In this document: positions 1 to 64,000 of the stretch, one piece after another
Layout of the letters: each line of letters starts with the position of its first letter
Position numbering within the stretch: position 1 is the stretch's first letter
From: a bacterium
Lineage (GTDB): Bacteria; Patescibacteriota; Dojkabacteria; B142; OLB20
NCBI GenBank assembly: GCA_021463645.1
Contig: JAJTYI010000005.1
Span: 64,680-128,679 of the forward strand
Length of the DNA: 64,000 bases
Direction: 5' to 3'
Position numbers and translations under genes: made by a program
Notes under the pieces: generated by a model
What the model was told of the DNA's origin: nothing
Seen by the model: the letters and a program-made list of their open reading frames with translations, nothing else
Database searches by the model: none

Positions 1-3000
1 TACTTTTGGTTCAGAAACAACATTTGTATTTGAAGTAATGTATGACCAATTCCCTCCTGTTGACCAACCTGAATAATCAGTTCCTGAAAATTTTGCCAGA
101 GATAACGTATTTCCAGAATCTCTGTATGCGACCCAAGTGTAACCAGTTAGAGTATCAACAGCAGCACTTGGCTCAAACCCCGAGGTGTCAATATTAAAAT
201 ACGACCACGCGGTTGGATCGGGTGAATTTGCTGCAACACCAATAATTGTATTTACACTTAGATCATAGAATATAATTTCAGGAAGATTAGACTCGTTAAT
301 TAATATGTTTGTATACGACATCTGAGTAGTACCACCAGATGTGACAATACTGATATTGGCGGAGGAATTCCAAGTTCCATCTACTTTGTTATCGTATCTC
401 AATGTTGACTCAAATCCATCCTCCAATTCATATACTACATGTGGCTCGCCTACACCGTTAACAGCAATATTAAGCGCATTATGAACAATTCCACCAACAT
501 TTGTCGATATGATTGTATCTAGACCAGCAAAGCTATCTGTGGCCGTTGAAAAAGTATCATGTTTTAATCCCTGATTTAATCCATTATCATTCCACAATAC
601 ATGAATCGTTGTGCTAGCATTAATAGCAATTGCAGTTTCACTATTGATAGAGCATGATTTGGCACTGCCTGCAATTGACCATAATACTCCGTCTGTGCTT
701 TTCCACATTTCACAACTTTCTGAATCATTTATAAATGAATACAGGATACCAGAGTTGGTGCGTACAGTTTGTGCGTTTCCTTCGCCTAATGCACCAAAAT
801 CACTCGCATCGTCGATGTTCACAGATTCCGGAGCGTATTGGTAGAGTTTTGCAACTTCTTCAGATGTCAACGCTCTGTTATATATTCGAACATCATCAAG
901 ATTGCCTGTAAAATATTCAGTAGAATTTCCTGAACCAAGATACAGATTATTAGCTGATAAGTTAGCAGTTGTAGCCGGAATTGTACCTGTGTATGTCATC
1001 GTCTTTTGGACACCATTAATATATAGTTTGGCTCTATCTTCATTCGTTGAACCACTACCATCGAAAACTACAGTAATATTGGCCCATTCTGAGTTTGACA
1101 CCTCCCCCGATAGCGCAAAATATCCATACGAATTAGAACCATTCCCTACTTCAAAGTATATTCTGGGACCAGATTGATAATAAGGAGCTATGGATATATC
1201 GTTATTACCATCAATAGCCTTATGAAATATTCTGTCTGATGAAAGTATGTTAGTAACGTTCACCCACTGCGAAACACTAAAAGCTGAGGCACTATTTAGT
1301 TCTGTTATATCTCCTGCATTAATATAATCATTATCCCCGGCGAACGATCCCGAACGTCCGAATCCGCTTCCAGCAGTTGTTGCACCACCCGATGAGGTAC
1401 CATCATAATTTGACAAAGTGCTATCTACAACTTCGCCAGTCGTGCCATTCCAACTAGCTTCATTCATCTCCCAGTGAGCTACTAATCCATCTTGAAGCGA
1501 ATTAAAATATTCGGCTTCACCTCCTCCTCCAAGTGTTGGGAGGCAAGACGCCCCAGTGCCGTCCTCCCACATAGTGTCAGAGTCATCCCATCTACACCCT
1601 AATAATTCCGTATCTACAACAAATGTGGCGTACATATCTTCGCTTGAAAGTGCAGTTATTGTTCCATAAACATTAGACGAGGTCTGAGTATTCGAAAGTT
1701 GGTGTGGTGTTGTAGTCCAAGTCCAAGTAGATGGATCTGTTGAAGCTGCTTCTGCAGATACGACGGTTTTGTACACATAGTCACTTCCATCATAATATGT
1801 CGCACCTACCCAAATATGATTTGCCGAATCAAAAGATACGTAAGGTCTAGAATAAGTGCCAGTTTCATCCATAGCGAGAGACACGTCAGTATCCCAAGTT
1901 ACATCTGTCCCACTCAAAGTACCCTGGCGGAGCTTAATACTCCCACCATCTGCTACGGCAACTACCACATACTCAACTGTACTCATCGATATCCACCATA
2001 CGGAAAAGTCGTTTGTGTCATATGGAAGTCGACCACTTGCAGTCGTTGCTGGATTTGTCCAAGTTGAACCCTCATCACTAGAATATTTCACCTCTATCTC
2101 ATCTCCATCATGATTAAAACTCCAATATCTGGAATTTTGATCATCATAGATTACTTTCCTCTGGAAGGATGAGCCAGTTGTATCTTGGTTTGTAGATGTC
2201 CCAATACAGCCGTTTGGAGAAATTGTCCAATTTGCACTATTGTTTCCTGAGTTAACTGAGTTGCCTGCAGTAACGGATTTTGTTGTTAAATTAATATCTT
2301 GTAGATCGACATGCGATACAGAAGCAGTAGCTGAAGTGTCTATCGCCAAAGTTGCCTGGACTCCAGATGTAGAGGTCCTAAAACGCAGCATATTGGAACA
2401 ATCCGTTCCGGTAAGCGTAAACGAACCATTAGCGACAATAGATTTTGAACCAGTTGTTCCTAACTTCACCTCTCTATCACCAGTTGCAATTTCCAGAGTG
2501 TGGAAAGATATGGTCCCGTTCAAACTTTGAGATGTATCTACAGCACTATCGAGAATTACCTTCCCATTGTTATGTGTGAAGGTTCCATTATTAGTGAAAT
2601 TTCCAGTGACACTTAATGGAGAAGCTTGATTAGATGCTGCAGAATATGTTCCTCTAGTTTGTATCCACATATCTCCTGTTACATTTATTAAAGGATCGTA
2701 TGTATCTACATCTAATATTAAGTTAGTGGTACCATTCGGTGTACCCAGAGTGAAGTCATTGAATATATTTAATGTTCCGGTGGGCACGATGAATGTTCTG
2801 GCTGTTGTGGTGAAACTATCGGCTATTATAAGATTATAGTAATCTACTAATGTGATATTTGTATTACTTGCTCCGCTATAACTGTATTTAACGTCATTAT
2901 TACCGCTTGTAAAAGTACCATTAACAACAAAAGGAGTTCCGCTTCCCATTAGTTCAGTAGAATTACCTGGACTATAATTACCGTTTTCGATAAGAAAAAT

Positions 3001-6000
3001 GTTGGAAATTCTTAAAATGTCACTTGTAGTAAATGTTGTCCCAGCTTGGTCAAGCGTCAGATTATAATAAGACGTTGAATAATTCGACTGAATTTCTGTA
3101 GTAGAAGTCCCAGAGTAAATTATTGTAGAGTTTCCAATAGTAATTATTCCATCTTTTATTAGTGGCCTACTGCCTCCTGTCCCCGATCCTGTGATTTTAA
3201 GTGTATATCCAGACGATTGGAGATCTAGAGTATCACCCACAGTTACATTCATGCTTTCGACTGTAATTGAAGTACCTAAATCAACCTCTTTCGGACCATC
3301 AATAGCAATTTTGCCTAGATCTTGTTTGGTAGAATTGTTGTCGGTCAGTGTTACTGGAGTTACGGCACCATTAAACGTCATAGTGGCAGTATCCGATTTC
3401 GTCCATGTTGAATTATTATTCAAAGTAAAATTTCCACCAACATTTATCGTTGGGTCCTGTGACGTCCAGTCAATTGTTACTGGATTCGTGCCATCACCAA
3501 TTGTGAGATTCCGAGTGGATAATGTCCCAGAATTTAATACATATGTTGGTCCACCGGCACTTGATGGTTGCAGATTTAAATGATAATAAGTTTCAGCTGT
3601 AACCGTGGTATAAGATGAAGATGTATATTTAAATGTGGAAGTATTCTCGTTTAGTGTACCCCCCGTGGTCAAAAGAGCAGTATTCCCTCCCGTAAGTGTT
3701 ATAGTATTTCCATCAGCAGTAAAAGTTCCTGTAATGCGAAGTGCTTTTGTTGTAACATTACCTGAGCTTACCGAATCAGGTCTATATGTATTTCCACTTT
3801 TTATATATATTTCAGCTGAGCTTTTGCTAGTATCATTAAGAGTCAAATCGTTTGAAGCATCAACATCGTAAAATATATCTTCGTCTGCAGAGATACTGTT
3901 ATCGTACTGACTTAGGTTAGCATTTGTTATTGTTCTATTGTCAGAATTTCCAATAGAGAGTCTTTGTTCTATCAGCTCTACTCCAGCGACATTCCCACTT
4001 CCATCATATGTGGTCACAGCAACCGCTTCGTCAGCCTCTCCAGCTCCATCAATAAATACAGTTATCACATCACCATTATTTGGGCTTGTTAATCCTGAAA
4101 TTGTCCAAGTTCCCGCAACAGTGTTTTGAACTTGTGCTTGTATAGAACCATTAATAGCTACCTTTATCGTCCCTGTATCTGTACAATTTGTTGTTTGGTC
4201 ATCTTGTTTACATGTTCCCGAAATATCTATCGCTGGGCTCGCGACATTTACCGTTGGATGTGATGAAATATTTGTCAAGGTCCCCCCAGCATCAAATCTA
4301 GTCCTTGTAGTGAATTCATCAATACCACTAGTGCTAGGCACATCTGCACCACCTGTTCCACCTCCGGCACCGTAAGTCACAGTAACCGTATCCCTTGATG
4401 CAAGATCTAAAAATCTTGCACGTATATCCACATCAGGGCCATTTGCCACAAACGTGGGACTTCCAGGTCCTACCATCACCTCATCAAGCCAAAATGTATT
4501 ATTGTCACAACCAGTAGTATCACATATCAGACCGAAAGCTGTGATTCCTGTTCGTGTGCCCGTCATATCAAAAACGAAATAAGTCCAAGTATTTGCAGAT
4601 ACAGTACCTGTATCGAATATCGCTACTGGAGAACCAAATATTGCATTATTATCGTAGCCGAAGTCAATTCCGGCAGCGCTAGTCAGTGCTTTAGTTGATC
4701 TCAACCAGAAAGATATCTGAGTATAGCTACTCCAATTTTGTGCTGTTGCATCAAATGAAAAAGTATCAGTATCGTCAGGCAGTGCTGAGCTCGAGTTATC
4801 ACACTGTATTGCACCAGCACCTTCCTTTTTTGTAGTTGTATCCACAAAAGGACTAGCGGTTGTGTTGCACATATCGGAATCATCCTCTGTTAATGTCCAA
4901 ACACCCTGGGAAGTACTGTCTCCCGATACAAGTACATCCCCAATAGTCGTATTGCCTGATCCTGAAACAGTAGTGTATCCTGCAGTTCCTGCACTACCTT
5001 GTGGTGTCGACCAACCCCTACTTGTGGGAACTTTTATTGCCAACTCGCCAGAATTAAGAATTTCAGATGGATCGTAAGTGAAAGTAAATGTCTGATCTGT
5101 TGAACCCATCAAAACACCTGTTGGAACGACAACATTTGTTCCGCTTCCGTCTGCATCACTTGCTATTTGCCACATTCTGACCTCTTGATAATCACCTATT
5201 GACAGGGGACCTGTCAGGTAGAGAAACGGACTTATATCTGGGGCATCAAAAAAGTAAGAGTATGTAGTGTTTTCTCCTTTTTTGAGATCCACATCCCAAG
5301 TTATTGTTTGCCATGTTTCTTCGCTTGTTGTTTCAAACCCTTTTATTAAAAACCCTTTTGGCACTCTTTCAGTGATTTTACCAATGAAATCCTGATTCGC
5401 AATCACTGTGATTTCCATTGGATATGCTACGAATGGATATATTCTACTTGGACCTTTTCTCTCGATTGAGTATGGGACTTCTGCCTGAACCTCATAGAAA
5501 TCCTCTATCTGATAACCGTTATCTTTGTTTACCAAAGTCATCTTGTGTTTTCCGACCTCATCTGCCTTGTGTGTAGCCAAATAGTCTGGGACATTTGTTA
5601 CATTATCTCTTTCACAAAAACCACTTTGTTTCACCTCAGGGTTTGACTCTTTTCCTGATGGACTAGTAATTTTTAATTCTAAATCCGCATCACAAATCGT
5701 ATGGCCATCATATTTCAAAGCACCCATATTTAGTGTGATTTCTTCACCAGGAATAAATGTCGCTTTATTCGTGTTTACGGAAAGAACTCCATAGGTAAAA
5801 TCTTTCTCCTGCTGGTAATACACTCCATCTTTGTAAACTTCAAGAAGTGCCTCGTATGCTCCAGGAGGGATTTTGTTTTGCGCAATCCTGACCGAGAAGG
5901 ATTTTTCACCTTCTCGGTCAACTATGAACTCTGGATTGTGCTTTTTGCCGTCGTGATCCGTGAGTACCAATTGAGGTTGATTCTCATCCGAAGCGAAGGC

Positions 6001-6699
6001 TGGATGGATAATGTATTTCAAAATTTTTGTTTTTGTAGTTAGTTCGTAATCATATTCAAAAACCAAGTCTGTATCAGCAGTGGCATTGATATTTACGGCT
6101 TTTTCATCTCCTGGAACTTTTTGGGTGATTTTGATTTTGTCCAGTTGGTCTTCGACTATGACAGCTCCGAATAAGAAAAATACGAGGATTAGGAACTTGT
6201 TGAATTTTGGAGAATGAATTGTTTTATCAATTAATTGATAAGCAGTTTTTACGTATTCCGCTAACAAAGAGTGACCTTTTTTGATGTTTTGGTTTAATTC
6301 GTTTAACTTCGGAAGAATATTATTTGTATTAAACGTTTTTAAACTATTAAGACTTAATCCTGGATTTATTTTTTCCTTGATTAAATTCAAGTTATTAAGT
6401 CCGGATTTAAACTTTATACTTCGTTTTATTAGGAATCCCTTAATTTCTAAACTTCTAAATTTCTTAATTATTTCACTTTCTTTAGACTTTGCTTTAAATT
6501 GGATTTTTAATTTCCTTAATCTGCGCTTCAAATTGATGATTTTATCAATATGTTCTTGTTCGAACTTCGCTCGGAAAGTCTTGTAACGACCAAACAAGCT
6601 TTTACTGAATACTTTAGTAGTACTGAACAGAAACTTTGTATAAATTGGGAGGTTTTTTGTGAGGAGTTTCTTGCCAACAAGAAAAAGGGTTTGGGCCAT
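1..6699 (-). CDS. Giant membrane-anchored surface protein (at least 2233 aa; C-terminus lies beyond the window edge) with BNR/Asp-box-like and LamG lectin-like regions
   Basis: Absent from the ORF track because it has no stop inside the window. My reverse-complement translation starts at the ATG complementary to 6697-6699 and stays open to position 1 (6699 = 3 x 2233). It begins MAQTLFLVGKK, followed by a Lys-rich tail and one hydrophobic segment FNKFLILVFFLFGAVIV (~6160-6210). A long T/N/G-rich beta-type sequence follows, then an Asp-box YSSDEGSTW (~2058-2087) and a LamG-type block ending NLDDVRIYNRALTSEEVAKLY (~845-1500). Confidence 0.85.
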   Translation of the reverse strand, partial: MAQTLFLVGKKLLTKNLPIYTKFLFSTTKVFSKSLFGRYKTFRAKFEQEHIDKIINLKRRLRKLKIQFKAKSKESEIIKKFRSLEIKGFLIKRSIKFKSGLNNLNLIKEKINPGLSLNSLKTFNTNNILPKLNELNQNIKKGHSLLAEYVKTAYQLIDKTIHSPKFNKFLILVFFLFGAVIVEDQLDKIKITQKVPGDEKAVNINATADTDLVFEYDYELTTKTKILKYIIHPAFASDENQPQLVLTDHDGKKHNPEFIVDREGEKSFSVRIAQNKIPPGAYEALLEVYKDGVYYQQEKDFTYGVLSVNTNKATFIPGEEITLNMGALKYDGHTICDADLELKITSPSGKESNPEVKQSGFCERDNVTNVPDYLATHKADEVGKHKMTLVNKDNGYQIEDFYEVQAEVPYSIERKGPSRIYPFVAYPMEITVIANQDFIGKITERVPKGFLIKGFETTSEETWQTITWDVDLKKGENTTYSYFFDAPDISPFLYLTGPLSIGDYQEVRMWQIASDADGSGTNVVVPTGVLMGSTDQTFTFTYDPSEILNSGELAIKVPTSRGWSTPQGSAGTAGYTTVSGSGNTTIGDVLVSGDSTSQGVWTLTEDDSDMCNTTASPFVDTTTKKEGAGAIQCDNSSSALPDDTDTFSFDATAQNWSSYTQISFWLRSTKALTSAAGIDFGYDNNAIFGSPVAIFDTGTVSANTWTYFVFDMTGTRTGITAFGLICDTTGCDNNTFWLDEVMVGPGSPTFVANGPDVDIRARFLDLASRDTVTVTYGAGGGTGGADVPSTSGIDEFTTRTRFDAGGTLTNISSHPTVNVASPAIDISGTCKQDDQTTNCTDTGTIKVAINGSIQAQVQNTVAGTWTISGLTSPNNGDVITVFIDGAGEADEAVAVTTYDGSGNVAGVELIEQRLSIGNSDNRTITNANLSQYDNSISADEDIFYDVDASNDLTLNDTSKSSAEIYIKSGNTYRPDSVSSGNVTTKALRITGTFTADGNTITLTGGNTALLTTGGTLNENTSTFKYTSSSYTTVTAETYYHLNLQPSSAGGPTYVLNSGTLSTRNLTIGDGTNPVTIDWTSQDPTINVGGNFTLNNNSTWTKSDTATMTFNGAVTPVTLTDNNSTKQDLGKIAIDGPKEVDLGTSITVESMNVTVGDTLDLQSSGYTLKITGSGTGGSRPLIKDGIITIGNSTIIYSGTSTTEIQSNYSTSYYNLTLDQAGTTFTTSDILRISNIFLIENGNYSPGNSTELMGSGTPFVVNGTFTSGNNDVKYSYSGASNTNITLVDYYNLIIADSFTTTARTFIVPTGTLNIFNDFTLGTPNGTTNLILDVDTYDPLINVTGDMWIQTRGTYSAASNQASPLSVTGNFTNNGTFTHNNGKVILDSAVDTSQSLNGTISFHTLEIATGDREVKLGTTGSKSIVANGSFTLTGTDCSNMLRFRTSTSGVQATLAIDTSATASVSHVDLQDINLTTKSVTAGNSVNSGNNSANWTISPNGCIGTSTNQDTTGSSFQRKVIYDDQNSRYWSFNHDGDEIEVKYSSDEGSTWTNPATTASGRLPYDTNDFSVWWISMSTVEYVVVAVADGGSIKLRQGTLSGTDVTWDTDVSLAMDETGTYSRPYVSFDSANHIWVGATYYDGSDYVYKTVVSAEAASTDPSTWTWTTTPHQLSNTQTSSNVYGTITALSSEDMYATFVVDTELLGCRWDDSDTMWEDGTGASCLPTLGGGGEAEYFNSLQDGLVAHWEMNEASWNGTTGEVVDSTLSNYDGTSSGGATTAGSGFGRSGSFAGDNDYINAGDITELNSASAFSVSQWVNVTNILSSDRIFHKAIDGNNDISIAPYYQSGPRIYFEVGNGSNSYGYFALSGEVSNSEWANITVVFDGSGSTNEDRAKLYINGVQKTMTYTGTIPATTANLSANNLYLGSGNSTEYFTGNLDDVRIYNRALTSEEVAKLYQYAPESVNIDDASDFGALGEGNAQTVRTNSGILYSFINDSESCEMWKSTDGVLWSIAGSAKSCSINSETAIAINASTTIHVLWNDNGLNQGLKHDTFSTATDSFAGLDTIISTNVGGIVHNALNIAVNGVGEPHVVYELEDGFESTLRYDNKVDGTWNSSANISIVTSGGTTQMSYTNILINESNLPEIIFYDLSVNTIIGVAANSPDPTAWSYFNIDTSGFEPSAAVDTLTGYTWVAYRDSGNTLSLAKFSGTDYSGWSTGGNWSYITSNTNVVSEPKV

Positions 6700-6822
6700 T
6701 GAAAGCAACCTACGACAGTATATACGAATGTTTCGCTTTATTAAACGAATATGCAATTTTATTAGATGAAAATCAACCTCAATATTAGTCTAGAGAAATT
6801 TGAGGGACATGTCTACTGGATA

Positions 6823-7097
6823 TCTTGGGCATGTGTCATTCCTGCGAAGGAATGTCCCCCTAAACAATCAGGGGCTGGAATTTACTCTCCCATGATTGTC
6901 TTGGGTATATGTCATTCCTGCGAAGGCAGGAATCCATTCTCATTATTTGTTAACTCCTGGATAGACTCCTGCCTTCGCAGGAGTGACAATGTAGAAGGCA
7001 GGAGTGATTGTGAAGTAACGTTTTAAGCACGGAATGACCTCTGGGATTCGTCACTCCGCGGCTTGCCTGCCCTGCCGAAAGGGAGGGACCGCGGAGT
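6823..7097. repeat. Cluster of GC-rich palindromic (REP-like) units
   Basis: GTCATTCCTGCGAAGG lies at 6835-6850. The full palindrome GTCATTCCTGCGAAGGCAGGAATCC is at 6911-6935, and an inverted copy GACTCCTGCCTTCGCAGGAGTGAC at 6964-6987. A long hairpin CTCCGCGG(7054-7061)...CCGCGGAG(7089-7096) follows. The flank TCTTGGG[CT]AT[GA]TGTCATTCCTGCGAAGG is directly repeated. GC content is clearly above the surrounding DNA. Confidence 0.8.
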
Positions 7098-7103
7098 CTC
7101 GTT

Positions 7104-7769
7104 TTAATTCCGAATCTCCACCCCACCAAACATTGCAGTACCTGTTAGTACTAATTTGCCTACTGGGGTGCTACTGGTTTCGGTTTTATCCTCTACTCCA
7201 CCTAGAATTGCAGTAATATTACTAATTACCTCAATATTTTCGGGAACTCGAAGTTCAACCCCTCCAAAAATCACACTAATATTCATCTCAGCACCATTTT
7301 TATCGATTTTTGCTTTGCTTAAATCGTATTCAACTCCTCCGAATAGACAATTGATATTTCCACCTTCAAAATTTTCACTAGAGATTTTCTTTTCACTACC
7401 CCAGAAGACTGCACTTGCATCAACATTTCTGCCTGATTCTTTGACTTTATTTCCGCCGAAAAGGTTACCTCTAAACAACACCAACAACCCTGCTCCTATT
7501 ATGAATAATGGCCAAATCATTGCCCACACATTCCAACTAAGCAAAGTCGATAAAAGAAAGATTGCACCTAGAACAGTAAAAACCATCCCACCAGTTCGAT
7601 TACCTTGTGTGTAAAACGAAACTCCCATCACGATTAAGAATAACGGCCACAAATTATTAAAAAACCAACCAACATTTAAATATCCTCCTAGTCCTGTTTG
7701 GTCAAATAGTAAGCCCACTCCTAGTAAAACAATGAACGAACCAATTATTAGTCTTGTTTGATCTCTCAT
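7104..7769 (-). CDS. LiaF-like membrane protein (N-terminal TM helices plus C-terminal toastrack-type beta repeat domain)
   Basis: The 221-aa ORF has about four hydrophobic helices at the N-terminus. The C-terminal half carries repeated FGGVE[YLI] strands (LFGGVEYDLSKAKI, VIFGGVELRVPENI, AILGGVEDK, AMFGGVEIRN), as in the LiaF/YvqF cell-wall stress family. Confidence 0.6.
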   Translation of the reverse strand: MRDQTRLIIGSFIVLLGVGLLFDQTGLGGYLNVGWFFNNLWPLFLIVMGVSFYTQGNRTGGMVFTVLGAIFLLSTLLSWNVWAMIWPLFIIGAGLLVLFRGNLFGGNKVKESGRNVDASAVFWGSEKKISSENFEGGNINCLFGGVEYDLSKAKIDKNGAEMNISVIFGGVELRVPENIEVISNITAILGGVEDKTETSSTPVGKLVLTGTAMFGGVEIRN

Positions 7770-7792
7770 TTGAATTATTTAAAATTTAATAA

Positions 7793-8836
7793 TTAATAAT
7801 ATCTAATTTCGAATTTTCCAACTCCGACATTTACATCAAGTTCGAGTCGGACGTCTGCATCTTCAAAATCATCGGAAATAATTTCTCCTTCTTTTCCTAA
7901 ACCTGACACAGTATTATCAAAAATCTTTGCCTCTCCTACCCCAACCTCGTATTTGATTTTGTACTCTGTTCCTCTTGGCACATAGATTGTTAACTCGCCA
8001 GTTCCTACTTTTACATTAGTTGGAATTTTAGGTAATGAATCTTCCCCGAGTTTAACCTCGAGTTTTCCAGCTCCAACTTCTAAATTCATTTCTTCGAGAC
8101 CCAATTTGGTCAAATTCACCTCTCCTTCACCCGCACCAAGATTTAAATCGAGTTTTTCTACAGGTTTTAAATCTGGAAGTTGTAGATTATACTCGGGACC
8201 TCTACTTTTAAAACCCCATATCTCGAAATCCTCTTTTTGTGAAAGATCTACCTTAAATGTTCGACCATCGATACCAGAACGGTAATCAGGTTCACCCATA
8301 TTTTCAAAATATTTTGAGTTGAATACTACACTGTTACTAGCAGAGTCATCTCTGAGAACAAACTTTCCAATACCGAGGTTCAAATCTAGATCTATTCCGT
8401 CAACTTCTTCAGACACGAGTTCAAAAGAATCTTCAGAAGATTTCAGATCGCCTGGATCTTTAAGCAGTACATTGTTGACCCTTTCTCTCCAAGCAGGTCT
8501 GACAACATCGTTGCCTTTTATGGTTAAACCCGTTGAAATTATTGCAAAAATAGCTATTACTGTGTAAATAACAAGGGCGATAACACCAATAGAAATCGCT
8601 CCAAATTTTGTTTTACCTAAAATTACCTGAACACCTGCAATGATTATAAAGACAGGCCAGAACCTCAACAAAAGTAACCAAACAGACCAAGAAAGTGCTC
8701 CAGTAGTATTTAATAGGAAGATTGTCCCAATTATAATTAAAAAAACCGCTCCAGAATATTTATCCGCATCAGAATTGCGTTTAACTTCTTTAACTTTGGG
8801 AGTTTTAACTTTGACCACATTTTCTTCGGTCGCCAT
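7793..8836 (-). CDS. Membrane protein with a toastrack-like repetitive beta domain
   Basis: The 347-aa ORF has N-terminal TM helices (FLIIIGTIFLL, WLLLLRFWPVFIIIAGV, ISIGVIALVIY). Strand motifs of the G-x-G-K/E type then recur: LNLGIGKFVL, LNLGAGEGEVNL, LEVGAGKLEVKL, VKVGTGELTIYVP, VGVGEAKIF, VNVGVGKFEIRY. Confidence 0.5.
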   Translation of the reverse strand: MATEENVVKVKTPKVKEVKRNSDADKYSGAVFLIIIGTIFLLNTTGALSWSVWLLLLRFWPVFIIIAGVQVILGKTKFGAISIGVIALVIYTVIAIFAIISTGLTIKGNDVVRPAWRERVNNVLLKDPGDLKSSEDSFELVSEEVDGIDLDLNLGIGKFVLRDDSASNSVVFNSKYFENMGEPDYRSGIDGRTFKVDLSQKEDFEIWGFKSRGPEYNLQLPDLKPVEKLDLNLGAGEGEVNLTKLGLEEMNLEVGAGKLEVKLGEDSLPKIPTNVKVGTGELTIYVPRGTEYKIKYEVGVGEAKIFDNTVSGLGKEGEIISDDFEDADVRLELDVNVGVGKFEIRYY

Positions 8837-9171
8837 TTTTTAAAAATAACAAATTAAATACGTCATTTTAACCACTATAATAGCATTATCGGGTTATTTG
8901 GATATTAGCATGAGCGATTTGGAACGTCAATATCCGCAAATATCTTATAGGTTATATTCAATTTTTACCTGCAGAAAGCCCGAGATTTCTATTTGCTTAC
9001 TAAGATCAACACGTTGCAGACTCACGACAAGATGATTCTAAGCAATTTCGAGAATTTATCGAGGATAAGGGCATTAATTTGATGAAGTTGTACGTTGTTA
9101 TTAAATTATTATCTTCAGGAGTACCTTCCATGTTCGAAATAGTTTTCTACTTTTAGATAAGGGTTACAAAT

Positions 9172-9876
9172 TCAATTCACTTGTTTCATTTTGTTTTTCA
9201 TATCTACCTCCCATAACAACCTATGGGAGTCATAGATGTATGCAAATATCCCAACAGCGCATGTAATCACCGCGATCATCAGTAAAAATTGTGCGAAAAA
9301 CATTCCAGTAGCAAAAAATACAATGTTAATTATTACTAAAAGTAACCTAATCTCTGTAGCAGAAATGCCTTGAGTACTTATATTGAATTGTTTTATTGTT
9401 ATCGCCCTCATTAATACTGCTTGGAACATGAAAGATATCAAAATGACAATTACCGCTACATACAGATCAAGGGATTTGGGAAAGATAATAAAATAACCAA
9501 TTCCTAATGAATATAAGAATACATAATCCAGAAAATGATCCATAAAGAATCCCCAAAGCACTAATCCGGTATTCCTTGCTCTGCCTACAGCTCCATCTAG
9601 AAGATCCGTTAGGTACTGAAGTATGACTATAGAAGCTATTAGGAAATACACCCATCTAGAATCGCTTAAAACATATGATACAAAGATAGCCAAAAGACTC
9701 CAAATTATTGTTAACAAAGTTAAATGATAAGTTTGAAGAAATTTTGGAACAGCAGGCAATAATTTATCTACTAACATTTTGTCTAATGGATACAACAGAT
9801 GATTAGTTTTCGACTTCTTCAAGTACTCTGTACTGCTCATAAGAGGATTTATAATATTATAAATAAGATATATCAA
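9172..9876 (-). CDS. CDP-alcohol phosphatidyltransferase family membrane protein
   Basis: DLLDGAVGRARNTG...FFMDHFLDYV resembles the D-x2-DG-x2-AR...D-x3-D signature, and the protein is multi-pass hydrophobic. The real start may be the internal Met at 9840 (MSSTEYLKK). Confidence 0.65.
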   Translation of the reverse strand: MIYLIYNIINPLMSSTEYLKKSKTNHLLYPLDKMLVDKLLPAVPKFLQTYHLTLLTIIWSLLAIFVSYVLSDSRWVYFLIASIVILQYLTDLLDGAVGRARNTGLVLWGFFMDHFLDYVFLYSLGIGYFIIFPKSLDLYVAVIVILISFMFQAVLMRAITIKQFNISTQGISATEIRLLLVIINIVFFATGMFFAQFLLMIAVITCAVGIFAYIYDSHRLLWEVDMKNKMKQVN

Positions 9877-10193
9877 ATTAACTAGTTATTATTAACCAAC
9901 ATCAAATCTTCCGTCATATTATCTGTACCTTCCTAGAATAGGCCTACACAAAGAAGTGATTGAATACTATCGCAATAGAATTCTCACTCTTTATTAATTA
10001 TTATACAAAATAATTTTAATCCTACTTAATCTTAATGTTATTAATGATTTGAACAGTTCATCATAATTAACAGATGGATTTAATTGATCGGGATCAAATT
10101 GAATATCCTAGCTCATTTAAGTTAGTATACTATGATTGATTGTATGCAATTCTGTAAAACACATACAACTTTATCTTAAGACGAACACAAAAT

Positions 10194-10736
10194 ATGAAGG
10201 CCGTGACAACAAACAGGTCGCTTATTAATACGATTGTAGCGATAATCCTATTAGTTTTCGCTGCTTTTGTCTCTGATTCCAAATTGAATCCAAGTTTAAC
10301 CAAAGATGTTCTAGGAACAGATACAACTGTATACACAGTGACCTCTATAGTAGACGGAGACACAATAAAAGTCAGTGATTCGGAAGATGTCTATACAGTA
10401 AGATTAATAGGCATCGACACTCCTGAAACAAAAGACCCACGAAAAGAAATTGAATGCTTTGGAGTAGAAGCCACACTTTATTTAACTAAATTAATACAAA
10501 ATCAAAAATTAATACTAAAATCTGACAGCACCCAGGATGATATTGATAGGTATGGGCGATTGTTAAGATACGCTTTCCTCGAAAATGGTACCAATGTGAA
10601 CAAAATAATGATTGAAGACGGTTATGCATATGAATACACTTACTCTAAGCCTTATTATTATCAAAGTGAATTTATTCAAGCTCAAAATTCCGCACGGAAT
10701 GGAGAGTTGGGTTTATGGAGTGGGGTTTGCAAATAA
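10194..10736 (+). CDS. Secreted or membrane-anchored thermonuclease (staphylococcal nuclease-like)
   Basis: An N-terminal hydrophobic anchor is followed by VDGDTIKV, VRLIGIDTPET, ECFGVEA, DRYGRLLRY and EDGYAYEY, which are typical SNase-fold motifs. Confidence 0.85.
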   Translation: MKAVTTNRSLINTIVAIILLVFAAFVSDSKLNPSLTKDVLGTDTTVYTVTSIVDGDTIKVSDSEDVYTVRLIGIDTPETKDPRKEIECFGVEATLYLTKLIQNQKLILKSDSTQDDIDRYGRLLRYAFLENGTNVNKIMIEDGYAYEYTYSKPYYYQSEFIQAQNSARNGELGLWSGVCK

Positions 10737-10762
10737 TTAGTAAGTTTAAGTCAAAATAACCA

Positions 10763-10786
10763 GATAAGCTGAGGGAGAAGCTTATC
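10763..10786. terminator. Hairpin between convergent genes (possible bidirectional terminator)
   Basis: GATAAGCT (10763-10770), an 8-nt loop, then AGCTTATC (10779-10786). It sits between the stop of the nuclease gene and the stop of the GNAT gene. There is no clear U-run. Confidence 0.35.
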
Positions 10787-11287
10787 CTATAATTCGATCC
10801 AATATCTACAAAATTCCACGTCACTTTCCAATATCCCACCATTTTTCTCTGCGACTCGCCTTGATGCGAAATTGTTTTTGTCACAAGTGATCAAAATTTT
10901 ATCAATTCCAAGTTTTTTTGCCTCCATCAATGCTAGTTCAACCATTTTGGTTGCATATCCTTTTCCTTGATACTTGGGAGAGATTGTATAACCCATATGT
11001 CCACTGTGTTTTTCTAAATAGTCATTCAAATAATGTCTGATTTTTACAAACCCAACAGGCTCATTATCTGCATACATCCAAAACAATGTTTGTGGAACTC
11101 GATCTTCGCCTATATTTAAATTTTCGGACTCATCATTTCTTACAACTAGCTCTTTCTTGAATTCTTCGTAACTCATTCCGTTGAAGATATTGTTGAAACC
11201 ATTTTGTTCGGCAGGGATTTCCTGTAGGAAATTATAAATATCTTCACCATCGGATGGAGATAGTTTTTGGAGTTTGAATTTTGGCAT
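10787..11287 (-). CDS. GNAT family N-acetyltransferase
   Basis: The acetyl-CoA-binding block is recognisable: ISPKYQGKGYATKMVELALMEAKKLGIDKILITCDKNNFASRRVAEKNGG. Confidence 0.85.
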   Translation of the reverse strand: MPKFKLQKLSPSDGEDIYNFLQEIPAEQNGFNNIFNGMSYEEFKKELVVRNDESENLNIGEDRVPQTLFWMYADNEPVGFVKIRHYLNDYLEKHSGHMGYTISPKYQGKGYATKMVELALMEAKKLGIDKILITCDKNNFASRRVAEKNGGILESDVEFCRYWIEL

Positions 11288-11514
11288 GATTATTGTCTTA
11301 ATTATATGATTATTTTACACAAGATTAATAGGGACAGCCATTTCGAAATAAATAAATTATGTATTATCTTCTCTATGATATAACACTTGTTTTAAAATAT
11401 TCACAAGAAGCCGACAAATTACTTTTTCAACTTGAGAAAACACTACAATTTAGTCGTACACATTCTTTCACAAAGATTTATGTTGTAGAATGATTAATAG
11501 TTGACTTATTAATA

Positions 11515-14500
11515 ATGAATGATCCGACTGTTATTCGAGAAGTTCCAGAGACACCTGATCTGGCTGAACAGAATCCTATTCCAGCAGTAGATGACGAAGC
11601 CCTAGCTTTATTTCTCGAGGCTGTAACTGAGGAGCCAGTTTCTGAAGCTACTCCAAAACCTAAACTGAATATTGTAGAAAAATCACTCATCCCAGAAGAA
11701 TTTCTAATCTCAGAGGATGATTCAACAGGCAGGATGAACAAACTTCGAACTTCCTTAAAGCAAACAGAAGAAAGAAACAAGTTACTGATAAGTGCAGCTA
11801 TTGACTCTATACAACTTCAAGCTACTCAGGAAGAATTAGCCTTAGAACCGGATGTAGATAGATTGTATACGACATACGAAAGTTACAGACTTGAAGTTCC
11901 ACAAGATGCTGATACTACAAGAGATCTGAAAGATACAAATATTTTAATTTTACAAGCTACAGTAAAGATAACTGAACTCGAAAGCGAACTTCAAATACTA
12001 GATGAGGAACAGCAGGAGTTAGGCGGAGAAGATGAGATAAAAGCATCTATTGATCAACTTAACGGGATTATAGATTTGAAGGGACATGCAACTGAAGAAG
12101 AAACCAAGACTTTAAATGAATTGTACGATAAGTGGAATCGGCATTATGAATTGAAATTTGCCAAATTAGCAAAAGCTAGAGAAATTCAAAAATTTAATTA
12201 TAGAAAAAAGGAACTAGGCTTTATTCGCCAAAAACTTATTGTATCAACCGAAGGTGATGTAACAAGAAATGTAATCAGAAACGGAGACGATAACTTAAAA
12301 GAAATAATTTCAGATGGTTTCCTTATCAAGACCATTCGACAGAAATATATTCAAGATCATGTCTTGGGTGAAATCGAAAGCGCATTTAATGATGGGATCA
12401 TGTCAGAAAACGAAATCCGTGGCATGTTTAACTTAATAAACGATTATGTAAAAAATGTAGACGGTCAGAATGCTGTTGAAAGAACGGCCCAAGAGGTTGA
12501 ATTAAAGAGGCTATTCAGTAAACATACTAATTTAAAAAAGACTGAACTGTTTTTCCATATTATCAAAGAAGGGTGGGACGGATCGGCCATCAGCATATTG
12601 ACTAAACAAACTTCCATGAATCAGATCAAGGAATTACAAGGTAGAGTTGATGAGCAGGTCGAAGGTGAAAGACTGAGAGATCTTTTGTCAACGAATAGAG
12701 AGGTCAGGAACCTTTTCAAAGAAAGTTGGTCCAACACTCAGCTGTATCATGCTTATCTACCATTCAAAATGCAAGATTTGTATGTCCACGATAATACTCT
12801 CGGTGTACCCTTTACATCTATTTGGCAGACAACCAGAGAAACACTACAGGCAAATGACTTGATGGCGACAGAATTGTCACAAATAGACGAAAAACTTCAA
12901 CATAATATAATCGTAGAAATATTGGATGGAAAAACCCATTCATTACGAGAATTAGAGTATTTTGATTCTCCACAAGTCATCAGGATTTTATTCATTTTAA
13001 GTACGAGTAATAAAGATTTTTTTTCAAGTGGAGAATCTTTTAGAATGCTGAGCCAGATATATGAAAGCGATAGATGGAACGAAGTGAGAGATAATGCGAT
13101 CAGCATGTATCCAAATTTAAAAGGTTGTATAGAATTATTTGAGAGTAAGAATCAAGAATCTAATCCTAATAATGTGATTATAGAAAACCTATTAAGGTCT
13201 GAATTGGCCACAGAACTAATTGACATAATACAAAATCCCGATGATAAGAAATATGCTCGTTTAGCCTCACAGTCTCTAGGTCTAGAATCATTACTCAACG
13301 TCTTGATAGACAATGGGAAGGTAGACATCAACTCAGTTCCCCATATTAAATTAATAATTGAAGGTCTTAATTCTCAGAATCGGGCTATGCTTGAAGACCA
13401 AAGCATAATTGAAGATGATTTATCTAAATTCAAATTTCATCAATCTCTCGTAGAAGCGTTATCAAACCAGGTTCTTGATGAACAAAATGTTGACAATAGC
13501 GTTCTTGCAAAATTTGAAGCAATTTCAAAATTTATTAATATAGAACTAAAGGACGTTGAGATAGATAGTAAAACGATTTTCAGCGTCTTTTCAGGTAAAG
13601 CTTTGAGGTTTGACAATGAAGTAGAACTTTTAACATTCCTCGATACTATAAGAACACACCCTGTTTTATTATCAAATCAAAGCTTATTCGAAAATTATTG
13701 CACTCTTTACAAAACAGAATCATCCTTGCAGTATGTACAATTGTTAGAAGATTGGAAAGATAAACCCGAAGATTTAGGGGCAATATACAAAGCTGTTGAG
13801 TATGGGTACATCAGAGCTGAAGAAGCACTAACATTGAATGATAGAATCGGAAAACTCAATCTCGGAACTGTCGCATTAAATTTATCTCTAGAATTTCCGG
13901 AATTATTTATCAGAGAAACTGAAGGAGTTGAATTGTTGCAAAAGTTAGTTATAGATGGAATAGATAACATAGGACATGATAATGATGTATTGCTTGGGAA
14001 ATATTTAATCAGTATCAAACGGGCAGAAAATATAAGGTTCAATAGGTTTATTGATCTTTTAATACAAATAGATATACAACAAATTAATTCTTTACTCGAT
14101 CAACCTGACAAAGGTCGAAAAGATCTAAATTGGAAGCAAGCATTCCTAGCACAGGGAATCATAGCTACTGGGGTAGTGGACGATAACTTTAAACTGAGCC
14201 CCACTGCATTGAAGAAGTTAGAAGGATTAGTATCTGAAGATGGTTTAAATGATAATCATCTTCGGTATCTAAGAGACGAATATTTAGACTTATTAGAAAA
14301 TGGTGATTTGGCTAACCCAACGGGATCATTAATGCGTTCTACCGAAATATTGCCAATTCTAGCCGAACAAATCAACCTTACACAGATTGCTACTCTGGGG
14401 TCATTCGTCAGAGCTATTACAGTTAATTCAGCTATAGAAACCACATCCCCGAGGACAACAAGAGAAATACAACAAGGATTGTTAATTATGGAGGGGAAAA

Positions 14501-14604
14501 TGAAAGAAGCCAAATGGGCAAATCTCGAGAAATCATACTTCTATGATATTTCAAAAAAATATTGGATACATCCCCTAGTCTGTTCTCATCGTATTTGGAA
14601 TTGA
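11515..14604 (+). CDS. Large acidic hypothetical protein (1029 aa), no recognisable domain
   Basis: A long uninterrupted ORF starting at ATG, with no TM segments, a helical E/K/L/D-rich composition, and N-terminus MNDPTVIREVPETPDLAEQNPIP. Confidence 0.7.
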   Translation: MNDPTVIREVPETPDLAEQNPIPAVDDEALALFLEAVTEEPVSEATPKPKLNIVEKSLIPEEFLISEDDSTGRMNKLRTSLKQTEERNKLLISAAIDSIQLQATQEELALEPDVDRLYTTYESYRLEVPQDADTTRDLKDTNILILQATVKITELESELQILDEEQQELGGEDEIKASIDQLNGIIDLKGHATEEETKTLNELYDKWNRHYELKFAKLAKAREIQKFNYRKKELGFIRQKLIVSTEGDVTRNVIRNGDDNLKEIISDGFLIKTIRQKYIQDHVLGEIESAFNDGIMSENEIRGMFNLINDYVKNVDGQNAVERTAQEVELKRLFSKHTNLKKTELFFHIIKEGWDGSAISILTKQTSMNQIKELQGRVDEQVEGERLRDLLSTNREVRNLFKESWSNTQLYHAYLPFKMQDLYVHDNTLGVPFTSIWQTTRETLQANDLMATELSQIDEKLQHNIIVEILDGKTHSLRELEYFDSPQVIRILFILSTSNKDFFSSGESFRMLSQIYESDRWNEVRDNAISMYPNLKGCIELFESKNQESNPNNVIIENLLRSELATELIDIIQNPDDKKYARLASQSLGLESLLNVLIDNGKVDINSVPHIKLIIEGLNSQNRAMLEDQSIIEDDLSKFKFHQSLVEALSNQVLDEQNVDNSVLAKFEAISKFINIELKDVEIDSKTIFSVFSGKALRFDNEVELLTFLDTIRTHPVLLSNQSLFENYCTLYKTESSLQYVQLLEDWKDKPEDLGAIYKAVEYGYIRAEEALTLNDRIGKLNLGTVALNLSLEFPELFIRETEGVELLQKLVIDGIDNIGHDNDVLLGKYLISIKRAENIRFNRFIDLLIQIDIQQINSLLDQPDKGRKDLNWKQAFLAQGIIATGVVDDNFKLSPTALKKLEGLVSEDGLNDNHLRYLRDEYLDLLENGDLANPTGSLMRSTEILPILAEQINLTQIATLGSFVRAITVNSAIETTSPRTTREIQQGLLIMEGKMKEAKWANLEKSYFYDISKKYWIHPLVCSHRIWN

Positions 14605-16454
14605 TGCACTCAATGTCTAAGAATGAACTGAAAACTTTTGTAAAAGAGGTCTACCCTTTATTTAATACAAAATTAATATTACTTCAATCTGATTCAGAAC
14701 CTGACCATATAAGAAACCTCGTCATTATCAGAGAAGATGTGAGAAGTTTTCATTCTGCATTGGCTAAAGGAGAAACAGACGGTGAACAGAAGAGACAACA
14801 ATTAACAGCAGAAATAGTGGGTCTCGTAAGAGAAAGATATGGGATTAAAGATCTCCCAGAAACACTTACCTCTGTACAGTATCGATCTATTAACAATTTC
14901 GCAATGTATCTTACCAATATGGAGGGAAGAACTGAACTAAAAGAAAATATATTGGCTCTTTATTTAGCATTAACCTTAAAAGGCGAATGGAAGCAGCTAA
15001 GGAGTGGAAATAATATCAATCCACAAGTTCTCCTGAAAGAAGATAAAGCTTTAACACTAGAACCAGTAGTCAGGTCTCAAGAGATTGTAAATTCACGTAT
15101 TTACGGAATATTAGGAGTAGAGGCTGAAAGCCAGGAGAGATTCCAAGCAATACTTCAAAGCGATGAAATGGTACGCTCCGAAGGCATGTTACAAACAACA
15201 GATGTGAAATTAATGAATTTAATCAGTAACCTTCGAATATTTGACGATCCAGATATATTTAGTGACGAGTTGGATTTAGTTAGGTATAACCTACTCGGTA
15301 AATACGGGGATAAAACTTTGAATAAGAGTGTAGCTATGATATACAGGAGTTTATTAAATGGTAGTGTCACTCTAGGAGAAGAAGAGCAACAGATCCGAAC
15401 TGAAATTGAAGCTGCTTTGAAAAAAAGTAACCTAGAATTCACTGTGGGAAATCTGAAACAATATTTCCAGCAAGGTTTAATACCTTTTGTGAATATTTAT
15501 AAAATAAAACAAACGATAGTAGAGGGTGATGTTGAGAGAAGAATTGAAGATCTCCGCCAATCTCTTTTACCCCCAAGCAAAATCATAGATATCTTTTCAA
15601 AATTGGGAGAGGATTTCAGACCTCAGTCAGGTGCTATGGCGTTAACACAAGATGTAAGCTTTTTGGAAAATTTAGTTGTAAAGAAGGAGGATGATTTAAC
15701 ACAAGAAGAACTTGATGAAATTTCAAAATATTTAGCACCTATTAGAGAACAATTAATCGAACTCGAAGAAATTAATGTTATCCTTGCTGGTAAAACCAAA
15801 CCATATAATGATACAGACGATTCTGTCAGAGGAGATCTGCTAAAGACACAAATTAAAATGATCGACGAAATCGTTAAATCCAAAAACGAGATTGAACCCC
15901 TGGTAAGCACTTCAACGAACGACTTAAATACAATTATTGAAAATTTGCGTGCTTGTTTGTCCTGCAAAACCGCCGAAATAAATAATAGTACGAATCTGAC
16001 TTTCGGAGAATCGTACAAATTTTATCTCTATACTGCTGCAGCTTCCCAAAGCGAAGGTAGTATTGCTGATCAAATCGTGTACTTCGTGCCAGTAAAAAAG
16101 TCCGGGGAGGAAGATGAGATGTCGTTCGTTTTTGATCAAGTTTACGGTAGTTCCACACCACTGATATTAAGCAATCATGTCAACACTATCATAGCTAAAA
16201 TGACCAAGTTGAGGGAAGCATTCCCTGACATGAAACTTTCCATTTTTATCCCAAAAAACACACTGACCTCTGTAGGAACATCTGCTGAAATCTTGAAAGA
16301 TCAATATTTGACTTCCGATTTGACAGTATCAGATGAGTCATTAACTGTGGATATTCCACAATCAGAATTTGGTGATCATTATGTTGAATTTGGGGGCGAA
16401 GCACGTGAGCCCGGACAAAGAGAAGTGCAAGGTGTAATGCTACGAATGCTTTAG
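14604..16454 (+). CDS. Large hypothetical protein (~616 aa from ATG 14604), translationally coupled to the upstream gene
   Basis: The track ORF begins at TTG 14562. The first ATG (14604-14606) overlaps the upstream stop TGA (14602-14604) as TGATG. No motifs recognised. Confidence 0.65.
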   Translation: MHSMSKNELKTFVKEVYPLFNTKLILLQSDSEPDHIRNLVIIREDVRSFHSALAKGETDGEQKRQQLTAEIVGLVRERYGIKDLPETLTSVQYRSINNFAMYLTNMEGRTELKENILALYLALTLKGEWKQLRSGNNINPQVLLKEDKALTLEPVVRSQEIVNSRIYGILGVEAESQERFQAILQSDEMVRSEGMLQTTDVKLMNLISNLRIFDDPDIFSDELDLVRYNLLGKYGDKTLNKSVAMIYRSLLNGSVTLGEEEQQIRTEIEAALKKSNLEFTVGNLKQYFQQGLIPFVNIYKIKQTIVEGDVERRIEDLRQSLLPPSKIIDIFSKLGEDFRPQSGAMALTQDVSFLENLVVKKEDDLTQEELDEISKYLAPIREQLIELEEINVILAGKTKPYNDTDDSVRGDLLKTQIKMIDEIVKSKNEIEPLVSTSTNDLNTIIENLRACLSCKTAEINNSTNLTFGESYKFYLYTAAASQSEGSIADQIVYFVPVKKSGEEDEMSFVFDQVYGSSTPLILSNHVNTIIAKMTKLREAFPDMKLSIFIPKNTLTSVGTSAEILKDQYLTSDLTVSDESLTVDIPQSEFGDHYVEFGGEAREPGQREVQGVMLRML

Positions 16455-16478
16455 AACTTTGAAATAAAATTTACTTCA

Positions 16479-17084
16479 TTATGTGATCCTATTCTTTAAC
16501 TTCTGAATTAGAATTTTTAGGTCTTCCCTAACGTACCCCAAAACAACCTCATCAATCTCATCTTGACTATGATTCCCCACAGGCAGTGATTCAAATACGA
16601 AAGACAAAACATTCTTCAATGGATTGATCCCCTCTTTTCTTATTATCCCCTGTTCATTCCCGAGGAATATTAAAGGGAGCCTGGATTCGTAATAATAATA
16701 TTTACCTTTTGATTTGTTATAAATTGCGTAGGACCTTACTTCTTCTATAGAATCCCCTACGTTTAGCATTTTCCCTGATAAAATATCATCGACTAATTCT
16801 TTTGAATTTGCGGTCAACAAATTCTTCGAAGGGATACAAAAACCATCATCAATTCCTATGATTATAGCAATCTCCGCATATTCTACTTTCTTTTCTAGCA
16901 TTTTCAATGCAAATTCTACTTTGTCTTTAGCTCTTTCTTTCAAGGTTCCGACTTCTTCATTCTCTTCTAATAATTTATAATCACGGAGATTTTTATATTT
17001 ATAGTTAATAAGTCCCAATTTCTGGAAAATTCCTTTTGTAATGTTGAATTTGTCTATGTTTTTTGTGGCAACGAGGACGATCAT
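16479..17084 (-). CDS. Hypothetical protein, possibly a divergent Ham1/ITPase-like NTP pyrophosphatase
   Basis: VLVATKNIDKF, EEVGTLKERAKDKV and IIGIDDGFCIPS loosely recall the ATxNxxK / E..G.T..ENA..KA / DDSG pattern of the Ham1 family. The similarity is weak. Confidence 0.4.
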   Translation of the reverse strand: MIVLVATKNIDKFNITKGIFQKLGLINYKYKNLRDYKLLEENEEVGTLKERAKDKVEFALKMLEKKVEYAEIAIIIGIDDGFCIPSKNLLTANSKELVDDILSGKMLNVGDSIEEVRSYAIYNKSKGKYYYYESRLPLIFLGNEQGIIRKEGINPLKNVLSFVFESLPVGNHSQDEIDEVVLGYVREDLKILIQKLKNRIT

Positions 17085-17245
17085 AATTTTTATGTGTATT
17101 GTGTTTTTCAGGCTAATTATTAATTGATTATACTTACTTTAGATTAGATTTTGCACTAACGATAAATAACGAGAATTGTGGCTTTCCTTTTATAATTACG
17201 TTTAATAAAGGGGGAAAGCGTAGAATAGAGAAAAAGAAATCATTT

Positions 17246-17464
17246 CTATTCCTGTATCACTTCGTATCTAAATATTTCAGTAATCTCAACACCAAAAGCT
17301 TCAGCTATCCGAAAAGCCAGATCCAATGATGGGACATATTTTCCAGCTTCGATAGATATTATTGTTTGTCTGGAAACACCAGCCTTCTCGGCCAGCATTT
17401 CCTGAGTCATTCCGTTATTATTAAAACGATATTTTCTAATGTTGTTTTGAACTTTAATTTTCAT
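17246..17464 (-). CDS. XRE-family helix-turn-helix transcriptional regulator (72 aa)
   Basis: [41 protein letters not shown] is a canonical Cro/C1-type HTH. Confidence 0.85.
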
Positions 17465-17469
17465 AAATA

Positions 17470-17982
17470 TTATTCCTTACTGTAAAAGTAAAGTTGAACT
17501 GCACCTTCAATAATTGATCCCAACATACAACTGAGGAATAGGATATTTAACATGACAATCGCAGTTTGTCCCATTGCGAGTGCACCAATTGATATGACAA
17601 TACCAAAACCTGTTAAATAATATCCGACCTGTAATGACTTGCGTTCGATTTGTTTAACTCTTTCGTCTTCGACCATTTCCTGTTTTATTCTTTTTTCGAC
17701 AAGCTTATCAAATTTCTTATCTTCAAGTGTGGAGTCCTTCACTTTTTCTTCCACAGCAATGGAAACCGATAATAATATGTGGAATATGATTTGAATCACA
17801 ATATTTACAACAATCGCAACTCCGATAAATAATAGGATTTTAGTAGCAGTCTGTTGTAAATCATCTGAATTTCCACTTTTGTTTACTACGGGAAGAATTG
17901 TAAAACAATAGACAAGAAAAAGTACGAGACCACAGGTTATACTGACAAGGGTCTTTTTTTGCTGATAAGACATATTTAACAT
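17470..17982 (-). CDS. Membrane protein co-transcribed with the XRE regulator
   Basis: The 170-aa ORF has four hydrophobic segments and a charged central loop. It ends 5 nt before the start of the XRE gene. Confidence 0.6.
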
Positions 17983-18083
17983 TTAATAAGTAATAATGAT
18001 TTATACAATAATTATTCTCTGATGTCAAATACACTTTACATTATGTAATATATACCATACTTATATAGAAGACTTAAATTATT

Positions 18084-18230
18084 GGGAATTAGAATATGAT
18101 GAGAACGGCCACAACTCAGGCTGAGTCTGAACTTCTCTACTCTAAATACGAATCTTATTAGTATGGTCAGATAAGACCAGGGTACTTATGACGCCTTGTT
18201 TTCAACACATTCACCCAACCAAATAGATAG
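18084..18230 (+). repeat. Interspersed intergenic repeat, copy A (divergent)
   Basis: GGGAAT...GGCCACAACTCAGG core (18084-18120), plus a weaker extension (GACCAGGGT) resembling copy C. Confidence 0.5.
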
Positions 18231-18308
18231 GACCAACTTGAATTGTTACTGGCAGGGTTAAGTGTAAGTTCAATTGGGAACTCTTATTTTTCAGGTCTTG
18301 ATCTCCAT

Positions 18309-21209
18309 TTAATTTGTAATCGCAAATCCCACTATATTATTAACCCAATTATAGTTTTCAGGAGATCCGAAAGGTTGTGAACCGCTAATATCTCTAACCC
18401 TGCCAATCTCTGGCATTAAGCCATAAACATACTGCTGATCAGGAGAGCCTGCATGAACAGAACTAGAATCCGATAAATTGACAACATTTCCGTTCAGATC
18501 TATGGTAGGACTTGTTTGCAATATGTGACCATAGATATGTGGTGCCGTGAGTGACAAAAATGTGTTTGAATAAACAATTTGGGATGATGTCATTCCGGCT
18601 GGATCAGTCACGCTTCTAAATGCAGTACCTTGTGCTGGTATTCCCGCCGGGCCTTTCATTAGCATATTGTTTAATTTACCACTCATCATATTTCTAAGAG
18701 ATGCACCACCCACGATAGGATTGGGATTAAAGTTCCCTTGATCCGTCCAAGACCAGAGCAGATTAGCTACATCAATCGATGGGTTATCTTTTGGTACATT
18801 CTCCCAATTTGTAATCCACCACTTTCCTGTTTGTCTATCAACACATAAGAATTCTGCATTCACTGCAATATCTCCATTTCTAAAAGATGTACCTTCGATT
18901 CCACCTATCCTATTCGTAGGACGAAAAGGTTCTTTTTCCTCACCTTCCCATAACCAATCAACAACAAAATCAGCGAAAACCTTATCACCTCCACCGGCAG
19001 CTTTTACGATTGAACCAGCATCTGTTCCATAATACACACTTGCAAAATCTTGGTTTTCCCCTTGCCATAACCCAGGAGTCAACATTCCTTTTGATTCATC
19101 AGGGAAATAAACAACCTTTGCTATAGCATTTTCAGGGAGTTTCTGTCCTAGCAAATTTTGTAGATCACTTCCAAACAGCTGTCTGATGTATTCATTAGAA
19201 GATATTTCACTCGGCAATGAGTAATATAGATATGTAATACCAGAATCTGGGTCTTTTTCAATGTTAGTTCCTAAGTACTCTGGTGATAAAGTTGACAGAA
19301 ATTCCTGAGCATCTTCAAGTGATTCAATCTGTAGTATTTGATTTCTTACTTCTTCAGACAGAGTGATATCTTCGACGGGTCTCTGAATAAAAGTATTTAC
19401 TGCTTCTTCTTGTACTATATCATTTCCGATCAGATCAACTTCAGCTCCGCTTCTTACCCCACTATCATCTACAAGTGTACTTTCACCCCCGGAAGTCTCT
19501 GTAACTCCAACACTTGGTTCAGCTACTGTTACTTCAGTCACATAGTTAGTTTTTATTGCTTCATTTTCCACTACTGGAACTTCAATGTTTTCGTTAAGAA
19601 CGATATCTTCCCCCACACCCAAATCAATCTCGGACTCCCCAATTTCAGACATAAATATAAACCCGGGAGGTGCCACATCCCTACAACTTAGACCTCCAGG
19701 AATCCAACTTTGGAGTATTCTTGGTAATATTGAATAATCCCCAGTATCATCCACATATGCAGCTAGTGCTTCACAATCAGCGTCACCAAATTTTTCATTC
19801 GCATTGTAGAAAGTACTTTTTGCAAGTTCTTTTGCATTAGATGCACTTACAACACCGGGTTTGGCTACAATTCCCAACCCCAAACCTATTAATATAGTTG
19901 TACTAGCTACTAGCAGTTTTACTCTGGTTCTTATCTTTGGCCATTTTCTTCTTTTCTTTTCCATGCTGTTTTCTGCAGTTATAGTTTGTGCCATACCCGC
20001 AGTGACCTCCGCTACTTCATGTTCTTCTACTCCTAAAAGCTCTGCTGTTTCTGCAGTTATCATTTCAGTATCACCAGAAAGTGCATCAATTACTATTGCT
20101 GTTTGATCATTTTCTACAACTTCCCTTACAACCTCATCTGCACCTAAATATTCAGATGCTTGAGCATTTTTATAGTTTATTGCACTCGCATATGGAGTAT
20201 CAAACTGATAATTATTTTTCCAGATTCTATACTCGACCTTCCCTTTAGCACTTTGCAATATCCTAACTAATGAATCGGATGATCCCGACTGTTTTAACAT
20301 TTTAATTCGTTCATCAAGTGTGTCACTAATAAACTCCAAACTCGAATCTGGGTGTAAATTATAGTTCCTCACCTCCCCCGCAATTTCGTAAAGCAGTTGA
20401 TCCGCAACTCTTCTTCCTTTTGCATTTATTCGCACCGCCTGTTTACCTCCATTCTCGGAAATGTTTACACAACTTTCTACTTCCCCAATTGTTGTTAATA
20501 ATTCGTCAATAGATTCTTCAACTTGTGTGTTGCCAGATCCAAACTCAGGTCCCAAGAACCTTGCTAATTCTTCAACTACCGGATAAACCTGGTCGAGTTC
20601 TACAGATAACATACTTGCAACACGAGAAGAATTATACTTTTCTCTTTCGTCAAGATACTCATAAATTCCGGTCGTGTCTTGTTCTGAAGCGAGTCTATTT
20701 AACTTTGTTAAATCAGCCGCATTTAAACCAAGGTTGTCATGTGTAATTCCGATAGAATTCAAATATTCCTCAGCATGTTCTTTTTGTTCTCTGTATTTAA
20801 TCTTACCGATAGCTGAATTGATCAATTTCCTTTTTGCTTTTACTTGTTCATCGTCTGCTCCACTTCGATTTAAATCCTGTCTGATTTGTAATAATTCAAC
20901 CAAGCCGTTTTTACCATCAGTCAAATATATATCAGCGATTTGTTGAGATACTTCTCTACCTTCATTATTAATTCTTAAGGTATTTTTTCCAGACTCAGAT
21001 ATATGCGAAACCATACATTTAGATGTGTCGACGTTATCAAGAATTTGTGTAATCTTTGTGTCTCTATCATAAGAAGCAATTTGATCTTCTGTTATAGACG
21101 CAAAAAATTCAATGGGTAGATCGGCCACATCTCGTAGTTGGTCACCATTTCTATCAGGACTTGCAGGACTAGTTGATACATCTGGAGTTTTTAAAACCGG
21201 TTCATTCAT
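18309..21209 (-). CDS. Large bitopic hypothetical protein (966 aa) with an internally duplicated N-terminal region, a central TM helix and a C-terminal extracytoplasmic domain
   Basis: Two homologous segments are visible. The first has CMVSHISESGKNTLRINNEGREVSQQ...GKIKYREQKEHAEEYL, the second CVNISENGGKQAVRINAKGRRVADQ...GKVEYRIWKNNYQ...ASEYL. A hydrophobic segment LLVASTTILIGLGLGIV lies at ~19860-19935. Confidence 0.75.
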   Translation of the reverse strand: MNEPVLKTPDVSTSPASPDRNGDQLRDVADLPIEFFASITEDQIASYDRDTKITQILDNVDTSKCMVSHISESGKNTLRINNEGREVSQQIADIYLTDGKNGLVELLQIRQDLNRSGADDEQVKAKRKLINSAIGKIKYREQKEHAEEYLNSIGITHDNLGLNAADLTKLNRLASEQDTTGIYEYLDEREKYNSSRVASMLSVELDQVYPVVEELARFLGPEFGSGNTQVEESIDELLTTIGEVESCVNISENGGKQAVRINAKGRRVADQLLYEIAGEVRNYNLHPDSSLEFISDTLDERIKMLKQSGSSDSLVRILQSAKGKVEYRIWKNNYQFDTPYASAINYKNAQASEYLGADEVVREVVENDQTAIVIDALSGDTEMITAETAELLGVEEHEVAEVTAGMAQTITAENSMEKKRRKWPKIRTRVKLLVASTTILIGLGLGIVAKPGVVSASNAKELAKSTFYNANEKFGDADCEALAAYVDDTGDYSILPRILQSWIPGGLSCRDVAPPGFIFMSEIGESEIDLGVGEDIVLNENIEVPVVENEAIKTNYVTEVTVAEPSVGVTETSGGESTLVDDSGVRSGAEVDLIGNDIVQEEAVNTFIQRPVEDITLSEEVRNQILQIESLEDAQEFLSTLSPEYLGTNIEKDPDSGITYLYYSLPSEISSNEYIRQLFGSDLQNLLGQKLPENAIAKVVYFPDESKGMLTPGLWQGENQDFASVYYGTDAGSIVKAAGGGDKVFADFVVDWLWEGEEKEPFRPTNRIGGIEGTSFRNGDIAVNAEFLCVDRQTGKWWITNWENVPKDNPSIDVANLLWSWTDQGNFNPNPIVGGASLRNMMSGKLNNMLMKGPAGIPAQGTAFRSVTDPAGMTSSQIVYSNTFLSLTAPHIYGHILQTSPTIDLNGNVVNLSDSSSVHAGSPDQQYVYGLMPEIGRVRDISGSQPFGSPENYNWVNNIVGFAITN

Positions 21210-21214
21210 TATAC

Positions 21215-21475
21215 TTACTCTTTTGATGATTTAAGTAATTGAATAACCCCTTTTATATCTTTCTTCATAATCGCTTCACGCATAGCTTCTTTTTCTTTAT
21301 CGTTTGCATTACTTACATATTCATTCAAAATATGTGCAGAATAACTATTTAACAGTACAGAATCAGAATTCTCCATATCTTCGAAAAAGAATTGCATAAG
21401 ATCATCGTTTAAATCCAATGTTTGCATGAAAAAGTTATTAATATACCCAATTCTACTACATTTGAACGAATTCAT
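21215..21475 (-). CDS. Small hypothetical protein (86 aa), 5 nt upstream of the 966-aa gene
   Basis: ORF only. Position suggests co-transcription. Confidence 0.45.
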   Translation of the reverse strand: MNSFKCSRIGYINNFFMQTLDLNDDLMQFFFEDMENSDSVLLNSYSAHILNEYVSNANDKEKEAMREAIMKKDIKGVIQLLKSSKE

Positions 21476-21630
21476 GTTGTATTTTTTTTAATATAATTAT
21501 TAACGCAATCCTATGTTGCACAGGAGTATTAAAGATATATAGTTTGTATTCCGAGCTATTGGATCTTAAATATAATTTTTATTAGATTATCAGACAACAC
21601 TTAGTTTGATGTGAGTGAAATGCGGATAGC

Positions 21631-21670
21631 GGGAATGGCCACAAGCCACAACTCAGATTAAGTTAAAAGG
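21631..21670 (+). repeat. Interspersed intergenic repeat, copy B (short)
   Basis: GGGAATGGCCACAAGCCACAACTCAGATTAAGTT. Confidence 0.6.
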
Positions 21671-21682
21671 ATGATGGAAAAG

Positions 21683-22108
21683 CTAATTATTGAGTTGTTT
21701 TTTTAGCTTTTCTAATTCTTTTGAAGTCAAACTTTGAAATATGTTTCGTTCAAAGACCTGAGCTTCCTCATAAAGTTCATCGAAAAGTTCTCTCGGCTGT
21801 AAGTGAAAATGTAAATGATTTACTTTTATTCCATCTTGTTTTTGAAAGGGCCTATAATGCTGCCTTATATCACAACCAGAAGCGATATTATTTAAAATCT
21901 TCTCATGAAACTCAATAATCGTTCTAAATAACTCTTTTTGTTCTGCCTCACTCAGTTCAGATAGTCTCTCCACATGTCTTTTTGGAACAACCAAAAGATG
22001 TCCAGGCATTAGACGAGGATTACTAAAGATTACTCTTACAAATTCTTTTTCAATAATAATCTCGTTTTTTGTTTTTTCTGAATCTATTGTACAAAAAGGA
22101 CATTTCAT
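21683..22108 (-). CDS. HIT (histidine triad) family nucleotide hydrolase/transferase
   Basis: The HxHxHxx triad VNHLHFHLQP is present, with PGHLLVVPKRH upstream. Confidence 0.85.
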   Translation of the reverse strand: MKCPFCTIDSEKTKNEIIIEKEFVRVIFSNPRLMPGHLLVVPKRHVERLSELSEAEQKELFRTIIEFHEKILNNIASGCDIRQHYRPFQKQDGIKVNHLHFHLQPRELFDELYEEAQVFERNIFQSLTSKELEKLKKQLNN

Positions 22109-22290
22109 AAATATTTACTGTGTAAGATTGTGTTGATTATAACCAAGATTTGATGGTGGGGGAAAGGTTGGAACTTAAAAAAGATTATTTATGCATAAAT
22201 CCCATTCTAAATAATGTTTATCTACAAAATTAAGTAGGCCAAAACCTCACCTGATATTAATAAATTCTCTCTTTATGATACAATCCAGCT

Positions 22291-23100
22291 TTGATATTTA
22301 ATGTGGATATTTCCGTATTACAGTTAAATTTTTGTCAGGGGCAATATCTAGAAAACTTCTCCACCCTGATCGGTCAATATGGACCTGATATTATTACTCT
22401 GCAGGAAGTAACCGGTGGGGAATATTCCCGTAGTTGCCTTGATAATTATGATTTTCTACGTAGAGAACTGGGTGAAATCTACCACATGTCTCTAATTCCT
22501 AGATTTCATAATGAAGGAGATCCTAGTAGCTATTTTGCAAATGTAACTTTGACAAGGAAAGAATTGGGAAGAGCTAATCACAGAGTTGTTAGATTAAATT
22601 ATCATGAGACCACAGATACTCCTACAGTACCCAAGGAAGGTTACCTCGATCCTATTCGTTATCCCTACTCTGTTTTAGTAACAAGAGTAAATGCACTTAC
22701 TATCTTCAATGGACACTTCACAATTACTCAGGATAAAGATCCTGGCTATAGTCCTTTAAAGATTTTTAGGAACCAAATACTTTTAGATGAAATTAAAAGT
22801 ACGGAGGGACCATGGATTCTGGCAGGGGATTTTAATACTCTTGCACACGATGAAAGCGTAACTATGCTTGTTCCTGAGGGTGGTCATAATCTTATACTGG
22901 AACATGGAATAAATAATACGATAAATCCAATTTCTCATCCTGAATGGTCAGCTATTCGTATGCGAAACGAGGAAAGAGGTGTGAATTGCGATAATATAAT
23001 AACAAGCAGAGGAATTGAAACTATTTCATTCCGTGTTCTAAATGGCAATGTTGTATCAGATCATTTACCTTTGTTGATGGAGGGAAGATTAAGTTTTTAG
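22291..23100 (+). CDS. Endonuclease/exonuclease/phosphatase (EEP) family protein
   Basis: ITLQEV, ILAGDFN and the C-terminal SDHLPL are EEP catalytic motifs. The start codon is uncertain: the track uses TTG 22291. Confidence 0.8.
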   Translation: MIFNVDISVLQLNFCQGQYLENFSTLIGQYGPDIITLQEVTGGEYSRSCLDNYDFLRRELGEIYHMSLIPRFHNEGDPSSYFANVTLTRKELGRANHRVVRLNYHETTDTPTVPKEGYLDPIRYPYSVLVTRVNALTIFNGHFTITQDKDPGYSPLKIFRNQILLDEIKSTEGPWILAGDFNTLAHDESVTMLVPEGGHNLILEHGINNTINPISHPEWSAIRMRNEERGVNCDNIITSRGIETISFRVLNGNVVSDHLPLLMEGRLSF

Positions 23101-23167
23101 CGAGGATTAGATTGAGTTTGAGCAAAAGTAATCAGGGAAAATATACGTAGAAAATTCATCACTTGGC

Positions 23168-23290
23168 GGGAATGGCCACAAGCCACAACTCATGTTAAGT
23201 TCAAACTTCGGAACTCTGTGAACGAAACTTGGAAGCCATGACTTCATCGGGAAAGACTAGTCCAGGGTCTTCTTCAATTCCCAATAAAAA
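23168..23290 (+). repeat. Interspersed intergenic repeat, copy C (long)
   Basis: GGGAATGGCCACAAGCCACAACTCATGTTAAGTTCAAACTTCGGAACTCTGTGAAC... The first ~50 nt are nearly identical to copy D. Confidence 0.65.
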
Positions 23291-23309
23291 CCGATAGTAT
23301 TCTAAGCAT

Positions 23310-23339
23310 TTGACACACAGGCTGCAAGAGTTGTAAAAT
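23310..23339 (+). promoter_or_regulatory. Sigma-70-like promoter for the T-box leader
   Basis: TTGACA (23310-23315), an 18-nt spacer, then TAAAAT (23334-23339) preceded by TG. It lies about 20 nt upstream of the proposed Stem I. Confidence 0.4.
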
Positions 23340-23346
23340 CAATGCA

Positions 23347-23624
23347 ATTGAATAAAACTAGAAGAAAAGTAGCTTAATTGTTGATCACTTAGCAAGTCAA
23401 AGTAGCTGAAAGTTTGACAGAAGTCATAATTAAGTAAAAGAGCTTCTTTTTAATTTAACCGAAGAAAGCATTTTGCAAGTAGGTTAATAATAAAAATGAT
23501 AAATTGATTGATTTATTATTTTATTAATTAAGTATAGAGGTTAACTCTATAGAAGAAAGATGGTACCACGAGAAGGCTCTCGTTCTTTCACTAAATAATT
23601 AGTGTAAGAGCGGGAGCTTTTTTT
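23347..23624 (+). promoter_or_regulatory. T-box riboswitch leader (antiterminator/terminator switch)
   Basis: Antiterminator parts: helix A1 GAAAGA (23555-60) pairs with TCTTTC (23584-89). A 7-nt bulge TGGTACC lies at 23561-67. Helix A2 ACGAGA (23568-73) pairs with TCTCGT (23578-83) around loop AGGC. A competing terminator pairs GCTCTCGTTCTTTCAC (23576-91) with GTGTAAGAGCGGGAGC (23602-17), followed by T7. A Stem III hairpin TATAGAG/CTCTATA sits at 23533-51, and a Stem I candidate CTTAATT(23373-79)/AATTAAG(23428-34). Confidence 0.75.
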
Positions 23625-23639
23625 ATTATTAAAAATACA

Positions 23640-23696
23640 ATGCAAAAAATTAATTTGAGAAGAAACAGAACTAAACATAGGCGGAAGCTCGTTTGA
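23640..23696 (+). CDS. Candidate Arg-rich leader peptide (18 aa, MQKINLRRNRTKHRRKLV)
   Basis: ATG 23640 to TGA 23694-96, with 5 of 18 codons Arg (AGA x3, AGG, CGG). The 3' end (CGGAAGC, 23682-88) is complementary to the 5' arm of the terminator that follows. No obvious Shine-Dalgarno. Confidence 0.3.
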   Translation: MQKINLRRNRTKHRRKLV

Positions 23697-23712
23697 TCTC
23701 TGTTATCAATTT

Positions 23713-23739
23713 AGGCTTCCGAAAGGAAGCCTTTTTTTA
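23713..23739 (+). terminator. Intrinsic terminator 16 nt upstream of the argH start
   Basis: AGGCTTCC, a GAAA loop, GGAAGCCT, then a T-run. Confidence 0.7.
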
Positions 23740-23754
23740 TTTTATTAATTAATT

Positions 23755-25137
23755 ATGAAAAAAACTAAAACAAGCCACGACAAACTATGGGGGAATGCAT
23801 TTACAGAGTCTCCTGAAAAATTAATGATGGAATTTACTTCAAGTCATGACGTTTACCCTATCAATCCAGCTGATTCTGTATTGATACCTTATGATATAAA
23901 ACAAAATATTGCCCAAGTGAAAATGCTCTATAAACAGAAGATATTAAACAAGAAAGAGCATAATAATTTACTAGAAGGATTAAACCAATTATATGGTCTC
24001 TGGGAAAAAGGGGAATTTGTATTAGATCCAATGTTAGAAGACGTTCACACAAATATAGAGAATTGGCTAAGTAAAAAATATGGGATCGATGTTGGAGGGA
24101 AAATACACACAGGACGTTCACGAAATGACCAAGTAGTCACAGATATGTATTTATATCTTCATGACCAAATCCAATACACAATCAAATCAATCCAACTTCT
24201 GAACAAGAGTTTATATAAAAGTGCAAAGAAATATCAGGATACAATTTGTCCGGGTTATACACACCATCAACATGCGGTAGTGACTAGTCTTGGACTTATT
24301 CTACATTCATTTAATATTTCTTTTAAGCGCGATATTAAAGGCTTGCAAGATCTTGCACAAAAGTATAACTACTCCCCTCTTGGCTCAGGTGTAGGTTACG
24401 GAACTTTAATCAATATTGATCCGACATTTTCAGCGAAAGAACTTGGTTTTGAGAGAAAGTTCAAAAATCCAATTGATGTAATATCTAATCGAGGTGAATT
24501 TGAAGCAGCTCTAGCATTCCAAATTTGTCAATTTCTGAATCATGCTTCAAGTCTTGCACAAACATTTATTCTCTTCTCAACTACCGAGTTTGGGTTCTTG
24601 AAACTTGCAGACCATTATTCAACGGGTAGTTCAGCCATGCCACAAAAGAAAAATCCTGATGCTTTGGAGTTAATCAAATCTACTGCTTCCGTCGCAAACA
24701 GTAACGTTTCAGCATTAATGCAAATTACAAAGGGAAACTTAATTGGATATAACCGCGACACTCAAGAAACTAAACACATTGTGTATCACCTATTATCAAA
24801 AGTTGAACTAATTCCAAAAATCCTTAGTGGAATTATCGAGACAATTACAGTATTTCCAAAGGTCCTGGAAAACCAGGCTAACAAAGGATTTATTAATTCT
24901 CTTGGATTAATGGAGATGATTATAAACGAGACAGGTTTACCAATGCGAAAAGCCAAAATTTTAATCGAGTTAAGCATAAAAAAATCTGTTGAAAATGGTT
25001 TCTCTGACAAAGTGGATTTTATATCTTTCAAAGAAGCGCAACAACTCTCAGGAATTATTTGTGATATTTCGGAAGAAAGTTTTTACGTGTGGCAAGATGC
25101 GAATTTTCAATTTAATCAATTAGATTTTAATTATTAA
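23755..25137 (+). CDS. argH: Argininosuccinate lyase
   Basis: GRSRNDQV and the fumarate-lyase signature GSSAMPQKKNPD are present; 460 aa. Confidence 0.95.
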   Translation: MKKTKTSHDKLWGNAFTESPEKLMMEFTSSHDVYPINPADSVLIPYDIKQNIAQVKMLYKQKILNKKEHNNLLEGLNQLYGLWEKGEFVLDPMLEDVHTNIENWLSKKYGIDVGGKIHTGRSRNDQVVTDMYLYLHDQIQYTIKSIQLLNKSLYKSAKKYQDTICPGYTHHQHAVVTSLGLILHSFNISFKRDIKGLQDLAQKYNYSPLGSGVGYGTLINIDPTFSAKELGFERKFKNPIDVISNRGEFEAALAFQICQFLNHASSLAQTFILFSTTEFGFLKLADHYSTGSSAMPQKKNPDALELIKSTASVANSNVSALMQITKGNLIGYNRDTQETKHIVYHLLSKVELIPKILSGIIETITVFPKVLENQANKGFINSLGLMEMIINETGLPMRKAKILIELSIKKSVENGFSDKVDFISFKEAQQLSGIICDISEESFYVWQDANFQFNQLDFNY

Positions 25138-25207
25138 TTATTGTTTATGAGAAAAACAAAATTCTATCTGTAACTTAAATCTATTTAATAAATTTTAAAA
25201 CATAAAA

Positions 25208-26461
25208 ATGAATACAATCACAAAATATCATAAAGTTTCTTCCTATGAAGCCAATATAGGAGAATTCGACAAGGTATTACTTCTCTATTCGGGAGGACTT
25301 GATACTTCTATCATGATTAAATGGCTTCGGGACAACTACAAAATTGATGTTTACACATTAACCATGGACATTGGTCAACAAAAAGATGATTTGGAGTCAA
25401 TAAAACAAAAAGCATTGAAACTTGGTGCTAAAGAAGCAATCATCATTGATGCGAAAGATGATTTTGCAGAATTAGTTATCTCGAAAGGTATCAAAGCGAA
25501 TGCGAGTTACCAAGGTGACTATCATTTATCAACCCCGATGGGTCGTGTGATAATTTCTATGAAAGTTGTCGAAGTATGCAAAAAGAAAAACATTTTTTGC
25601 GTTGCTCATGGTAGTACTGGAAAAGGTAACGATCAGGTACGATTCGAATCGTACATTACAACATTAAATCCAAAAATAAAAATAATTGCGCCCGTTCGTG
25701 AATGGATGATGGATCGAAATGAGGAAATTAAATATGCCTTGAAGAACAAAATACCTACTCCGGCGAATTTTGATTTTCCTTACAGTGTGGACGATAACAT
25801 GTGGGGAATGACATGGGAAGGAGGCGAAATCGAAACACCAGAAGAGATAGCAAGAATCGAGGAATTTTTGACGACTTATACATTAGCCGAAAAGTCTCCC
25901 GAAAAACCGGAAATTATCAAAATAGAATTCAAGAATGGTCTTCCTGTAAGACTTAACGGTGAGGAATTAAAATTATCTGATTTAATCATCAAACTTAATG
26001 GGATTGCTGGAAAACATGGTGTAGGCGTTGTACATATGTTGGAAGATCGTTTAATTGGTGTAAAGAATCGAGGTGTATATGAGCTTCCAGCAGCACATGT
26101 AATTATCAAAGCACACAAATTTTTAGAACAATATGTTTCAACTCGAAACTTGAATGAATATAAGAGTATGCTTGATATTAAATGGGGGTATATGTGTTAT
26201 GGTGCCCTATGGTTTGACCCTTTAATGGATGCGATTAATGCTTTCAATGATAAAGTGAACGAAATTGTGGAAGGTACCGTGACTATAAAACTTCACAAAG
26301 GGAAAGCAGAAACAATTGCAATAAAATCACCATACGGTTTAATAAACACCTCCTTTAACAATGATGAAGGTCATAACTTCAATGTGAATGCAAGTGCAGG
26401 TTTCATTGAAATTTATTCGTTACAAATGAATAAAGCTTATAATAATAAGTTTCTGAAATAG
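25208..26461 (+). CDS. argG: Argininosuccinate synthase
   Basis: YSGGLDTS (ATP-binding PP-loop), HGSTGKGNDQVRFE, and GRV/EDR motifs; 417 aa. Confidence 0.95.
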   Translation: MNTITKYHKVSSYEANIGEFDKVLLLYSGGLDTSIMIKWLRDNYKIDVYTLTMDIGQQKDDLESIKQKALKLGAKEAIIIDAKDDFAELVISKGIKANASYQGDYHLSTPMGRVIISMKVVEVCKKKNIFCVAHGSTGKGNDQVRFESYITTLNPKIKIIAPVREWMMDRNEEIKYALKNKIPTPANFDFPYSVDDNMWGMTWEGGEIETPEEIARIEEFLTTYTLAEKSPEKPEIIKIEFKNGLPVRLNGEELKLSDLIIKLNGIAGKHGVGVVHMLEDRLIGVKNRGVYELPAAHVIIKAHKFLEQYVSTRNLNEYKSMLDIKWGYMCYGALWFDPLMDAINAFNDKVNEIVEGTVTIKLHKGKAETIAIKSPYGLINTSFNNDEGHNFNVNASAGFIEIYSLQMNKAYNNKFLK

Positions 26462-26507
26462 AGACTCTTGGAACACAATTGAATAATCGGAAGCATTTTC
26501 TCTGAAA

Positions 26508-26600
26508 TGGGAATGGCCACGGCCACAACTCAGGTTAGGTTCAAACTTCGGAATTTTGAGAATGAGAGCCTGGATTATGCATTTGGTCTTACCCGTGGTT
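26508..26600 (+). repeat. Interspersed intergenic repeat, copy D
   Basis: GGGAATGGCCACGGCCACAACTCAGGTTAGGTTCAAACTTCGGAATTTTGAGAA... Confidence 0.6.
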
Positions 26601-26613
26601 TGGGTTCAAAAGC

Positions 26614-26898
26614 TCACATTTCCTTAGTTAGCAACCGTTTACTTAGAAATGCTTTACCTGAAGACGTTTTTAAATATTTTTCGAAGGATACTGCCCGATC
26701 TTTCGCTAAAAAACTTAAATAGAAATTCAACCTCCAAGGTGTGCAACCCTTCGTTGAAATAACTTTACCTCGATTATGATATTGCAGTCTGTTCTTCAGA
26801 TCTGTAGTTATTCCCACATAATTTCTTTTGGGATCTTTTTTACTCACAATGAAATACACGTAATACATAGTATTGCAATAATACATATTACTTAACAC
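26614..26898 (-). CDS. GIY-YIG nuclease superfamily protein (94 aa)
   Basis: YYVYFIVSKKDPKRNYVGITTDLKNRLQYHN matches the GIY...YIG...R...H/N pattern of small stand-alone GIY-YIG proteins. Confidence 0.85.
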   Translation of the reverse strand: MLSNMYYCNTMYYVYFIVSKKDPKRNYVGITTDLKNRLQYHNRGKVISTKGCTPWRLNFYLSFLAKDRAVSFEKYLKTSSGKAFLSKRLLTKEM

Positions 26899-26927
26899 AG
26901 TTGCTTTGTACTAGAATACAAGTTGAA

Positions 26928-27054
26928 GCCCAACTTCGCATAAGCTACGTTGGGCTCTCATTCTTCGTCAACTTTTCACTACATTCAAAACCAATAATAC
27001 TGGTGGCTTGCCATTCGAAGCTGTTTTGAACGAAGTGAAAAATAGCGAAGAATG
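26928..27054 (-). other. Nested inverted repeats immediately 3' of ssrA (possible terminator or att relic)
   Basis: Three inverted-repeat pairs: GCCCAAC(26928-34)/GTTGGGC(26949-55); CATTCTTCGTCAACTTTTCAC (26959-79) against GTGAAAAATAGCGAAGAATG (27035-54); inner TTCAAAAC/GTTTTGAA. Confidence 0.35.
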
Positions 27055-27512
27055 GAGATGGCGGGAATCGAACCCGCGTCCAAACGATACAGCGACTTAC
27101 ATACTACAAGCTTAGTTGATTTAATTTGAAACAGTTTGATCGAAATCAACAAAAGCCAAACTGCTTTGATTTATAAGTGCTTCGATTTTAAGCATAAATC
27201 AAACTTAAAACCTGCAACTTGACTAAGTTTCTCCCCAACCCTCCCGCCAAGTGAGGAGAGAATGAGAAGGTTGCTTACTTGTCCGCCGAAGCTTACGCGA
27301 AGGCGGGATTAATTAGGCAACAGCAAAGTTGAATTGAGGTTCGACATTGAAAAATGCTACTACTCTATCAACGAAGCCTTGAATTTTGGTTTTGACGCTT
27401 AAGTCAATTTCCGATTGCTCGGAATATCCTCCCATTTTTAACGAAGTGGCAGGATAAAGCACTTCGGCTTGCTGTAAATCACGGTCATCATCTGTCGAAG
27501 CCGATCATCCCC
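27053..27512 (-). ncRNA. ssrA: tmRNA (transfer-messenger RNA)
   Basis: The minus-strand RNA begins GGGGATGATCGGCTTCGACAGATGATGACCG and ends GGACGCGGGTTCGATTCCCGCCATCTCCA. The acceptor pairing GGGGAUG/CAUCUCC includes a G-U at position 3. An internal open frame ends ...QFNFAVA-TAA (stop at 27313-27315), consistent with a proteolysis tag. The CCA end is not encoded. Confidence 0.9.
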
Positions 27513-27555
27513 TTCTTGGTATCAAATTTATATTAATAACAAATAGGGTATTAAT

Positions 27556-27564
27556 ATTATACCA
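27556..27564 (-). promoter_or_regulatory. Extended -10 element (TGGTATAAT) upstream of ssrA
   Basis: The reverse complement of 27556-27564 reads TGGTATAAT. It would give a ~35-nt precursor leader before the mature 5' end. Confidence 0.3.
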
Positions 27565-27659
27565 TCTCATACTCAATAAAATACTAATATTATTTGTTCT
27601 ATTGAGCTTCAGTTTTCCTTATAAATAATTTAAACTATAAGGGAAATACAATTGTTTTC

Positions 27660-30600
27660 ATGCAACACAATATCGTCCTAATTGACGACAATTTTGCTAT
27701 TAGGCAAATTATCAAAGTTTTCCTTGCACGGCTATCAAGGAAGTACACCTTTGACCTCAAAATTTTCTCTTCCGATAATGGTGTCGAGGGGCTTGGATTC
27801 GTGTTCATTACGGACCCAAATATTATTATTGTTGATACTACCCTTCCTAAATATTCAGGTAAAAATATTGTTGAATTCTTTGTACAAAATAGAAAGTTTA
27901 GATCAAAAGAAATCACTGTAATTGTATTAGAGGAAAGGACAGACAGAACACTCAATTTACCCAAAAACTTCATCAGAATTAACAAAAATCACCCAAAAGC
28001 ATTCGACAAACTTACCGATGTATTGGTAGAGAAGCTCAACATATCCGATTTTGGAAGAATGAGTAAGTTCTATGATTACATAGGTGGGAAAGTGATGAAT
28101 TTCAGTAATAAAGATGATTTATTAGAGAAAAAACTCGAAGGTAAATTCAAGTTATCAAACATACTTTATAGATTTAAGTGGGCAATTCAAGAGATTTTCA
28201 TAAGCACTTCGTTATCACTAATTATGTTATTCTTCGGAAAAGCCAAAGATGACAATATTACGCAATCGAAACTAGATAATAAAATTTTCCGAACTAAATA
28301 TTACCCTACACTTGCATTGAGTTTCGTGTCTGCTTTATTCATTTTAATTAATATAACCTTATTCACATTTTCGCAGTTTTCACTTTTCCAAAATTTAAAC
28401 AAAGAATTACAAGCAGCAATTACTGATCCTCCTACATACTTAGTTAATTTACCAAATACTAACTTTAGTGCTGGAGGTTACTATGCTCAATTCTCCAGAC
28501 CTAGAGGGATAGCAGTGGATTCAGTAGGAGATATTTATATAGTTGATACAAAATTATACCGAATTCAAAAATTTAATGCGGATGGTACTAAAGAAACTGA
28601 GTGGGGATCATACGGGTCTGGTAACGGCCAATTTAATAGCGCCGTAGAAATTGCTGTTGATAGCTCTGACAATGTATACGTTACTGACGGTTTGAATAAC
28701 AGAGTTCAGAAATTTAGTTCTACAGGTACTTATATAACACAATGGGGAACACTAGGAACAGGAAATGGACAATTTGATCTACCTGATGGAATAGAAATAA
28801 ACTCAAGCGATGTAATCTATGTCGCTGATAAAGACAATAATCGTATTCAATATTTTAATACTAGCGGAGTATACCTAGGTAAGTGGGGAACATCCGGCAC
28901 AGGCAACGGTCAGTTAAATGGACCTACGGGTATTTCTATGGATAGCACAGGGAATGTGTATGTAGCAGAAGAGTTTAATGACCGTATACAAAAATTCACA
29001 TCAACAGGGACTTACATAACCAAATGGGGAAGCTATGGGTCTGGGAATGGTCAGTTTAACGACCCACAAGGCATTGGAATAAATTCATCAGATGTGGTCT
29101 ATGTCATGGATACTTATAACAACAGAGTTCAGGTTTTTGATACAAATGGAAACTACACTACCCAATGGGGGACATATGGATTTGCTGACGGTCAATTCAA
29201 TCTACCGTATGGAGTTGATTTCGATAGTCTTGGAAATATATATATTTCTGAAAACATGAACCACCGAATTCAGAAATTCAATTCTAGTGCTGTATATCAG
29301 ACAAAATGGTGGGGAAGTTCCGGGAACCAAGATGGCCAATACCGAGGACCACGAGGCATAGGCATAAGCAGTACGGGTAATACTTACGTTGCAGATGCTG
29401 GTGATCGAAGAATACAAAAATTTGATGTGAGTGGCGTACATTCTATCTCATGGGGAGATTTTGGAACAGGGAATGGAGAATTCTACGAACCATCGGGAGT
29501 TGCTGTAGATTCATTAGGGAATGTTTATACTACTGAAACCAATAATAATAGAGTTCAAAAGTTTGATTCTAATGGAAATTACGTCAACCAGTGGGGAACC
29601 TATGGATCAGGTAATGGCCAGTTCAACACCCCTTATGGAATTGCGATAGATGCATCAGACAATATTTACGTCGCAGACTCCTATAATCATAGGATTCAGA
29701 TTTTTAATACATCTGGAACATACATCAACAAATTTGGTTCTGCAGGAACTGGCAACGGTCAATTCTACTATCCATATGCGCTTACAGTTGATTCATTAGG
29801 TAATATTTATGTTTCTGATACATCAAATCACAGAATACAAAAATTCAATTCATCATATACCTATGTTAGTCAGTGGGGTACGAATGGTTCTGGTGATGGT
29901 CAGTTTGCATACCCTTACGGAATCACTGTTAGCGGGGATGGTCACGTATATGTAGCAGATAATGGTAACAACCGAATTCAAAAATTTGATCAAGATGGAC
30001 AATTCTTAGTAAGTTTTGGTGGATTTGGAACCGAAAACGGAGAATTTTATGCACCTTTTGGAATTTCTGTTTATCAAGATTCTTTGTATGTTTCAGATAG
30101 TAGCAATAGGGTGCAAATTTTTGATATATCTGACGTAGTACCATCTCCCACACTAGCCCCTACTTTTACTCCTAGCCCTACAGTAAATACTACACCACTC
30201 CCGACACCTTACGCTCCTAGTAATCTGAATCCTTCAGGAGATATGTATATTTACGATACAAGTCCTACTTTATACTTTGAGCTTCACGCCCCAAATCCAG
30301 CGACTTCCCTATCTTACAACTTAATAATTACGCAAGATATGCTTATTATTTCCGACTATACCTCAATGCCTGGTCCTCAAGGTCTACGCAGCTTTAAGAT
30401 TGGTCAATCGGATGGTCCTGAGAATGGGACATATAATGGCGCAGGATTTTATGGACAGACGTTAGATATGGGGGGTTACAATTGGAGCGTACAAGCAATC
30501 GAAAGCCCTGGTATAACTAGTGAAATTATCAGCGCTATTGGAGATAATTTTGCATTTATGGTAGATCTGTCAACTCCAGAACCAACACCAACAGATATTC

Positions 30601-33428
30601 CATTACCTAGTGAAACTATCACAATTACCGAAACACCAGCACCTTCTGCCACAAATACACCACTACCAACCGCAACGAATACACCTGTTCCGACACCAAC
30701 AAACACTCCACTTCCGACTGCGACTAATACACCTTTACCAACACCAACTAATACACCATTACCTACCCCTACAGTCACACCACTACCAACACCAACCGAT
30801 TCTCCTACGCCGACTGCTACCCCAACACCTACTCTAGCTCCACCAAATGCTCCCACCGACCTAGGCCCTGCTATGTTAGAAGGTGGAGGCTACACTAGTG
30901 ATACTACTCCTACCCTTGAATTTACTACATCCGCAACTGATACAGGTATGCCACTTTCATACAGAATTCAAATTCTTCTAGGCGCTGCTATAGTTGTTGA
31001 CTACACTTCAGAAGAAACCGTTCAAGGTATTAAATATTTCACTGTGGGTCAGGCTGCAGGATTAGGTACTTACAATAATGGCGACGGAATCGAAGGACAA
31101 ACTCTAATCGAAGGTGAATATTCGTGGAAAGTTATGGCTACAGGCTCTAGTGGCTCTAGTGCTTGGAGCGATGCCAATAACGGAAATGTTGCTTTCACTG
31201 TTGATCTTCAAACACCTAATGGAGGCTCAATCTCCTACACAAATGGTTATCATACCACCGCTTCAGTCCCTCTCGTTGTTGATGATGGTACGGACTCTGG
31301 AGGTATCAACACTTCAACTAGATTGATTGAGAGAAGTAGTGCAACACTAACATCTAATGTTTGTTCGTCTTTTGGAACTTTCGAGACAGTAACACCAACT
31401 GGAACTTATCCAAATTTAACAGACAATTCTGTTACCCAAGCAAATTGTTATCAATACAGATACACTGTTTCCGATAACGCAGGCAATGAAGCAACTTACA
31501 CATCAGCAAATATTGCAAAAATTGATATAGACGCTGCATCTGCACCTGGTATTCCTCAAACAGAAACACCTACAACCTCTGTTATTCAACAATGGGTGTG
31601 GGATGCAGGAGTGGATACCGTGTCAGGAATTGCACAATATGTATGGAGAGTTGTGGATGAATTTGACAATACTGTTGATAGTGGTGTTTCAACTACCCTA
31701 GATACTACAACCAACCTTGGAGTTGGGGTTTATACATTCTTTGTAAGCGCATTGAATAATGCGGGTTTAATTAGTGATGAAAGTTTTTTCAATATTACGG
31801 TAGAGCCTACACCTACTAGCACACCTGTTCCTAGTGCAACCCCACTTCCTACGGATACACCATTACCTACTGCGACAGATACTCCTATTCCAACTCCTAC
31901 AGATACTCCATTACCGACTGCAACAAATGCACCTTTGCCCACTCCAACTAATACTGCTTTGCCAACAGCAACGAACACTCCAATTCCGACTGCAACTAAT
32001 ACACCTTTACCAACGGTAACAAACACACCTATCCCTACTCCAACTTCTACTAGTATGCCTACACCTATTAGCGCACCTGTATTTGTCCCAACATTTACCC
32101 CTACTGCAGGAGCCATCCTACCAAGTCCTACTGTCGAAGAAGTATTGGATACGATTGCTCCAACTGATTTGATCATCACACAAGAACCAACTTCAACACC
32201 AGTAATTCGACTTGATAGTCCTACTCCGGAGGTAATCGAAACCGATTCAAATGACGGAGGTTTCTTTAGCGACTTCTCTCCTAAAAATACATATGCGATG
32301 CCTGAGGAATCAGTAGTAAATCATCCTGTAGTGAAATCCGTTGCGAAGAGTATCACACAAAGACTGGAACAACTTTCTAGCGAGTCATCACCACTTCTTC
32401 CAATTGTAGAAACACCATTAATCGTAGCAGAAGCAATTAAACCAATTACCGACAACTTTAATTACTACTTATCCTTGAGATTTATTGGTGAAAATACTGC
32501 ACTTGCTGGTATATCAACGACCAACGTTCTAGCATATATGGCTCCTGCTATTGTTACTGCAGCGTCTCAGCCAAGAATCCTTTTCCATGCTTTAACATGG
32601 TTCTGGAAGAGAAAGTCGAAACAGCCCTGGGGTATCGTGTTCGACAAAAACACAGGTGCACCTGTCGCTTTCGCTAGAATGATTCTTACTCAAGATGGTA
32701 AAACCATATCTACTCAAACTACAGATCTTCAAGGGAAATATGGCTTTTCTGCAAACAAAGGAAAGTACCAAGTCTTCATTTCACACTCAGATTATCTCGA
32801 CTTTGTTTCTGACATAGAGGTGGGCTATGATGGAGAAATCATATCCAAAGATTTTGAAGTCTCAGCTAAAACCCGAGATGATGTTAACTCTAGTCTTCGT
32901 TGGACTTTCTACAAGTTGAAAAAACAAATCAGCAACAATCTCTTTGTCTTGAATACCACTATCTTTTCAATTGGATTCGTATACACTCTCTTCGCAATTA
33001 CGAATCACCTTACTTTATTAAACTATGTAATTCTTTCACTTTATCTTTTCCAATTTGTTCTCATGTTTGTTTTCTACTTATTCAAAGATAAAGAGTCTGG
33101 TCAAGTGACAGATATTGCTAGTGGCCTACCTGTTCCTGGAGCAATTGTTAGAATATTTGACGAGGAAAGGCAGATTGATATTGCAATCACAGATAGTCAA
33201 GGAAGATATTCGTTCATTTTGGAACCAGGAAGTTACTTCATCAAAGCCTCAGCTAACGGATATGTCTTCCCTTCGGATGATACCCCTAATATTGTTAAAG
33301 ATAAACTTGGCGGCAAGTTATTGAAGTTTACAATACAAGACAAACAAAGAGTAAACATTAAAATATATATGAGGAAGTTTGCATCACTGAATGCAAATAA
33401 CCAAGCTATTCTTTCCCCATTTAGCTAA
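27660..33428 (+). CDS. Giant envelope protein (1922 aa): N-terminal receiver (REC)-like domain, TM segments, 12 NHL repeats, repeated beta-sandwich domains, Pro/Thr linkers, C-terminal TM plus two CarboxypepD_reg-like domains
   Basis: REC motifs are IVLIDDNFAIRQ, SSDNGVEGL, NIIIVDTTLPKYSG and VIVLEE. Twelve repeats of the form G.GNGQF..P.GI..D..GN[IV]YV.D..N.R[IV]Q.F span ~28480-30130. TNTPLPTPT tracts follow. The C-terminus has FFSDFSPKNTYAMPEESVVNHPVVKS, hydrophobic helices, DLQGKYGF and DSQGRYSF. Confidence 0.85.
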   Translation: MQHNIVLIDDNFAIRQIIKVFLARLSRKYTFDLKIFSSDNGVEGLGFVFITDPNIIIVDTTLPKYSGKNIVEFFVQNRKFRSKEITVIVLEERTDRTLNLPKNFIRINKNHPKAFDKLTDVLVEKLNISDFGRMSKFYDYIGGKVMNFSNKDDLLEKKLEGKFKLSNILYRFKWAIQEIFISTSLSLIMLFFGKAKDDNITQSKLDNKIFRTKYYPTLALSFVSALFILINITLFTFSQFSLFQNLNKELQAAITDPPTYLVNLPNTNFSAGGYYAQFSRPRGIAVDSVGDIYIVDTKLYRIQKFNADGTKETEWGSYGSGNGQFNSAVEIAVDSSDNVYVTDGLNNRVQKFSSTGTYITQWGTLGTGNGQFDLPDGIEINSSDVIYVADKDNNRIQYFNTSGVYLGKWGTSGTGNGQLNGPTGISMDSTGNVYVAEEFNDRIQKFTSTGTYITKWGSYGSGNGQFNDPQGIGINSSDVVYVMDTYNNRVQVFDTNGNYTTQWGTYGFADGQFNLPYGVDFDSLGNIYISENMNHRIQKFNSSAVYQTKWWGSSGNQDGQYRGPRGIGISSTGNTYVADAGDRRIQKFDVSGVHSISWGDFGTGNGEFYEPSGVAVDSLGNVYTTETNNNRVQKFDSNGNYVNQWGTYGSGNGQFNTPYGIAIDASDNIYVADSYNHRIQIFNTSGTYINKFGSAGTGNGQFYYPYALTVDSLGNIYVSDTSNHRIQKFNSSYTYVSQWGTNGSGDGQFAYPYGITVSGDGHVYVADNGNNRIQKFDQDGQFLVSFGGFGTENGEFYAPFGISVYQDSLYVSDSSNRVQIFDISDVVPSPTLAPTFTPSPTVNTTPLPTPYAPSNLNPSGDMYIYDTSPTLYFELHAPNPATSLSYNLIITQDMLIISDYTSMPGPQGLRSFKIGQSDGPENGTYNGAGFYGQTLDMGGYNWSVQAIESPGITSEIISAIGDNFAFMVDLSTPEPTPTDIPLPSETITITETPAPSATNTPLPTATNTPVPTPTNTPLPTATNTPLPTPTNTPLPTPTVTPLPTPTDSPTPTATPTPTLAPPNAPTDLGPAMLEGGGYTSDTTPTLEFTTSATDTGMPLSYRIQILLGAAIVVDYTSEETVQGIKYFTVGQAAGLGTYNNGDGIEGQTLIEGEYSWKVMATGSSGSSAWSDANNGNVAFTVDLQTPNGGSISYTNGYHTTASVPLVVDDGTDSGGINTSTRLIERSSATLTSNVCSSFGTFETVTPTGTYPNLTDNSVTQANCYQYRYTVSDNAGNEATYTSANIAKIDIDAASAPGIPQTETPTTSVIQQWVWDAGVDTVSGIAQYVWRVVDEFDNTVDSGVSTTLDTTTNLGVGVYTFFVSALNNAGLISDESFFNITVEPTPTSTPVPSATPLPTDTPLPTATDTPIPTPTDTPLPTATNAPLPTPTNTALPTATNTPIPTATNTPLPTVTNTPIPTPTSTSMPTPISAPVFVPTFTPTAGAILPSPTVEEVLDTIAPTDLIITQEPTSTPVIRLDSPTPEVIETDSNDGGFFSDFSPKNTYAMPEESVVNHPVVKSVAKSITQRLEQLSSESSPLLPIVETPLIVAEAIKPITDNFNYYLSLRFIGENTALAGISTTNVLAYMAPAIVTAASQPRILFHALTWFWKRKSKQPWGIVFDKNTGAPVAFARMILTQDGKTISTQTTDLQGKYGFSANKGKYQVFISHSDYLDFVSDIEVGYDGEIISKDFEVSAKTRDDVNSSLRWTFYKLKKQISNNLFVLNTTIFSIGFVYTLFAITNHLTLLNYVILSLYLFQFVLMFVFYLFKDKESGQVTDIASGLPVPGAIVRIFDEERQIDIAITDSQGRYSFILEPGSYFIKASANGYVFPSDDTPNIVKDKLGGKLLKFTIQDKQRVNIKIYMRKFASLNANNQAILSPFS
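30575..30855 (+). repeat. Imperfect tandem Pro/Thr-coding repeat (T[AP]TNTP[LVI]P, ~18-24 nt period)
   Basis: ACAAATACACCACTACCAACCGCAACGAATACACCTGTTCCGACACCAACAAACACTCCACTTCCGACTGCGACTAATACACC... Confidence 0.8.
31805..32135 (+). repeat. Second Pro/Thr-coding tandem repeat, homologous at DNA level to 30575-30855
   Basis: ...CCGACTGCAACAAATGCACCTTTGCCCACTCCAACTAATACTGC... parallels ...CCGACTGCGACTAATACACCTTTACCAACACCAACTAATACACC... Confidence 0.8.
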
Positions 33429-33488
33429 CTTAACCTTTCACCATCAATCATTTTAGTCTATGATATTAAGTATGTATGCATAAATTAA

Positions 33489-36400
33489 ATGACTAAAAAA
33501 ATCGTCCTCATAGACGACAATTTTGCTATTAGGCAAGTAATCAAGATTTTCCTGACTCGCTTATCGCGGAATAATTCACTTGATTTGAATATTTTTTCAA
33601 CAGATAACGGAGTCGAAGGACTTGGTTATGTGTACATTACTAATCCCAACATAGTTATAGTCGATACTACACTTCCCAAATATTCAGGAAGAGAAGTTTT
33701 AGACTATTTCGTACAAAACCCAAAATTTCAAGAAAGTGGAATAAACGTTATAGTACTTCACGAAGAAAACGAGTCCGACCTCAAGCTTCCCAACAATTTT
33801 CATGTCATTAGCAAGAATCAAAGAGGTTCGTTTAAATTAATTGTTCAAACAATAGATACTATTCTCGGGACTTCCGAAGCTAGTACTTCTCGTGGTCTAA
33901 TAGAAAGAATTGGGAACTTTATACTCAGTAACGGAAATAAGGATGACTTGTTATTGAAAAGCATCACAGATGAGGCGTTTCCTAAAACAATTTTAAATAG
34001 AATCAAATGGATAGGATTAGAGTTCACAAGTAGTATCGCATTAACTTTATTATTAATTCTTTTTGGCAAACCAACTGATGAAAATATTACTCAGCAGGAC
34101 TTGGACAAAAAGGCCTTTCGCTCCAAATACTACCCTACTCTTGCGGTTACATTTATATCTTCAATAATAATTCTAATCAACTTTGCTCTATTTGTAGGAT
34201 CACAGCTACCTTTATTTCGCAACCAACAGCAAGGAACGACTGCATTATCTACGTTTGTTGTTGATAGCGTATCAGACTCGGGAGATTTCCTTGTTGGTGA
34301 TGGGTATTGTGACACAGACGATTCAATTGGAGATGGACCTTGTACTCTTAGAGCGGCAATAGAAGAGGCAAATTCCATAGCAGGAGTTGATTATATTGAT
34401 TTTAATATATCAGGAACTGGACCTTTTACCATCAATCTCACTCAAAACCTACCTCAAATAATATCTCCGATAATAATTGATGGAACTTCTCAAAGCGCTT
34501 CATCTTGTAGCAATTGGGCTCTTCAAATAGAGATTAGCGGTGGCAATTTATATGAAGGTTTTTCACTTAATTCCGGAGCTGGTGATAGTGTAATACAAGG
34601 TCTTGTGATGAACAGAATGCTAAATCATTCAGTTTTCGCAGAAGGAATCAGCAATATAGAGATACTCTGTAATGTCTTTGATTTCGAACCTGACGGCACT
34701 ACTTCAATTCCATCAGATTCGAGAGCAATTCTTTTACAGAACTCTATTGGAAATATTACGATTGGAGATACACTCACAGGAGGAAACCTCATAGGTTCGA
34801 GGTTGGACAAAAGAAGTATTGAAATATTACAAACTACAACTTCATCTTCTCCTGTTGTAGATATTGAAAACAATTATATTGGAGTTGAAAAATCTGGACA
34901 AAATGCTCCAGAGAATCTAAGTGGGCTGTCTCATGTTTACATAAGTGGCGATGATGTTAATTCTTCATATCCCGTCGTCAATTTTGGTGGAGCAAATACT
35001 TTATTACAAGATGAGTGTTCAGGATCTTGTAACATTGTCGCTTGTAGTACAGGCGAAACACCATCCATATTGCTCTCCAAGACCGGAACAAGTACCATAC
35101 GAGGGAACAACTTGGGAGTCAAAAAAAATGGAACTTCATCACTTACCTACCTTGGTACTACTTCTTGTATTAATAATGCTCCTGGTTCAAGTGGAGTCGA
35201 AATAACACAACCAAAAGGCAATGTCCTTATTGGAGGGATCCTTACTTCTCAACGAAACATTATTGCAGGATTTGGTTATCACGGATTAATATATGACGAT
35301 CCTGATGCAGCTGTTTCCTTAATTATCAATAATAATATATTTGGAACCGATATAGATGCTACGGAAAGTTTGGGCAATGCAGGAAGTAATATATTTTTTC
35401 TCGATGGCGTGTCTACCATTGAAAACAATATTATATCCGGAGCTACTTTACTTGGAGATGTGGATGCGGCTGGTCTTATAATATCTACAGAAAACGCTAA
35501 TTCTTCTATCGAAGTTTTCGGGAATTACATCGGGACAAATACTTCACTACTAACAAATTTAGGTAATCGAGACGCAGGAATATTAGTTGATAGTGGCAGT
35601 GTGGGCAGTATAAATATCGGAAAAATAGACGAAATTCCAAACTATATAAAATATAATCAGTACTTTGGTGTCACAATAGATCAATCTTACTCAGCAGTTA
35701 ATATTATAAATAATATTATCGAAGAAAATATCGGGCACGGGATATATTTCTACAGAGCCAATGGGACTTCCGATACGAATATCATTAGTAACAATCTCAT
35801 TAAGAATACCAAAGGCGTGAATAATACAAATTCATTCGGACATGGTTTCGGATCTTTTTCCAGTAACAACATTACTCTTTCGGACAATCTTTTTTGTCAT
35901 GATAATCCAGATGCACAAAATTTTGATTATCCAAGTGCAGTGTTCATGGAAAATGGTAATACTGGAATTCTTTTTGATGGAAATTCTATCCAAAGTCAGT
36001 ATACTTCGGGATTTGTTGTTCCCTGGAGTGATACTGGAATTAGTATAATCAACAGTAATTTCCACACATCACCACAACCAGGGGTGGATTTAGGATTGGA
36101 TCCAACGCTGGGAATTTATCCTGGTACCACAGCAAATGATATAGGAGACACTGACCTTGGACCGAATAATTTCCAAAACTATCCCGAAATTACATCCGTA
36201 AATGACGAAACTATCAACTATAGCCTAGATACACATGCAGGTGATTACTTAGTTGAATTCCATATACCAAACGAAGATCCCGTCTGTGGACAAGGTAGCA
36301 GTTTAGTTTGCACGACAACAATTACACATGCAGGAAGTGGCTCACAGAATTTCTCACTTAACTGCCCTGCTCTTCCCTCTAGGCCTTACGATTTAGCAGC

Positions 36401-37904
36401 GATTACAACAAATGTTTTAGGCGTCGATCAATATGGTGATACTTCTGAACTCAGTCCAATCACCACAATAACGAACCCAACACCGACACCCACAGCGACG
36501 TCAGTACCTACTCCAACCACGATTATTCCTACCAACACATCTACACCATTAGTTCCGACAAATACACCAAACAATCCCAACCCTACGGTAATTCAAAATA
36601 CAGTTACACCTTCAACAATATCATCGTCACCAACAGTACTTCCAACGACGAGCACAGAACCTGTTCTTTTCACGGGCACTCCAACATCTATAGTATCACC
36701 CACACAAGAAGTATCTCCTACACAAGGATCAACGGGATTCTTTGACGATTTCTCGCCAGGTAGCTCGTATGCTTTGCCAGAAGATTCACTCTTGAATCAT
36801 CCTGTAGTGAAATCAAAATTTAACGATTTTGTTGACACTGTAAAGGCTAATATCAATGCAGAAACAATTACGGGTACGATACTTGAAGCTGGAGTTTTGG
36901 TCACAGATTTCACTAAACCTATAACGGACAATTTAAATTATTTATTATCCTTACAATTTTTCGGTGAACAAACAGCTTTAGCAGGAATATCAGTGATTAA
37001 TTTCTTAGCATTGGCAACTCCTGTAATTATCACATTCATGGCTGAACCCCATATTTTTTACTTCGCTTTCTTCTGGATTTTGAGGAGAAAGAAAACTCCA
37101 GCATGGGGTGTAATAGTAGACAAGGTTACAAAACAACCAGTAGCATTTGCCAGAATTATCCTGACTCAAGAGGGTAAAACTTTAAATACCTTCACTTCGG
37201 ACCTACAGGGAAGATTTGGACTTGATGCAAAGAAAGGTCGTTATAAGATTTTTGTTATGCACTCAGAATACATCGATGAATCGAAAGAAATCGAGGTTAA
37301 AAATGATGGTGATACTATAGTTCTTGATTTTGAAGTTACACCTAGATTGAAAGAAGACTTCCAAAGAAATTTTGGTTGGTGGCTCTATACAGTTAAAAAA
37401 TTCCTGAGAAATAATCTATTTGTAATTAACACAATTATTTTTTCGACCGGTTTTGTCTATACACTCTTCTCTATCACAAATTCATTCTCGGTAATCAACT
37501 ATGCAATCTTAATGCTTTATATTATCCAAATATTGGTTATTGCGGGTTTTAGCCCAACAAAAAGTAAAAATCTGGGACAAGTAATAGACATCAATACTAA
37601 TGAACCAGTAAAAGGTGCTGTAGTAAGACTCTTTGACGACATAAAACAAATCGACGTAACCATTACAGACAACGAAGGAAGATACTCATTTATAGTAGAT
37701 CCTGGAACCTACTATCTCAAGGTGAATGCCGATGGGTTTAAATTCCCTATTCGGGACGACTCAAATATCGTAGTAAACAGTATCGGTGATAAATTATTGA
37801 AATTTACAGCACAAGACTCACAAAAGATTGCCTTGAAGTTATACGTCCAAAGTTATGCGAATATTAGCATCAAAAAGAATGAGATACTTTCACCATTCAC
37901 TTAA
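33489..37904 (+). CDS. Giant envelope protein (1471 aa), paralog of the upstream gene: same REC-like head and C-terminal module, but a right-handed beta-helix ectodomain
   Basis: N-terminus: KIVLIDDNFAIRQVIKIFL...NIVIVDTTLPKYSGREVLDYF. CTLRAAIEEAN...IDFNISGTGPFTINL...IIDGTSQ is followed by many N/I/G-rich beta-helix-type turns. The C-terminus has FFDDFSPGSSYALPEDSLLNHPVVKS, TM helices, DLQGRFGL and DNEGRYSF. Confidence 0.85.
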   Translation: MTKKIVLIDDNFAIRQVIKIFLTRLSRNNSLDLNIFSTDNGVEGLGYVYITNPNIVIVDTTLPKYSGREVLDYFVQNPKFQESGINVIVLHEENESDLKLPNNFHVISKNQRGSFKLIVQTIDTILGTSEASTSRGLIERIGNFILSNGNKDDLLLKSITDEAFPKTILNRIKWIGLEFTSSIALTLLLILFGKPTDENITQQDLDKKAFRSKYYPTLAVTFISSIIILINFALFVGSQLPLFRNQQQGTTALSTFVVDSVSDSGDFLVGDGYCDTDDSIGDGPCTLRAAIEEANSIAGVDYIDFNISGTGPFTINLTQNLPQIISPIIIDGTSQSASSCSNWALQIEISGGNLYEGFSLNSGAGDSVIQGLVMNRMLNHSVFAEGISNIEILCNVFDFEPDGTTSIPSDSRAILLQNSIGNITIGDTLTGGNLIGSRLDKRSIEILQTTTSSSPVVDIENNYIGVEKSGQNAPENLSGLSHVYISGDDVNSSYPVVNFGGANTLLQDECSGSCNIVACSTGETPSILLSKTGTSTIRGNNLGVKKNGTSSLTYLGTTSCINNAPGSSGVEITQPKGNVLIGGILTSQRNIIAGFGYHGLIYDDPDAAVSLIINNNIFGTDIDATESLGNAGSNIFFLDGVSTIENNIISGATLLGDVDAAGLIISTENANSSIEVFGNYIGTNTSLLTNLGNRDAGILVDSGSVGSINIGKIDEIPNYIKYNQYFGVTIDQSYSAVNIINNIIEENIGHGIYFYRANGTSDTNIISNNLIKNTKGVNNTNSFGHGFGSFSSNNITLSDNLFCHDNPDAQNFDYPSAVFMENGNTGILFDGNSIQSQYTSGFVVPWSDTGISIINSNFHTSPQPGVDLGLDPTLGIYPGTTANDIGDTDLGPNNFQNYPEITSVNDETINYSLDTHAGDYLVEFHIPNEDPVCGQGSSLVCTTTITHAGSGSQNFSLNCPALPSRPYDLAAITTNVLGVDQYGDTSELSPITTITNPTPTPTATSVPTPTTIIPTNTSTPLVPTNTPNNPNPTVIQNTVTPSTISSSPTVLPTTSTEPVLFTGTPTSIVSPTQEVSPTQGSTGFFDDFSPGSSYALPEDSLLNHPVVKSKFNDFVDTVKANINAETITGTILEAGVLVTDFTKPITDNLNYLLSLQFFGEQTALAGISVINFLALATPVIITFMAEPHIFYFAFFWILRRKKTPAWGVIVDKVTKQPVAFARIILTQEGKTLNTFTSDLQGRFGLDAKKGRYKIFVMHSEYIDESKEIEVKNDGDTIVLDFEVTPRLKEDFQRNFGWWLYTVKKFLRNNLFVINTIIFSTGFVYTLFSITNSFSVINYAILMLYIIQILVIAGFSPTKSKNLGQVIDINTNEPVKGAVVRLFDDIKQIDVTITDNEGRYSFIVDPGTYYLKVNADGFKFPIRDDSNIVVNSIGDKLLKFTAQDSQKIALKLYVQSYANISIKKNEILSPFT
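36470..36730 (+). repeat. Pro/Thr/Ser-rich low-complexity linker region
   Basis: NPTPTPTATSVPTPTTIIPTNTSTPLVPTNTPNNPNPT... Confidence 0.7.
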
Positions 37905-39319
37905 TTGACGACTCTCTGACCTTCAGGTGTGTCTTCAATTACAACAGCATACTCTTCTTTCAGTCTATCTCTAAGTTCATCCGACTCTGTCCAATTTCCT
38001 AATTTTCTAGCAAGTTGCCTTTTTTCGATTAATTCCTGGGCTTCGGGATTGATTTCGACTTTTGCATTATCTAGAAGGTTAAGTCCTAATACACGATCAA
38101 AATCCTTAACTGTCGCCAATTTATCTGCATCTTTTATTTCATATTTAACTAATTCCCACAACAAAGCCAATGCTTCAGGAATGTTAAAATCATTCTCTAA
38201 TGCCCGGACAAATCTTTCCTTGTAAAGTTGCGCTATTTCGCCCTTCTCCTTAGTATTTTGTAATTGATTTACTTGTTTCTTTAATCTTTTGTAGGATAAA
38301 TTTGCACCCTGAAGTGCTTCCCAAGTGAAGTTTTGCTTGGATCTGTAATGTGCATTCAGGAAAAAATATCTCAAAATAATGGGGTCAAAGCCTTTTTCAA
38401 TCACATCATCAAGAATGTAGGCAGTTCCTTCTGATTTACTCATTTTCTTTCCATCAATTAATAAATGTTCGTTGTGCAACCAGTAATTGACGAATTTTAC
38501 TCCATTTGCTGATTCGCTCTGTGCAATTTCGTTTGTATGATGAATTGAAATATGTTCTACACCGCCCATATGGAAATCAATTGTTTCCCCTAATAACTCT
38601 CCTGCCATTGCACTACATTCGGTATGCCATCCAGGGATACCTTCTCCGTTTTCAACTTCACTTGAACTAAACGGAGATGGCCAATATTGAAGAGCATTTT
38701 TATGTGCTCCGGTCCTGAAAAACCATAATGCAAAATCATGTGGACTTTTCTTATCGGGATCATTTACATCACCTTTGCCCTCTCCAGCTCTATTTTTCTC
38801 AAGTACCTGTCCACTCAATTCTGTATACTTGGGGAATTTTGACACTTCAAAGTAGACTGCTTTATCGGTTTCGTAGGCAAATCCTTCTTTAATGAGTTTT
38901 TTAATTAATTCTTGCATTTGCTCAATATATTTACTTGCGACAGGTTTATGGTCGGGTTCAAGAATATTCAGCGCGGAAGTGTGGGCTTCAAACGAATCTA
39001 TATACTTTTTGGCAATTGTTTGAGGATCAAGATTTTCTCTTTTAGATGCTTTTTCCATTCGATCTTCACCTGAATCAGCATCACCTATGTTGTCCCCTGT
39101 GAGATGCCCTACATCCGTATAATTACGCACAAAAGTGACATCATTCCCAAGATAAACCAAACTCCTGCGAATCAAATCAGCTAAAGTCATCCCTCTCAAA
39201 TTACCAATGTGTTGCACCCAATAAACCGTCGGCCCACAATGATAGAACGATACTTTTTTTTCTGTGAGTGGTTTGAACTCTTCCAGACTCTTTGTCAATG
39301 TATTGTAGACCTTTAACAT
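37901..39319 (-). CDS. cysS: Cysteine--tRNA ligase
   Basis: Class I motifs HIGN (CGPTVYWVQHIGNLRG) and KMSKSEG are present. The 472-aa length is typical of CysRS. Confidence 0.95.
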   Translation of the reverse strand: MLKVYNTLTKSLEEFKPLTEKKVSFYHCGPTVYWVQHIGNLRGMTLADLIRRSLVYLGNDVTFVRNYTDVGHLTGDNIGDADSGEDRMEKASKRENLDPQTIAKKYIDSFEAHTSALNILEPDHKPVASKYIEQMQELIKKLIKEGFAYETDKAVYFEVSKFPKYTELSGQVLEKNRAGEGKGDVNDPDKKSPHDFALWFFRTGAHKNALQYWPSPFSSSEVENGEGIPGWHTECSAMAGELLGETIDFHMGGVEHISIHHTNEIAQSESANGVKFVNYWLHNEHLLIDGKKMSKSEGTAYILDDVIEKGFDPIILRYFFLNAHYRSKQNFTWEALQGANLSYKRLKKQVNQLQNTKEKGEIAQLYKERFVRALENDFNIPEALALLWELVKYEIKDADKLATVKDFDRVLGLNLLDNAKVEINPEAQELIEKRQLARKLGNWTESDELRDRLKEEYAVVIEDTPEGQRVVN

Positions 39320-39335
39320 TCAATTGTATTAATAA

Positions 39336-40127
39336 TTAATATTTGTCCGTGAAATATTCGTTAGTAAATAATACCATTAATAACCAAAGTGGTTTTCCTT
39401 GACCAAGATTTTGAGATTTGTGTTGTCTGCATGCCTTATATTTTAATGGAATAAATTTTAAAATCGGCAACCTCATACTCGGCAATGCTTGCACAACCTC
39501 TTTTTCTTTTGCCATATGGAATGGAAGCTTTATTGATTTTAATACTCTTTTAGTCAATGTTTTATACAAAATTATTATTCCAGGATGTTTTTCTTCAACC
39601 AAATCATGAACAATTTTAGTTAGTGCCACATGATCAGGATGTCCATAAAGTCCAGCTCTTTCATAAGTCACAATAATGTCTGGTTGAAACTTATTTAATT
39701 CTGCATCAAGTTTCTTTGTAATCTCGTTCTCTTCCAGCTCGACTTTTCCATCATGGAAATCCCAAATCTCGTAATCTTCACAACCTAATACTTTTATAGC
39801 TTTCTCATATTCTTTTTCTCTAATTCTCGCGAGTTCTGTTTCAGATACTTTTAATATCTCATCACCTTTCTCGCCTTTGGTTACACAAATATGCTTCAAT
39901 TCTACATCTTGATTCCTGGAAAAGTTTGCAATAAAACCTCCAGAAAGCATAGTTTCATCATCCGGGTGAGGATCGATTACTAGAATTTTTATTTTTTCCT
40001 TCTTTCCAGTTAATTTTTTAATATTAAATTTTGGTAATTTAATTTCGTTAACAAACAACAATGCCACCTGGAGACAGACAAAACCCAGGAATAACACTCC
40101 TAGTATAATTTTGACTGCTGTCGTCAT
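39336..40127 (-). CDS. PIG-L/LmbE family deacetylase with an N-terminal membrane anchor
   Basis: VIDPHPDDE and GHPDH motifs are present. I prefer the Met at 40127 (MTTAVKIILG). The longer track ORF (to 40175) runs through an upstream terminator hairpin. Confidence 0.8.
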   Translation of the reverse strand: MTTAVKIILGVLFLGFVCLQVALLFVNEIKLPKFNIKKLTGKKEKIKILVIDPHPDDETMLSGGFIANFSRNQDVELKHICVTKGEKGDEILKVSETELARIREKEYEKAIKVLGCEDYEIWDFHDGKVELEENEITKKLDAELNKFQPDIIVTYERAGLYGHPDHVALTKIVHDLVEEKHPGIIILYKTLTKRVLKSIKLPFHMAKEKEVVQALPSMRLPILKFIPLKYKACRQHKSQNLGQGKPLWLLMVLFTNEYFTDKY

Positions 40128-40140
40128 TGTATTAACATAA

Positions 40141-40185
40141 AAAATAAAAAAGACCCTGTGATTGTTATGAAACAATTACAGGGCC
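40141..40185 (-). terminator. Intrinsic terminator (minus strand)
   Basis: The minus strand reads GGCCCTGTAATTGTT-TCAT-AACAATCACAGGGTC followed by TTTTTTATTTT. The stem is 13 bp. Confidence 0.6.
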
Positions 40186-40366
40186 TCTTGGAAAGATGCG
40201 GTCCCACCTGTGGTTTTACTCAAGGTGATTATTTAATTTTAGCAATTTTGACAGATACTGTCTGTCTCAGTTGCCGGTTCCCAACGATTCCGACTTTCTT
40301 AACAGAATTATAACAAATATTCATTTATTAAGAAAATTATGTCAGTCAGAAATTAATTACGGCTAA

Positions 40367-41026
40367 TTAGTCACCTCTAGCAAATACCAAGCCATAAACT
40401 TTCTCAACTCCTCCTTTTCTTAATACTTTTGCACATTCTTCTAATGTGCTTCCACTCGTCATTACATCGTCTACAAGTAAGACTGACTTATAGCAAATCT
40501 CTTTTTTTAATTGGAAAACATCTTTCAGATTTGCCAGACGCTCCTTCCTGTTTAGATTAACTTGTGATTTTGTATTTTTTGTTCTTTTTAGACAATTATC
40601 AACTTTAGAAGTGATTACTTTTGATAGTAGTTCAGCCTGGTTGAAACCCCTGTAATTTTCTTTAAATCTATGAAGTGGAACTGGAACAATAACATCATAC
40701 TGAATATCAAAATCGAGGAGTTTGTTCTTCATAAGATATCCAATTTCTGCAGAAATAGAAAAATACAAGTTATACTTCATTTCTTCAATTAAAATCTTGG
40801 CAAATTTGTTGTAATGAGCAACAACAATTACCCCGTTTAAATCTGAATTTTTCTGACATTCTCTGTGGACTAATTCTTCAGCACAATCTTTATGGCAAAC
40901 ATGACAAAAATGTGTTTTGTAATAATCAAGTTTTGTATTTTTGCATTCATCGCACAATAGAGTTTTCTGCGTATCACAGAAAACACACATTCTAGGAAAC
41001 AATATATCTATTAGAGAGACCAGCAT
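40367..41026 (-). CDS. ComF-family phosphoribosyltransferase-like protein (ComFC type)
   Basis: N-terminal Cys clusters (CVFC...CDEC, CHVC) and the PRT motif VLLVDDVMTSGSTL. Confidence 0.8.
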   Translation of the reverse strand: MLVSLIDILFPRMCVFCDTQKTLLCDECKNTKLDYYKTHFCHVCHKDCAEELVHRECQKNSDLNGVIVVAHYNKFAKILIEEMKYNLYFSISAEIGYLMKNKLLDFDIQYDVIVPVPLHRFKENYRGFNQAELLSKVITSKVDNCLKRTKNTKSQVNLNRKERLANLKDVFQLKKEICYKSVLLVDDVMTSGSTLEECAKVLRKGGVEKVYGLVFARGD

Positions 41027-41220
41027 CGTCGATAAGTCGATTTAATAATAAGAAAGACATGTATTAATAATTTATACAATAGGAATATGGAAAATACCTG
41101 AAATTATCCACAATTTATAATGATCTGAATTACGAAAATTATTAACTCACCCTTAGTCAATTTTGAGCTATTTACACATGCGCTAGCAATGGTTATTATG
41201 TATTAATCACAGACTAAGTT

Positions 41221-42060
41221 ATGTATATAGCAATCGATGTAGGCGGAACAAAAACCGCATTCGCGAAAATTGACAAATTAGACAAACCTACCATCAGTAG
41301 TAAAGAGACTATATCCACACCCCAGTCTTATGATGAAGCACTTGAAAAAATTAGCATACAGATAGAAAAGTCTAGCAAATGGCAAAAGATAGAGGGAATT
41401 TCTATCGCACTCCCAGGTACTGTCGGTAATGAAAAAATCGAATTATTAACAAATTTACCAGACTGGAATCACAAACCACTTTTTAACGATATCTCTAAAA
41501 AATTCAATACAAAAGTAATCATGCGTAATGATGCCGTAGCCACTGCACGTGCTGAGAGATATTTCGGACTTGCAAAAAACGAAATTAGATATTTATATTG
41601 CATCATAGGTACTGGATTTGGAGCCACTTACGTTCACAGAGTAGGAGATAAATTTTTAGAGTTACCCTTAGAGCCTGAATATATGATAGTAAACTCACAT
41701 GGGACTCACAGAAATCATTTTCACACCCCTGGATTGCTTGGAGCTTATGCGACTGGAGCCGTGATACAAGAAAAAACCGGAATTCACTCATTGGCAAGCT
41801 TAGAAGATAGTGATCCAATTTGGAATGAGATGGTACAATACCTAGGAATCGGTTTGAATAACCTTGTTACACTATTCAAACCACCTGTAATTATTTTCTC
41901 AGGTGGTATAATTGTGCACAGAAAATTCTTATTAAATTTACTTCGAATGGAATTAGCAAAATATGTTGAGTACTTGCCCCAACCAACTCTCAAAATAACA
42001 GAGTTTGGTGATGACGCCAGCCTATATGGCGCGATTTCATTGCTTTACGAATTAAAATAA
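41221..42060 (+). CDS. ROK-family protein (sugar kinase-like)
   Basis: IAIDVGGTKT (ATP-binding), VIMRNDAVATARAE and GTGFG motifs. The stop overlaps the valS start (TAATG). Confidence 0.65.
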   Translation: MYIAIDVGGTKTAFAKIDKLDKPTISSKETISTPQSYDEALEKISIQIEKSSKWQKIEGISIALPGTVGNEKIELLTNLPDWNHKPLFNDISKKFNTKVIMRNDAVATARAERYFGLAKNEIRYLYCIIGTGFGATYVHRVGDKFLELPLEPEYMIVNSHGTHRNHFHTPGLLGAYATGAVIQEKTGIHSLASLEDSDPIWNEMVQYLGIGLNNLVTLFKPPVIIFSGGIIVHRKFLLNLLRMELAKYVEYLPQPTLKITEFGDDASLYGAISLLYELK

Positions 42061-45000
42061 TGCTTCCCAAAGGACCATATCAACCACAAACTACAGAGGA
42101 AGAAATTTTAGATTTTTGGCTGAAAAACAAATTCTATTCTCCCGAATATAAATCGCAAAAGGAACTTTCAACCACAAACGACGAGAACCGCGAGACATTT
42201 TCTATTGTGTTACCTCCTCCAAATGCAAATGGGAACCTTCACTTAGGACACATGTCCGGTTATGTTTATCAAGATTTGATGGGTAGATATTATCGTATGA
42301 AAGGGAAAAAAGTTCTGCTGTTGCCGGGAAAAGACCATGCAGGTATTTTAACTGAAGTCGTTTTTGAAAAAGAACTCGAGAAAGAAGGTTTATCGAAAAA
42401 AAGTTTAGGTCGAGAAGAATTCTATAAACGTTGTTATGACTTCTGCATTAAAAACTCTGAGAATGCTCGAAGGCAGGAAAGGAACATTGGTTTATCAGCA
42501 GATTTTGATAGAGAATTATTTACACTTGATCCTAAAATTGTTGATGAGGTTTTAAAAGCTTTCGAATTAATGTATGAAGACAAACTTGTATATCGCGATA
42601 AAAGAATAATTAATTGGTGTCCTAGATGTCAGTCTGCACTTGCAGATATCGACACTGAATTCAAAGATTCAGTTTCCCCTTTCTTCTACTTTAAATACGG
42701 ATTTCTAGATCCCGAAATAGATGCAATAAAAATTAAAAATGACTTCTCACAGATGGATGAAGTTAAATGGATTTTTGAAAGATCGTCTAGCCCGGACGGT
42801 AAAGAAATTTATCCATTTGCAGTAGGCACAATTGATGGTGGATACCAAATTGAAACAGGGGAAATGATTGTACATTGTATTGGTTATGATAACGAAAAGT
42901 TAATTAAAGGAGATGTAATAGTCGGCAAACCGTATGCAATTATGATGAGGCTAAATAAAAAGTTCAGTTTAATACTTTCCAACCCAAAATTTGATGGGGA
43001 TTTGGACAAAGAATTAACGAAGCTTTGGAAAGTTGCTGAATCAAAGAAAAGAGATGCTGGAATTCATTTTATAAAATTCGAGGACTTTCCAGAGGATAAA
43101 TATTACACGAATGGTTTCGTTCTCGGTACTGTAAGACCAGAGACCAAATTTGGAGATACTGCGCTTGCAGTTGACCCCGATGATGGAAGATACAAAGACT
43201 TCGTTGGAAAAGAATTTGAAGTTAAGACATTGTTGGGGACATCTAAAATAAAAGTTATTGCAGATAATGCAGTAGATGAAAGTTTTGGAACTGGAATGGT
43301 CAAAGTCACTCCTGCACATTCACCCGAGGATTGGGACATAGCCAAACGTCACCCCGATGAAGCTTTTCCAGAGAAGCAGGTCATAGACTTCAATGGCAAA
43401 ATGAATCACTTAGCTGGCAAATATGAAGGATTATCAGTGAAGGAAGCACGCAAAGTGATGTTACAAGATATGAAAACGAATGGAATGCTCGTTTACTTAG
43501 ATGAAAATTATGAGAATAGGATTCGTATCTGTGAAAGATGTAAACACCCAATAGAACCCCTTATCTCTTACCAATGGTTTGTAGACACAGAGCCATTAAA
43601 AAAAGAAGCAAAAAGATTAGTTGAAGTAGGATTAACTGAAATCATGCCTGAAGGCAAAAAGAAAACTTATTTACAATGGATGGAGAGTCAGGAAGATTGG
43701 TGCATCACGAGACAATTATGGTGGGGATATCGAGTACCAGTTTGGTACAAAGGTGAACATTCTCAATACATCACCGAAACTGGTGAAGTGAAAGAAAAGA
43801 TCGGCGATAAAGTTATAAACAATCCCGAAGATTATGAGGGATTAATCTATGTTGGACATGATAATCCGAATGTTCCCCAAATTTATTTGATCCCAGGTAA
43901 ACATGGTTATATGTCGCGGAAAATTTTTCCCGAGATAGTAGAAAAATATCCAAATGCAGTCACAGCGGAAATTGAAAACATTGATGAACCATCACAAGAA
44001 GATTATGCCAATGGTCTCAAAGAATATGATTTAAAGAATTCGGTCATCATTGCACATTCTATGGGTTGTTCTGCAATTATTAATTATATCTCTGAAAAAA
44101 ATATTCCAATTGAAAAACTGGTATTAATTGCACCAAAATTAATTTTTAAGGAAAAAGATAAAGCCAAGAGATACACTAAAATGCTCGAAGATTTGAGATT
44201 TGACAAACTTAAGACTTTGGTAAAGGAATTAGTGATAATTTATTCTGATAATGACGAGCATGTGACTCTAGAGGATATAAATGAATCAATCAAAAAACAA
44301 TTACCCTATGCAGAGTATGCTTTACAAAAAGATGCAGATCATTTTGCAACTCCAAAACTTGATATCTTTCCGCAATATTTATGGAAATTATTGGAAAATC
44401 AAAATAAATATGGGGAAATCTCAGTCCTAAGACATGGAGAGACAGAATACAACAAACTAGGCAAATTCCACGGAATTACCGATATTGAACTCAACCAAAT
44501 TGGAGAACAACAAGCCCAGAATGCAATTGAAAAACTTGACTCTAACTATGATGTAATTATTACCTCTCCACTAAAACGAGCACATCAGACAGCAAATATT
44601 GTAAATGAAAAACTTGGACTAGAAATCATAGAAAATGAATTGTTAAAAGAAAGAAATTTCGGCAACTTAGAAGGACTTACCTGGGAAGAATTTACTGACA
44701 AACATCCTGAAGAGGCTTCAAAAAATAATATAGATTTCCAGCCAGCACTTGAAAAAGGCGAATCGATTGAAGCAGTTGAAAAGAGAGTTGAAGAGTTTAT
44801 CGATTGGTTGAGAAAATCGGGTTATAAGAATCCATTAATTGTGACACATGCAGGCATAATTAGAATATTCGAGAGAAAATTAAACAATTTAACTCCAGAG
44901 CAATCTAGAGAAAATGATCCAAAAAATCTTGAACTGCGGAATTATTCTCTAAACAAACCAGAATGGATTCAAGACGAAGACGTACTTGACACATGGTTCT

Positions 45001-45860
45001 CCTCTGGGCAATGGCCATATTTAACCTTAATGGTCAAGGAAGGTGACTTTGAGGAGTTCTACCCTACCCAGGTCATGGAAACTGGCTGGGATATATTGTT
45101 ATTCTGGGTTACCAGAATGATGCTATTAAACCCATATAGAGCAAAGAAATTAAACACCGACGCTACAGATGAACAAATCGTCCCTTTCAAAGATGTGTAC
45201 TTACATGGATTGGTACTAGATAAAAACGGGGTCAAGATGAGTAAGTCAAAAGGCAACGGAATCGATCCTTTCGAAATGATGCAAAAATACGGAACTGATG
45301 CGTTGAGATATAGTTTTGTCAAAGGAAATTCAGCTGGTCAAAATTATCGTTTATATGAAGAGAAAGTTTCGTCTAATCGCAATTTCTGCAATAAAATCTG
45401 GAATGCATCCAAGTTCGTATTATTTAACATAGAAGATAGTGCTGACAAATTAATAAATTCGGACAGGTCCGAATTAGAATTCACACAAGACGATACTGAA
45501 ATGTTGGAACATATTGATAATTTAATTGAGGAAACAACCAGGAGATTAGATGAATTCAAATTCGGTATCGCAGCTGACGAACTTTATGAATCATTCTGGC
45601 ATTATTTTGCGGATATTTACCTAGAGAAAATTAAAACAAGACTTTACACGAAAGACCGTGAAGGAAACCCAATTAACACATCTGATGAGGAGATAAAATC
45701 AAGATTTGCAGCCCAATGGTTGATACTATACTCGCTAGAAACATATCTAAAATTACTACATCCATTTATTCCATTTCTAACTGAGAAAATCTGGCTGTCG
45801 TTACCGAAAAGAGAGGAAGAGGCTGAGACAATAATGTATTCGAATTGGCCAGAATCCTGA
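42060..45860 (+). CDS. valS: Valine--tRNA ligase with large in-frame insertions (1266 aa)
   Basis: PPPNANGNLHLGHM (HIGH), TVRPETKFGDTALAV, DWCITRQLWWGYRVPVWY, QDEDVLDTWFSSGQWPY and GVKMSKSKGN (KMSKS). About 400 aa lie between VPVWY (~43734-43748) and QDEDVLDTWF (~44970), where E. coli ValRS has about 35. Confidence 0.9.
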   Translation: MLPKGPYQPQTTEEEILDFWLKNKFYSPEYKSQKELSTTNDENRETFSIVLPPPNANGNLHLGHMSGYVYQDLMGRYYRMKGKKVLLLPGKDHAGILTEVVFEKELEKEGLSKKSLGREEFYKRCYDFCIKNSENARRQERNIGLSADFDRELFTLDPKIVDEVLKAFELMYEDKLVYRDKRIINWCPRCQSALADIDTEFKDSVSPFFYFKYGFLDPEIDAIKIKNDFSQMDEVKWIFERSSSPDGKEIYPFAVGTIDGGYQIETGEMIVHCIGYDNEKLIKGDVIVGKPYAIMMRLNKKFSLILSNPKFDGDLDKELTKLWKVAESKKRDAGIHFIKFEDFPEDKYYTNGFVLGTVRPETKFGDTALAVDPDDGRYKDFVGKEFEVKTLLGTSKIKVIADNAVDESFGTGMVKVTPAHSPEDWDIAKRHPDEAFPEKQVIDFNGKMNHLAGKYEGLSVKEARKVMLQDMKTNGMLVYLDENYENRIRICERCKHPIEPLISYQWFVDTEPLKKEAKRLVEVGLTEIMPEGKKKTYLQWMESQEDWCITRQLWWGYRVPVWYKGEHSQYITETGEVKEKIGDKVINNPEDYEGLIYVGHDNPNVPQIYLIPGKHGYMSRKIFPEIVEKYPNAVTAEIENIDEPSQEDYANGLKEYDLKNSVIIAHSMGCSAIINYISEKNIPIEKLVLIAPKLIFKEKDKAKRYTKMLEDLRFDKLKTLVKELVIIYSDNDEHVTLEDINESIKKQLPYAEYALQKDADHFATPKLDIFPQYLWKLLENQNKYGEISVLRHGETEYNKLGKFHGITDIELNQIGEQQAQNAIEKLDSNYDVIITSPLKRAHQTANIVNEKLGLEIIENELLKERNFGNLEGLTWEEFTDKHPEEASKNNIDFQPALEKGESIEAVEKRVEEFIDWLRKSGYKNPLIVTHAGIIRIFERKLNNLTPEQSRENDPKNLELRNYSLNKPEWIQDEDVLDTWFSSGQWPYLTLMVKEGDFEEFYPTQVMETGWDILLFWVTRMMLLNPYRAKKLNTDATDEQIVPFKDVYLHGLVLDKNGVKMSKSKGNGIDPFEMMQKYGTDALRYSFVKGNSAGQNYRLYEEKVSSNRNFCNKIWNASKFVLFNIEDSADKLINSDRSELEFTQDDTEMLEHIDNLIEETTRRLDEFKFGIAADELYESFWHYFADIYLEKIKTRLYTKDREGNPINTSDEEIKSRFAAQWLILYSLETYLKLLHPFIPFLTEKIWLSLPKREEEAETIMYSNWPES

Positions 45861-45924
45861 AATGCACTTTTAGAACACCTTTACCCCAATACAAAATCAA
45901 TATCTGATTCTGTAACCCTTTGAA

Positions 45925-47034
45925 TTACAAATGAATTACACCGGGTTTTTGTGGATTTACATTGTAATGTTGCATCCATGTATCAACGATTAATTCAGGC
46001 GTTTCTCGATCGTATTGGTCAAAAGGAATGAGAGCACCCCGCACTCCGCTAGCCCACCTATATGCTTGAGAAGATTCGGTATCAGGTCTAGGGTAATTTT
46101 GAATCACACAATCTCTATATACATGGGCGTTACGAGCATCCACATGGTATTCAGGAGAAGTATAATGAAGATTTAAATATCTTCTACCTGAATTTGGCGA
46201 ATTGTTGGGAGTCGTCTGAACATGTTCGTAACATGATTGCAATACGGATGTATACTCATGTGGTTTCCTCACCTCCTTCATTGCTACAAGAAAAGGCCAT
46301 ACACTTTCAGGTAATTTTGAAAATGTTATATTATCATGAGAATTAAGTTTTCCCAATAAATTAGTCAGATTTGTCTCTATCTTTGCACGAACATTTGGAT
46401 CTAACTCACCGTATTTATTTACTACAATCGCTAATGTATCAAAAAACAATTCGTTCGATGCCGGGGTGTCTTTTGTAGCAGTACCAAGAGCATTCATCCG
46501 GCCAAGCGCAACATTCATCGCTTCTACATCCCCAAGCCTAGCGGCCATATTTGCAAGATTCAGAGTAGTATCGAAATTTAAATTGTCTATATTTTGCAAA
46601 GTTCTTGCTCTCATGTCCATATACAACTCAGTAACTTCTTCAGTAGTTGTAACATAACCTGCATCTATCGGATTTGTTAATCTTTCTTTTTTAACAATTG
46701 TTGGTTTGCTGTCCATCTGAGAATTTAACTCTCCCTGTGAATAAGACATATTCACGCTTTTCATCAACAAATGTGCCCTTTGTATTTCCGATATTCTTGT
46801 ATAATCCATACCTCCTGTATTATGTAGATTCGCATTCAATAAATCAGTTGTCTCTTGTAATCCCTTAGGATCGATAGGTGCTGCCTCCTCTTCGATAATA
46901 TCTGCCAAATCAGCTAATGCAGCTGTATTAACTAACTCCGCATCAGTTCCAACATCCGACTCAATATGCGGATTTATTCCTTCATCACCATCAATTGGGG
47001 GTATTGAGGCATTTAGCGATGCGTCAGTGGACAT
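45925..47034 (-). CDS. Hypothetical protein (369 aa) between the two copies of the valS 3' end
   Basis: An uninterrupted ORF with an acidic N-terminus MSTDASLNASIPPIDGDEGINPHIESD. No motifs recognised. Confidence 0.65.
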   Translation of the reverse strand: MSTDASLNASIPPIDGDEGINPHIESDVGTDAELVNTAALADLADIIEEEAAPIDPKGLQETTDLLNANLHNTGGMDYTRISEIQRAHLLMKSVNMSYSQGELNSQMDSKPTIVKKERLTNPIDAGYVTTTEEVTELYMDMRARTLQNIDNLNFDTTLNLANMAARLGDVEAMNVALGRMNALGTATKDTPASNELFFDTLAIVVNKYGELDPNVRAKIETNLTNLLGKLNSHDNITFSKLPESVWPFLVAMKEVRKPHEYTSVLQSCYEHVQTTPNNSPNSGRRYLNLHYTSPEYHVDARNAHVYRDCVIQNYPRPDTESSQAYRWASGVRGALIPFDQYDRETPELIVDTWMQHYNVNPQKPGVIHL

Positions 47035-47213
47035 AAACTTTGATTAATATTTATTATTTAATACATTCTACACTATTTCTTTGTTACTTTATTAGTGTTC
47101 TTTCTTCCGAATTACCGATTTCTTAATCAAAGATGTAGTGGAGGAATCGATGAAGTTTAATAAATAATCCGTCTAATGATAGATCGGTACATTGGAATAG
47201 CCCAGGAGAAAAG

Positions 47214-47369
47214 AGATTTGCAGCCCAATGGTTGATTTTATATTCTCTAGAAACATATCTGAAATTGCTACATCCATTTATTCCATTTCTAACAGAGAAA
47301 ATTTGGCAGTCATTACCGAAAAGAGAGGGAGAAGCGGAGACAATTATGTATAGTAAGTGGCCTGACTAA
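47214..47369 (+). pseudogene. Orphan duplicate of the valS 3' end (last ~51 codons plus stop)
   Basis: AGATTTGCAGCCCAATGGTTGAT...CCATTTATTCCATTTCTAAC...TTACCGAAAAGAGAGG aligns colinearly with 45702-45860. Identity is roughly 85-90% by eye. It encodes FAAQWLILYSLETYLKLLHPFIPFLTEKIWQSLPKREGEAETIMYSKWPD*. No upstream valS sequence accompanies it. Confidence 0.8.
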
Positions 47370-47406
47370 GGTTTCGTTAGAAACGATAGACAGACCACTT
47401 TTCATT

Positions 47407-48708
47407 TTAAGGGAGAGAAACTGTGTAACTCGCAAGTTTAATATTTTCAGCCAACTGCAATTGCCCATTTGAAAGATAAGCATTACCTGGAATTGTTGAA
47501 ACTACTATTGGGTTTGTCGTTTGTGCCTTGATTGTGAAACTACCCAACACTTGATTATTTGGAATGTATCCAGACATAGTTGAAACGTCTACACAAACTT
47601 CATTTGTAGTGATTGCACTATTAGATGTATTACACGTACCAATTGTTAGTAAATTACCACCGGCTTCTACAAACGAACCCTCAACAATTGATGCGCCTTG
47701 GACCTTTAGGCGAATCTGATAACTGGTAACATAGCCTGTGATATTTGTGTTCGGAGGTTGTGCCATAATAGCAACTTTAAACTCACCATTAGGTGACGTT
47801 TTAAAAGTTGAGGGGAACAAACTCATAGCTGCTGGATTACTAGCTGGTGTTGGGGTTACTCCCACACTAGAAGGAGCAGGAGTAACAGTTGGAATTACAA
47901 CAGAAGGCACTGGAGTTGGCATTTCTGTTACTTCCAATTCATCTGTCGGTACTACTCTCGCAGGTAAAATATTGATTTGTGCAGACTCTACTGCTTTAAT
48001 TGCGTATGTGTCATAGTATACATAACCCACCACTTTGACCGTACAAACACCAGGATTTAGCAATTTAAGTACTAATACGGCATCGACCCCAATCGATGGG
48101 CTCCAACCCGCTTCACAATCCCCTGTCGCTGACCAATTCCAGTCTACGCCTTTATACGCAGCATTTACTTTTCCATCCAAAGATATTCCCACAGTATAAT
48201 CTTCTCCAAGATATGCATCGCCATTTGTAAGAAGTTCGGTATCAACAGTACTTTTTATCTTTAAAACTTTCTGATAGAACACTACCGTTTCGGTTTTTCC
48301 ATTAACTGTTACGTTTACAGTAATCTTACACGAGCCAACAGTATTAAATCTTCTCGAAGTAGCTACTTCCTGAGTATTCGGATATCTTTTGACAACACCG
48401 CAGAAATTTATTTTCCAATCTGGCAAGTCATTCGTATTATTTACACCTGTGTACCTAAAATATAAAGGCATGGCCTCCCTCACTGGAATATACTGCGGTT
48501 TAGTATACTTTACATTCCCTTTTTGGACATTATCATAAACAGCTGCTGAAGAGTCCTCAACTTCTGTGAGTCCTGTTGTGATTCCGTCCCCGCTTCCCTT
48601 CCCAATCATATATCCAATTGAAGAAAAAGTTATAACACTTAGTACGACGATGAAAGTGATAAGAGCTTTTACTTTATTCGGTTCGATTGTATTTTTCATA
48701 AAAAACAA
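47407..48708 (-). CDS. Membrane-anchored or secreted protein with Cys-paired beta-sandwich repeats and a Pro/Thr/Val linker (433 aa)
   Basis: N-terminal hydrophobic anchor. W.INFCG...GSCKITVNV and WNWSATGDCE...GVCTVKV motifs. Linker TEMPTPVPSVVIPTVTPAPSSVGVTPTP. Confidence 0.7.
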   Translation of the reverse strand: MFFMKNTIEPNKVKALITFIVVLSVITFSSIGYMIGKGSGDGITTGLTEVEDSSAAVYDNVQKGNVKYTKPQYIPVREAMPLYFRYTGVNNTNDLPDWKINFCGVVKRYPNTQEVATSRRFNTVGSCKITVNVTVNGKTETVVFYQKVLKIKSTVDTELLTNGDAYLGEDYTVGISLDGKVNAAYKGVDWNWSATGDCEAGWSPSIGVDAVLVLKLLNPGVCTVKVVGYVYYDTYAIKAVESAQINILPARVVPTDELEVTEMPTPVPSVVIPTVTPAPSSVGVTPTPASNPAAMSLFPSTFKTSPNGEFKVAIMAQPPNTNITGYVTSYQIRLKVQGASIVEGSFVEAGGNLLTIGTCNTSNSAITTNEVCVDVSTMSGYIPNNQVLGSFTIKAQTTNPIVVSTIPGNAYLSNGQLQLAENIKLASYTVSLP

Positions 48709-48762
48709 ATATTAATAATATGAGTATAATTTACTACCATTCTTCTGCAGTTGCAAAAATTT

Positions 48763-49707
48763 TTACTTGGAAACTAAAATATCAGCACCTTTAACTTCTT
48801 CTACCATATCTTCTAATTCCGCTACTATCTGGTTAAGCTTTGGGGATTGATTCTCCATCCCGATATGCGATTCCAATTCTACTCGAATTTCATGATTCTT
48901 GAGATTGAATCTTTTTAAAACGGCAAGCTTGTCTGGAACATTTTTTAATTCATTTTTAATTAGGTCAATTACTTCTTCGAAATGGATTACACCAATCACA
49001 TCATCTCCCTCAAGTGGCAAAGTGAATCTATCTTGTACAAAAACCCCTGCGAAATTATCAACTATCTTAAGATTAAGATTCTGGCTATTTAGATCTGCTT
49101 CTAATCTATCATTATCGAGCTCAGTATATGAGTAATCCTCTAACATGACACCTTCACCATCAAACATGAAATATTTAAAAACTTTTATAGATACTGAGTT
49201 TTTTATAGAATCCATACCGAGGAAGTTTTGTTCCCATATATCGGAAACCTCTTCTGACTTTGCAATAAGAATGTATACACTTTCTTCAGGATTTGACGTA
49301 TCAACCACTATCCACTTTACAACAACACTAGAGTCAAATAGTTCATATCTAAGTCTTACCTGAAGTGTTTCACTTAAAGATTTTACCAAGTCGATATAAG
49401 TGACTAACCTGGACCAATTGTGATCTAACTTTAATTTTTGATCAAGAATATTTGTAATTGTGTCAATCCTACCCAAAGATTGAGTTGTAGAAACAATATC
49501 TCTATCGAAAAATGCATCAGGAATATCCTCAGAGTAACGATTTACCACCCATCTTTGCTCTTTACAAAGATTGATTATCATCCCTTCTGTATCTATGGCA
49601 GATTCGTTTGGAAAAATTTTTAACTGATCTAATTTATGGACTCTTTCTCTTGTTTGTCTTCGTTTGTCTATCAGAGAAGTTTTATCAAAATTACTCAGTT
49701 TGTCCAT
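48763..49707 (-). CDS. Hypothetical protein (314 aa)
   Basis: ORF only. It overlaps the upstream TatD gene by 17 nt, which suggests an operon. Confidence 0.6.
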   Translation of the reverse strand: MDKLSNFDKTSLIDKRRQTRERVHKLDQLKIFPNESAIDTEGMIINLCKEQRWVVNRYSEDIPDAFFDRDIVSTTQSLGRIDTITNILDQKLKLDHNWSRLVTYIDLVKSLSETLQVRLRYELFDSSVVVKWIVVDTSNPEESVYILIAKSEEVSDIWEQNFLGMDSIKNSVSIKVFKYFMFDGEGVMLEDYSYTELDNDRLEADLNSQNLNLKIVDNFAGVFVQDRFTLPLEGDDVIGVIHFEEVIDLIKNELKNVPDKLAVLKRFNLKNHEIRVELESHIGMENQSPKLNQIVAELEDMVEEVKGADILVSK

Positions 49708-50551
49708 GTGCTAGAAAATCGTAGATTAATTTAATATTTGATGCTTCATTTATTTTAGTCTTTGAACCTCGCGGTTGCAAAAAAGGTGCATCTGTTTCTA
49801 GAAAAATATTATTTTTATACAAATCAAGAAGTGCTTCAAACTCGCCAGCAATTTCATGAATACAAAATCTTAATTCTTCGGCTGATTTGTAAGTTGCAAT
49901 CCCATTAACTCCTATTGCAAAACCACTATCAATAGCATTCTTTGCATCATTAAGATTTCCTGTAAACGAGTGAAAGATCCCAAATAAGTCCAACCCACTC
50001 TCAAGAATAAACTTCAAGCAATCATCTAGTGAATCGCGGTGATGCATTGTCAACGGGAGACTGTATTTGCTAGATATCTCAAGTTGTCCGATGAACAATT
50101 TCTTCTGAAGAGATTTACTTCGCTCTTTTTCCTCATCAGTAAGGTTTTGCTTTTCTATCCAATAATAATCAAGTCCACACTCACCGATCATTAAAACATC
50201 TTCTTTGTTTTCTTCAACTAATTGTGCAAGTTCGCGTAATAGTTGGTCAATCTTTTTCTCATCGATACTATCATCATACAAATCCGACCCAGGAACAACT
50301 ACTTCCGGATCTATTCCGACAGTTGGGAAAATTATTTCAGGAAATTTCTTGTGTTTTTGCAGGGTTTTGAGAGATGTTTCCAGGTCAACTGCAACATCAA
50401 CCATATAATTCACTCCATTATCTTTGGCTCTTTTAACTGTGGCGTCAAGCTCATCATCAGAAAGGCTCATCAAATGAGTATGGGTATCGAACAAAGAGTC
50501 AACATTACCAAATTTTTCCTCAAAGTATTGGAGTAACTTAGAGTTTTTCAT
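49691..50551 (-). CDS. TatD-family metal-dependent hydrolase (DNase)
   Basis: FDTHTHL, GECGLDYY, LTMHHRD, GIFHSF and LETDAPFL motifs. Confidence 0.9.
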   Translation of the reverse strand: MKNSKLLQYFEEKFGNVDSLFDTHTHLMSLSDDELDATVKRAKDNGVNYMVDVAVDLETSLKTLQKHKKFPEIIFPTVGIDPEVVVPGSDLYDDSIDEKKIDQLLRELAQLVEENKEDVLMIGECGLDYYWIEKQNLTDEEKERSKSLQKKLFIGQLEISSKYSLPLTMHHRDSLDDCLKFILESGLDLFGIFHSFTGNLNDAKNAIDSGFAIGVNGIATYKSAEELRFCIHEIAGEFEALLDLYKNNIFLETDAPFLQPRGSKTKINEASNIKLIYDFLAHGQTE

Positions 50552-50562
50552 TTATAGTGAGA

Positions 50563-52470
50563 TTAATCAGTAGAATCTTTCTCAGCCAAGACTTTTTCGG
50601 GATCGAGTTTGTCAAACAGAAGTTCTACTTCACTGAGTTTTAGATGTGTGATTAGTTGCCTAGTACAATCCTCATCAAATACTGATTTCCACATATCTGA
50701 ACCCATTTCAGTTTTAATGGTTTCTCGTCCCAACATTCTTAATAATTTGCCAGATGTTTCCGGCATGAATGGATACATTATTATTGAGAGATCATACAGG
50801 ACATTTACTAAATTTAATAAAATTTCCTGAGCCTGGTCTTTCCCATCTTTGCCTTCTTTCACACGCTCCCAAACTTTCGTTGCATCAAAGTATTGATTTG
50901 CTAATCTCGAATAACCCATAACTGTGTCCAATGCATTAACTAGCCATGGTCCATTACTTCCATTTTGAAGTTCAGTAAAACGATTTAAATATTCAAATTG
51001 TTCACTTCCTAGCCAATTGTTTATTTCTGGATTATAAACCATATCCTTTTCTCCTGATTCCCTTTCCTTTTCCGTTATACCCTCAAAAAATAAGAAAGCT
51101 TTCGTTTTTATCATAAGCTTCAAAGCTGTTTGACTCAGAGTCATATCTGGCTTGAAATTTTCAGATTCTAATTCACCATTAAATTTACTATTAATAAAAG
51201 TCAATGTTCTATTCACAAGATTTCCGAGATTAGCTACCAATTCATTGTTTACTGAAGCCACAAAATCCTCCCAAGTGAAATTTCCTTCTTTATTTTCTGG
51301 TAAATTTCTAGCAATATAATATCGAACCAAATCAACACCATATTTCTCTGCAATAACCTTGGAGTCTATTGTCCAGTTTCTGCTTTTACTGAATTTTTTG
51401 CCTTCGTAATTCAAAAACTTATTAACTACAACAAACTTTGGTAGTTGATATCCATCATCTAAACCCATCAATTGACCTGGCCACATCAAAGCATGAAAGA
51501 CAAGATTATCTTGACCCATAAAGTTATAGATTACAGAATCGGAACTTTTCCACCAATCTTCCCAATTTCTGCTCTGTCCTTCGTCTCTTTTGAAAATTGT
51601 GTCACTAGTTCCTTCTTCCATCTCACACCAAGCTCTCGTAGCTGAGAGATATCCAATCACAGCCTCAAACCAAACATAAATATGTTTGCCTGCAAAATCT
51701 TTCAATTGTTTGCTTTCGTCACGCTTTTTGATTTCTTCAATCGGTAAATCAATACTCCAATCCATATCTCGTGTGATTGCCCTCCTCTGTAAACCTTCTT
51801 TTAGCCATCCATTTGCTTCGTTCCAAACCCATTTCTTCCAATTTTCTTTATTTGCATCAAGATATTCGCGCAACTGCGATTCTAATTTCTCAAAATTCAA
51901 GAAGTAATGTTCTGTATCCTTCAAAGTGACTTTTGAACCAGTTAATTTACTCACTGGGTCAATGAGCTCTCCATCTTTCAACCATCTCCCACAGCTTTCA
52001 CATTGATCGCTTCTTTGGTTGCCTGCATTACAGTAAGGACAGGTTCCTTCGACATATCTGTCGGGTAGAAATTGATTATCATCAATTGCGTAATATTGTT
52101 GCATTACGCCTTTTTCGATATAGCCGTTATCCAACAGTTTCAAGAAAACCTCGTGTACCACTTCTTTGTGTTTTTGAGTGGTTGTCTTTGTGTACAAGTT
52201 ATAGTCTAGTCCGTACATCTTGAAAAGTTCTAAATCTTTCTTATGATACATATCGACGACCTCCTCTGGTTTTAATCCTTTTTTGTCGGCCTCAACGGTG
52301 ATTGGTGTTCCATAACAATCTGAACCAGATACCATTAAGACATCATCACCTTTGAGTCGATGAAATCTCGCAACTATATCTGCAGGAAGCAAATACCCTC
52401 CCAAATGTCCAACATGTATATCACCATTAACATATGGCCATGCTACTCCGATAAGAACTTTTTTACTCAT
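50563..52470 (-). CDS. metG: Methionine--tRNA ligase
   Basis: PYVNGDIHVGHL (HIGH-type), the zinc knuckle CPYCN...CESCG, and KFSKS (KMSKS-type). Confidence 0.95.
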   Translation of the reverse strand: MSKKVLIGVAWPYVNGDIHVGHLGGYLLPADIVARFHRLKGDDVLMVSGSDCYGTPITVEADKKGLKPEEVVDMYHKKDLELFKMYGLDYNLYTKTTTQKHKEVVHEVFLKLLDNGYIEKGVMQQYYAIDDNQFLPDRYVEGTCPYCNAGNQRSDQCESCGRWLKDGELIDPVSKLTGSKVTLKDTEHYFLNFEKLESQLREYLDANKENWKKWVWNEANGWLKEGLQRRAITRDMDWSIDLPIEEIKKRDESKQLKDFAGKHIYVWFEAVIGYLSATRAWCEMEEGTSDTIFKRDEGQSRNWEDWWKSSDSVIYNFMGQDNLVFHALMWPGQLMGLDDGYQLPKFVVVNKFLNYEGKKFSKSRNWTIDSKVIAEKYGVDLVRYYIARNLPENKEGNFTWEDFVASVNNELVANLGNLVNRTLTFINSKFNGELESENFKPDMTLSQTALKLMIKTKAFLFFEGITEKERESGEKDMVYNPEINNWLGSEQFEYLNRFTELQNGSNGPWLVNALDTVMGYSRLANQYFDATKVWERVKEGKDGKDQAQEILLNLVNVLYDLSIIMYPFMPETSGKLLRMLGRETIKTEMGSDMWKSVFDEDCTRQLITHLKLSEVELLFDKLDPEKVLAEKDSTD

Positions 52471-52516
52471 GATGTTTCAAAATGATAGTCGATTATAGCA
52501 AGAAAGATCTTGTATA

Positions 52517-53410
52517 TTAAACCTCCATGCTTTGTGACATCTTTAATTCCTTTTTATAAACCACTAATTCGTTTATGAGTGATTCTATTGACTCTGTTTT
52601 ATCTACTCCATAAAGGTCTTTTGCTACCTCAGCCATTCTTATGAATTGATTAATTGCTCTTGCGGCTTGTCTCTTATCATCTATTAAATTGACATCTATA
52701 TCTTTAATACCTTGTAAATTGATCTCACCACCTCCTCCTGGAACTAAAATAAGATCACCCTTGTCGTTAAAATAAGAAAGTCCATAATGTGTATTTAAAT
52801 TTTTACGATTATTATCCCTATACATAATTAATCTTAAATCGTGAACATTTTCACTAAGTCTTGGATGGTGCTTATAGATCAAATATTTATATATAGAAAA
52901 ATCGAAACATACACCATCGCCTCGTTGCATGTTTTCTACCCATTCATTTACTCCATAACCCCTTATTCCGGCATAAGTTAATCTTAAGTATCGAGAGAAA
53001 TCCAATGCCCATTCATCTTGAAAGTGTAAATCTTGTATAGCATTTTTAAATGTTTTAAAGTTTTCCCTAGTTCCCAACATATCATTAACTGTAGCCGAAG
53101 ACATACCATCGGAGATGCCCATTCCTCTTTCTTTATAGACACAATGTACGGCACCATTGACAACTTCAAAGGAAATTAATTCATCACCCCTTTGACCAAA
53201 CTCATTACTGGCTACAAACTCAGGATCAATACCATCTAATAGAGCAGCTTTGCCCTCTTTTACTTTTACAAGTTCAACTACTCTTATATTCCTGTATGCG
53301 TTGAAAACATAGAAATGATCAGTCTTCGGGAGTTCTTGGCCTCCTAAGGCTTCTGTTACTAACTGATTTATAGGTACTCCTTCACCTATTGGATTTGTTT
53401 CTAACTCCAT
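52517..53410 (-). CDS. Hypothetical protein (297 aa)
   Basis: ORF only; no motif recognised. Confidence 0.6.
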   Translation of the reverse strand: MELETNPIGEGVPINQLVTEALGGQELPKTDHFYVFNAYRNIRVVELVKVKEGKAALLDGIDPEFVASNEFGQRGDELISFEVVNGAVHCVYKERGMGISDGMSSATVNDMLGTRENFKTFKNAIQDLHFQDEWALDFSRYLRLTYAGIRGYGVNEWVENMQRGDGVCFDFSIYKYLIYKHHPRLSENVHDLRLIMYRDNNRKNLNTHYGLSYFNDKGDLILVPGGGGEINLQGIKDIDVNLIDDKRQAARAINQFIRMAEVAKDLYGVDKTESIESLINELVVYKKELKMSQSMEV

Positions 53411-53882
53411 TCATATAAAAATCCAAATTAAAAACTACTTCCACCGTCACCAACAAAACAGCAGTAATCAACACAGTATACCACTCCAAAGCACCCATCA
53501 AACGTAACCCCACGAATGCAAAAATCAGAAAATACAACATAATACCCCTTCTGATTGCTGGTTGAATTTTGGGGGATTCAAAAAACTTCCTAAAGAAAAG
53601 TTTATCAATGAATAAATGTATCGAAGTAAAGAAGGAAATAACAAACCCTGCCATTATTAAAATCCAGGCTGTCAGGATTCCTACGTCTAAGAATTCCCAG
53701 GCAATTCCAAGTTCGATACTTCTTTGAATAACCTCAAGAAGTTCATCTTCTTCGGTGATACCATAACGCTGAATAATATTATCTAAACCATCAACGTTGA
53801 AAGGAGAATAATTGAAACTAATAAACAGTAACAATGTCCCAAAAAATATAGCAATCAGTAGGGAGAGCAGACCCCTTCGCAT
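53382..53882 (-). CDS. Hypothetical membrane protein (166 aa)
   Basis: Four hydrophobic segments. Overlaps the downstream gene by 29 nt. Confidence 0.55.
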   Translation of the reverse strand: MRRGLLSLLIAIFFGTLLLFISFNYSPFNVDGLDNIIQRYGITEEDELLEVIQRSIELGIAWEFLDVGILTAWILIMAGFVISFFTSIHLFIDKLFFRKFFESPKIQPAIRRGIMLYFLIFAFVGLRLMGALEWYTVLITAVLLVTVEVVFNLDFYMNGVRNKSNR

Positions 53883-53896
53883 TTTATGAGTAAATG

Positions 53897-54835
53897 TTAG
53901 TTAATTTCAAATAGTTTATCGTGGTAATCGAAATATTTCCCTTGATCACCTGCACAGCGAGCTGCATTTGCTGCAGAACGAGCACTTGGGTGAATATTTT
54001 CAAGAGGAAAATCACGATAAATGTATCTTGCTTTACCTGTGTCCACGAATTTTTCTTTTGCTTCTATCAATACATCATTTGCAAAAGTCTGGCAGTAAGG
54101 GCATTCATAATCACTAAACTCCATCATCACAATCTCGCCGTCTCCTTGTGTAAGCCCATCACCAGCATTTAGTTTCCTTACTACATAATCAGTATTAACA
54201 CTTGTTGTCTGTTCATTGATATATCCCTCAACAGCACTTTCAAGTGCATCACCTGTAAGTGATCCTCCTTCGGCGGATGCATAATATTCACGTACCTGGG
54301 GTGCATATTCTTGTACACTATTTTTTAAATAATCAGTCCAATATTTGTTTACAGAAGCAACATCTTCTTTTTCAAGTTTTCTTATGAGCGTTTCTAATTC
54401 TTGGATTCTTAATCCTCCTACGTAAAACCCATCAAATTCTTCACCATTGCCTTTTCCGAGGTAAAATGAGGGTGTTCCCTGAACTCCAAATTTTTCTCCC
54501 GCTGCCAACTCACTATCTATTACATCATAATAATTTTCGCCTTCAACGCATTCCTGGAATTTTGTCAAATCCAATTCCAAGTCCTGTGCGTATTGATCAT
54601 AACAACCCTCACCAAAACGGTTTTCCCCAGAACAATCACCTGCAACCTCTCCAGTTGCATTCTCTGTGTCTGACGATCCAAAGGAGAAACCATTTCCGGA
54701 GAATAATATTGCCATTGATATCAAAACGCCACCAAGTAAAATGCTTCCCGCATTAAGTAATACTTTTGAATCGGTGGGCTTTTTGTGTTTTGGAGGTGTT
54801 TCTGTAACTATTTCCTCTGTTTTTTCTTTTGCCAT
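53897..54835 (-). CDS. Membrane-anchored DsbA/BdbD-like thiol:disulfide oxidoreductase with apparently permuted segment order
   Basis: The CxxC active site FSDYECPYCQTF and the ...HPSARSAANAARCAGDQGKYFDYHDKLFE block lie at the C-terminus. The normally C-terminal block (LDLTKFQECV...GEKFGVQGTPSFYLG) lies upstream of it. Confidence 0.7.
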   Translation of the reverse strand: MAKEKTEEIVTETPPKHKKPTDSKVLLNAGSILLGGVLISMAILFSGNGFSFGSSDTENATGEVAGDCSGENRFGEGCYDQYAQDLELDLTKFQECVEGENYYDVIDSELAAGEKFGVQGTPSFYLGKGNGEEFDGFYVGGLRIQELETLIRKLEKEDVASVNKYWTDYLKNSVQEYAPQVREYYASAEGGSLTGDALESAVEGYINEQTTSVNTDYVVRKLNAGDGLTQGDGEIVMMEFSDYECPYCQTFANDVLIEAKEKFVDTGKARYIYRDFPLENIHPSARSAANAARCAGDQGKYFDYHDKLFEIN

Positions 54836-54864
54836 ATTATTTTTATAAATGTCTAATCACTATA

Positions 54865-55815
54865 TCATAAATTATTGTAAGTTTGCTTCAAGAGCAACGC
54901 ATCATACTCCAGTATCGGGCTTTCGCACACTAAATATCCTCCTACTTCTCTATCCTTTAGCACTTGCAGTAATTCCTTCCATTTGAAACCAGCGTCTATT
55001 GTTTTTCCTTTTTTTTGTAACTCATTGAAATATTTTTCAATTCCTTCAACCACTACGCCTATTTCTTTGTACTCTTCTGCACCTTGAAGGAAAGTTAAAT
55101 GATGTTTTTCACCCTTTTCTCCATAATTAATAGCCGAGACATGCATATGCAATTTCTCCAGAAACTCCTTTCCTAAATTCTTTTCAATTAGGCTTAAAAT
55201 TTCATCAAACTTCTCGTAACCATTATATTCGCCATTTGATCTAGCAAATTTATGTGCAAAATCAATACAAAAACGTAAATTTACGTTCTTAAACTCTTCT
55301 GACAACTTTATTAACTCCTCAATATCTCCGAACTGAGTGGGTTTCCCTGTAAGTTCTGGTGACAAAGTTATTTCTCCTTTCTGTACAGGATGATTTTCAT
55401 ATTTAGGCTTTTCAAATTCTTCGTATATCTTACTAAACGCCTTCTTAACTTTTTCATAAACAATTTTCTTATCCTCCCTTTGATAAAAAGCAGGATGGAA
55501 AGTTACGCTTTTTGCCCCACACAACCCCCCTATATAAATTGAATCGGTAATATATTTAATACTACCGTAAAATTTCCGATTATCATCTGAAGCCAAATTT
55601 ATATAGTAAGGACCGTGGATTGTAAGTTCAATTTGGGATGATTCTCTTGTTTTATTCACCAAATCTGCACTCTCTGCTGTCATCTTCACACCATACACAA
55701 ACTCGATCTCCATTAAATCAAGTTGCAACTCTTTAACTCTTACTATTCCTGAAACGGTATTGTTCTTTTTTGAGGTCAATGGGACTCCACCGACTCCGAT
55801 ATTTAGTGTTGTCAT
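54865..55815 (-). CDS. Endonuclease IV-like / xylose-isomerase-like TIM-barrel protein
   Basis: IHGPYYINLAS, VTFHPAFY, CIDFAHKF, LHMHVS and CESP resemble the metal-ligand blocks of AP endonuclease family 2. Confidence 0.6.
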   Translation of the reverse strand: MTTLNIGVGGVPLTSKKNNTVSGIVRVKELQLDLMEIEFVYGVKMTAESADLVNKTRESSQIELTIHGPYYINLASDDNRKFYGSIKYITDSIYIGGLCGAKSVTFHPAFYQREDKKIVYEKVKKAFSKIYEEFEKPKYENHPVQKGEITLSPELTGKPTQFGDIEELIKLSEEFKNVNLRFCIDFAHKFARSNGEYNGYEKFDEILSLIEKNLGKEFLEKLHMHVSAINYGEKGEKHHLTFLQGAEEYKEIGVVVEGIEKYFNELQKKGKTIDAGFKWKELLQVLKDREVGGYLVCESPILEYDALLLKQTYNNL

Positions 55816-55851
55816 GATTATTTGATAAATTTGGGAATTTATAGTGATATT

Positions 55852-56076
55852 TTAATCTAAATCACTATCTTGTATCAAAATGTTTCCTTCCAAAACTGGT
55901 TTCATTGTTAATTTCTCTATACCAAGTTCAGGGGAAATCGGAGTATCATCAATCTTTTTAACTAAATCAACGTTTTGCCCTGTGATTGATGTATAAAACT
56001 GATATGCAATAAAAACCAGAACCTCAAGAAAGCCTATCAATACCATTGTGTACCAAGTTTTCTCACTCTGCAACAT
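55852..56076 (-). CDS. Small single-pass membrane protein (74 aa)
   Basis: One hydrophobic helix. Overlaps the upstream gene by 14 nt. Confidence 0.4.
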   Translation of the reverse strand: MLQSEKTWYTMVLIGFLEVLVFIAYQFYTSITGQNVDLVKKIDDTPISPELGIEKLTMKPVLEGNILIQDSDLD

Positions 56077-56692
56077 CTTCGTAGTAGTAATAATTAATTT
56101 TCATAACCAAAAGAGAATCTCCTCTATTCGCTGGTAAGTTTTGACTGCGTACATCTTTATTCCCGTAAATCATGCTTTCCACAACGAACGGCATGGGAAA
56201 TTCTTCCATTTTCTTCATGAATGCACCCAAACTAGGAATGGTACCTTGCACACTAATTGTCAATGGTACTTGTTTTAGTCTTTTCTTACTTTCAACATCA
56301 GATTCTATCGTCGCAACGGAATCCTCTGAAAAGTCAGCATTAAAAAGATAAGCATTGTTTTGTGCGGCAATTTCTCCAATATTAGCAAGAATATATTCAT
56401 CGTTTCGTTTGGATGGTAACGAAGACTCTAGAAATTGTATTTGCGCCTGTGACTGTTCTTCTTGTATTAATAATTCTTTTATATTTTTCTCCTTCTCTGT
56501 AAGTGCATTTAAATATTCTCTTCGGACTTCATTCTGTGCAATCTTATCTGTGATAGATTTAATCGCCGGAACTATTGCAAATACCAGCATGACTGCAACG
56601 GTGATTAAAGTCATTATGGCAATAAAGTATGTTTTGCCTTGTTTAGTTTCTAAATATTCTCTGAGTTGTGATGTACTTGTTTTTAACTGCAT
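56063..56692 (-). CDS. PilO-like bitopic membrane protein (type IV pilus assembly-like)
   Basis: Short N-terminus, one TM (YFIAIMTLITVAVMLVFAIV), a coiled-coil (EKEKNIKELLIQEEQSQAQIQFLES), then a ferredoxin-like tail. Only the architecture resembles PilO. Confidence 0.4.
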   Translation of the reverse strand: MQLKTSTSQLREYLETKQGKTYFIAIMTLITVAVMLVFAIVPAIKSITDKIAQNEVRREYLNALTEKEKNIKELLIQEEQSQAQIQFLESSLPSKRNDEYILANIGEIAAQNNAYLFNADFSEDSVATIESDVESKKRLKQVPLTISVQGTIPSLGAFMKKMEEFPMPFVVESMIYGNKDVRSQNLPANRGDSLLVMKINYYYYEDVAE

Positions 56693-57252
56693 TAGAATAA
56701 TACCTCACTTCGCATAGGTAAATTATTTAGCTTAGATTTAATAACGAAACTATCCGTGCTATTTCCTTGTGATTCAATATTAGATAATTCAGTTTGAGTG
56801 AACAGACTAGAATTTTTGAAACCACTCTCTATCGTAGCTATTGTCTCAGTACTAGCAAAACCACGAATTGTAATCTCACCATTCACAATTTGGATATTTA
56901 GTTCCTCTACAGCTAATGGAATAATCTTTGAAACCTCTAAGTATACATTACTGATATATGGTGTATTCCTCCATAACTGCTCATACAAAGCTATCCGGTC
57001 TTGAGTAGATCGAAGTCTTGTTTCGCTCTCTTGTAATACGGACATTATTTCTTCTTTTACGGCGATGTCCTTGTTGAAGTTTTTGAATTGTAGATCTACC
57101 ACGACTCTGAAACCAAATGCTACAACAATGATTAATTCTACCAAGACCATAATTGCTCTTGCAGTGGTAGTGGTCCACTTGTAGATTTTAGTCCATATAG
57201 TTTGTGGTTCTACTTGAGTTTTGAGAAGGTTAAAGCCTTTTTTTTGAACCAT
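56692..57252 (-). CDS. PilN-like bitopic membrane protein
   Basis: FNLLK... N-terminus, one TM (AIMVLVELIIVVAFGF), then a coiled-coil. It overlaps the next gene by 1 nt. The call rests on architecture only. Confidence 0.4.
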   Translation of the reverse strand: MVQKKGFNLLKTQVEPQTIWTKIYKWTTTTARAIMVLVELIIVVAFGFRVVVDLQFKNFNKDIAVKEEIMSVLQESETRLRSTQDRIALYEQLWRNTPYISNVYLEVSKIIPLAVEELNIQIVNGEITIRGFASTETIATIESGFKNSSLFTQTELSNIESQGNSTDSFVIKSKLNNLPMRSEVLF

Positions 57253-57327
57253 GACTGGGCAGTCGAATAATATTTGCTATCAGTATAGCGAATTTCAAGA
57301 GAAAAGTAGAACTATTTTATATCCAGC

Positions 57328-58116
57328 TTAGTTTTTCTTCACCAAGACATCAACAGCTCGCTGACCTTGTTTGTAGTCACCCATTGCAATCAATTTATAA
57401 TTTTTCTGTCCGCTAAGAAGTTCTAATATTTTTAGATACCCTTCTCTCTCTAACTCAATTTCAACAAGAAGATATTTGAACTTATCGATTACGTCTAATC
57501 CACTATTTAATACATTGTATTCTGAGCCCTCAGTATCAATTTTTAATAAATGAAACTCCCCTTTAACTTCATCTGAAACAAATTTACTCAATGTAATTGA
57601 AGGGACTTTTATTTTTTGATTTTGTTTCCTGGAATCATCTGGAAATAAAGAGTTCAGTTGTGTACTTATTTCTGAGATATACAATTCAACATCTTCTTTG
57701 TTTGTTATCGCATATTGAAAATTTTGGTTATTAGGGAAATTCTTCTTTAGAATTTCAAAAGTAGTCTGAAATGGCTCCACGCTTGCAACTTTTTTTGCAT
57801 TGATAATTTTTTCAAGAAAAAAGGCAAATTCCCCCGCATGCGCACCAATATCTACAACGCTTATTCTCTCAGGTAGATATTTTTTTAGAAAAATATTATC
57901 AACAATTACTCTTTGTAAACCAACATACCCATACTTATTGGGAAAAGTGAATTCTTTACCTAGAAATTTCCCGTGATTTCTTTTGTTTGCTCCCAATAAC
58001 CTGAGAATAAAATACAGGTATTTTTTTATAATTAGATTGAATCTATCTAATAAGCTAATCTCGCTTATTAACAAGAATTTAAAATCTAGATTGAGAGATT
58101 CTTTTATCAAGTTCAT
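57328..58116 (-). CDS. FkbM-family SAM-dependent methyltransferase
   Basis: VVDIGAHAGEF (SAM motif I) and LLKIDTEGSEYNVL, typical of the FkbM family. Confidence 0.7.
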   Translation of the reverse strand: MNLIKESLNLDFKFLLISEISLLDRFNLIIKKYLYFILRLLGANKRNHGKFLGKEFTFPNKYGYVGLQRVIVDNIFLKKYLPERISVVDIGAHAGEFAFFLEKIINAKKVASVEPFQTTFEILKKNFPNNQNFQYAITNKEDVELYISEISTQLNSLFPDDSRKQNQKIKVPSITLSKFVSDEVKGEFHLLKIDTEGSEYNVLNSGLDVIDKFKYLLVEIELEREGYLKILELLSGQKNYKLIAMGDYKQGQRAVDVLVKKN

Positions 58117-59058
58117 TTATTCAAAACTCTCAATGAGTAAATAGTCTTCGCAATCACAACTTAAACCTCTGCATAAGATTTTTTCAGTATCATAGATTGC
58201 ATTTATTTTCACACTCTGACCGAGTAAATTCCTATTCTGAAATAATGGATATTCGTTTCCATCTCCCGGGGTAATACTACGAAGTAAAAGTGAACTATTA
58301 CTCGATCTCAAATATGAGCCTTCAATTTTAAGATAATATCCATCTGGACACTGAGGTTTGCCCGCACCCTCTCCCGTTACTATTGTACCCTCTGCTTCAA
58401 AACGATCTGTCTTATATTCAAACGTTCCTATTACATTTAGAAATTCGAGGAACATTTCACTTGTCTCAGCAGTTTCGTTTGTTAAGGAATAAGTCGTGAA
58501 AATAAAGATGTATTCTTCTTTCATCAGATAATTACGAATCACTACTTTGTCATCTTCGACAATTTTCTCTTTTCGCCTAATCACTTCTGCATCCTGATCG
58601 ATTTTGTAGATATTCGACCATTCCACAATTACTGCTGGCAATCCCGCATTTGCAGTAGCATTTTCAATATCTAAAGATAATACATAATCGTCTACAGTTT
58701 CGTAATTATGCTGAACTGCTCTCACACCTAGGGAGCTTTCATCGTCCGCAATGAATAAAACATCATCTTCTGGTGCGTCATAATCAATTTCCCACGACTG
58801 TTGAATATCAAACTTATACAAATACGCACGGTCGATATACTTTGTCCATCTACTTGAAAAGTCGATAATCGTCGGAGTTAAACCGATGATAGGTGTAGTC
58901 GTAGGGGCTGTATTTAAATCTTCCTGTCTATTTAGAAAACCACCACCCAATCGTGACATAAGTAAAAATATCCCAATACACAATAATGTCAATAGTATTA
59001 CCACTACTATTGCAAGTTTGATAAACATTGATTTTGCCTTTTGTGATCCTTCGTCCAT
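58117..59058 (-). CDS. Membrane-anchored hypothetical protein (313 aa)
   Basis: N-terminal TM (LAIVVVILLTLLCIGIFLLM). There is zero gap to the downstream methyltransferase gene. Confidence 0.6.
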   Translation of the reverse strand: MDEGSQKAKSMFIKLAIVVVILLTLLCIGIFLLMSRLGGGFLNRQEDLNTAPTTTPIIGLTPTIIDFSSRWTKYIDRAYLYKFDIQQSWEIDYDAPEDDVLFIADDESSLGVRAVQHNYETVDDYVLSLDIENATANAGLPAVIVEWSNIYKIDQDAEVIRRKEKIVEDDKVVIRNYLMKEEYIFIFTTYSLTNETAETSEMFLEFLNVIGTFEYKTDRFEAEGTIVTGEGAGKPQCPDGYYLKIEGSYLRSSNSSLLLRSITPGDGNEYPLFQNRNLLGQSVKINAIYDTEKILCRGLSCDCEDYLLIESFE

Positions 59059-59065
59059 AGCTTTT

Positions 59066-59527
59066 TTAAATTAATTTTGAATATGAAATATTTGTATTTA
59101 AATTTAATAGAATTTCTGGAAGCGACTTTATGATATCAGCTAAATCTTTGTCATCTGCAAATTCATAATTAGACAAATCTTCTGGCTTTACCCATTTATA
59201 TTCAGAATGTTCTGCGCTTAATTCTACTTTTCCTTTGGCACTACATAAATAAATATTTCTATATACAATTAGGTCATTTCCAAGTTTACCTTTGAACTTC
59301 GAGCTGGATAATGTACAGATTATTTTATCTAATTTTAGACCAACTTCCTCTTTAATTTCACGATTCAGGGCCTCAAACAAAGTTTCATCATTATCTAGTT
59401 TTCCACCTGGCACATCCCATTTATTTACATAAATTAATTCTTTGTCGCGTTTAACAATTAAAATCTCCCCTTCATCGTTAATGATAAAAGCTTTTTGTCC
59501 GAATATTACGTTATTGAAAGTGTTCAT
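59066..59527 (-). CDS. NUDIX hydrolase
   Basis: Nudix box GGKLDNDETLFEALNREIKEEVGL. Confidence 0.85.
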   Translation of the reverse strand: MNTFNNVIFGQKAFIINDEGEILIVKRDKELIYVNKWDVPGGKLDNDETLFEALNREIKEEVGLKLDKIICTLSSSKFKGKLGNDLIVYRNIYLCSAKGKVELSAEHSEYKWVKPEDLSNYEFADDKDLADIIKSLPEILLNLNTNISYSKLI

Positions 59528-59566
59528 GATATGAAATATTTTATTAATTATACACTTATCAGTGAT

Positions 59567-60250
59567 TCATTTCTTCGCGATTAAATGTTTATCGTAACCT
59601 CGTTTAACTAATTCCTCGTATGCAACCGAGACTTCATCAGGAATTTCTTGATTAACTTGAAAACCCATTTCTGGATACAATTTGATTCTTTGAAGGTCTC
59701 CGACCATAATATTAATTATTACATCTCGATCAATTACTTTCCCTACGTAATCCTCATAAGTGATAGGCATTGAAGTTACCATCAATTTAGTATTTTTAAT
59801 AGGCCAATAGTTCTTAAAAACAGCATATGCCCTTCTTTCCATAGTAGGTTTATGAACTAATATCACTGCTCTAGGAATTAAATTTTTCTCTTTGAGAATT
59901 TCATATGATAAAGTAACGTTTTCCCCAGAATTTGTCGATTTGGTTTCGAGCAAAATTGATTCCTTTGGGACACCATTCTCGAGAACTACTTCATAATATT
60001 TCTCTGCCTCCGAATCAGTACCCCAATTTGTACGCTGTAAATTTTCCTCGTCTGGAATCCATTTATTGGTAGCATTTCCACCAGAGATTAAAACCAGAGG
60101 TGCATAGTTTTTATGAAATAATTTAGCACAGTATTTGGCAACCGATAAATCTAGAGACGTAAAACACATCAATATATCCGCCTTCTTAACTTCATGATTT
60201 AAGTGGTGATAATCCCAGAGGGTTTTCGCATATTTATCGACATTATCCAT
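59567..60250 (-). CDS. YdcF/DUF218-family protein
   Basis: LVLISGGN and KSTNSGEN motifs, on a Rossmann-like pattern typical of DUF218. Confidence 0.65.
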   Translation of the reverse strand: MDNVDKYAKTLWDYHHLNHEVKKADILMCFTSLDLSVAKYCAKLFHKNYAPLVLISGGNATNKWIPDEENLQRTNWGTDSEAEKYYEVVLENGVPKESILLETKSTNSGENVTLSYEILKEKNLIPRAVILVHKPTMERRAYAVFKNYWPIKNTKLMVTSMPITYEDYVGKVIDRDVIINIMVGDLQRIKLYPEMGFQVNQEIPDEVSVAYEELVKRGYDKHLIAKK

Positions 60251-60289
60251 GCTTAGATTGATAATTTATAAGATTATAGCTTATGCAAC

Positions 60290-60313
60290 AAAAAAGGGCT
60301 CCCTAAGGAGCCC
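60290..60313 (-). terminator. Intrinsic terminator downstream of 60335-61033
   Basis: GGGCTCC (60296-302), loop CTAA, GGAGCCC (60307-313). It is flanked by an A-run on the plus strand (a U-run on the minus strand) and by TTTT on the other side. Confidence 0.7.
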
Positions 60314-60334
60314 TTTTAATCTTTTCTTTAGCTA

Positions 60335-61033
60335 TTAGTAAATACTAATATTCTTCACTGCAACACCTTTTACGACTTTATTTGGATACTCAACTCTTAA
60401 ATTAAGAGTTTTTGTACATGTTCCCTTTGAATCACCGGTCTCACCAATTTTGGTTGTAGGTTGACCCCATTCACTTGTTCCCTTACATACTCCTTTTGAA
60501 CTCCATTTCCAGTTCAATTTATTATAGTTACTTGCTCCACTATAAGCAGATTCTAGCCAAAATGTCTGACCTACTTTTGCACTAGAAGGTCCTGCTATGT
60601 TTACTGTTACTGTTTCTGAAGGTAGAACGTTTACTGTGTCTGTAACAGTTCCTGGAATAATCACTCCATCTGTAGGTTGACCATTCACCATCTTTGCTTC
60701 ATAAATAGCCTGACCATCGACTGTAACTACACAGTTTCCGACATTTTTAAATGTAAAGTTTTTCTTAGCATACCAAGTAGTGGTAGTTGTTGTAGATTTT
60801 GTTCCACAAATATTCCAATTCCATTTGTAGCTGTCTGCATTTTGTGAATTGAAGAATTTTGCTTCAAGTGATAATTTGTCACCTTTACCCACAACTGACT
60901 GTCTTTCAAGAGTCATATTGTAACCGACTGCTCTGTTATAACTTGTGTATGCGTTGGCATCTTTAATTCCTAAGAAAGGAATGGTTACTAAAACCAATGC
61001 CATTATTACTGCTTGTATTTTTAAAAATTTCAT
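60335..61033 (-). CDS. Secreted protein with two Cys-paired beta-sandwich repeats (232 aa)
   Basis: Signal peptide MKFLKIQAVIMALVLVTIPFLGIKDANA. WNWNICG...GNCVVTV and WKWSSKGVCKG...GTCTKTL motifs resemble those of 47407-48708. Confidence 0.7.
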   Translation of the reverse strand: MKFLKIQAVIMALVLVTIPFLGIKDANAYTSYNRAVGYNMTLERQSVVGKGDKLSLEAKFFNSQNADSYKWNWNICGTKSTTTTTTWYAKKNFTFKNVGNCVVTVDGQAIYEAKMVNGQPTDGVIIPGTVTDTVNVLPSETVTVNIAGPSSAKVGQTFWLESAYSGASNYNKLNWKWSSKGVCKGTSEWGQPTTKIGETGDSKGTCTKTLNLRVEYPNKVVKGVAVKNISIY

Positions 61034-61143
61034 ATTAAATAATTAATAAATAAAATAAATTAACTTAACTATATATATATTATATACCACATATACATTT
61101 TTGTGTTAAAAAAGTTATTTTTGTATTATTAAGAAATTAATAA

Positions 61144-61740
61144 ATGTATATGTTGATAATTTCACTATTCTGGTTTTGTGTTGCACTTAGTATTGCTCTC
61201 TTTGAAATTGAGCTTGAAGGTAGGTATGGATGGGCAGAAAAAAGCGCAACTTGGAGTAGGAAATTTATGCCACCTAAAATATTTCGACTTTTTTCAGGTG
61301 CAAGAGTTCTAACCGGGTATCATTTGTTCCTAAATATATTTCTATTTCTTTTTATGCACTCTCCTTTTTTCTTTGGGACAGAGTTCACAATAATTGCCGA
61401 ATTGAGATTATTGGCAATTTATTTAGTTTGGACAACTTTCTGGGATTTTCTCTGGTTTATTCTAAATCCTTATTACGGTTGGAAGAAATTTGCACCTAAA
61501 GCTGTCTGGTGGTTTGGGGAAGAACCATGGTTAATGAATAAATTACCTGTAAAGTACTTTGTTCAAATTGGTATTAGTACGTTTCTAGTAATAATCGCAA
61601 TCTATATAGGCGCCACTAACAATTTGCTAATGGATCACTTTGTAATGATAATGCCATTTATTTTATTCACTGTATTAACACATCTGCTAATTCGCCCAGT
61701 ATTTCATAAGTACTACTGGGCTCTGCACCAGAAAACCTAG
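61144..61740 (+). CDS. Trp-rich polytopic membrane protein (198 aa)
   Basis: ORF with 5-6 hydrophobic segments. It is convergent with the heliorhodopsin gene, and the 3' ends overlap by 4 nt. Confidence 0.6.
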   Translation: MYMLIISLFWFCVALSIALFEIELEGRYGWAEKSATWSRKFMPPKIFRLFSGARVLTGYHLFLNIFLFLFMHSPFFFGTEFTIIAELRLLAIYLVWTTFWDFLWFILNPYYGWKKFAPKAVWWFGEEPWLMNKLPVKYFVQIGISTFLVIIAIYIGATNNLLMDHFVMIMPFILFTVLTHLLIRPVFHKYYWALHQKT

Positions 61741-62516
61741 CGTAATGTTCCGCTCCAAACCTGCCACGCTAGTAATGACTTAGCTACTAGACTAAGAGCA
61801 ATATAGACGACTTCACCAAAAAGATAATTTTTCCATCTTCCAACTTTTTTGTATTGGAGGATCATATTGATAGCAAACACATTGAAAAACACTAGTAGTG
61901 ATATAAAAATTCCATATACAAAGTCAGGAACAACTGTGACTTCATTTGTGTTTTGGACTGCCCCATAAAAATACCAGCCCATCACTACCCACGGAACCGC
62001 ACCTGCGATACAACCATAGATGAATGATGTCCAGTCAGTTTTGGATGTTGTTTGATTATGTAATTCCATAACATATCCAAACAAAATCATCATCATGTTC
62101 AAGAAGAACAGCAAAATCAAACTTGGTGCATCGAACATTCCAACCAAGATTCCAATAATCACTATCATCCACGATGAGCTAAAAGCATATTCAATCCATC
62201 TGGCATAATTAGCACCTTTTTTTAGATTTTCAACATATTTGGGGAAATATACTGTTGCAATAATAAAATGAGCTAAAGCCGACATAAATAGGAATACCGC
62301 AACCGAGTAACCCAAAGGTAATTCAAATAGGACTTCCTTCTCCTGCAATACCTGCATCGCTTGTGTATCAAACTTCAAAAATTCTGTGGTTAATTTTGTA
62401 GATGTATCATTACTGACAACAACCATTAAAATACCTTGCAAAAGATGTAGAAAACCCATTACGAGATTGTACAATTTAAGCTTCCGATACGTTTGTGGGG
62501 AATCCGTTAGTTTCAT
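61737..62516 (-). CDS. Heliorhodopsin
   Basis: The 259-aa ORF is colinear by eye with heliorhodopsin 48C12. Matching blocks are FLHLLQ, ALAHFI, ARWIEYAFSSSWMIVII (the Glu counterion position) and ILFGY. Further blocks are GCIAGAVPWV, VPDFVYGIFISLLVFFN and YIALSLVAKSLLAWQVWSGTL (the retinal Lys position). Confidence 0.9.
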   Translation of the reverse strand: MKLTDSPQTYRKLKLYNLVMGFLHLLQGILMVVVSNDTSTKLTTEFLKFDTQAMQVLQEKEVLFELPLGYSVAVFLFMSALAHFIIATVYFPKYVENLKKGANYARWIEYAFSSSWMIVIIGILVGMFDAPSLILLFFLNMMMILFGYVMELHNQTTSKTDWTSFIYGCIAGAVPWVVMGWYFYGAVQNTNEVTVVPDFVYGIFISLLVFFNVFAINMILQYKKVGRWKNYLFGEVVYIALSLVAKSLLAWQVWSGTLR

Positions 62517-62554
62517 TTTGGATAAATAATGAATTATATTGGTATATTATAATA

Positions 62555-62992
62555 TTACTGATGCGAAGACAATGCGCCAATCTCCCTCTTCAAAAAATCC
62601 TCCACATCCTCCATTTTTAACAACTCATCCAATGTGAACCACCCTACTTCTAAAGTTTCCTCCAGTGGCTCTGCTTCACCTGACTTCCAATGACATAAGA
62701 AAGTTAATCCAACTACTGATGATCCGTCGGAACGTTTGAATGTGTTGTTGTATACCAAATCAATTTCGTCAGTAATCTCAACACCAACTTCTTCCAGGAC
62801 TTCTCTTTTGAGAGTTTCTTGCAAGATATTCACTGTTTCATCGTCGTCATCAACCTTCCCTCCAGGGATGGACCAAACACCTGGCATATGTACCTCATCC
62901 ATCCCTCTTCTCGCCAAAAGATATTTATCGCCTTTCTTCACCCAAGCTTTAACTGCGACTATGTGAAATTGAGCGTTATCTTTGGTTTGCAT
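62555..62992 (-). CDS. NUDIX hydrolase
   Basis: Nudix box GGKVDDDDETVNILQETLKREVLEEVGV. Confidence 0.85.
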   Translation of the reverse strand: MQTKDNAQFHIVAVKAWVKKGDKYLLARRGMDEVHMPGVWSIPGGKVDDDDETVNILQETLKREVLEEVGVEITDEIDLVYNNTFKRSDGSSVVGLTFLCHWKSGEAEPLEETLEVGWFTLDELLKMEDVEDFLKREIGALSSHQ

Positions 62993-62994
62993 CG

Positions 62995-63285
62995 TTAAAA
63001 GTCCTCACTCTTATTATCACCTTCTTTCCAACCCCATCTCCATTTGCCTTTCGGAGCTTTTCGAACAGTGAAAAGTAACAAGATTGAAGTAGTTGTGATG
63101 ATGAAAATTAGATATCCAATTGAATACAAAGTATCGCCTGATTCAAGTTTATCGGAGAATAATATGACGCCCATGATAATTATGGCCAAGTAAGCTAAGA
63201 TCAATAGCCATCCTTCTATACTCGATGGTGTCCAGCCATATCCATATCTTTTTCTTTTGAACCAATATTTGTTTTTGCTTTTCAT
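62995..63285 (-). CDS. Small two-pass membrane protein (96 aa)
   Basis: ORF with two hydrophobic helices and basic termini. Confidence 0.5.
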   Translation of the reverse strand: MKSKNKYWFKRKRYGYGWTPSSIEGWLLILAYLAIIIMGVILFSDKLESGDTLYSIGYLIFIITTTSILLLFTVRKAPKGKWRWGWKEGDNKSEDF

Positions 63286-63358
63286 TTCGAGAAGAATAAT
63301 TATTAGTTGATTATACTGTAAATTGGATATGTATGAGTAGATGATTTAGAGGGTAAAC

Positions 63359-63551
63359 GGGACTCCGCGGTTAAACCGCGGAGAGACGCGAAGGCGTTCA
63401 TTTCCTTTTTGGGACGAACTACGAAGTGACGAGGAGAGTTCAAGCCCCTGAGGTCTTCCCGTGCTTTAAGCACGGGATCTCGTAGGACCTATAAGTTCAA
63501 GTGAGAAGAAAAATGGGACTCCGCGGTTAAACCACGGAGAGACGCGGAGGC
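63359..63551. repeat. GC-rich palindromic repeat cluster, same family as 7021-7097
   Basis: A 37-nt direct repeat GGGACTCCGCGGTTAAACC[GA]CGGAGAGACGCG[AG]AGGC occurs at 63359-63395 and 63515-63551. Each copy is a hairpin (CTCCGCGG/CCGCGGAG). A further hairpin CCCGTGC-TTTAA-GCACGGG lies at 63458-63476. Confidence 0.8.
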
Positions 63552-63553
63552 AG

Positions 63554-63961
63554 TCAATACCCCACACCCCTCTTCCTCTCAGCCTCACGCACTTCATTCT
63601 CATCCATCCCAAAGTGGTGTGCGATTTCATGCCAAACAGTGTTTCTAACAATCTCACGCATTCTATTAACATCTCCTCTCGTAGCATTTTGAATAGGTCC
63701 TTGGAAAATTGTAATTCTATCAGGCATAGCCATTGCGTAATTTGTACCTCTTTTAGTCAGGGGCACACCTTCGTAAAGTCCAAACAGAGTCCACCCTGCT
63801 CTGAGGTTTATTTTTCTTTGTTGATCAGGGCTTGGGTAAGGCGAGACGAAGATGGCAACATTATCTAATTTTTGTCTAAATTCAAGCGGGATTTGCTCAA
63901 TACCTTCTTGTACTAATTTTTCGAATTCTGTTTGATCCATGTTTATGAATAATTCATTCAT
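63554..63961 (-). CDS. Small zinc metallopeptidase-like protein (zincin fold, HExxH)
   Basis: The C-terminal WHEIAHHFGMDE contains HExxH. LFGLYEGVPLTKRG and PDRITIFQGPI are typical of the minimal zincin family. The frame stays open upstream to the window end, so the start is uncertain. Confidence 0.7.
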   Translation of the reverse strand: MNELFINMDQTEFEKLVQEGIEQIPLEFRQKLDNVAIFVSPYPSPDQQRKINLRAGWTLFGLYEGVPLTKRGTNYAMAMPDRITIFQGPIQNATRGDVNRMREIVRNTVWHEIAHHFGMDENEVREAERKRGVGY

Positions 63962-64000
63962 TTTAACATGAGTGTATCTATCAACAGGAAAAGGAGAGAC

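Follow-up and report, generated by a model that had tools for sequence, protein, structure and literature searches.

Results

Organization of the locus

The window, a stretch of 64,000 nt from a member of the Candidatus Dojkabacteria (Candidate Phyla Radiation, CPR; assembly GCA_021463645.1, contig JAJTYI010000005.1, positions 64,680 to 128,679), carries a full-length tmRNA gene, ssrA, whose 3′ end points into a row of four gene modules (Table 1), as the earlier note had described. The modules measure 0.5–3.5 kb, contain genes in mixed orientation and have their own promoters and leader. Pfam assignments uphold the labels HIT plus EEP (endonuclease/exonuclease/phosphatase), argH/argG (Lyase_1 for argH; argininosuccinate synthase) and GIY-YIG that the same note had given. 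The genes are ordinary metabolic ones, with an ArgG that looks CPR-like rather than foreign, and the T-box at 23353–23590 scores 52 bits (E 2e-9), which is under the Rfam gathering score of 93.

Pfam scans detected neither a tyrosine nor a serine recombinase; they covered the main ORFs at 16.5–27 kb and most of the remaining non-overlapping ORFs of at least 90 aa, excepting six that lie outside the array (62995–63285, 96 aa, and the large ORFs 1–6756, 11515–14604, 14562–16454, 33489–37904 and 42060–45860). Likewise, no recombinase gene was linked to the repeated motif described below at any locus examined, and a search for an intact element with a contiguous attP found none.

Table 1. Features of the ssrA-adjacent array, in window coordinates.
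Feature	Position	Strand	Basis or remark
Strain-variable segment: Xre-type HTH (72 aa) and 170-aa membrane protein	17160..18107	.	strain comparison
Copy A	18108..18140	+	left side truncated in this genome; complete in L006/L011/L019
A–B module: 966-aa and 86-aa genes	18309..21475	-	no Pfam family
Copy B	21621..21664	+	TGCGGATAGC, then GGGAAT, then motif
B–C module: HIT hydrolase (-) and endonuclease/exonuclease/phosphatase-family protein (+)	21683..23100	.	Pfam
Copy C	23164..23213	+	TGGC + GGGAAT = 10-nt exact ssrA 3′ end match, then motif through CAAACTTCGGAA
C–D module: promoter-like site, T-box-like leader, argH, argG	23310..26461	+	
Copy D	26509..26553	+	ssrA-like part reduced to GGGAAT; palindrome spacer 1 base short
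D–ssrA module: small GIY-YIG nuclease gene	26614..26868	-	
ssrA-proximal partner of 65-nt direct repeat	27003..27068	.	50 nt of downstream flank and last 16 nt of ssrA
ssrA (tmRNA gene)	27050..27512	-	RF00023, 117.5 bits, full length
Insertion point of 4-kb serine-recombinase element	27053..27056	.	TGGA (TCCA in ssrA sense); some conspecific strains

Four copies of a same-strand motif

Four copies of a 33–46 nt motif, starting at 18108, 21631, 23168 and 26509, lie on the same strand in intergenic DNA, with none elsewhere in the 64 kb. The 12-mer GGCCACAACTCA, allowing at most one mismatch, gave four matches in the window (18107, 21644, 23181 and 26521), all on the plus strand, against a chance expectation of 0.07; four matches were reached in none of 100 shuffles, which bears out the four-copy, one-strand, intergenic family first reported. 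The core had been placed at 21631, 23168 and 26508. The long consensus is an exact match at copies B (21631–21664) and C (23168–23201), but copy D starts at 26509 and is one base shorter (GGCCAC-GGCCAC), so that it fails the ungapped consensus. Copies C and D have about 46 nt in common, ending with CAAACTTCGGAA, in line with the roughly 50 nt claimed. A divergent copy A does exist, but not over 18084–18120 as proposed, since its homology begins only at 18108 (GCCACAACTCAGGCTGAGTCTGAACTTC); comparison of the GGGAAT at 18084 with the complete copy A found in other strains gave no homology (score 10, null 14.7). The complete version is present in L006, L011 and L019. The copies are truncated at differing points, and at least one gene 3′ end lies within 190 nt of every copy.

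Homology of the repeat units to the ssrA 3′ end

Although conserved, the motif does not itself derive from ssrA; we read it as an element-side arm adjoining a displaced ssrA end. Within the window, copy C and the end of ssrA are the only places with the 10-nt match TGGCGGGAAT, and the earlier claim that it exceeds chance holds (expectation 0.03 per window; two occurrences in 0 of 100 shuffles). In the metagenome contig L003, 18 of 18 nt of the ssrA 3′ end stand directly left of the motif, together with a 23/25 nt piece of the ssrA downstream flank, where the body of ssrA would be expected. In the conspecific contigs L006, L011 and L019 (ssrA in L006 and L007 was recovered by ARAGORN), the sequence just before copy A duplicates the ssrA-proximal segment over 65 nt at 89% identity (score 93 against a null of 14.7; p<0.0005), being made up of an ssrA-end part of 16 nt (14/16 identical) and the 50-nt flank. 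The resulting direct repeat brackets the whole 9-kb block at 18.1–27.07 kb, and its copy A side is present in contigs of two independent samples, SRR32799347 and SRR23814900.

The window itself retains ssrA-end remnants of 13/16 nt at B, 10 nt at C and 6 nt at D. The remnant of copy B, TGCGGATAGC, reaches its 13 identical ungapped positions when GGGAAT is counted, and in L011 and L014 a 9-nt indel turns it into GGAGATAGCGAGAAT, identical to the copy A core (15 nt in L011). The sequence to the left of B, C and D showed no significant homology to the ssrA flank (p 0.26–0.56). The connection between motif and ssrA is true homology and not chance, and the best copy of the ssrA end, that at copy A, is the one farthest from ssrA.

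The motif arm and its relatives at tRNA-Glu

In its best-preserved form the arm carries a perfect 13-bp palindrome, TGGCCACAGGCCA, which is intact in L001, L003 and unit 1 of L030 and has one defect in each of the four window copies. In the related Dojkabacteria L001, L030 and L035 the same arm follows TGACCCTACGG, a pseudo-end that differs by a 1-nt deletion from the 3′ end of the tRNA-Glu gene next to it. Between species the arm shows 95% identity, the surrounding sequence is unrelated, and the junction falls at the same place in ssrA and tRNA-Glu, namely the T-loop/T-stem boundary. A related MAG scanned in whole contained one exact motif copy, again adjoining tRNA-Glu. L030 and L035 each have two units, 160 nt apart, and L001 has one; the L030 units enclose no cargo, which is odd for islands.

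Folding of the motif segments (57–61 nt) gave z-scores of −1.0 to +1.0 on both strands, no Rfam match was obtained even at E≤5, no terminator-like site overlapped any of the four copies and no conserved ORF runs through the motif. These results do not support the terminator and small RNA readings entertained in the earlier note. The complete L006 unit, on the other hand, has a predicted fold of −34.5 kcal/mol (z = −5.2, with 0 of 200 shuffles as stable), a long hairpin with imperfect pairing between the arms GTGGCTTGCCATTC and GAATGGCCACAAGCCAC and a 3-nt bulge. This hairpin was found only for the complete copy A, the left arm being missing from B, C and D. Substitutions between strains amounted to 5/158 in the motif and 196/6774 in coding DNA; the motif rate, being no lower, fits a relic and not a selected site. 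The damaged palindromes and decayed cores argue against recombination activity of copies B–D.

Strain variation and use of the ssrA end

All conspecific contigs spanning 18–27 kb carry the complete A–D array, partial contigs keep the gene order, and no empty site lacking the array was seen among them. Polymorphism is restricted to the 948-nt HTH segment and a 4-kb serine-recombinase element. The former stands in place of 92 nt of the L006/L011 form (flank, ssrA-like core and start of copy A), and the part of copy A lost to it comprises its first 14 nt, GAGAATGGCCACAA. The 4-kb element sits precisely at the 3′ terminus of ssrA in some strains; in L056 and L036 one large serine recombinase adjoins ssrA, accompanied by Rep_O-like, HTH and RrnaAD genes, and the order in L056 is ssrA 3′ end, large serine recombinase, Rep, HTH, RrnaAD, junction (window 27056), GIY-YIG and argG. 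Many contigs break at 27056–27084. The ssrA end is a live attB in current use by another element. Two independent strain-mosaic boundaries fall within 21655–21671, at the right edge of copy B, and a further one at the ssrA core; from 21672 onward the B–C module allele is 3–6% diverged between strains.

Discussion

We regard the four repeats, with a probability of about 0.74, as relics of recombination junctions, left by integrative elements whose attachment site was the ssrA 3′ end. Scars at the end of a tmRNA gene are a known footprint of genomic islands, and most likely occur here in the little-studied Candidatus Dojkabacteria with no surviving gene for the insertion enzyme. In ssrA sense, the unit consists of a conserved element-side arm, the displaced last 16–18 nt of ssrA from the T-loop, and then a flank of the kind that now lies behind ssrA. 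Integration would split the target gene, with a replacement 3′ end supplied by the element and the old ssrA end stranded at the distal border of the island, adjoining the element's arm. Subsequent loss of the recombination genes would leave modules bounded by att relics and built by accretion (966 aa and 86 aa; HIT and EEP; T-box-argH-argG; GIY-YIG). We infer that the motif junctions were the work of a site-specific recombinase, with the palindrome as binding site of this putative enzyme, and that array formation followed this order of events.

Against relic junctions we count the lack of a motif-linked recombinase, of an intact element with attP and of an empty site, the metabolic cargo, the missing ssrA-flank homology to the left of B, C and D, the reduction of copy D to GGGAAT, and the close, cargo-free units of L030. 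Moreover, simple stacking does not account for the way in which the copies have decayed: with the ssrA copy best preserved farthest from ssrA, the pattern is the opposite of newest next to ssrA. Of the serial att sites suggested in the earlier note, the att relics are supported, on the evidence of L003 and of the complete copy A, but serial addition with the newest closest to ssrA is not the order that the gradient displays.

An unlikely alternative takes the unit itself (inverted repeat, ssrA-like core and motif) as a mobile sequence, small and non-autonomous, or as a cassette boundary; MITE- or attC-like, the unit would be moved in trans and insert by tRNA-like 3′ ends while bringing or exchanging short gene cassettes. 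This alternative would accommodate the strong hairpin of the L006 unit, the two units with nothing between them in L030 and the single one in L001, the small modules without recombinase and the mosaic boundaries at copy B. However, B, C and D lack the left hairpin arm, target-site duplications are absent, no copies occur away from tRNA-like genes in the 64 kb and one whole MAG, neither an IntI-like nor another recombinase was found in the window, and the modules have mixed gene orientation with their own promoters and leader. The MITE-like reading of the earlier note in particular is not supported, the copies being confined to one strand within 9 kb of ssrA, with no terminal inverted repeats, target duplications or dispersion. 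We consider it quite unlikely that no site-specific element took part, the units arising by duplication and homologous recombination at the ssrA 3′ flank (Campbell-type insertion or unequal crossing-over) with the motif merely copied along by accident. At 65 nt, reaching 50 nt past ssrA, the direct repeat exceeds the length usual for an att identity block, the difference between L001 and L030 resembles unequal recombination between units, and exact tandem duplications of 99 nt in L064 take in 17 nt from the 3′ end of tRNA-Gln. Such a process is nevertheless at odds with a single arm joined to two tRNA-like ends at the same boundary, conserved across species amid unrelated surroundings and bearing a perfect palindrome of the type bound by proteins.

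The proximity of all copies to gene 3′ ends, and a palindrome that could serve as an operator, would suit a host cis-acting signal (transcription terminator, small RNA or operator of a DNA-binding protein). This is very unlikely given the absence of terminator overlap, of stable folding and of Rfam matches, the palindrome damaged in all four window copies, the lack of visible purifying selection between strains and the different points at which copies are cut off. Highly improbable is descent from a protein-coding gene, with the copies as what is left of its 5′ end and C reading TTHVKFKLRNSVNET and D TTQVRFKLRNFENES: differences between C and D are conservative in one frame and public gene calls list a 71-aa ORF at 26507–26722, but stop codons close the frame within 8–17 codons in A, B and C and also early in L001 and L003, B and C are out of the ATG frame, and the 71-aa ORF has neither a Pfam family nor a relative in the window and runs antisense through the GIY-YIG gene.

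Interpreted as att relics, the array can be compared with known systems. Islander/TIGER islands (PMC4383910) combine a regenerated target gene with a displaced direct 3′ fragment at the far end, the anatomy seen here: ssrA is intact, and a displaced fragment in direct orientation lies at the other end in L006, L011 and L019, with remnants only in the window. Islander also requires an integrase gene inside the island, whereas scans of the array ORFs gave none, and the A–D array shows no presence/absence polymorphism among conspecific contigs. The ssrA-GIs of Dehalococcoides (McMurdie et al., 2011; PMC3146451) are tandem islands with direct repeats of the ssrA end, about half of which lack the integration module and are read as cis-mobilizable or fixed. 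Dehalococcoides shares with our case a small genome and a succession of islands downstream of ssrA, delimited by that gene or by direct repeats of its 3′ end, and the large serine recombinase adjoining ssrA in the 4-kb element of L056 resembles that of intact Dehalococcoides elements in class and position, though its partner genes differ. In contrast, three of our four copies have a decayed ssrA-derived repeat, and conservation lies in the element-side arm beside it; the modules are of much smaller size, no DsiB/DsiA-type integration module next to attL survives in the array, and the outer repeat is 65 nt, extending 50 nt beyond ssrA, instead of 20 bp.

We read the array as decayed, recombinase-less islands comparable to cis-mobilizable elements (CIMEs), which have lost integration and transfer genes and kept their att sites (Pavlovic, 2004; Bellanger, 2011; reviewed in PMC5704250); here too, modules without such genes are bounded by motif/core units. 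[quoted passage not shown] CIMEs, however, are ICE/IME-derived elements of Firmicutes with known tyrosine integrases and demonstrated cis-mobilization, whereas the ORF scans of the present array gave no integrase. Tycheposons of Prochlorococcus (bioRxiv 10.1101/2020.12.28.424599) form islands by tRNA/tmRNA genes in which older elements are pushed inward; they too occur in a streamlined genome, with partial tRNAs and degenerate remnants scattered in the island, but they carry tyrosine recombinases and replication modules and are polymorphic between cells, unlike an array fixed in all strains seen. Integron cassette arrays likewise have structured same-orientation repeats (attC) between short modules by a fixed insertion point, but the present array has no IntI or attI and no hairpin for each module, its partner arm being missing in three of four copies, and combines mixed gene orientation and module-own promoters with a repeat that includes a tRNA-like gene fragment.

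We think it improbable that Dojkabacteria possess a trans-acting cassette system, in which a recombinase encoded elsewhere would insert and swap short, recombinase-less modules, bounded by the ~45-nt conserved arm with its 13-bp palindrome, at the 3′ ends of ssrA and tRNA-Glu. The strong full-unit hairpin, the cargo-free units varying in number, the two mosaic boundaries at copy B and the lack of a cis recombinase keep it in view. If such a system exists, ssrA would be an integron-like platform for gene capture in a minimal genome.

Four copies of the motif in the 18-27 kb region

The repeat family had been described in the earlier note as four intergenic copies on the same strand, and this holds. 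A search for GGCCACAACTCA with at most one mismatch returned four matches in the 64 kb, all on the + strand, against 0.07 expected by chance and with four or more found in 0 of 100 shuffles. The long consensus is exact at copies B and C. Copy D is real but starts at 26509 instead of 26508, with one base missing between two GCCAC repeats, and the extension that it was said to share with copy C over about 50 nt is present but spans about 46 nt. The start of copy A had been placed wrongly, at 18084; the GGGAAT found there is not homologous and homology resumes at 18108, within copy A.

The gene modules between the copies carry the labels that they had been given, as HIT, EEP, argH (Lyase_1), argG and GIY-YIG were all confirmed. 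A T-box-like leader does lie upstream of argH-argG (E 2e-9), although its 52 bits are below the Rfam gathering score of 93. A sigma-70-like promoter (11/12) precedes this leader and two hairpin/T-run sites follow it, in a CPR genome. The ssrA gene is on the minus strand (Rfam 117.5 bits) and points into the array, as proposed. ARAGORN made no tmRNA call in the window and found a tmRNA, with a long tag peptide of 27-28 aa, in the near-identical contigs L006 and L007. The GC content of the bins across 18-27 kb (0.318-0.387) differs little from that of the flanking bins (0.321-0.427). Elsewhere in the window there is a heliorhodopsin gene (PF18761, E 1e-95), with cluster members named heliorhodopsin HeR, Candidatus Dojkabacteria. 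Public records also give the name Candidatus Dojkabacteria to proteins nearly identical to those of the window.

Coordinates of the features discussed (window positions unless a contig handle is given). Remnants were scored over the 10 nt upstream of GGGAAT against the ssrA end.
Feature	Location	GGCCACAACTCA match	Remnant of ssrA end
Copy A		18107	
Copy B	21631-21664	21644	7/10; 13/16 in all
Copy C	23168-23201	23181	5/10; last four contiguous
Copy D		26521	1/10
Sigma-70-like promoter	23310-23339		
T-box-like leader	23353-23590		
71-aa ORF	26507-26722 (+)		
ssrA	27050-27512 (-)		
Heliorhodopsin gene	61737-62516 (-)		
4-kb element	L056:1-4030; also L036, L011:11850-13026, L014:7940-9108		
GC-rich palindromic inserts	L064:12300-12440; L030:2300-2262 (minus); L001:7418-7445		

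The motif is joined to the 3' end of ssrA

Among species-representative genomes the motif had one match, in the Dojkabacteria MAG L001, and a metagenome scan added the contig L003. Immediately left of the motif in L003 stands AATGGAGATGGCGGGAAT, identical in 18 of 18 positions to the reverse complement of the window's ssrA 3' end (27051-27068), and further left is a 23/25 match to window 26990-27014, in the downstream flank of ssrA. In L003, then, the motif occupies the place where the body of ssrA belongs, after the flank and the final 18 nt of the gene, which makes this a recombination junction. The 25-mer of the flank that L003 retains is ACCAATAATACTGGTGGCTTGCCAT. The flank itself (26973-27055) is dense in inverted repeats, including a 19-nt pair (89%) and a 17-nt pair (76%), and it may hold a terminator or a binding site.

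Conspecific contigs, more than 20 in number, were gathered by exact-protein look-ups and are 96-99.5% identical. In three of them (L006, L011 and L019) copy A is complete, and to its left lies GTGGCTTGCCATTCGAAGTTGTTTTGAACTAGTGAAAAATAGCAAAGAATGGAGATAGCGAGAAT, which is 89% identical to window 27003-27068 (local alignment score 93, where the null is 14.7 +/- 2.4; p<0.0005). A 65-nt direct repeat made of the ssrA end and 50 nt of its flank is therefore present at both ends and brackets the whole 18.1-27.07 kb block. The proposal that the repeats are att relics at ssrA was correct in its link to the gene, given the L003 junction and this bracketing repeat. In the window a 948-nt segment (17160-18107), encoding an Xre-type HTH protein and a 170-aa protein, stands in place of the left 65-nt repeat. 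Scores for a decayed core at copy A of the window, and for pieces resembling att at the left edge of the HTH segment, were insignificant or marginal (p = 1.0, 0.22 and 0.03).

Copies B to D carry shorter remnants (see table). Nine additional bases at copy B of L011 and L014 create GGAGATAGCGAGAAT, the same sequence as the core of copy A. The match of about 10 nt between copy C and the ssrA end also stands, with TGGCGGGAAT occurring at those two places only (0.03 expected). The sequences left of B, C and D appear by eye to be related to the ssrA flank; their similarity was insignificant (p 0.26-0.56), and homology there is not claimed. Derivation of the motif itself from the body of ssrA was also considered, and local alignment recovered the 18-nt core only.

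The same arm at tRNA-Glu

A second target is observed in the related Dojkabacteria. The motif of L001 is found some 55 nt downstream of tRNA-Glu(CTC) and adjoins the nusA-ylxR operon. An island with ssrA was considered for the sequence right of this motif and rejected, as the sequence proved to be this tRNA and operon. A T-box left of the motif was likewise rejected: GGATGGTGACCC is a remnant of the tRNA-Glu acceptor, and Rfam finds no T-box in L001. The contigs L030 and L035, which match L001 at 93% identity, belong to the study (SRR173186xx runs) that also yielded window-identical contigs, L030 being from the same sample as L017. They hold two units 160 nt apart and L001 holds a single hybrid unit; unit number therefore varies.

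In each unit of L030 and L035, hairpin repeats of 30 nt end in TAGCGAAGAAGAA or, in unit 2, in its variant TAGCAAAGTCGAA. These are followed by TGACCCTAC(GG), which is the tRNA-Glu 3' end TGACCCCTACGGGA minus one base, and then by (G/A)GAAT and the motif; in unit 2 the pseudo-end is shortened by a GC-rich insert. The tRNA-like ends are joined at the T-loop/T-stem boundary, the same position for tRNA-Glu and ssrA. Furthermore, the real ssrA end of the window is immediately adjoined by TAGCGAAGAA, which is suggestive of a present ssrA flank of the element type, but no more than suggestive, as this string is repeated in L030.

Downstream of ylxR, the strains L031 and L032 part from L001 and L030 just upstream of tRNA-Glu and show no tRNA at that point, so that the locus of tRNA-Glu, too, varies in structure. 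GC-rich palindromic inserts of the CCTGCCTGC...GCAGGCAGG type break tRNA-like sequences as well as the tRNA-Glu pseudo-end, and may form a small palindromic insertion family. In a related MAG, L064 (GCA_037138855.1, 11992-12261), two exact tandem units of 99 nt come after tRNA-Gln, both beginning with a 16-17 nt copy of the tRNA-Gln 3' end with its junction in the T-loop. These units are near an argH-argG-NUDIX cluster and have no far-side repeat.

A serine-recombinase element at the ssrA 3' end

Some strains show that this site is in use at present. L011 and L014 depart from the window sequence at 27056, and the 8.6-kb contig L056 contains the ssrA 3' end (...ATCTCCA then CCAtttg) followed by a large serine recombinase, a 58-aa ORF, a Rep_O-like protein, an HTH protein and an RrnaAD-family (Erm-like) methyltransferase, in that order. 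At the far junction, ...CTTTAAGTCCA is joined to TTCTTCGC, which is window 27056 leftward, and GIY-YIG and argG follow. The recombinase has Resolvase, Recombinase and Zn-ribbon domains (Pfam, on the L036 copy). This 4-kb element is inserted exactly at the ssrA 3' end, with TCCA common to both junctions, and it supplies an encoded CCA to ssrA; L036-L045 have the same element end beside other flanks. Breaks at 27056-27084 are seen in many assemblies, as the coexistence of occupied and empty forms would cause. Within the far arm of the element, about 78 nt resemble a decayed ssrA 3' end (p = 0.0007). A relationship between this arm and the motif was rejected, as they show no similarity (p 0.36-0.77).

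Strain comparison

In the synteny check every contig spanning the whole region had the array A-D, partial contigs kept the same gene order and no empty site was seen, but the divergence is a mosaic. Most strains are identical to the window over 15208-21671, differ by 3-6% from 21672, which is 8 nt past copy B, to about 22514, and then match it almost throughout as far as 27096, apart from single mismatches at 22647 and 22791 and one in argG. Dense differences begin at 27097, inside ssrA, where an indel and dense substitutions were also seen around 27277-27329. L011 and L014 are about 6% different from before 16000 to 21654, inside copy B, and then identical to 22799. Two independent boundaries thus fall in 21655-21671 and one at the ssrA core, and other boundaries (22514-22800) are inside the EEP gene. 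Three of the six are within 30 nt of sites covering 5.4% of the block (binomial p about 0.003, a rough and post-hoc value). These boundaries support the claim that the repeats divide the region into units, each with a history of its own, and they fit site-specific exchange and homologous tracts ending where neighbouring modules differ alike.

In the window, ORFs of 1029 aa and 630 aa overlap at 11515-16454 (+), where all other strains have a single 1646-aa gene, which points to a frameshift in the window or to a sequencing error.

Other readings of the motif

The earlier note had also offered a small RNA, a terminator and a MITE-like element. As a small RNA the motif would be expected to fold, and the complete copy-A unit does so strongly (z = -5.2), GTGGCTTGCCATTC pairing with GAATGGCCACAAGCCAC; however, B, C and D are without the left arm, motif segments of 57-61 nt fold like shuffles on both strands (z -1.0 to +1.0), and no Rfam family matched the motif even at E<=5. 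No copy is overlapped by a terminator-like site. A MITE does not agree with a motif confined to the ssrA side and to one strand, without terminal repeats or target duplications. Copies C and D show protein-like conservation, as a coding remnant would, but copies A, B and C have a closed frame, as do L001 and L003 on reading their sequences. Public gene calls include a 71-aa ORF from copy D, antisense to the GIY-YIG gene, which has neither a Pfam family nor a relative in the window; it is probably spurious, the frame being closed in the other motif copies. A tRNA primer-binding site was rejected because the units copy the gene (gaaTGGAGAT...) and are without the TGG that would pair with added CCA.

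Between the window and L011, changes number 5/158 nt in the motifs and 196/6774 nt in coding DNA, and the motif is under no visible selection in place. A perfect palindrome, TGGCCACAGGCCA, is present in the motif of L001, L003 and L030 unit 1, with one defect in each window copy; we infer that these defects fit relics of a putative protein-binding site.

Discussion

The reading of the motif as the element-side arm of att relics accounts for the locus as follows. Integrative elements would have recombined in the T-loop region of ssrA, each supplying a new 3' end and flank and leaving the old end beside its own arm, and the recombination genes would have been lost afterwards. The anatomy of the junctions, the repeat that brackets the block, the second target and present-day traffic at ssrA are observed; the recombining enzyme, the putative binding site and the order of events we infer. 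Simple serial stacking does not fit, since the copy most distant from ssrA, A, has kept the part derived from ssrA best and copy D has kept it worst, the reverse of what such stacking predicts. Either the 9-kb block would have come as one composite with older internal scars, or later elements would have joined the distal junction; both routes have been described for tandems of cis-mobilizable elements (CIMEs) (PMC5704250). For the motif family, no recombinase and no intact attP were found, and three scans of viral contigs for an intact element gave chance matches only. The 160-nt units of L030 hold no cargo.

The kind of phenomenon is already known, and what is described here is a member in an understudied lineage, correctly linked to ssrA. 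The locus has the anatomy reported for tDNA islands in PMC4383910, namely a regenerated target and a displaced fragment. The closest case to the array is that of the ssrA islands found in tandem in Dehalococcoides, several of them without integration genes and interpreted as cis-mobilizable or fixed (PMC3146451), and Tycheposon islands in streamlined genomes show the same scatter of partial tRNAs. As a strict island the block fails on two tested features, with no integrase found inside and no empty site seen in relatives. The nearest relatives of ArgG are other CPR proteins (70-76% identity), and the nearest non-conspecific ArgG, in the search for an empty site or sister-species synteny, was only 76% identical and in a different context. 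The CIME description fits what can be tested. Unusual features are an arm better conserved than the target-derived repeat, very small modules, and an arm common to ssrA and tRNA-Glu.

To our knowledge, very little is known of how accessory genes are gained and kept in small-genome CPR bacteria. In this Dojkabacteria species ssrA is an insertion hotspot, with a past 9-kb block that has internal scars and a present 4-kb element in some strains, and genes for arginine synthesis, HIT and a nuclease lie inside the bracketed block. The arm, together with the attB, attL and attR of the serine-recombinase element, provides probes for mobile elements, and possibly for usable integrases, in an uncultured lineage.

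Follow-up and report, generated by a model that had tools for sequence, protein, structure and literature searches.

A T-box and a predicted leader-peptide attenuator in series upstream of argH-argG in an uncultured member of Candidatus Dojkabacteria

The argininosuccinate genes argH and argG of an uncultured member of Candidatus Dojkabacteria (Patescibacteria/CPR) are preceded by a leader that probably contains two transcription attenuators in series, both of which would report the charging of tRNA-Arg(UCU). The leader lies in a contiguous stretch of genomic DNA of 64,000 nucleotides, hereafter called the window, in whose numbering all positions are given (Table 1). The sequences of the two elements, the alternative structures they can form, the conservation of both across related loci, and the open frame within the second element are direct observations. 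The upstream element is a T-box; the downstream element has the design of a leader-peptide attenuator.

The two genes, named as argH-argG in a preliminary description of this DNA and recognized here by their Pfam domains, encode the steps from citrulline to arginine, with argH beginning at the ATG at 23755. The promoter that had been proposed ahead of them is also where it was placed, with 18 nucleotides between its TTGACA and TAAAAT elements; by direct reading, a TTGAC(A/T)-17/18-TAnnAT promoter occupies the equivalent site 5′ of the T-box in L081, L082, L084, L085, L087 and L089, six loci from related genomes. Because the same leader is present in at least seven independent samples, an assembly artefact can be ruled out for its sequence; strain variation at the window's own locus is confined to one polymorphism, a G to A change at 23540 in the Stem III loop. 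Runs in which the organism is present include SRR23814903, DRR438483, SRR35759037 and JGI 3300009868. In the host genome AGA accounts for 52% of Arg codons. A search for a tRNA-Arg gene and its discriminator base turned up no tRNA gene of any kind in the window, and in the related loci tRNA-Gln was the only one. Arginine biosynthesis is classically under the control of ArgR-type repressors; inspection by eye of the region around 23630-23660 revealed no convincing palindrome of the ARG box type (the ArgR/AhrC operator).

Table 1. Positions of the leader elements and flanking genes in the window.
Feature	Position	Strand	Basis or details
Sigma-70-type promoter, TTGACA-N18-TAAAAT	23310-23339	+	11 of 12 consensus positions matched
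T-box leader RNA (Stem I, Stem II, Stem III, antiterminator)	23353-23590	+	Full-length match to RF00230
Stem I	about 23361-23446	+	CM alignment, fold, conservation; basal helix GAAG/CUUC; helix GCUUAAUU/AAUUAAGU
Stem I S-turn, AGUA	23368-23371	+	
Stem I AG-bulge, AGCAAG	23391-23396	+	
Stem I distal loop, GUAGCUGAAAG	23402-23412	+	
Specifier codon AGA (Arg), with the purine G23442 next to it	23439-23441	+	Position in CM alignment and in relatives
Stem II, S-turn signature GAAG...AAGUAG	23454-23488	+	CM alignment with Stem II of RF00230
Stem III hairpin, UAUAGAG-GUUAA-CUCUAUA	23533-23551	+	CM alignment; polymorphism at 23540 in loop
T-box antiterminator	23555-23589	+	Fold -11 kcal/mol; compensatory changes in helices A1 and A2 across relatives
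Helix A1, GAAAGA/UCUUUC	23555-23560/23584-23589	+	
7-nt bulge, UGGUACC	23561-23567	+	
Helix A2, ACGAGA/UCUCGU, loop AGGC	23568-23573/23578-23583	+	
Terminator 1	23576-23624	+	Stem 23576-23617, U7 23618-23624; -29 kcal/mol, z -8.7
Leader ORF, 18 codons, MQKINLRRNRTKHRRKLV then stop	23640-23696	+	Translation; homologous ORFs in relatives
Regulatory codons, AGA AGA AAC AGA	23658-23669	+	In-frame AGA runs conserved in relatives
Extended hairpin of the untranslated leader (predicted anti-antiterminator, 1:2 role)	23662-23707	+	MFE of free RNA
Segment 2, GGAAGCU	23683-23689	+	Pairs with GGCUUCC, 23714-23720, as antiterminator 2
Terminator 2, AGGCUUCC-GAAA-GGAAGCCU plus U7	23713-23739	+	-14.2 kcal/mol
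argH (argininosuccinate lyase)	23755-25137	+	Pfam Lyase_1, E 2.8e-52; homologues named argininosuccinate lyase
argG (argininosuccinate synthase)	25208-26461	+	Pfam Arginosuc_synth and Arginosuc_syn_C

The Rfam T-box model RF00230 matches the upstream part of the leader with 52.3 bits, at an E-value of 1.6e-10 in a local scan of 701 nt and of 1.5e-08 when all 4227 families were scanned against the whole 64 kb window. The search that the preliminary description had suggested thus yields a significant match, but one that stays below the family's gathering score of 93 bits, which is an operational annotation threshold and not a biological feature. A default Rfam scan accordingly reports nothing, and routine annotation would miss this T-box because its score falls below the curated cut-off. 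A full-length match to the same model precedes argH in all eight relatives examined (ArgH identity 49-64%), likewise under the cut-off at 37-76 bits, and in L091 the same leader additionally heads argS. These observations support the assignment of 23310-23624 as a T-box transcription-attenuation switch 5′ of argH-argG. The sub-threshold score, a high composition bias term (22.3 bits) and a missing K-turn are what one might expect if an AT-rich leader with a terminator resembled a T-box by chance, but this reading is effectively refuted: the E-value holds against all families over the full 64 kb with the model matched from position 1 to 219, the eight orthologous leaders were matched independently, with the less AT-rich among them at 70-76 bits, the bulge reads exactly UGGUACC, and antiterminator and terminator overlap.

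The window scan found no further T-box 5′ of metG, valS or cysS at E ≤ 0.01, and a joint scan of loci from more distant Patescibacteria (L212-L214) found none before argH at E ≤ 0.1. When the distant loci were rescanned, there was a weak match in L213 (17.5 bits, E 0.07) and no match in L214; T-box-like cores occur in both. Matches in the leader to Srn266, telomerase and miRNA families were rejected as chance hits on the terminator hairpin (E 0.06 or worse).

The identity of the specifier codon determines which tRNA this T-box would read. The preliminary description had taken 23373-23434 as a candidate for Stem I and had found the specifier ambiguous, with GUC (Val) at 23423-25 or a neighbouring AGA at 23419-21 as possibilities. 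That hairpin covers just the upper portion of Stem I, and both proposed codons lie outside the specifier loop. Alignment of the complete Stem I instead points to AGA at 23439-23441, an assignment that draws on the CM alignment and on the GAA-NNN-purine-helix layout of solved T-boxes. Specifically, the codon sits in AAA-AGA-G-CUUC (23436-46), where the CUUC strand closes the loop, and the same position holds AGA followed by a purine in the window and six relatives (seven sequences) and CGC followed by G in L089. This substitution is synonymous, Arg for Arg, whereas an overlapping frame would give Lys versus Thr. Because AGA recurs in six relatives and is replaced in L089 by another Arg codon, we read the T-box as Arg-specific and not Val-specific; of the two outcomes entertained earlier, it is the T-box on an arginine operon that the specifier of the window and those of its relatives, AGA or CGC, bear out.

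It is very improbable that the T-box responds to a non-Arg tRNA, namely to tRNA-Val through GUC or to tRNA-Lys through AAA or AAG overlapping AGA in AAAAGAG. The motif GAA-GUC-A does occur at 23420-26, but the CM alignment places it within distal Stem I, on its 3′ side, so it is not the specifier and a Val T-box on arg genes is excluded; nor is GUC, or the AGA next to it, conserved in the relatives. AAAAGAG indeed holds AAA and AAG in other registers, yet the codon that stands before the purine and the closing helix is AGA or CGC, and the -1 register reads AAG in one case and ACG in the other (L089), which is inconsistent. A Lys specifier was discarded on these grounds. In addition, the regulated genes are argH and argG, and in L091 also argS.

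The preliminary description had called the switch canonical. It is indeed a T-box, but besides its score under the Rfam threshold it departs from the standard in two features of Stem I. The K-turn at the base is absent: the CM alignment shows deletions at all six columns of this motif, and neither UGA nor GA is found at the base of Stem I on either strand, in the window or in any of the relatives. The K-turn is common in T-boxes without being universal, as the S. aureus ileS T-box has been proposed to lack one. In the window, moreover, the GAA of the S-turn is replaced by AAA/UAA; GAA is present in L081-85, L087, L089 and L091. In known T-boxes the AG-bulge and the distal loop form interdigitated T-loops, which stack on the tRNA elbow. 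The corresponding sequences of the window align to the motif columns and are kept in L087, L089 and L091, and they deviate from the AGAGA and GGUGNRA consensus sequences.

Downstream of Stem I, the four sequences that bear a Stem II share an invariant GAAGAAA and AAGUA, and the whole Stem II domain is missing in relatives L081-L085. The Stem III hairpin was correctly placed in the preliminary description, with its UAUAGAG and CUCUAUA strands recovered by the CM alignment, and the antiterminator agrees with it in coordinates and sequence, including the two helices and the 7-nt bulge that begins with UGGN. The helices of the antiterminator change in a compensatory manner among relatives; for example, ACGAGA/UCUCGU of A2 in the window corresponds to GUGAGA/UCUCAC in L091. 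From the UGGU of the bulge, the tRNA is predicted to carry A73 as its discriminator, or G73 if wobble pairing is allowed, a prediction compatible with bacterial tRNA-Arg. Terminator 1 takes up the 3′ strands of helices A1 and A2 alike, so that it and the antiterminator are mutually exclusive, as had been claimed, and the run of seven T residues was also correctly noted; the stem, however, has 18-22 bp with one mismatch and not 16 bp. Terminator 1 is far stronger than expected by chance (0 of 200 shuffles), and all eight relatives have an equivalent.

Between terminator 1 and argH lies what we infer to be a second, previously unnoticed attenuator, whose design is that of a leader-peptide attenuator and whose function is predicted. 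The preliminary description ended at 23624; this second half of the leader (23640-23739), which lies beyond that point, is the more unusual of the two. Four distinct relatives (L081, L082/83, L084 and L085) have homologous ORFs of 23 codons, exactly equal in length despite divergent N-terminal halves. In all five sequences the frame that reads AGA stays open upstream of the run for 15-25 codons and the other two frames for 0-4 codons, where the chance level for such an open frame is 0.04-0.10 per sequence. The in-frame AGA run consists of three codons in L081, L084 and L085 and of two in L082. The ORF has no Shine-Dalgarno site before it, which is no counter-argument because such a site is absent from 38 of the 41 genes in the window, argH among them.

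The remaining parts of the second element can be arranged into the alternative pairings of an attenuator. In the free RNA the AGA codons fall in the 5′ arm of an extended hairpin that sequesters part of segment 2; a 1:2 hairpin, AGCUUC/GGAGGCU, is predicted in L082, L084 and L085 and is weak in L081, and the window has this different, extended hairpin in its stead. The duplex between segment 2 and 23714-23720 has a predicted energy of -10.6 kcal/mol (P = 0.004 versus shuffles), and the window's 2:3 structure reaches -11.5 kcal/mol when segment 4 is absent. In the window 4 nt separate segment 2 from the stop codon, and in five of five sequences the stretch that best complements terminator 2's 5′ arm lies with its end 3-4 nt ahead of the stop (P 0.004-0.017 each). 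Terminator 2, the sole hit of a terminator scan across 22900-24000, keeps its stem in all five carriers, and its energies (-14.2 to -19.6 kcal/mol) are comparable to those of the 2:3 antiterminator (-11.5 to -17.7 kcal/mol). In a fold model in which a ribosome at the stop codon masks the RNA, only terminator 2 remains. A simple fold of the truncated transcript with no ribosome also forms the 2:3 pairing, and hence the branch in which a lack of translation leads to termination depends on folding kinetics. Further Arg codons, AGG and CGG, lie at 23679-84, inside or beside segment 2, and a ribosome stalled there would favour termination.

This predicted leader attenuator is represented by five distinct sequences only. 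The window has a diverged and shorter ORF, a 1:2 element that is not homologous in position to that of the relatives, and a segment 2 that MAFFT cannot align; because segment 2 of the window is misplaced in such alignments, we dropped column-wise covariation in favour of per-sequence folds with shuffle controls. True covariation is absent in terminator 2, since its arms are nearly invariant. Among Rfam leader families only Phe_leader appeared, at chance level (17.7 bits, E 3.4), and no Arg leader family matched, so the attenuator would constitute a new family within its class. A metagenome scan with the terminator-2 pattern AGGCTTCC-N3-7-GGRAGCCTYTTTT gave no new family members among the at least 120 loci listed; filtering these for an upstream UGGUACC core or AGAAGA passed 11, and the best 8 of these 11, which were read, are ordinary gene-end terminators from unrelated organisms. 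A genome scan for relatives of ArgH gave, among the matches listed, only proteins of about 35% identity, of no use for leader comparison.

Taken together, the two elements suggest a tandem mechanism in which tRNA binding, translation of the ORF, ribosome stalling and both termination events are steps that we infer. Transcription would start at about 23346. At the first stage, the UCU anticodon of uncharged tRNA-Arg would pair with the AGA specifier and its free NCCA end with the UGGU of the bulge (23561-64), stabilizing the antiterminator and allowing RNA polymerase to pass terminator 1; charged tRNA, unable to do so, would leave transcription to stop at 23618-24. The second stage would be mediated by the ribosome and would act only on transcripts that are past the first. 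Here a ribosome translating the 18-codon ORF would, when Arg-tRNA is scarce, stall on AGA-AGA-AAC-AGA. The leader hairpin would then be masked at its 5′ arm and GGAAGCU would become available for pairing with terminator 2's 5′ arm, such that polymerase enters argH. When Arg-tRNA is plentiful, the ribosome would reach the stop codon (23694-96) and cover GGAAGCU, and terminator 2 would form; without translation, the extended hairpin would hold segment 2 and terminator 2 would likewise form. Since polymerase has to get past two terminators, the output should be multiplicative, and we would expect little leak and a steep response when arginine is limiting.

An alternative is that the T-box alone regulates the operon, the second hairpin being a back-up or fail-safe terminator or an RNA-stability element and the ORF being fortuitous and untranslated. 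We regard this as unlikely. In the more distant L087, L089 and L091 a T-box is present and the leader ORF is absent, so the second stage is dispensable and a T-box by itself is sufficient there; nonetheless, an unconditional second terminator directly before argH would silence the operon. Conservation of the purine-rich AGAAGA could lie in the RNA itself, but the AGA frame is the one that is open in five of five sequences, and the length of the ORF is held constant at 23 codons in four diverged sequences. Likewise, the missing covariation in the arms of terminator 2 fits a simple terminator, whereas the constant placement of an arm complement 3-4 nt before the stop does not, and the absent Shine-Dalgarno site before the ORF carries little weight in a genome that does not use such sites anyway.

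A second alternative is that the downstream element senses free arginine: the C-terminal F-K-W/R-R-L-I/L-stop would serve as an arrest peptide, and at high arginine a ribosome halted by it close to the stop codon would cover segment 2 and cause termination. Arg-sensing arrest peptides are known in fungi. In L081-L085 the C-terminal residues are better conserved than the N-terminal ones, and in the masking model a ribosome held at the end of the ORF does yield the terminator state. However, RNA segments 1 and 2 fall on the very codons that are conserved at the C-terminus, and because of this overlap RNA pairing explains their conservation; furthermore, the window peptide (…TKHRRKLV) lacks the shared motif, and the conserved tandem AGA run would have no role. 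We therefore consider an arrest peptide quite improbable. If true, it would mean that the leader integrates tRNA charging, through the T-box, with the free amino acid, through the nascent chain, and bacteria would then have an equivalent of the arginine attenuator peptide of fungi, here joined to a riboswitch.

Two attenuators that both read tRNA-Arg charging, the arrangement we favour, would have several implications. The T-box places this class of riboswitch in the Candidate Phyla Radiation, whose members have tiny genomes and little known gene regulation. Since the standard Rfam threshold misses CPR T-boxes, they may be under-counted there. With both sensors in one leader keyed to AGA and tRNA-Arg(UCU), the system would be a natural two-stage filter in which uncharged tRNA is measured directly and charged tRNA through the ribosome, and thus a compact system in which to compare the two modes of sensing. 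A leader-peptide attenuator with Arg codons on arg genes would, if true, be a new member of its class, in a genome that initiates without Shine-Dalgarno sites. Finally, the loss of Stem II in glycyl T-boxes has been explained by the strong GGC:GCC pair (PMC7583486); L081-L085 have no Stem II despite a weak AGA:UCU codon-anticodon pair, and the T-boxes of this clade lack a K-turn, which bears on such models of Stem II loss.

The upstream element shares with RF00230 T-boxes of the transcriptional class (Bacillus subtilis tyrS and glyQS) a specifier loop of the form AGUA ... codon plus purine, the S-turn signature of Stem II, Stem III, the 7-nt UGGN-ACC bulge, and an antiterminator of two helices in competition with an intrinsic terminator, and its genes match its codon. 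It differs from typical members in scoring 52 bits versus 93, in lacking a K-turn within Stem I, and in having AAA/UAA for the S-turn GAA. T-boxes have been described from Firmicutes, Actinobacteria, Chloroflexi, Deinococcus-Thermus and Geobacter (PMC3766115), whereas the host here belongs to the Patescibacteria/CPR, and we found no T-box literature for the phylum Dojkabacteria. Unlike the Arg T-boxes on argS in Firmicutes, the present one is directed to the argH-argG salvage pair and not to a tRNA synthetase, and it is followed by a second, different predicted attenuator.

That second element resembles trpL, hisL and pheL of E. coli and the His-leader attenuators of Firmicutes (PMC9413887, PMC2965389) in its short ORF with codons for the amino acid of the pathway and a stop beside segment 2, its predicted alternative 1:2, 2:3 and 3:4 pairings, and its intrinsic terminator just before the first structural gene. 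Unlike these, it would respond to arginine (AGA), has no Shine-Dalgarno site, and lies downstream of a T-box where it does not replace one. In the literature searched we found no leader-peptide attenuator for arginine biosynthesis, and the accounts that we found of T-boxes and leader-peptide attenuators describe them only as alternatives, used by different phyla (PMC2965389, PMC9413887). In the orf34 leader of Salmonella speF, pausing of ribosomes at consecutive Arg codons under arginine limitation selects the mRNA structure (PMC6386406). The two leaders are alike in having an ORF whose Arg codons would choose between alternative mRNA structures, but orf34 acts through Rho-dependent termination, unmasking of a ribosome-binding site and RNase G sensitivity on a polyamine gene, with no T-box, whereas the window has an intrinsic terminator before arginine-biosynthesis genes. 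Tandem riboregulators that serve as logic gates include tandem T-boxes and a T-box with a ppGpp riboswitch (cited in PMC7583486), and the leader described here is like them in placing two terminator-based switches in series, both of which must be ON for expression. It differs in that its two stages are predicted to work by different means, direct tRNA binding and ribosome stalling, and apparently on the same tRNA species; because both stages apparently read that same tRNA, the arrangement would sharpen one signal rather than combine two.

The analysis confirms the sequence features described for the proposed T-box switch in the leader of argH-argG in the preliminary description. The antiterminator occurs as claimed and is predicted to fold into two helices, A1 and A2, flanking a 7-nt bulge (-11 kcal/mol). 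The terminator hairpin behind it (terminator 1) folds at -29 kcal/mol (z = -8.7), which 0 of 200 shuffled sequences equal. Because the 3′ strands of both helices also serve as the 5′ arm of this hairpin, the two structures are mutually exclusive, as had been proposed. Upstream, the promoter TTGACA-18-TAAAAT (23310-39) matches 11 of 12 consensus positions, and the two ORFs that follow the leader are argH (Lyase_1) and argG (Arginosuc_synth). With the exception of one loop polymorphism, the leader is base-identical in contigs of at least seven independent samples, and so is not an assembly artefact.

A default Rfam scan of the window reported a tmRNA only and no T-box. With permissive filters, a search with the Rfam T-box model RF00230, a check that the preliminary description had recommended, gave a full-length match (model 1-219) to 23353-23590. 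Its 52.3 bits (E = 1.6e-10 in a local scan, E = 1.5e-08 when all 4227 families are searched over the full 64 kb) are significant, yet fall short of Rfam's curated gathering threshold (93). In addition to the three stems (see table), the AG-bulge, the distal loop and the T-box sequence are recovered in the alignment. The columns of the K-turn are deletions, and a search for a GA motif at the base of Stem I found none. According to a review, nearly all T-boxes have a K-turn, and it asks whether any T-box functions without one (PMC7583486). The window element fits the transcriptional T-box family in how its first stage would work, but departs from it in lacking a K-turn, in the degenerate GAA of its S-turn and in its sub-threshold score.

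Features of the argH leader in the window and of Stem-II-less T-boxes in related contigs
Feature	Position	Sequence or content	Basis
Stem I	about 23361-23446	with AGUA half of S-turn	RF00230 alignment
Stem II	23454-88	with GAAG...AAGUAG	RF00230 alignment
Stem III	23533-51		RF00230 alignment
Antiterminator strands	23555-60, 23561-67, 23568-73, 23578-83, 23584-89	GAAAGA, UGGUACC, ACGAGA, (AGGC), UCUCGU, UCUUUC	fold
Terminator 1 hairpin	23576-23617	then U7, 23618-24	fold
Leader ORF between the two terminators	ATG 23640 to TGA 23694-96	encodes MQKINLRRNRTKHRRKLV	
Terminator 2	23713-32 (stem-loop)	AGGCUUCC-GAAA-GGAAGCCU + U7	sole terminator-scan match in region
Stem-II-less T-box, L081	2615-2792		
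Stem-II-less T-box, L082	2624-2805		
Stem-II-less T-box, L084	434-610		
Stem-II-less T-box, L085	1915-2091		

The nearest ArgH proteins are metagenome sequences with 49-64% identity, and all eight of the related contigs that we fetched have a full-length RF00230 match directly 5′ of argH (L085, 75.7 bits; L084, 70.1; L082, 66.9; L081, 65.4; L083, 65.4; L091, 62.8; L087, 62.6; L089, 37.1). Since 9 of 9 leaders fall below the Rfam threshold, standard pipelines would not annotate them. In every relative, a promoter lies at the position corresponding to that of the window (most clearly in L081, L082, L084, L085, L087 and L089), and the antiterminator overlaps a strong terminator. Compensatory changes are seen in both antiterminator helices: for A2 the window has ACGAGA/UCUCGU where L091 has GUGAGA/UCUCAC, and the last A1 pair is A-U in L087, as in the window, but G-C in the remaining relatives. 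The operon behind the Arg T-box is longer in L091 (1097-5759), argH-argG-(199 aa hypothetical)-argS, so that a single tRNA-Arg sensor would govern both the salvage enzymes and arginyl-tRNA synthetase.

In glyQS T-boxes of solved structure, such as the G. kaustophilus Stem I, the specifier loop has the order GAA-codon-purine on its 3′ side and then enters the closing helix. The window counterpart is AAA-AGA-G-CUUC (23436-46), in which CUUC pairs with GAAG at 23361-64. The same position holds AGA plus a purine in L081, L082, L084, L085, L087 and L091, and GAA-CGC-G in L089. AGA and CGC are both Arg codons, whereas one register back the codons would be AAG (Lys) and, in L089, ACG (Thr); this argues that the T-box is Arg-specific. 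The Val specifier suggested earlier, GAA-GUC-A (23420-26), is unconserved and belongs to the 3′ strand of distal Stem I, and the alternative AGA at 23419-21 is not the specifier either. We conclude that the window element is almost certainly an Arg-specific T-box, whose UGGU bulge is predicted to call for a tRNA with discriminator A73. The preliminary interpretation was therefore right in kind, but mistook the specifier and covered only half of the regulatory region.

In the L081-L085 subgroup, the Arg (AGA) T-boxes lack Stem II, the IIA/B domain and the K-turn, and a linker of ~22 nt joins Stem I to Stem III in L081, L082, L084 and L085. The review PMC7583486 describes a missing Stem II solely for glycyl T-boxes and ascribes it to their strong GGC:GCC pair; in contrast, these T-boxes would use a weak AGA:UCU pair.

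The half passed over is the further 130 nt from the terminator 1 U-run to the argH start codon (23755), which hold a short leader ORF and a second terminator. The ORF has AGA codons at 23658, 23661 and 23667; AGA accounts for 52% of the Arg codons used in the window. The same arrangement is found in L081, L082/L083, L084 and L085, where the ORFs are exactly 23 codons each (MKIITTTQINTVTRRRNFIWRLL; MNNINKIKIESVSRRNSFKRRLI; NRHNQIIINLVARRRGFKWRLN, with a TTG start; MSQLKQITINLVSRRRSFKWRLI). In each of them a run of AGA-AGA(-AGA) stands in frame, and the GGCUUCC/GG(A/G)AGCC terminator recurs downstream. Upstream of the run, the AGA frame is open for 15-25 codons with a start codon in 5 of 5 sequences (chance 0.04-0.10 per sequence), and the other two frames are closed within 0-4 codons. 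The window ORF has no Shine-Dalgarno site 5′ of it; even a 4-mer of the core is missing at -20 to -4 in 38 of the 41 window genes of at least 120 aa, argH included. Regions upstream of these starts are simply A/U-rich, and the genome appears to start translation without Shine-Dalgarno pairing. The T-boxes of L087, L089 and L091 come without this second stage. In L087, a tandem TTGCAA motif (GGAAATTGCAAGTTGCAAATTGCAATTTGC, 5900-5945) takes the leader ORF's place between T-box terminator and argH and could be a protein operator.

In this region, four segments can be assigned, with predicted alternative pairings: 1:2 (anti-antiterminator), 2:3 (antiterminator) and 3:4 (terminator 2, -14.2 to -19.6 kcal/mol across carriers). 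Segment 2, the best ORF complement to the 5′ arm of terminator 2, is GGAGGCU in relatives and GGAAGCU (23683-89) in the window; its duplex (-9.8 to -10.6 kcal/mol) has P = 0.004-0.017 against dinucleotide shuffles, and its end is always 3-4 nt short of the stop codon. For a transcript truncated ahead of segment 4, the 2:3 structure is predicted in every sequence (-11.5 to -17.7 kcal/mol); masking the nucleotides that a ribosome on the stop codon would cover leaves the terminator alone. A 1:2 hairpin is possible in L082, L084 and L085 between AGCUUC, straight after the AGA run, and GGAGGCU. In the window, a predicted extended hairpin (23662-23707) with AGA codons in its 5′ arm would take this role. 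The predicted layout is that of the trp/his/phe-type leader-peptide attenuators with their four segments, the amino acid sensed here being arginine, and the second element is quite probably a ribosome-mediated Arg attenuator. Only five distinct carriers are available, and the terminator 2 arms are almost invariant and so show no covariation. The window ORF has diverged from the other four, its segment 2 being unalignable by MAFFT; it has AGG/CGG codons in or beside segment 2 (23679-84), at which a stall would favour termination. The 2:3 pairing is likewise the best fold of the truncated transcript free of ribosomes, so the untranslated state hinges on folding kinetics.

From these structures we infer a mechanism in two stages. 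Uncharged tRNA-Arg(UCU) bound to the T-box would block termination at 23624. On transcripts that pass this point, a translating ribosome would stall at the AGA codons when Arg-tRNA is scarce, releasing segment 2 for the 2:3 pairing and preventing termination at 23739; otherwise, a ribosome at the stop codon would cover segment 2 and terminator 2 would form. Both stages would depend on one isoacceptor, and because the terminators are in series, their outputs should multiply. We consider this composite, an Arg T-box in series with a ribosome-mediated Arg attenuator, likely.

Other features of the window include a tmRNA gene (27050-27512, minus strand; Rfam, 117.5 bits, E 2.9e-45) with large insertions relative to the model; ARAGORN detected neither a tRNA nor a tmRNA anywhere in the window. 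The valyl-tRNA synthetase (42060-45860, plus strand; 1266 aa) has a histidine-phosphatase/alpha-ribazole-phosphatase-like insert (TIGR03162, residues 789-950) between its halves. Two overlapping plus-strand ORFs, 11515-14604 (1029 aa) and 14562-16454 (630 aa; the protein on record for this contig has 616 aa), match one 1646-aa protein on related contigs, pointing to a frameshift, a pseudogene or an assembly error around 14562-14604.

A comparative-genomics survey places T-boxes in Firmicutes, Actinobacteria, Chloroflexi, Deinococcus-Thermus and Geobacter (PMC3766115), and our full-text literature search found no paper linking T-box riboswitches to Patescibacteria/CPR. The window's MetRS and ValS belong to clusters at 90% identity in which the named members are 'Candidatus Dojkabacteria bacterium', and more distant ArgH relatives carry the labels Patescibacteria or Microgenomates. 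A joint scan of such distant argH loci from Patescibacteria (45-46% identity) yielded no T-box match at E <= 0.1. T-box-like cores lie 5′ of argH in two of them, L213 (GAGGUGGUACCGUG, 2259-2506; RF00230 just 17.5 bits, E 0.07 on rescanning) and L214 (AGGGUGGCACCACG, about 2095-2235; no Rfam match), the latter with a large insertion in helix A2 and a terminator. In L213, the 3′ helix CCCUCUUUC/GGGAGAGGG overlies the ribosome-binding region and GTG start, so this element may be of the translational type. Patescibacteria may thus have more divergent T-boxes than an Rfam scan can pick up. A third distant locus, L212 (2205-2330), has no T-box but has a small ORF (MNYLSSTSRRTRSAATAGVVDSVEIK; codons AGA CGA ACA AGA) and then a terminator, AACCCCGC-AUAG-GCGGGGUUUUUU, just 5′ of argH; it may be an independent Arg leader-peptide attenuator, although this is a single sequence of less convincing geometry.

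None of the Rfam leader families matches the second stage, and the searched literature yielded no description of a leader-peptide attenuator for arginine biosynthesis. The nearest Arg-codon leader ORF, Salmonella speF orf34, acts instead via Rho, RBS unmasking and RNase G (PMC6386406). T-boxes and leader peptides have been treated as alternatives of different lineages (PMC2965389; PMC9413887), and the tandem arrangements described combine a T-box with another T-box or with a ppGpp riboswitch (PMC7583486). As far as we have found, this literature describes no leader that places a T-box and a leader-peptide attenuator for one amino acid in series. Each part is of a known kind; what takes this leader beyond a routine T-box is its CPR host, its atypical architecture and, above all, the two-stage design that joins a T-box to a leader peptide.

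Follow-up and report, generated by a model that had tools for sequence, protein, structure and literature searches.

A second valS 3' end, stranded behind a neighbouring gene, probably marks a joint between two haplotypes in a Candidatus Dojkabacteria bacterium

Introduction

In E. coli K-12, the element e14 and phage 21 integrate in the 3' end of icd and supply a replacement end for the gene. Variable surface loci, for their part, are exchanged through conserved flanking genes, as is the case of the pneumococcal cps locus (dexB-aliA) and of the O-antigen clusters (galF-gnd). Homology-facilitated illegitimate recombination (HFIR) has been described in the natural transformation of Acinetobacter, Streptococcus pneumoniae and Pseudomonas stutzeri, and E. 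coli conjugation gives rise to it at low frequency (PMC3240628; PMC5361080). Likewise, Rhs, CDI and T6SS effector loci undergo C-terminal displacement, which leaves orphan 3' modules (Kirchberger et al., 2017, PMC5361080; Jackson et al., 2009, cited therein).

Here, we analyze a window of 64,000 nucleotides (assembly GCA_021463645.1, contig JAJTYI010000005.1, positions 64,680 to 128,679 of the forward strand; positions below are those of the window) from an uncultivated bacterium of the Candidatus Dojkabacteria (CPR), in which the 3' end of valS occurs twice on either side of a single gene. The event is of a known kind and of modest interest, and it involves no new mobile element or mechanism.

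The locus resembles that of e14 and phage 21 at icd in that the last ~150-165 bp of a gene are directly duplicated with ~85-90% identity, both copies being in frame and one of them a pseudo-tail, and in that the repeats bracket DNA for which relatives (L014 and L036) present an empty site. On the contrary, the valS locus harbors neither integrase nor mobile-element genes, and the DNA between its two copies is a conserved chromosomal neighbour rather than foreign DNA. With HFIR, it would share one end anchored by homology and another joined without it, the addition of foreign DNA along with the loss of resident DNA, and a sharp joint devoid of recombinase sites. However, the present case is deduced from the genomes of natural populations of an uncultivated CPR bacterium instead of being observed in an experiment; the exact parental sequences lie outside the sampled genomes, and the direction of transfer is no more than probable.

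Similarly to Rhs, CDI and T6SS effector loci, a conserved gene body works with one 3' end while the other is stranded behind an intervening gene, a pattern that arises independently more than once (here in the window type and in L040). Yet valS is an essential housekeeping gene and not a polymorphic toxin, no immunity gene accompanies it, its two tails are only 3 aa apart with nothing diversified, and the stranded tail, instead of being displaced, probably came in with the gene next to it. As in cps and O-antigen clusters, hypervariable surface-protein genes are found between two conserved genes, valS and p314, in many arrangements and with mosaic identity tracts. The Dojkabacteria cassettes differ from these in encoding membrane-anchored proteins with a shared C-terminal module instead of polysaccharide pathways, in their CPR host, and in one junction that is illegitimate and leaves behind a fragment of a housekeeping gene.

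The valS gene and its neighbours

The valS gene (ValRS, 1266 aa; 42060-45860, plus strand) forms the left conserved border of a variable interval, and its ORF passes the NCBIfam valS equivalog cut-off (742 bits vs 704). Its catalytic core holds an inserted Ser_hydrolase domain and a His_Phos_1 domain (Pfam); our literature search, made in a limited collection, found no account of domain insertions in the ValRS of Dojkabacteria or CPR.

Convergent with valS lies orphan369 (369 aa; 45925-47034, minus strand), which is the only ORF between the two copies of the valS end, as reported by the initial annotation. This gene is lineage-restricted: a homologue search among 1.84e9 representative proteins retrieved only three relatives, and no match was obtained in Pfam, PHROGs, PADLOC or NCBIfam. 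A sequence search of the PDB gave only an insignificant match to the TPR-like region of LpoA (E 0.013). The AlphaFold2 model, built from a 2-sequence alignment, reached a pLDDT of 44.6, exceeding 50 only centrally, in a helical-repeat region at about aa 140-270 that itself shows dips.

Upstream of orphan369, intergenic DNA extends over 47035-47213, of which 47035-47159 is common to L038, a contig of the same species. Beyond the second valS tail, a native convergent spacer of 37 bp (47370-47406), identical in the junction alignment to that of L014 and L036 and containing the inverted repeat GTTTC-GTTA-GAAAC at 47371-47384, leads to p433 (433 aa; 47407-48708, minus strand). The latter is a predicted membrane-anchored surface protein, in which a TM segment at the N-terminus is followed by a Pro/Thr linker and by a module of ~150 aa at the C-terminus, and presents 96.5% aa identity to its counterpart in L014. 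The conserved gene p314 (314 aa; 48763-49707, minus strand) limits the variable interval on its right and directly adjoins valS in L003, L044 and L045.

Two copies of the valS 3' end

A repeat search within 44000-49000 retrieved a sole long direct repeat, 45702-45853 vs 47214-47365, which covers 152 nt at 88% identity without gaps and thus bears out the duplication of the valS end, in the same orientation and in frame, on which the initial annotation was built. The two copies, hereafter A and B, are both in frame through to the stop codon. In the MAFFT alignment, similarity sets in abruptly at AGATTTGCAGCC (45702 in A, 47214 in B) and ends at both stop codons, and the blastn E-value of A vs B (~7e-50) is far beyond chance.

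Copy A (45702-45860, plus strand) comprises the functional last 52 codons and the stop of valS, i.e., the true 3' end of the 1266-aa ORF. Copy B (47214-47369, plus strand) is 156 bp long and corresponds to the last 51 codons and stop (TAA 47367-47369) of a second valS allele; it reads RFAAQWLILYSLETYLKLLHPFIPFLTEKIWQSLPKREGEAETIMYSKWPD in frame up to its stop codon, with in-frame stops upstream and no start codon. The two copies differ at 19 positions, involving all base types and mostly synonymous third codon positions (dN/dS 0.08), and the encoded tails present 3 aa differences in addition to their last residues. At its 5' edge, the repeat contains 23 bp of uninterrupted identity, which fall in the strongly conserved coding stretch RFAAQW, and the longest exact run, read directly from the alignment, is shorter than 31 nt.

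Copy B has undergone neither frameshift nor internal stop, and all changes unique to it are synonymous. Since its changes relative to other valS tails are nearly only synonymous (dN/dS 0.05-0.08, the lower value being that obtained with the L014 tail), B was recently part of a working valS. The proposal that it is the remnant of a second, diverged valS allele is thus upheld, and B is best interpreted as what is left of this allele's 3' tail, presumably devoid of function. An extension of the repeat upstream of 47214 was considered and rejected: only a weak gapped similarity was seen by MAFFT, TAATCCGTCTAATGATAG vs TAACACATCTGATGAGGA, which we judged to be due to chance, and the in-frame translation of this upstream part is unlike the conserved TKDREGNPINTS stretch.

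Relatives and haplotypes

Two haplotypes may be distinguished at this locus. In H1, the resident state of the species and of older relatives, valS with tail A is followed by orphan369, whereas in H2, valS with tail B directly adjoins the surface-protein gene p433. The H1 state is exemplified by L038, which is 100% identical to the window over 32500-39700, 45250-47159 and 48000-48750; it carries A and orphan369 but lacks B, and presents a different cassette between 47159 and 47927. Homologues of orphan369 also adjoin valS without any duplicate in L015, L001 and L043 (61-65% aa identity) and in L041 (36% aa), where the homologue lies 2 bp from the valS stop. The identity of orphan369 to its L015 homologue (65%) is within the range of 59-92% obtained for the flanking genes. 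Given this adjacency in distant relatives, orphan369 is ancestral at that position and an old neighbour of valS, and the view that it represents a one-gene insertion of fresh cargo could not be maintained. Neither did composition set the interval apart, the GC content of 45861-47213 (0.35-0.39) showing no contrast with the flanks (0.34-0.385 in valS) and being uninformative in this respect.

The H2 state is seen in L014 and L036, where valS directly adjoins p433. Both are collinear with the window from exactly 47214 rightward, as indicated by the starts of the blastn HSPs, and the stop codon of B is common to their arrangement; the empty site expected by the initial annotation, with valS followed directly by the sequence found from 47370 onward, therefore exists. 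Copy B shares 92.8% identity with the L014 valS tail, whereas copy A is 86% identical to it, a value equal to that of the rest of valS. Identity to L014 thus amounts to 93% in B and 96% in the 3' block of p433, against a left-flank background of 88-90%. The reading of the initial annotation finds no support here either, since valS shows no step in divergence at 45702.

The window is accordingly equal to L038 up to ~47159 and to L014/L036 from 47214, with no valS similarity to the left of 47214. The 3' part of p433 (47407-47926) forms one block with copy B, and homology to L038 returns at 47927. The duplicated arrangement itself recurs in Logan assemblies from other samples, namely L037 (SRR32799347, a 93-kb contig) and L039 (SRR23814903). 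Copy A shows 100% identity across L037, L038 and L039, all contigs of this species, and copy B of L039 is 99.4% identical to that of the window.

On either side, the flanking sequence of the window agrees with that of L037 and L038, both H1-bearing, and not with that of L036. Recombination has made a mosaic of the region: 49750-50600, for instance, is 99.8% identical to L014 and only 85-90% to the conspecific L037, L038 and L039. The interval between valS and p314, which is a recombination hotspot and a hypervariable surface-protein locus, takes at least eight gene arrangements among relatives. A second, independent relic of a valS tail is found in L040, where a gene also sits between valS and the relic.

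Origin of the stranded tail

We favour, as the probable explanation, that B marks a non-homologous joint at 47213/47214 between H1 and H2, of the HFIR type, and that it rode in with the 3' part of p433. A fragment from an H2-type relative would have entered an H1 cell, bringing with it 156 bp of terminal valS sequence, the 37-bp spacer and the 3' part of p433. On its right side, this fragment would have undergone homologous recombination within the conserved 5' part of p433 and, on its left side, it would have been joined illegitimately to the intergenic DNA upstream of orphan369, the valS tail being a hitch-hiker at the edge of the imported piece. Over 48000-48250, identity reaches 100% among the window, L037, L038, L039, L014 and L036, which is compatible with a homologous anchor in the 5' part of p433. 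Directly observed are the repeat along with the collinearities, both parental haplotypes, a sharp joint, the undecayed state of B and the lack of an integrase; the direction of transfer and an uptake by transformation are inferred. The import of B with p433 is the more parsimonious polarity, and it reverses that of the initial annotation, in which orphan369 had been inserted and B displaced.

Several observations nevertheless stand against this import of B. An H1 fragment (3' part of valS, A and orphan369) entering an H2 cell yields the same chimera, and the closer similarity of B to L014 (93% vs 88-90%), measured over 152 nt, is not strong in statistical terms. Identity between the block formed by B and p433 and the sampled H2 genomes amounts to only 93-96%, which places the true donor outside the sampled genomes. 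Furthermore, B is 7% diverged from L014, whereas the sequence just downstream is diverged by ~1%, a discrepancy that requires a mosaic donor. Finally, the 54 bp at 47160-47213, present only in the relic-bearing haplotype, have no matching source among all fetched loci (blastn-short); they are probably a remainder of the original intergenic DNA on the orphan369 side.

The polarity proposed by the initial annotation thus stays a live rival, possible although clearly less probable. DNA from an H1 donor, made of the 3' part of valS, tail A, orphan369 and the region upstream of it, would have entered an H2-type cell, and B would be the displaced original tail. This could have taken place by HFIR, homology being provided by valS and the right end being joined illegitimately 156 bp ahead of the resident stop, or by a Campbell-type single crossover of a circularised fragment. 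The structure of the product is exactly that predicted, L014 and L036 resemble perfect empty sites, the highly conserved valS is a good homologous anchor, and L040 offers a second gene between valS and a valS-tail relic. In addition, A agrees with L014 at the 5'-most informative sites (45725/45726) and B agrees with L014 at most later ones, which fits a crossover near 45727-45730; this Campbell pattern is, however, limited to two adjacent sites and contradicted at 45782 and 45791. The scenario also needs an unsampled conspecific H2, both flanks matching L037/L038 and the left one being only ~88-90% identical to L036. Moreover, it needs a loss then a regain of orphan369, despite the ancient adjacency of this gene and valS in the clade, as well as a second event removing B in L038, and valS shows no step in divergence at or near 45702.

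A decayed island is largely refuted and very improbable. According to this explanation, a site-specific recombinase inserted an island with a replacement tail at the valS 3' end, and this island later lost its integrase and most of its other DNA; direct repeats bracketing a gene of unknown function, as well as the 23-bp identity at the 5' edge of the repeat, may recall such an origin. However, the latter lies in the conserved RFAAQW coding stretch, and relatives free of the repeat conserve the bracketed gene next to valS, the composition of the interval being that of the flanks. The initial annotation was right in noticing that no integrase is present: no integrase, transposase or phage-like match was obtained in the interval or in the annotated genes of 37901-52470, nor nearby in the related contigs of 93-100 kb that give the context of L037 and L038.

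It is just as improbable that copy B was kept for a function, either in a minus-strand RNA antisense to the valS 3' end, possibly produced by read-through from p433 or as part of the 5' leader of orphan369, or as a silent cassette for gene conversion. In favour of a function, B is intact and lies between two minus-strand genes, and a read-through RNA would be 88% complementary to A, while a derived base common to A and B at sites 45815 and 45827 hints at gene conversion. Nevertheless, recency accounts for the intactness of B, the differences of which are typical of functional alleles, and the conspecific L038 has no B, yet an identical valS tail and orphan gene. Scans for promoters and terminators remained at the level of shuffled sequence, and two tails only 3 aa apart offer no payoff in diversification.

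The metagenome-type source, with co-existing strains and a mosaic locus, could raise suspicion of a chimeric join of valS tails from two strains, but the chance of such an assembly artefact, which the initial annotation had named as what would undo its reading, is negligible, since the identical arrangement was obtained from independent runs (L037 and L039), the left junction, between A and orphan369, is spanned by the L002 assembly (DRR438489), and no exact match between the copies reaches 31 nt, a length that might confuse a k-mer assembler. A diversity-generating retroelement was also considered and rejected, the neighbouring genes encoding no RT domain and the mismatches being not adenine-specific.

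Recombination at the valS end

What the locus preserves is probably a clean and datable natural trace of an illegitimate recombination, anchored by homology, between diverged lineages of an uncultivated CPR bacterium at a surface-protein locus with fast turnover. It also illustrates that, when a duplicated gene tail brackets a gene, the bracketed gene need not be the insertion, as a tail can be carried along by the gene that flanks it on the opposite side. The sampled haplotypes (empty, H1, H2 and recombinant) constitute material for the study of recombination, and possibly of competence, in Dojkabacteria of activated sludge.

More tentatively, and with rather low confidence, the end of valS might be a recurrent recombination anchor or border for the gain and swapping of surface-protein cassettes in Dojkabacteria, of which stranded tails would be a regular by-product. 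If so, this would represent a gain of genes by tail displacement similar to that of Rhs and T6SS loci but without the toxin logic, and direct natural evidence of HFIR-type transformation between CPR lineages ~10-15% diverged.

The host may be able to take up DNA and to recombine it by means of RecA, as its gene content and the pervasive mosaicism suggest. A ComF-family-like gene is found at 40367-41026 (TIGR00201, E 7e-34, with an NCBIfam score under the curated cut-off), and a faint match to PilN is present downstream in L037.

A second valS tail downstream of valS

The 3' end of valS is present twice in the window. A repeat search over 44000-49000 returned a single long repeat, an ungapped match of 152 nt between 45702-45853 and 47214-47365 (88% identical, blastn E-value ~7e-50), and an alignment including the flanks showed that similarity starts abruptly at AGATTTGCAGCC and extends to both stop codons. 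The first copy (A, 45702-45860) is the true 3' end of a 1266-aa ORF (42060-45860), identified as valS by a Pfam match and a score above the NCBIfam valS equivalog cut-off. The second (B, 47214-47369) translates in frame as RFAAQW...MYSKWPD*, and translation of this region revealed no plausible start for its reading frame, with stop codons located just 5'. Between the copies lies a single ORF on the minus strand (orphan369, 45925-47034, 369 aa). The initial annotation was correct on the coordinates, the estimated identity and this ORF.

Copies A and B differ at 19 nucleotides, yet only by three amino acids and the terminus. All changes unique to B are synonymous and dN/dS is low (0.08 for A vs B, 0.05 for B vs the H2 contig L014 described below), so B diverged inside a working valS. 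Copy B has had essentially no time for decay, and the joining event is recent.

A chimera of two haplotypes

An orphan-free site of the kind anticipated by the initial annotation is found in an activated-sludge contig (L014) and in a related locus (L036), where p433, a predicted surface-protein gene (47407-48708 in the window, minus strand), lies directly next to valS with no gene between. Both are collinear with the window rightward from exactly 47214 (blastn), have the stop codon of B in common with it and, in the junction alignment, carry a spacer matching its 37-bp spacer. A contig of the same species (L038) is 100% identical to the window at 32500-39700, 45250-47159 and 48000-48750, and carries tail A and the orphan gene without B; its similarity to the window breaks at ~47159 and picks up at 47927 inside p433. 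Given the collinearity of L014 and L036 from 47214 and the match of L038 up to ~47159, the arrangement is a chimera of two haplotypes, H1 (valS-A-orphan) and H2 (valS-B-p433), whose non-homologous joint lies at 47213/47214. Found only in the relic-bearing haplotype, the 54 bp at 47160-47213 are most simply seen as a leftover of the original orphan-side intergenic DNA, lost in L038 through its own cassette replacement. Just left of the joint, a small divergent patch holds six SNPs private to the window within ~40 nt (47114, 47119, 47123, 47128, 47141 and 47152), sites at which L038 and two further conspecific contigs (L037, L039) mutually agree.

Which piece moved

In the most parsimonious history, which we regard as probable, an H1 chromosome would have taken up an H2-type fragment comprising the valS tail, the spacer and the 3' part of p433. 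The right end of this fragment would have been resolved by homologous recombination in the conserved 5' part of p433, and the left end by illegitimate joining. Both flanks of the window match the H1-bearing conspecifics L037 and L038, and the left flank of L036 is only 88-90% identical. Identity to L014 and L036 is higher than this 88-90% background for copy B (93%) and for the 3' block of p433 (96%), an excess that is statistically weak for B given its span of 152 nt; the exact donor of the B-p433 block is not among the sampled H2 genomes. Import from the L014 lineage is seen elsewhere in the window, at 49750-50600 (99.8% to L014, just 85-90% to L037, L038 and L039). The longer TatD/MetRS-3' block to which this segment belongs (49750-51250; 99.8-100% to L014, also to L036 from ~50500, 85-90% to the three conspecifics) is a window-specific import. 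The mosaic also includes the region of p314, a conserved 314-aa gene (48763-49707, minus strand), whose identity to L014 and L036 over 48938-49700 drops to 69-81%, under the genome background.

The initial annotation had proposed the reverse polarity, with the orphan gene and a replacement tail A inserted and B as the displaced original tail. Parts of this interpretation are supported (the duplicated tail, B as the remnant of a second, diverged valS allele, the existence of orphan-free loci and the lack of an integrase); the orphan as the inserted piece is not. Although this history yields an identical product, we consider it less likely, as it calls for a conspecific H2 haplotype outside the sampled set, for the orphan to be lost and then regained, and for an additional event in L038. 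Divergence does not change stepwise at 45702 (86% identity to L014 both in A and in the remaining valS), and the flanks are H1-like. Furthermore, members of the orphan family lie immediately 3' of valS, with no duplicate tail, in L038 and in the related loci L015, L001, L043 and L041; as the L041 homolog, located 2 bp from the valS stop, is only 36% identical, this adjacency is old.

Mechanism and related systems

Neither the interval, nor the annotated genes at 37901-52470, nor the related 93-100-kb contigs contain an integrase, transposase or phage gene, as the initial annotation had noted for integrases. Homology-facilitated illegitimate recombination is known from naturally transformable bacteria, according to passages of PMC3240628 and of PMC5361080 with its references 41, 42 and 47, and the structure in the window fits this process. 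A ComF-family-like gene is present nearby, with an NCBIfam score under the curated cut-off; the organism may be competent. In form, the arrangement resembles Rhs and T6SS loci, in which 3' ends are left stranded (PMC5361080). Here, by contrast, the gene concerned is valS, a housekeeping gene, and its tails encode almost the same protein sequence, so that no diversification results. Copy B is best seen as a recombination scar, a known type of event in an under-studied lineage. A diversity-generating retroelement is excluded, since the differences between A and B show no restriction to adenines and the neighbouring genes include no reverse transcriptase. An assembly artefact is ruled out by independent contigs: L037 (Logan, 93 kb, SRR32799347) and L039 (Logan, 11 kb, SRR23814903) both have valS, A, orphan, B and p433 in this order, with 100% identity to the window in A and 99.4% in B, and a third (L002, DRR438489) crosses the A/orphan junction.

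Another stranded tail occurs in L040 (ENA ERZ28574148 scaffold_2273; ValRS 85% identical), where an intact valS is followed by a 521-aa p433-like gene and then by a relic of ~65 nt (~9264-9328), or ~22 codons, QSLPKKEGKAETIMYSYWPK*, 83% identical to the tails of L001 and L015. It is followed by the hairpin AAAGAGGGCAAATGCCCTCTTT, which L001 and L015 carry 3' of their p433-like gene. As this relic is of another length and another allele, the event is independent of that in the window, and cassette exchange at the valS border may repeatedly leave such tails stranded.

The orphan gene

Only three relatives of orphan369 were found among 1.84 billion representative proteins. It matched nothing in Pfam, PHROGs, PADLOC or NCBIfam, and a PDB search gave only an insignificant match to the TPR-like region of LpoA. 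The AlphaFold2 model is poor (pLDDT 44.6), with moderate confidence only in a central helical-repeat region. Identity to the L015 homolog (65%) falls within the 59-92% span of the neighbouring genes. The L039 homolog (5190-6299) is interrupted in frame by a stop at codon 208, through either real pseudogenisation or an assembly error; the stop is a hint that the gene is dispensable. There is no indication of a role in mobility. The remotest of the clear homologs (P0124, 30% identical), at 1583-3487 of contig L042, is not beside valS; it lies directly 3' of an rve-family transposase/integrase gene, with a FemAB-family gene near.

A variable interval between valS and p314

ValRS relatives assign the window to Candidatus Dojkabacteria, a CPR lineage. 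About 20 related loci were gathered from genome and metagenome collections and their gene order was compared by tblastn. The interval from valS to p314 (48763-49707) is a hotspot of many gene arrangements: empty, with p314 directly next to valS (L003, L044, L045); valS-p433-p314 (L014, L036); valS-orphan-p433-like-p314 (L001, L015, L043); valS-orphan, four other genes and p314 (L038); valS-orphan-B-p433-p314 (window, L037, L039); three p433-like paralogs between valS and p314 (L004); and valS-521-aa gene-relic (L040).

The p433 protein (47407-48708) and its paralogs look like variable surface proteins, with an N-terminal membrane anchor, a Pro/Thr-rich linker and a common C-terminal module of ~150 aa that recurs in the 446-aa and 227-aa paralogs of L038 (14655-18629); the sole Pfam match of the family is a weak antifreeze-repeat. 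A 309-aa gene of L038 corresponds to the N-terminal part of p433 and terminates in the linker. In L039 (6672-7963), p433 is broken into ORFs of 336 and 111 aa, a real pseudogenisation or an assembly error.

Domain insertions in ValRS

The length of ValRS (42060-45860), 1266 aa, is due to a pair of seemingly intact enzymatic domains inside its catalytic core, flanked by the WWGYRVPVWY region and by DVLDTWFSS. Pfam identifies one as an alpha/beta Ser_hydrolase (PF06821, motif HSMG; aa ~606-785, nt 43871-44417) and the other as a histidine phosphatase (PF00300, motif RHGETEYN; aa 789-966). In Dojkabacteria homologs, the domains inserted or fused are diverse, with HAD, GNAT and PF04480 among them, and we found no paper on ValRS domain insertions in Dojkabacteria or CPR. 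The Ser_hydrolase domain (43871-44417) is present in the window, L036 and L003. In L037 (11812-11845) and L038, whose left flank is 100% identical to the window, an 11-aa linker takes its place, and L039 has the same gap. The domain is a presence/absence polymorphism within the species. Such core insertions may be worthier of attention than the valS-tail repeat. In the entire 64-kb window, ARAGORN detected no tRNA gene. Genes for three class I aminoacyl-tRNA synthetases are located inside 15 kb: CysRS (37901-39319), ValRS and MetRS (50563-52470).
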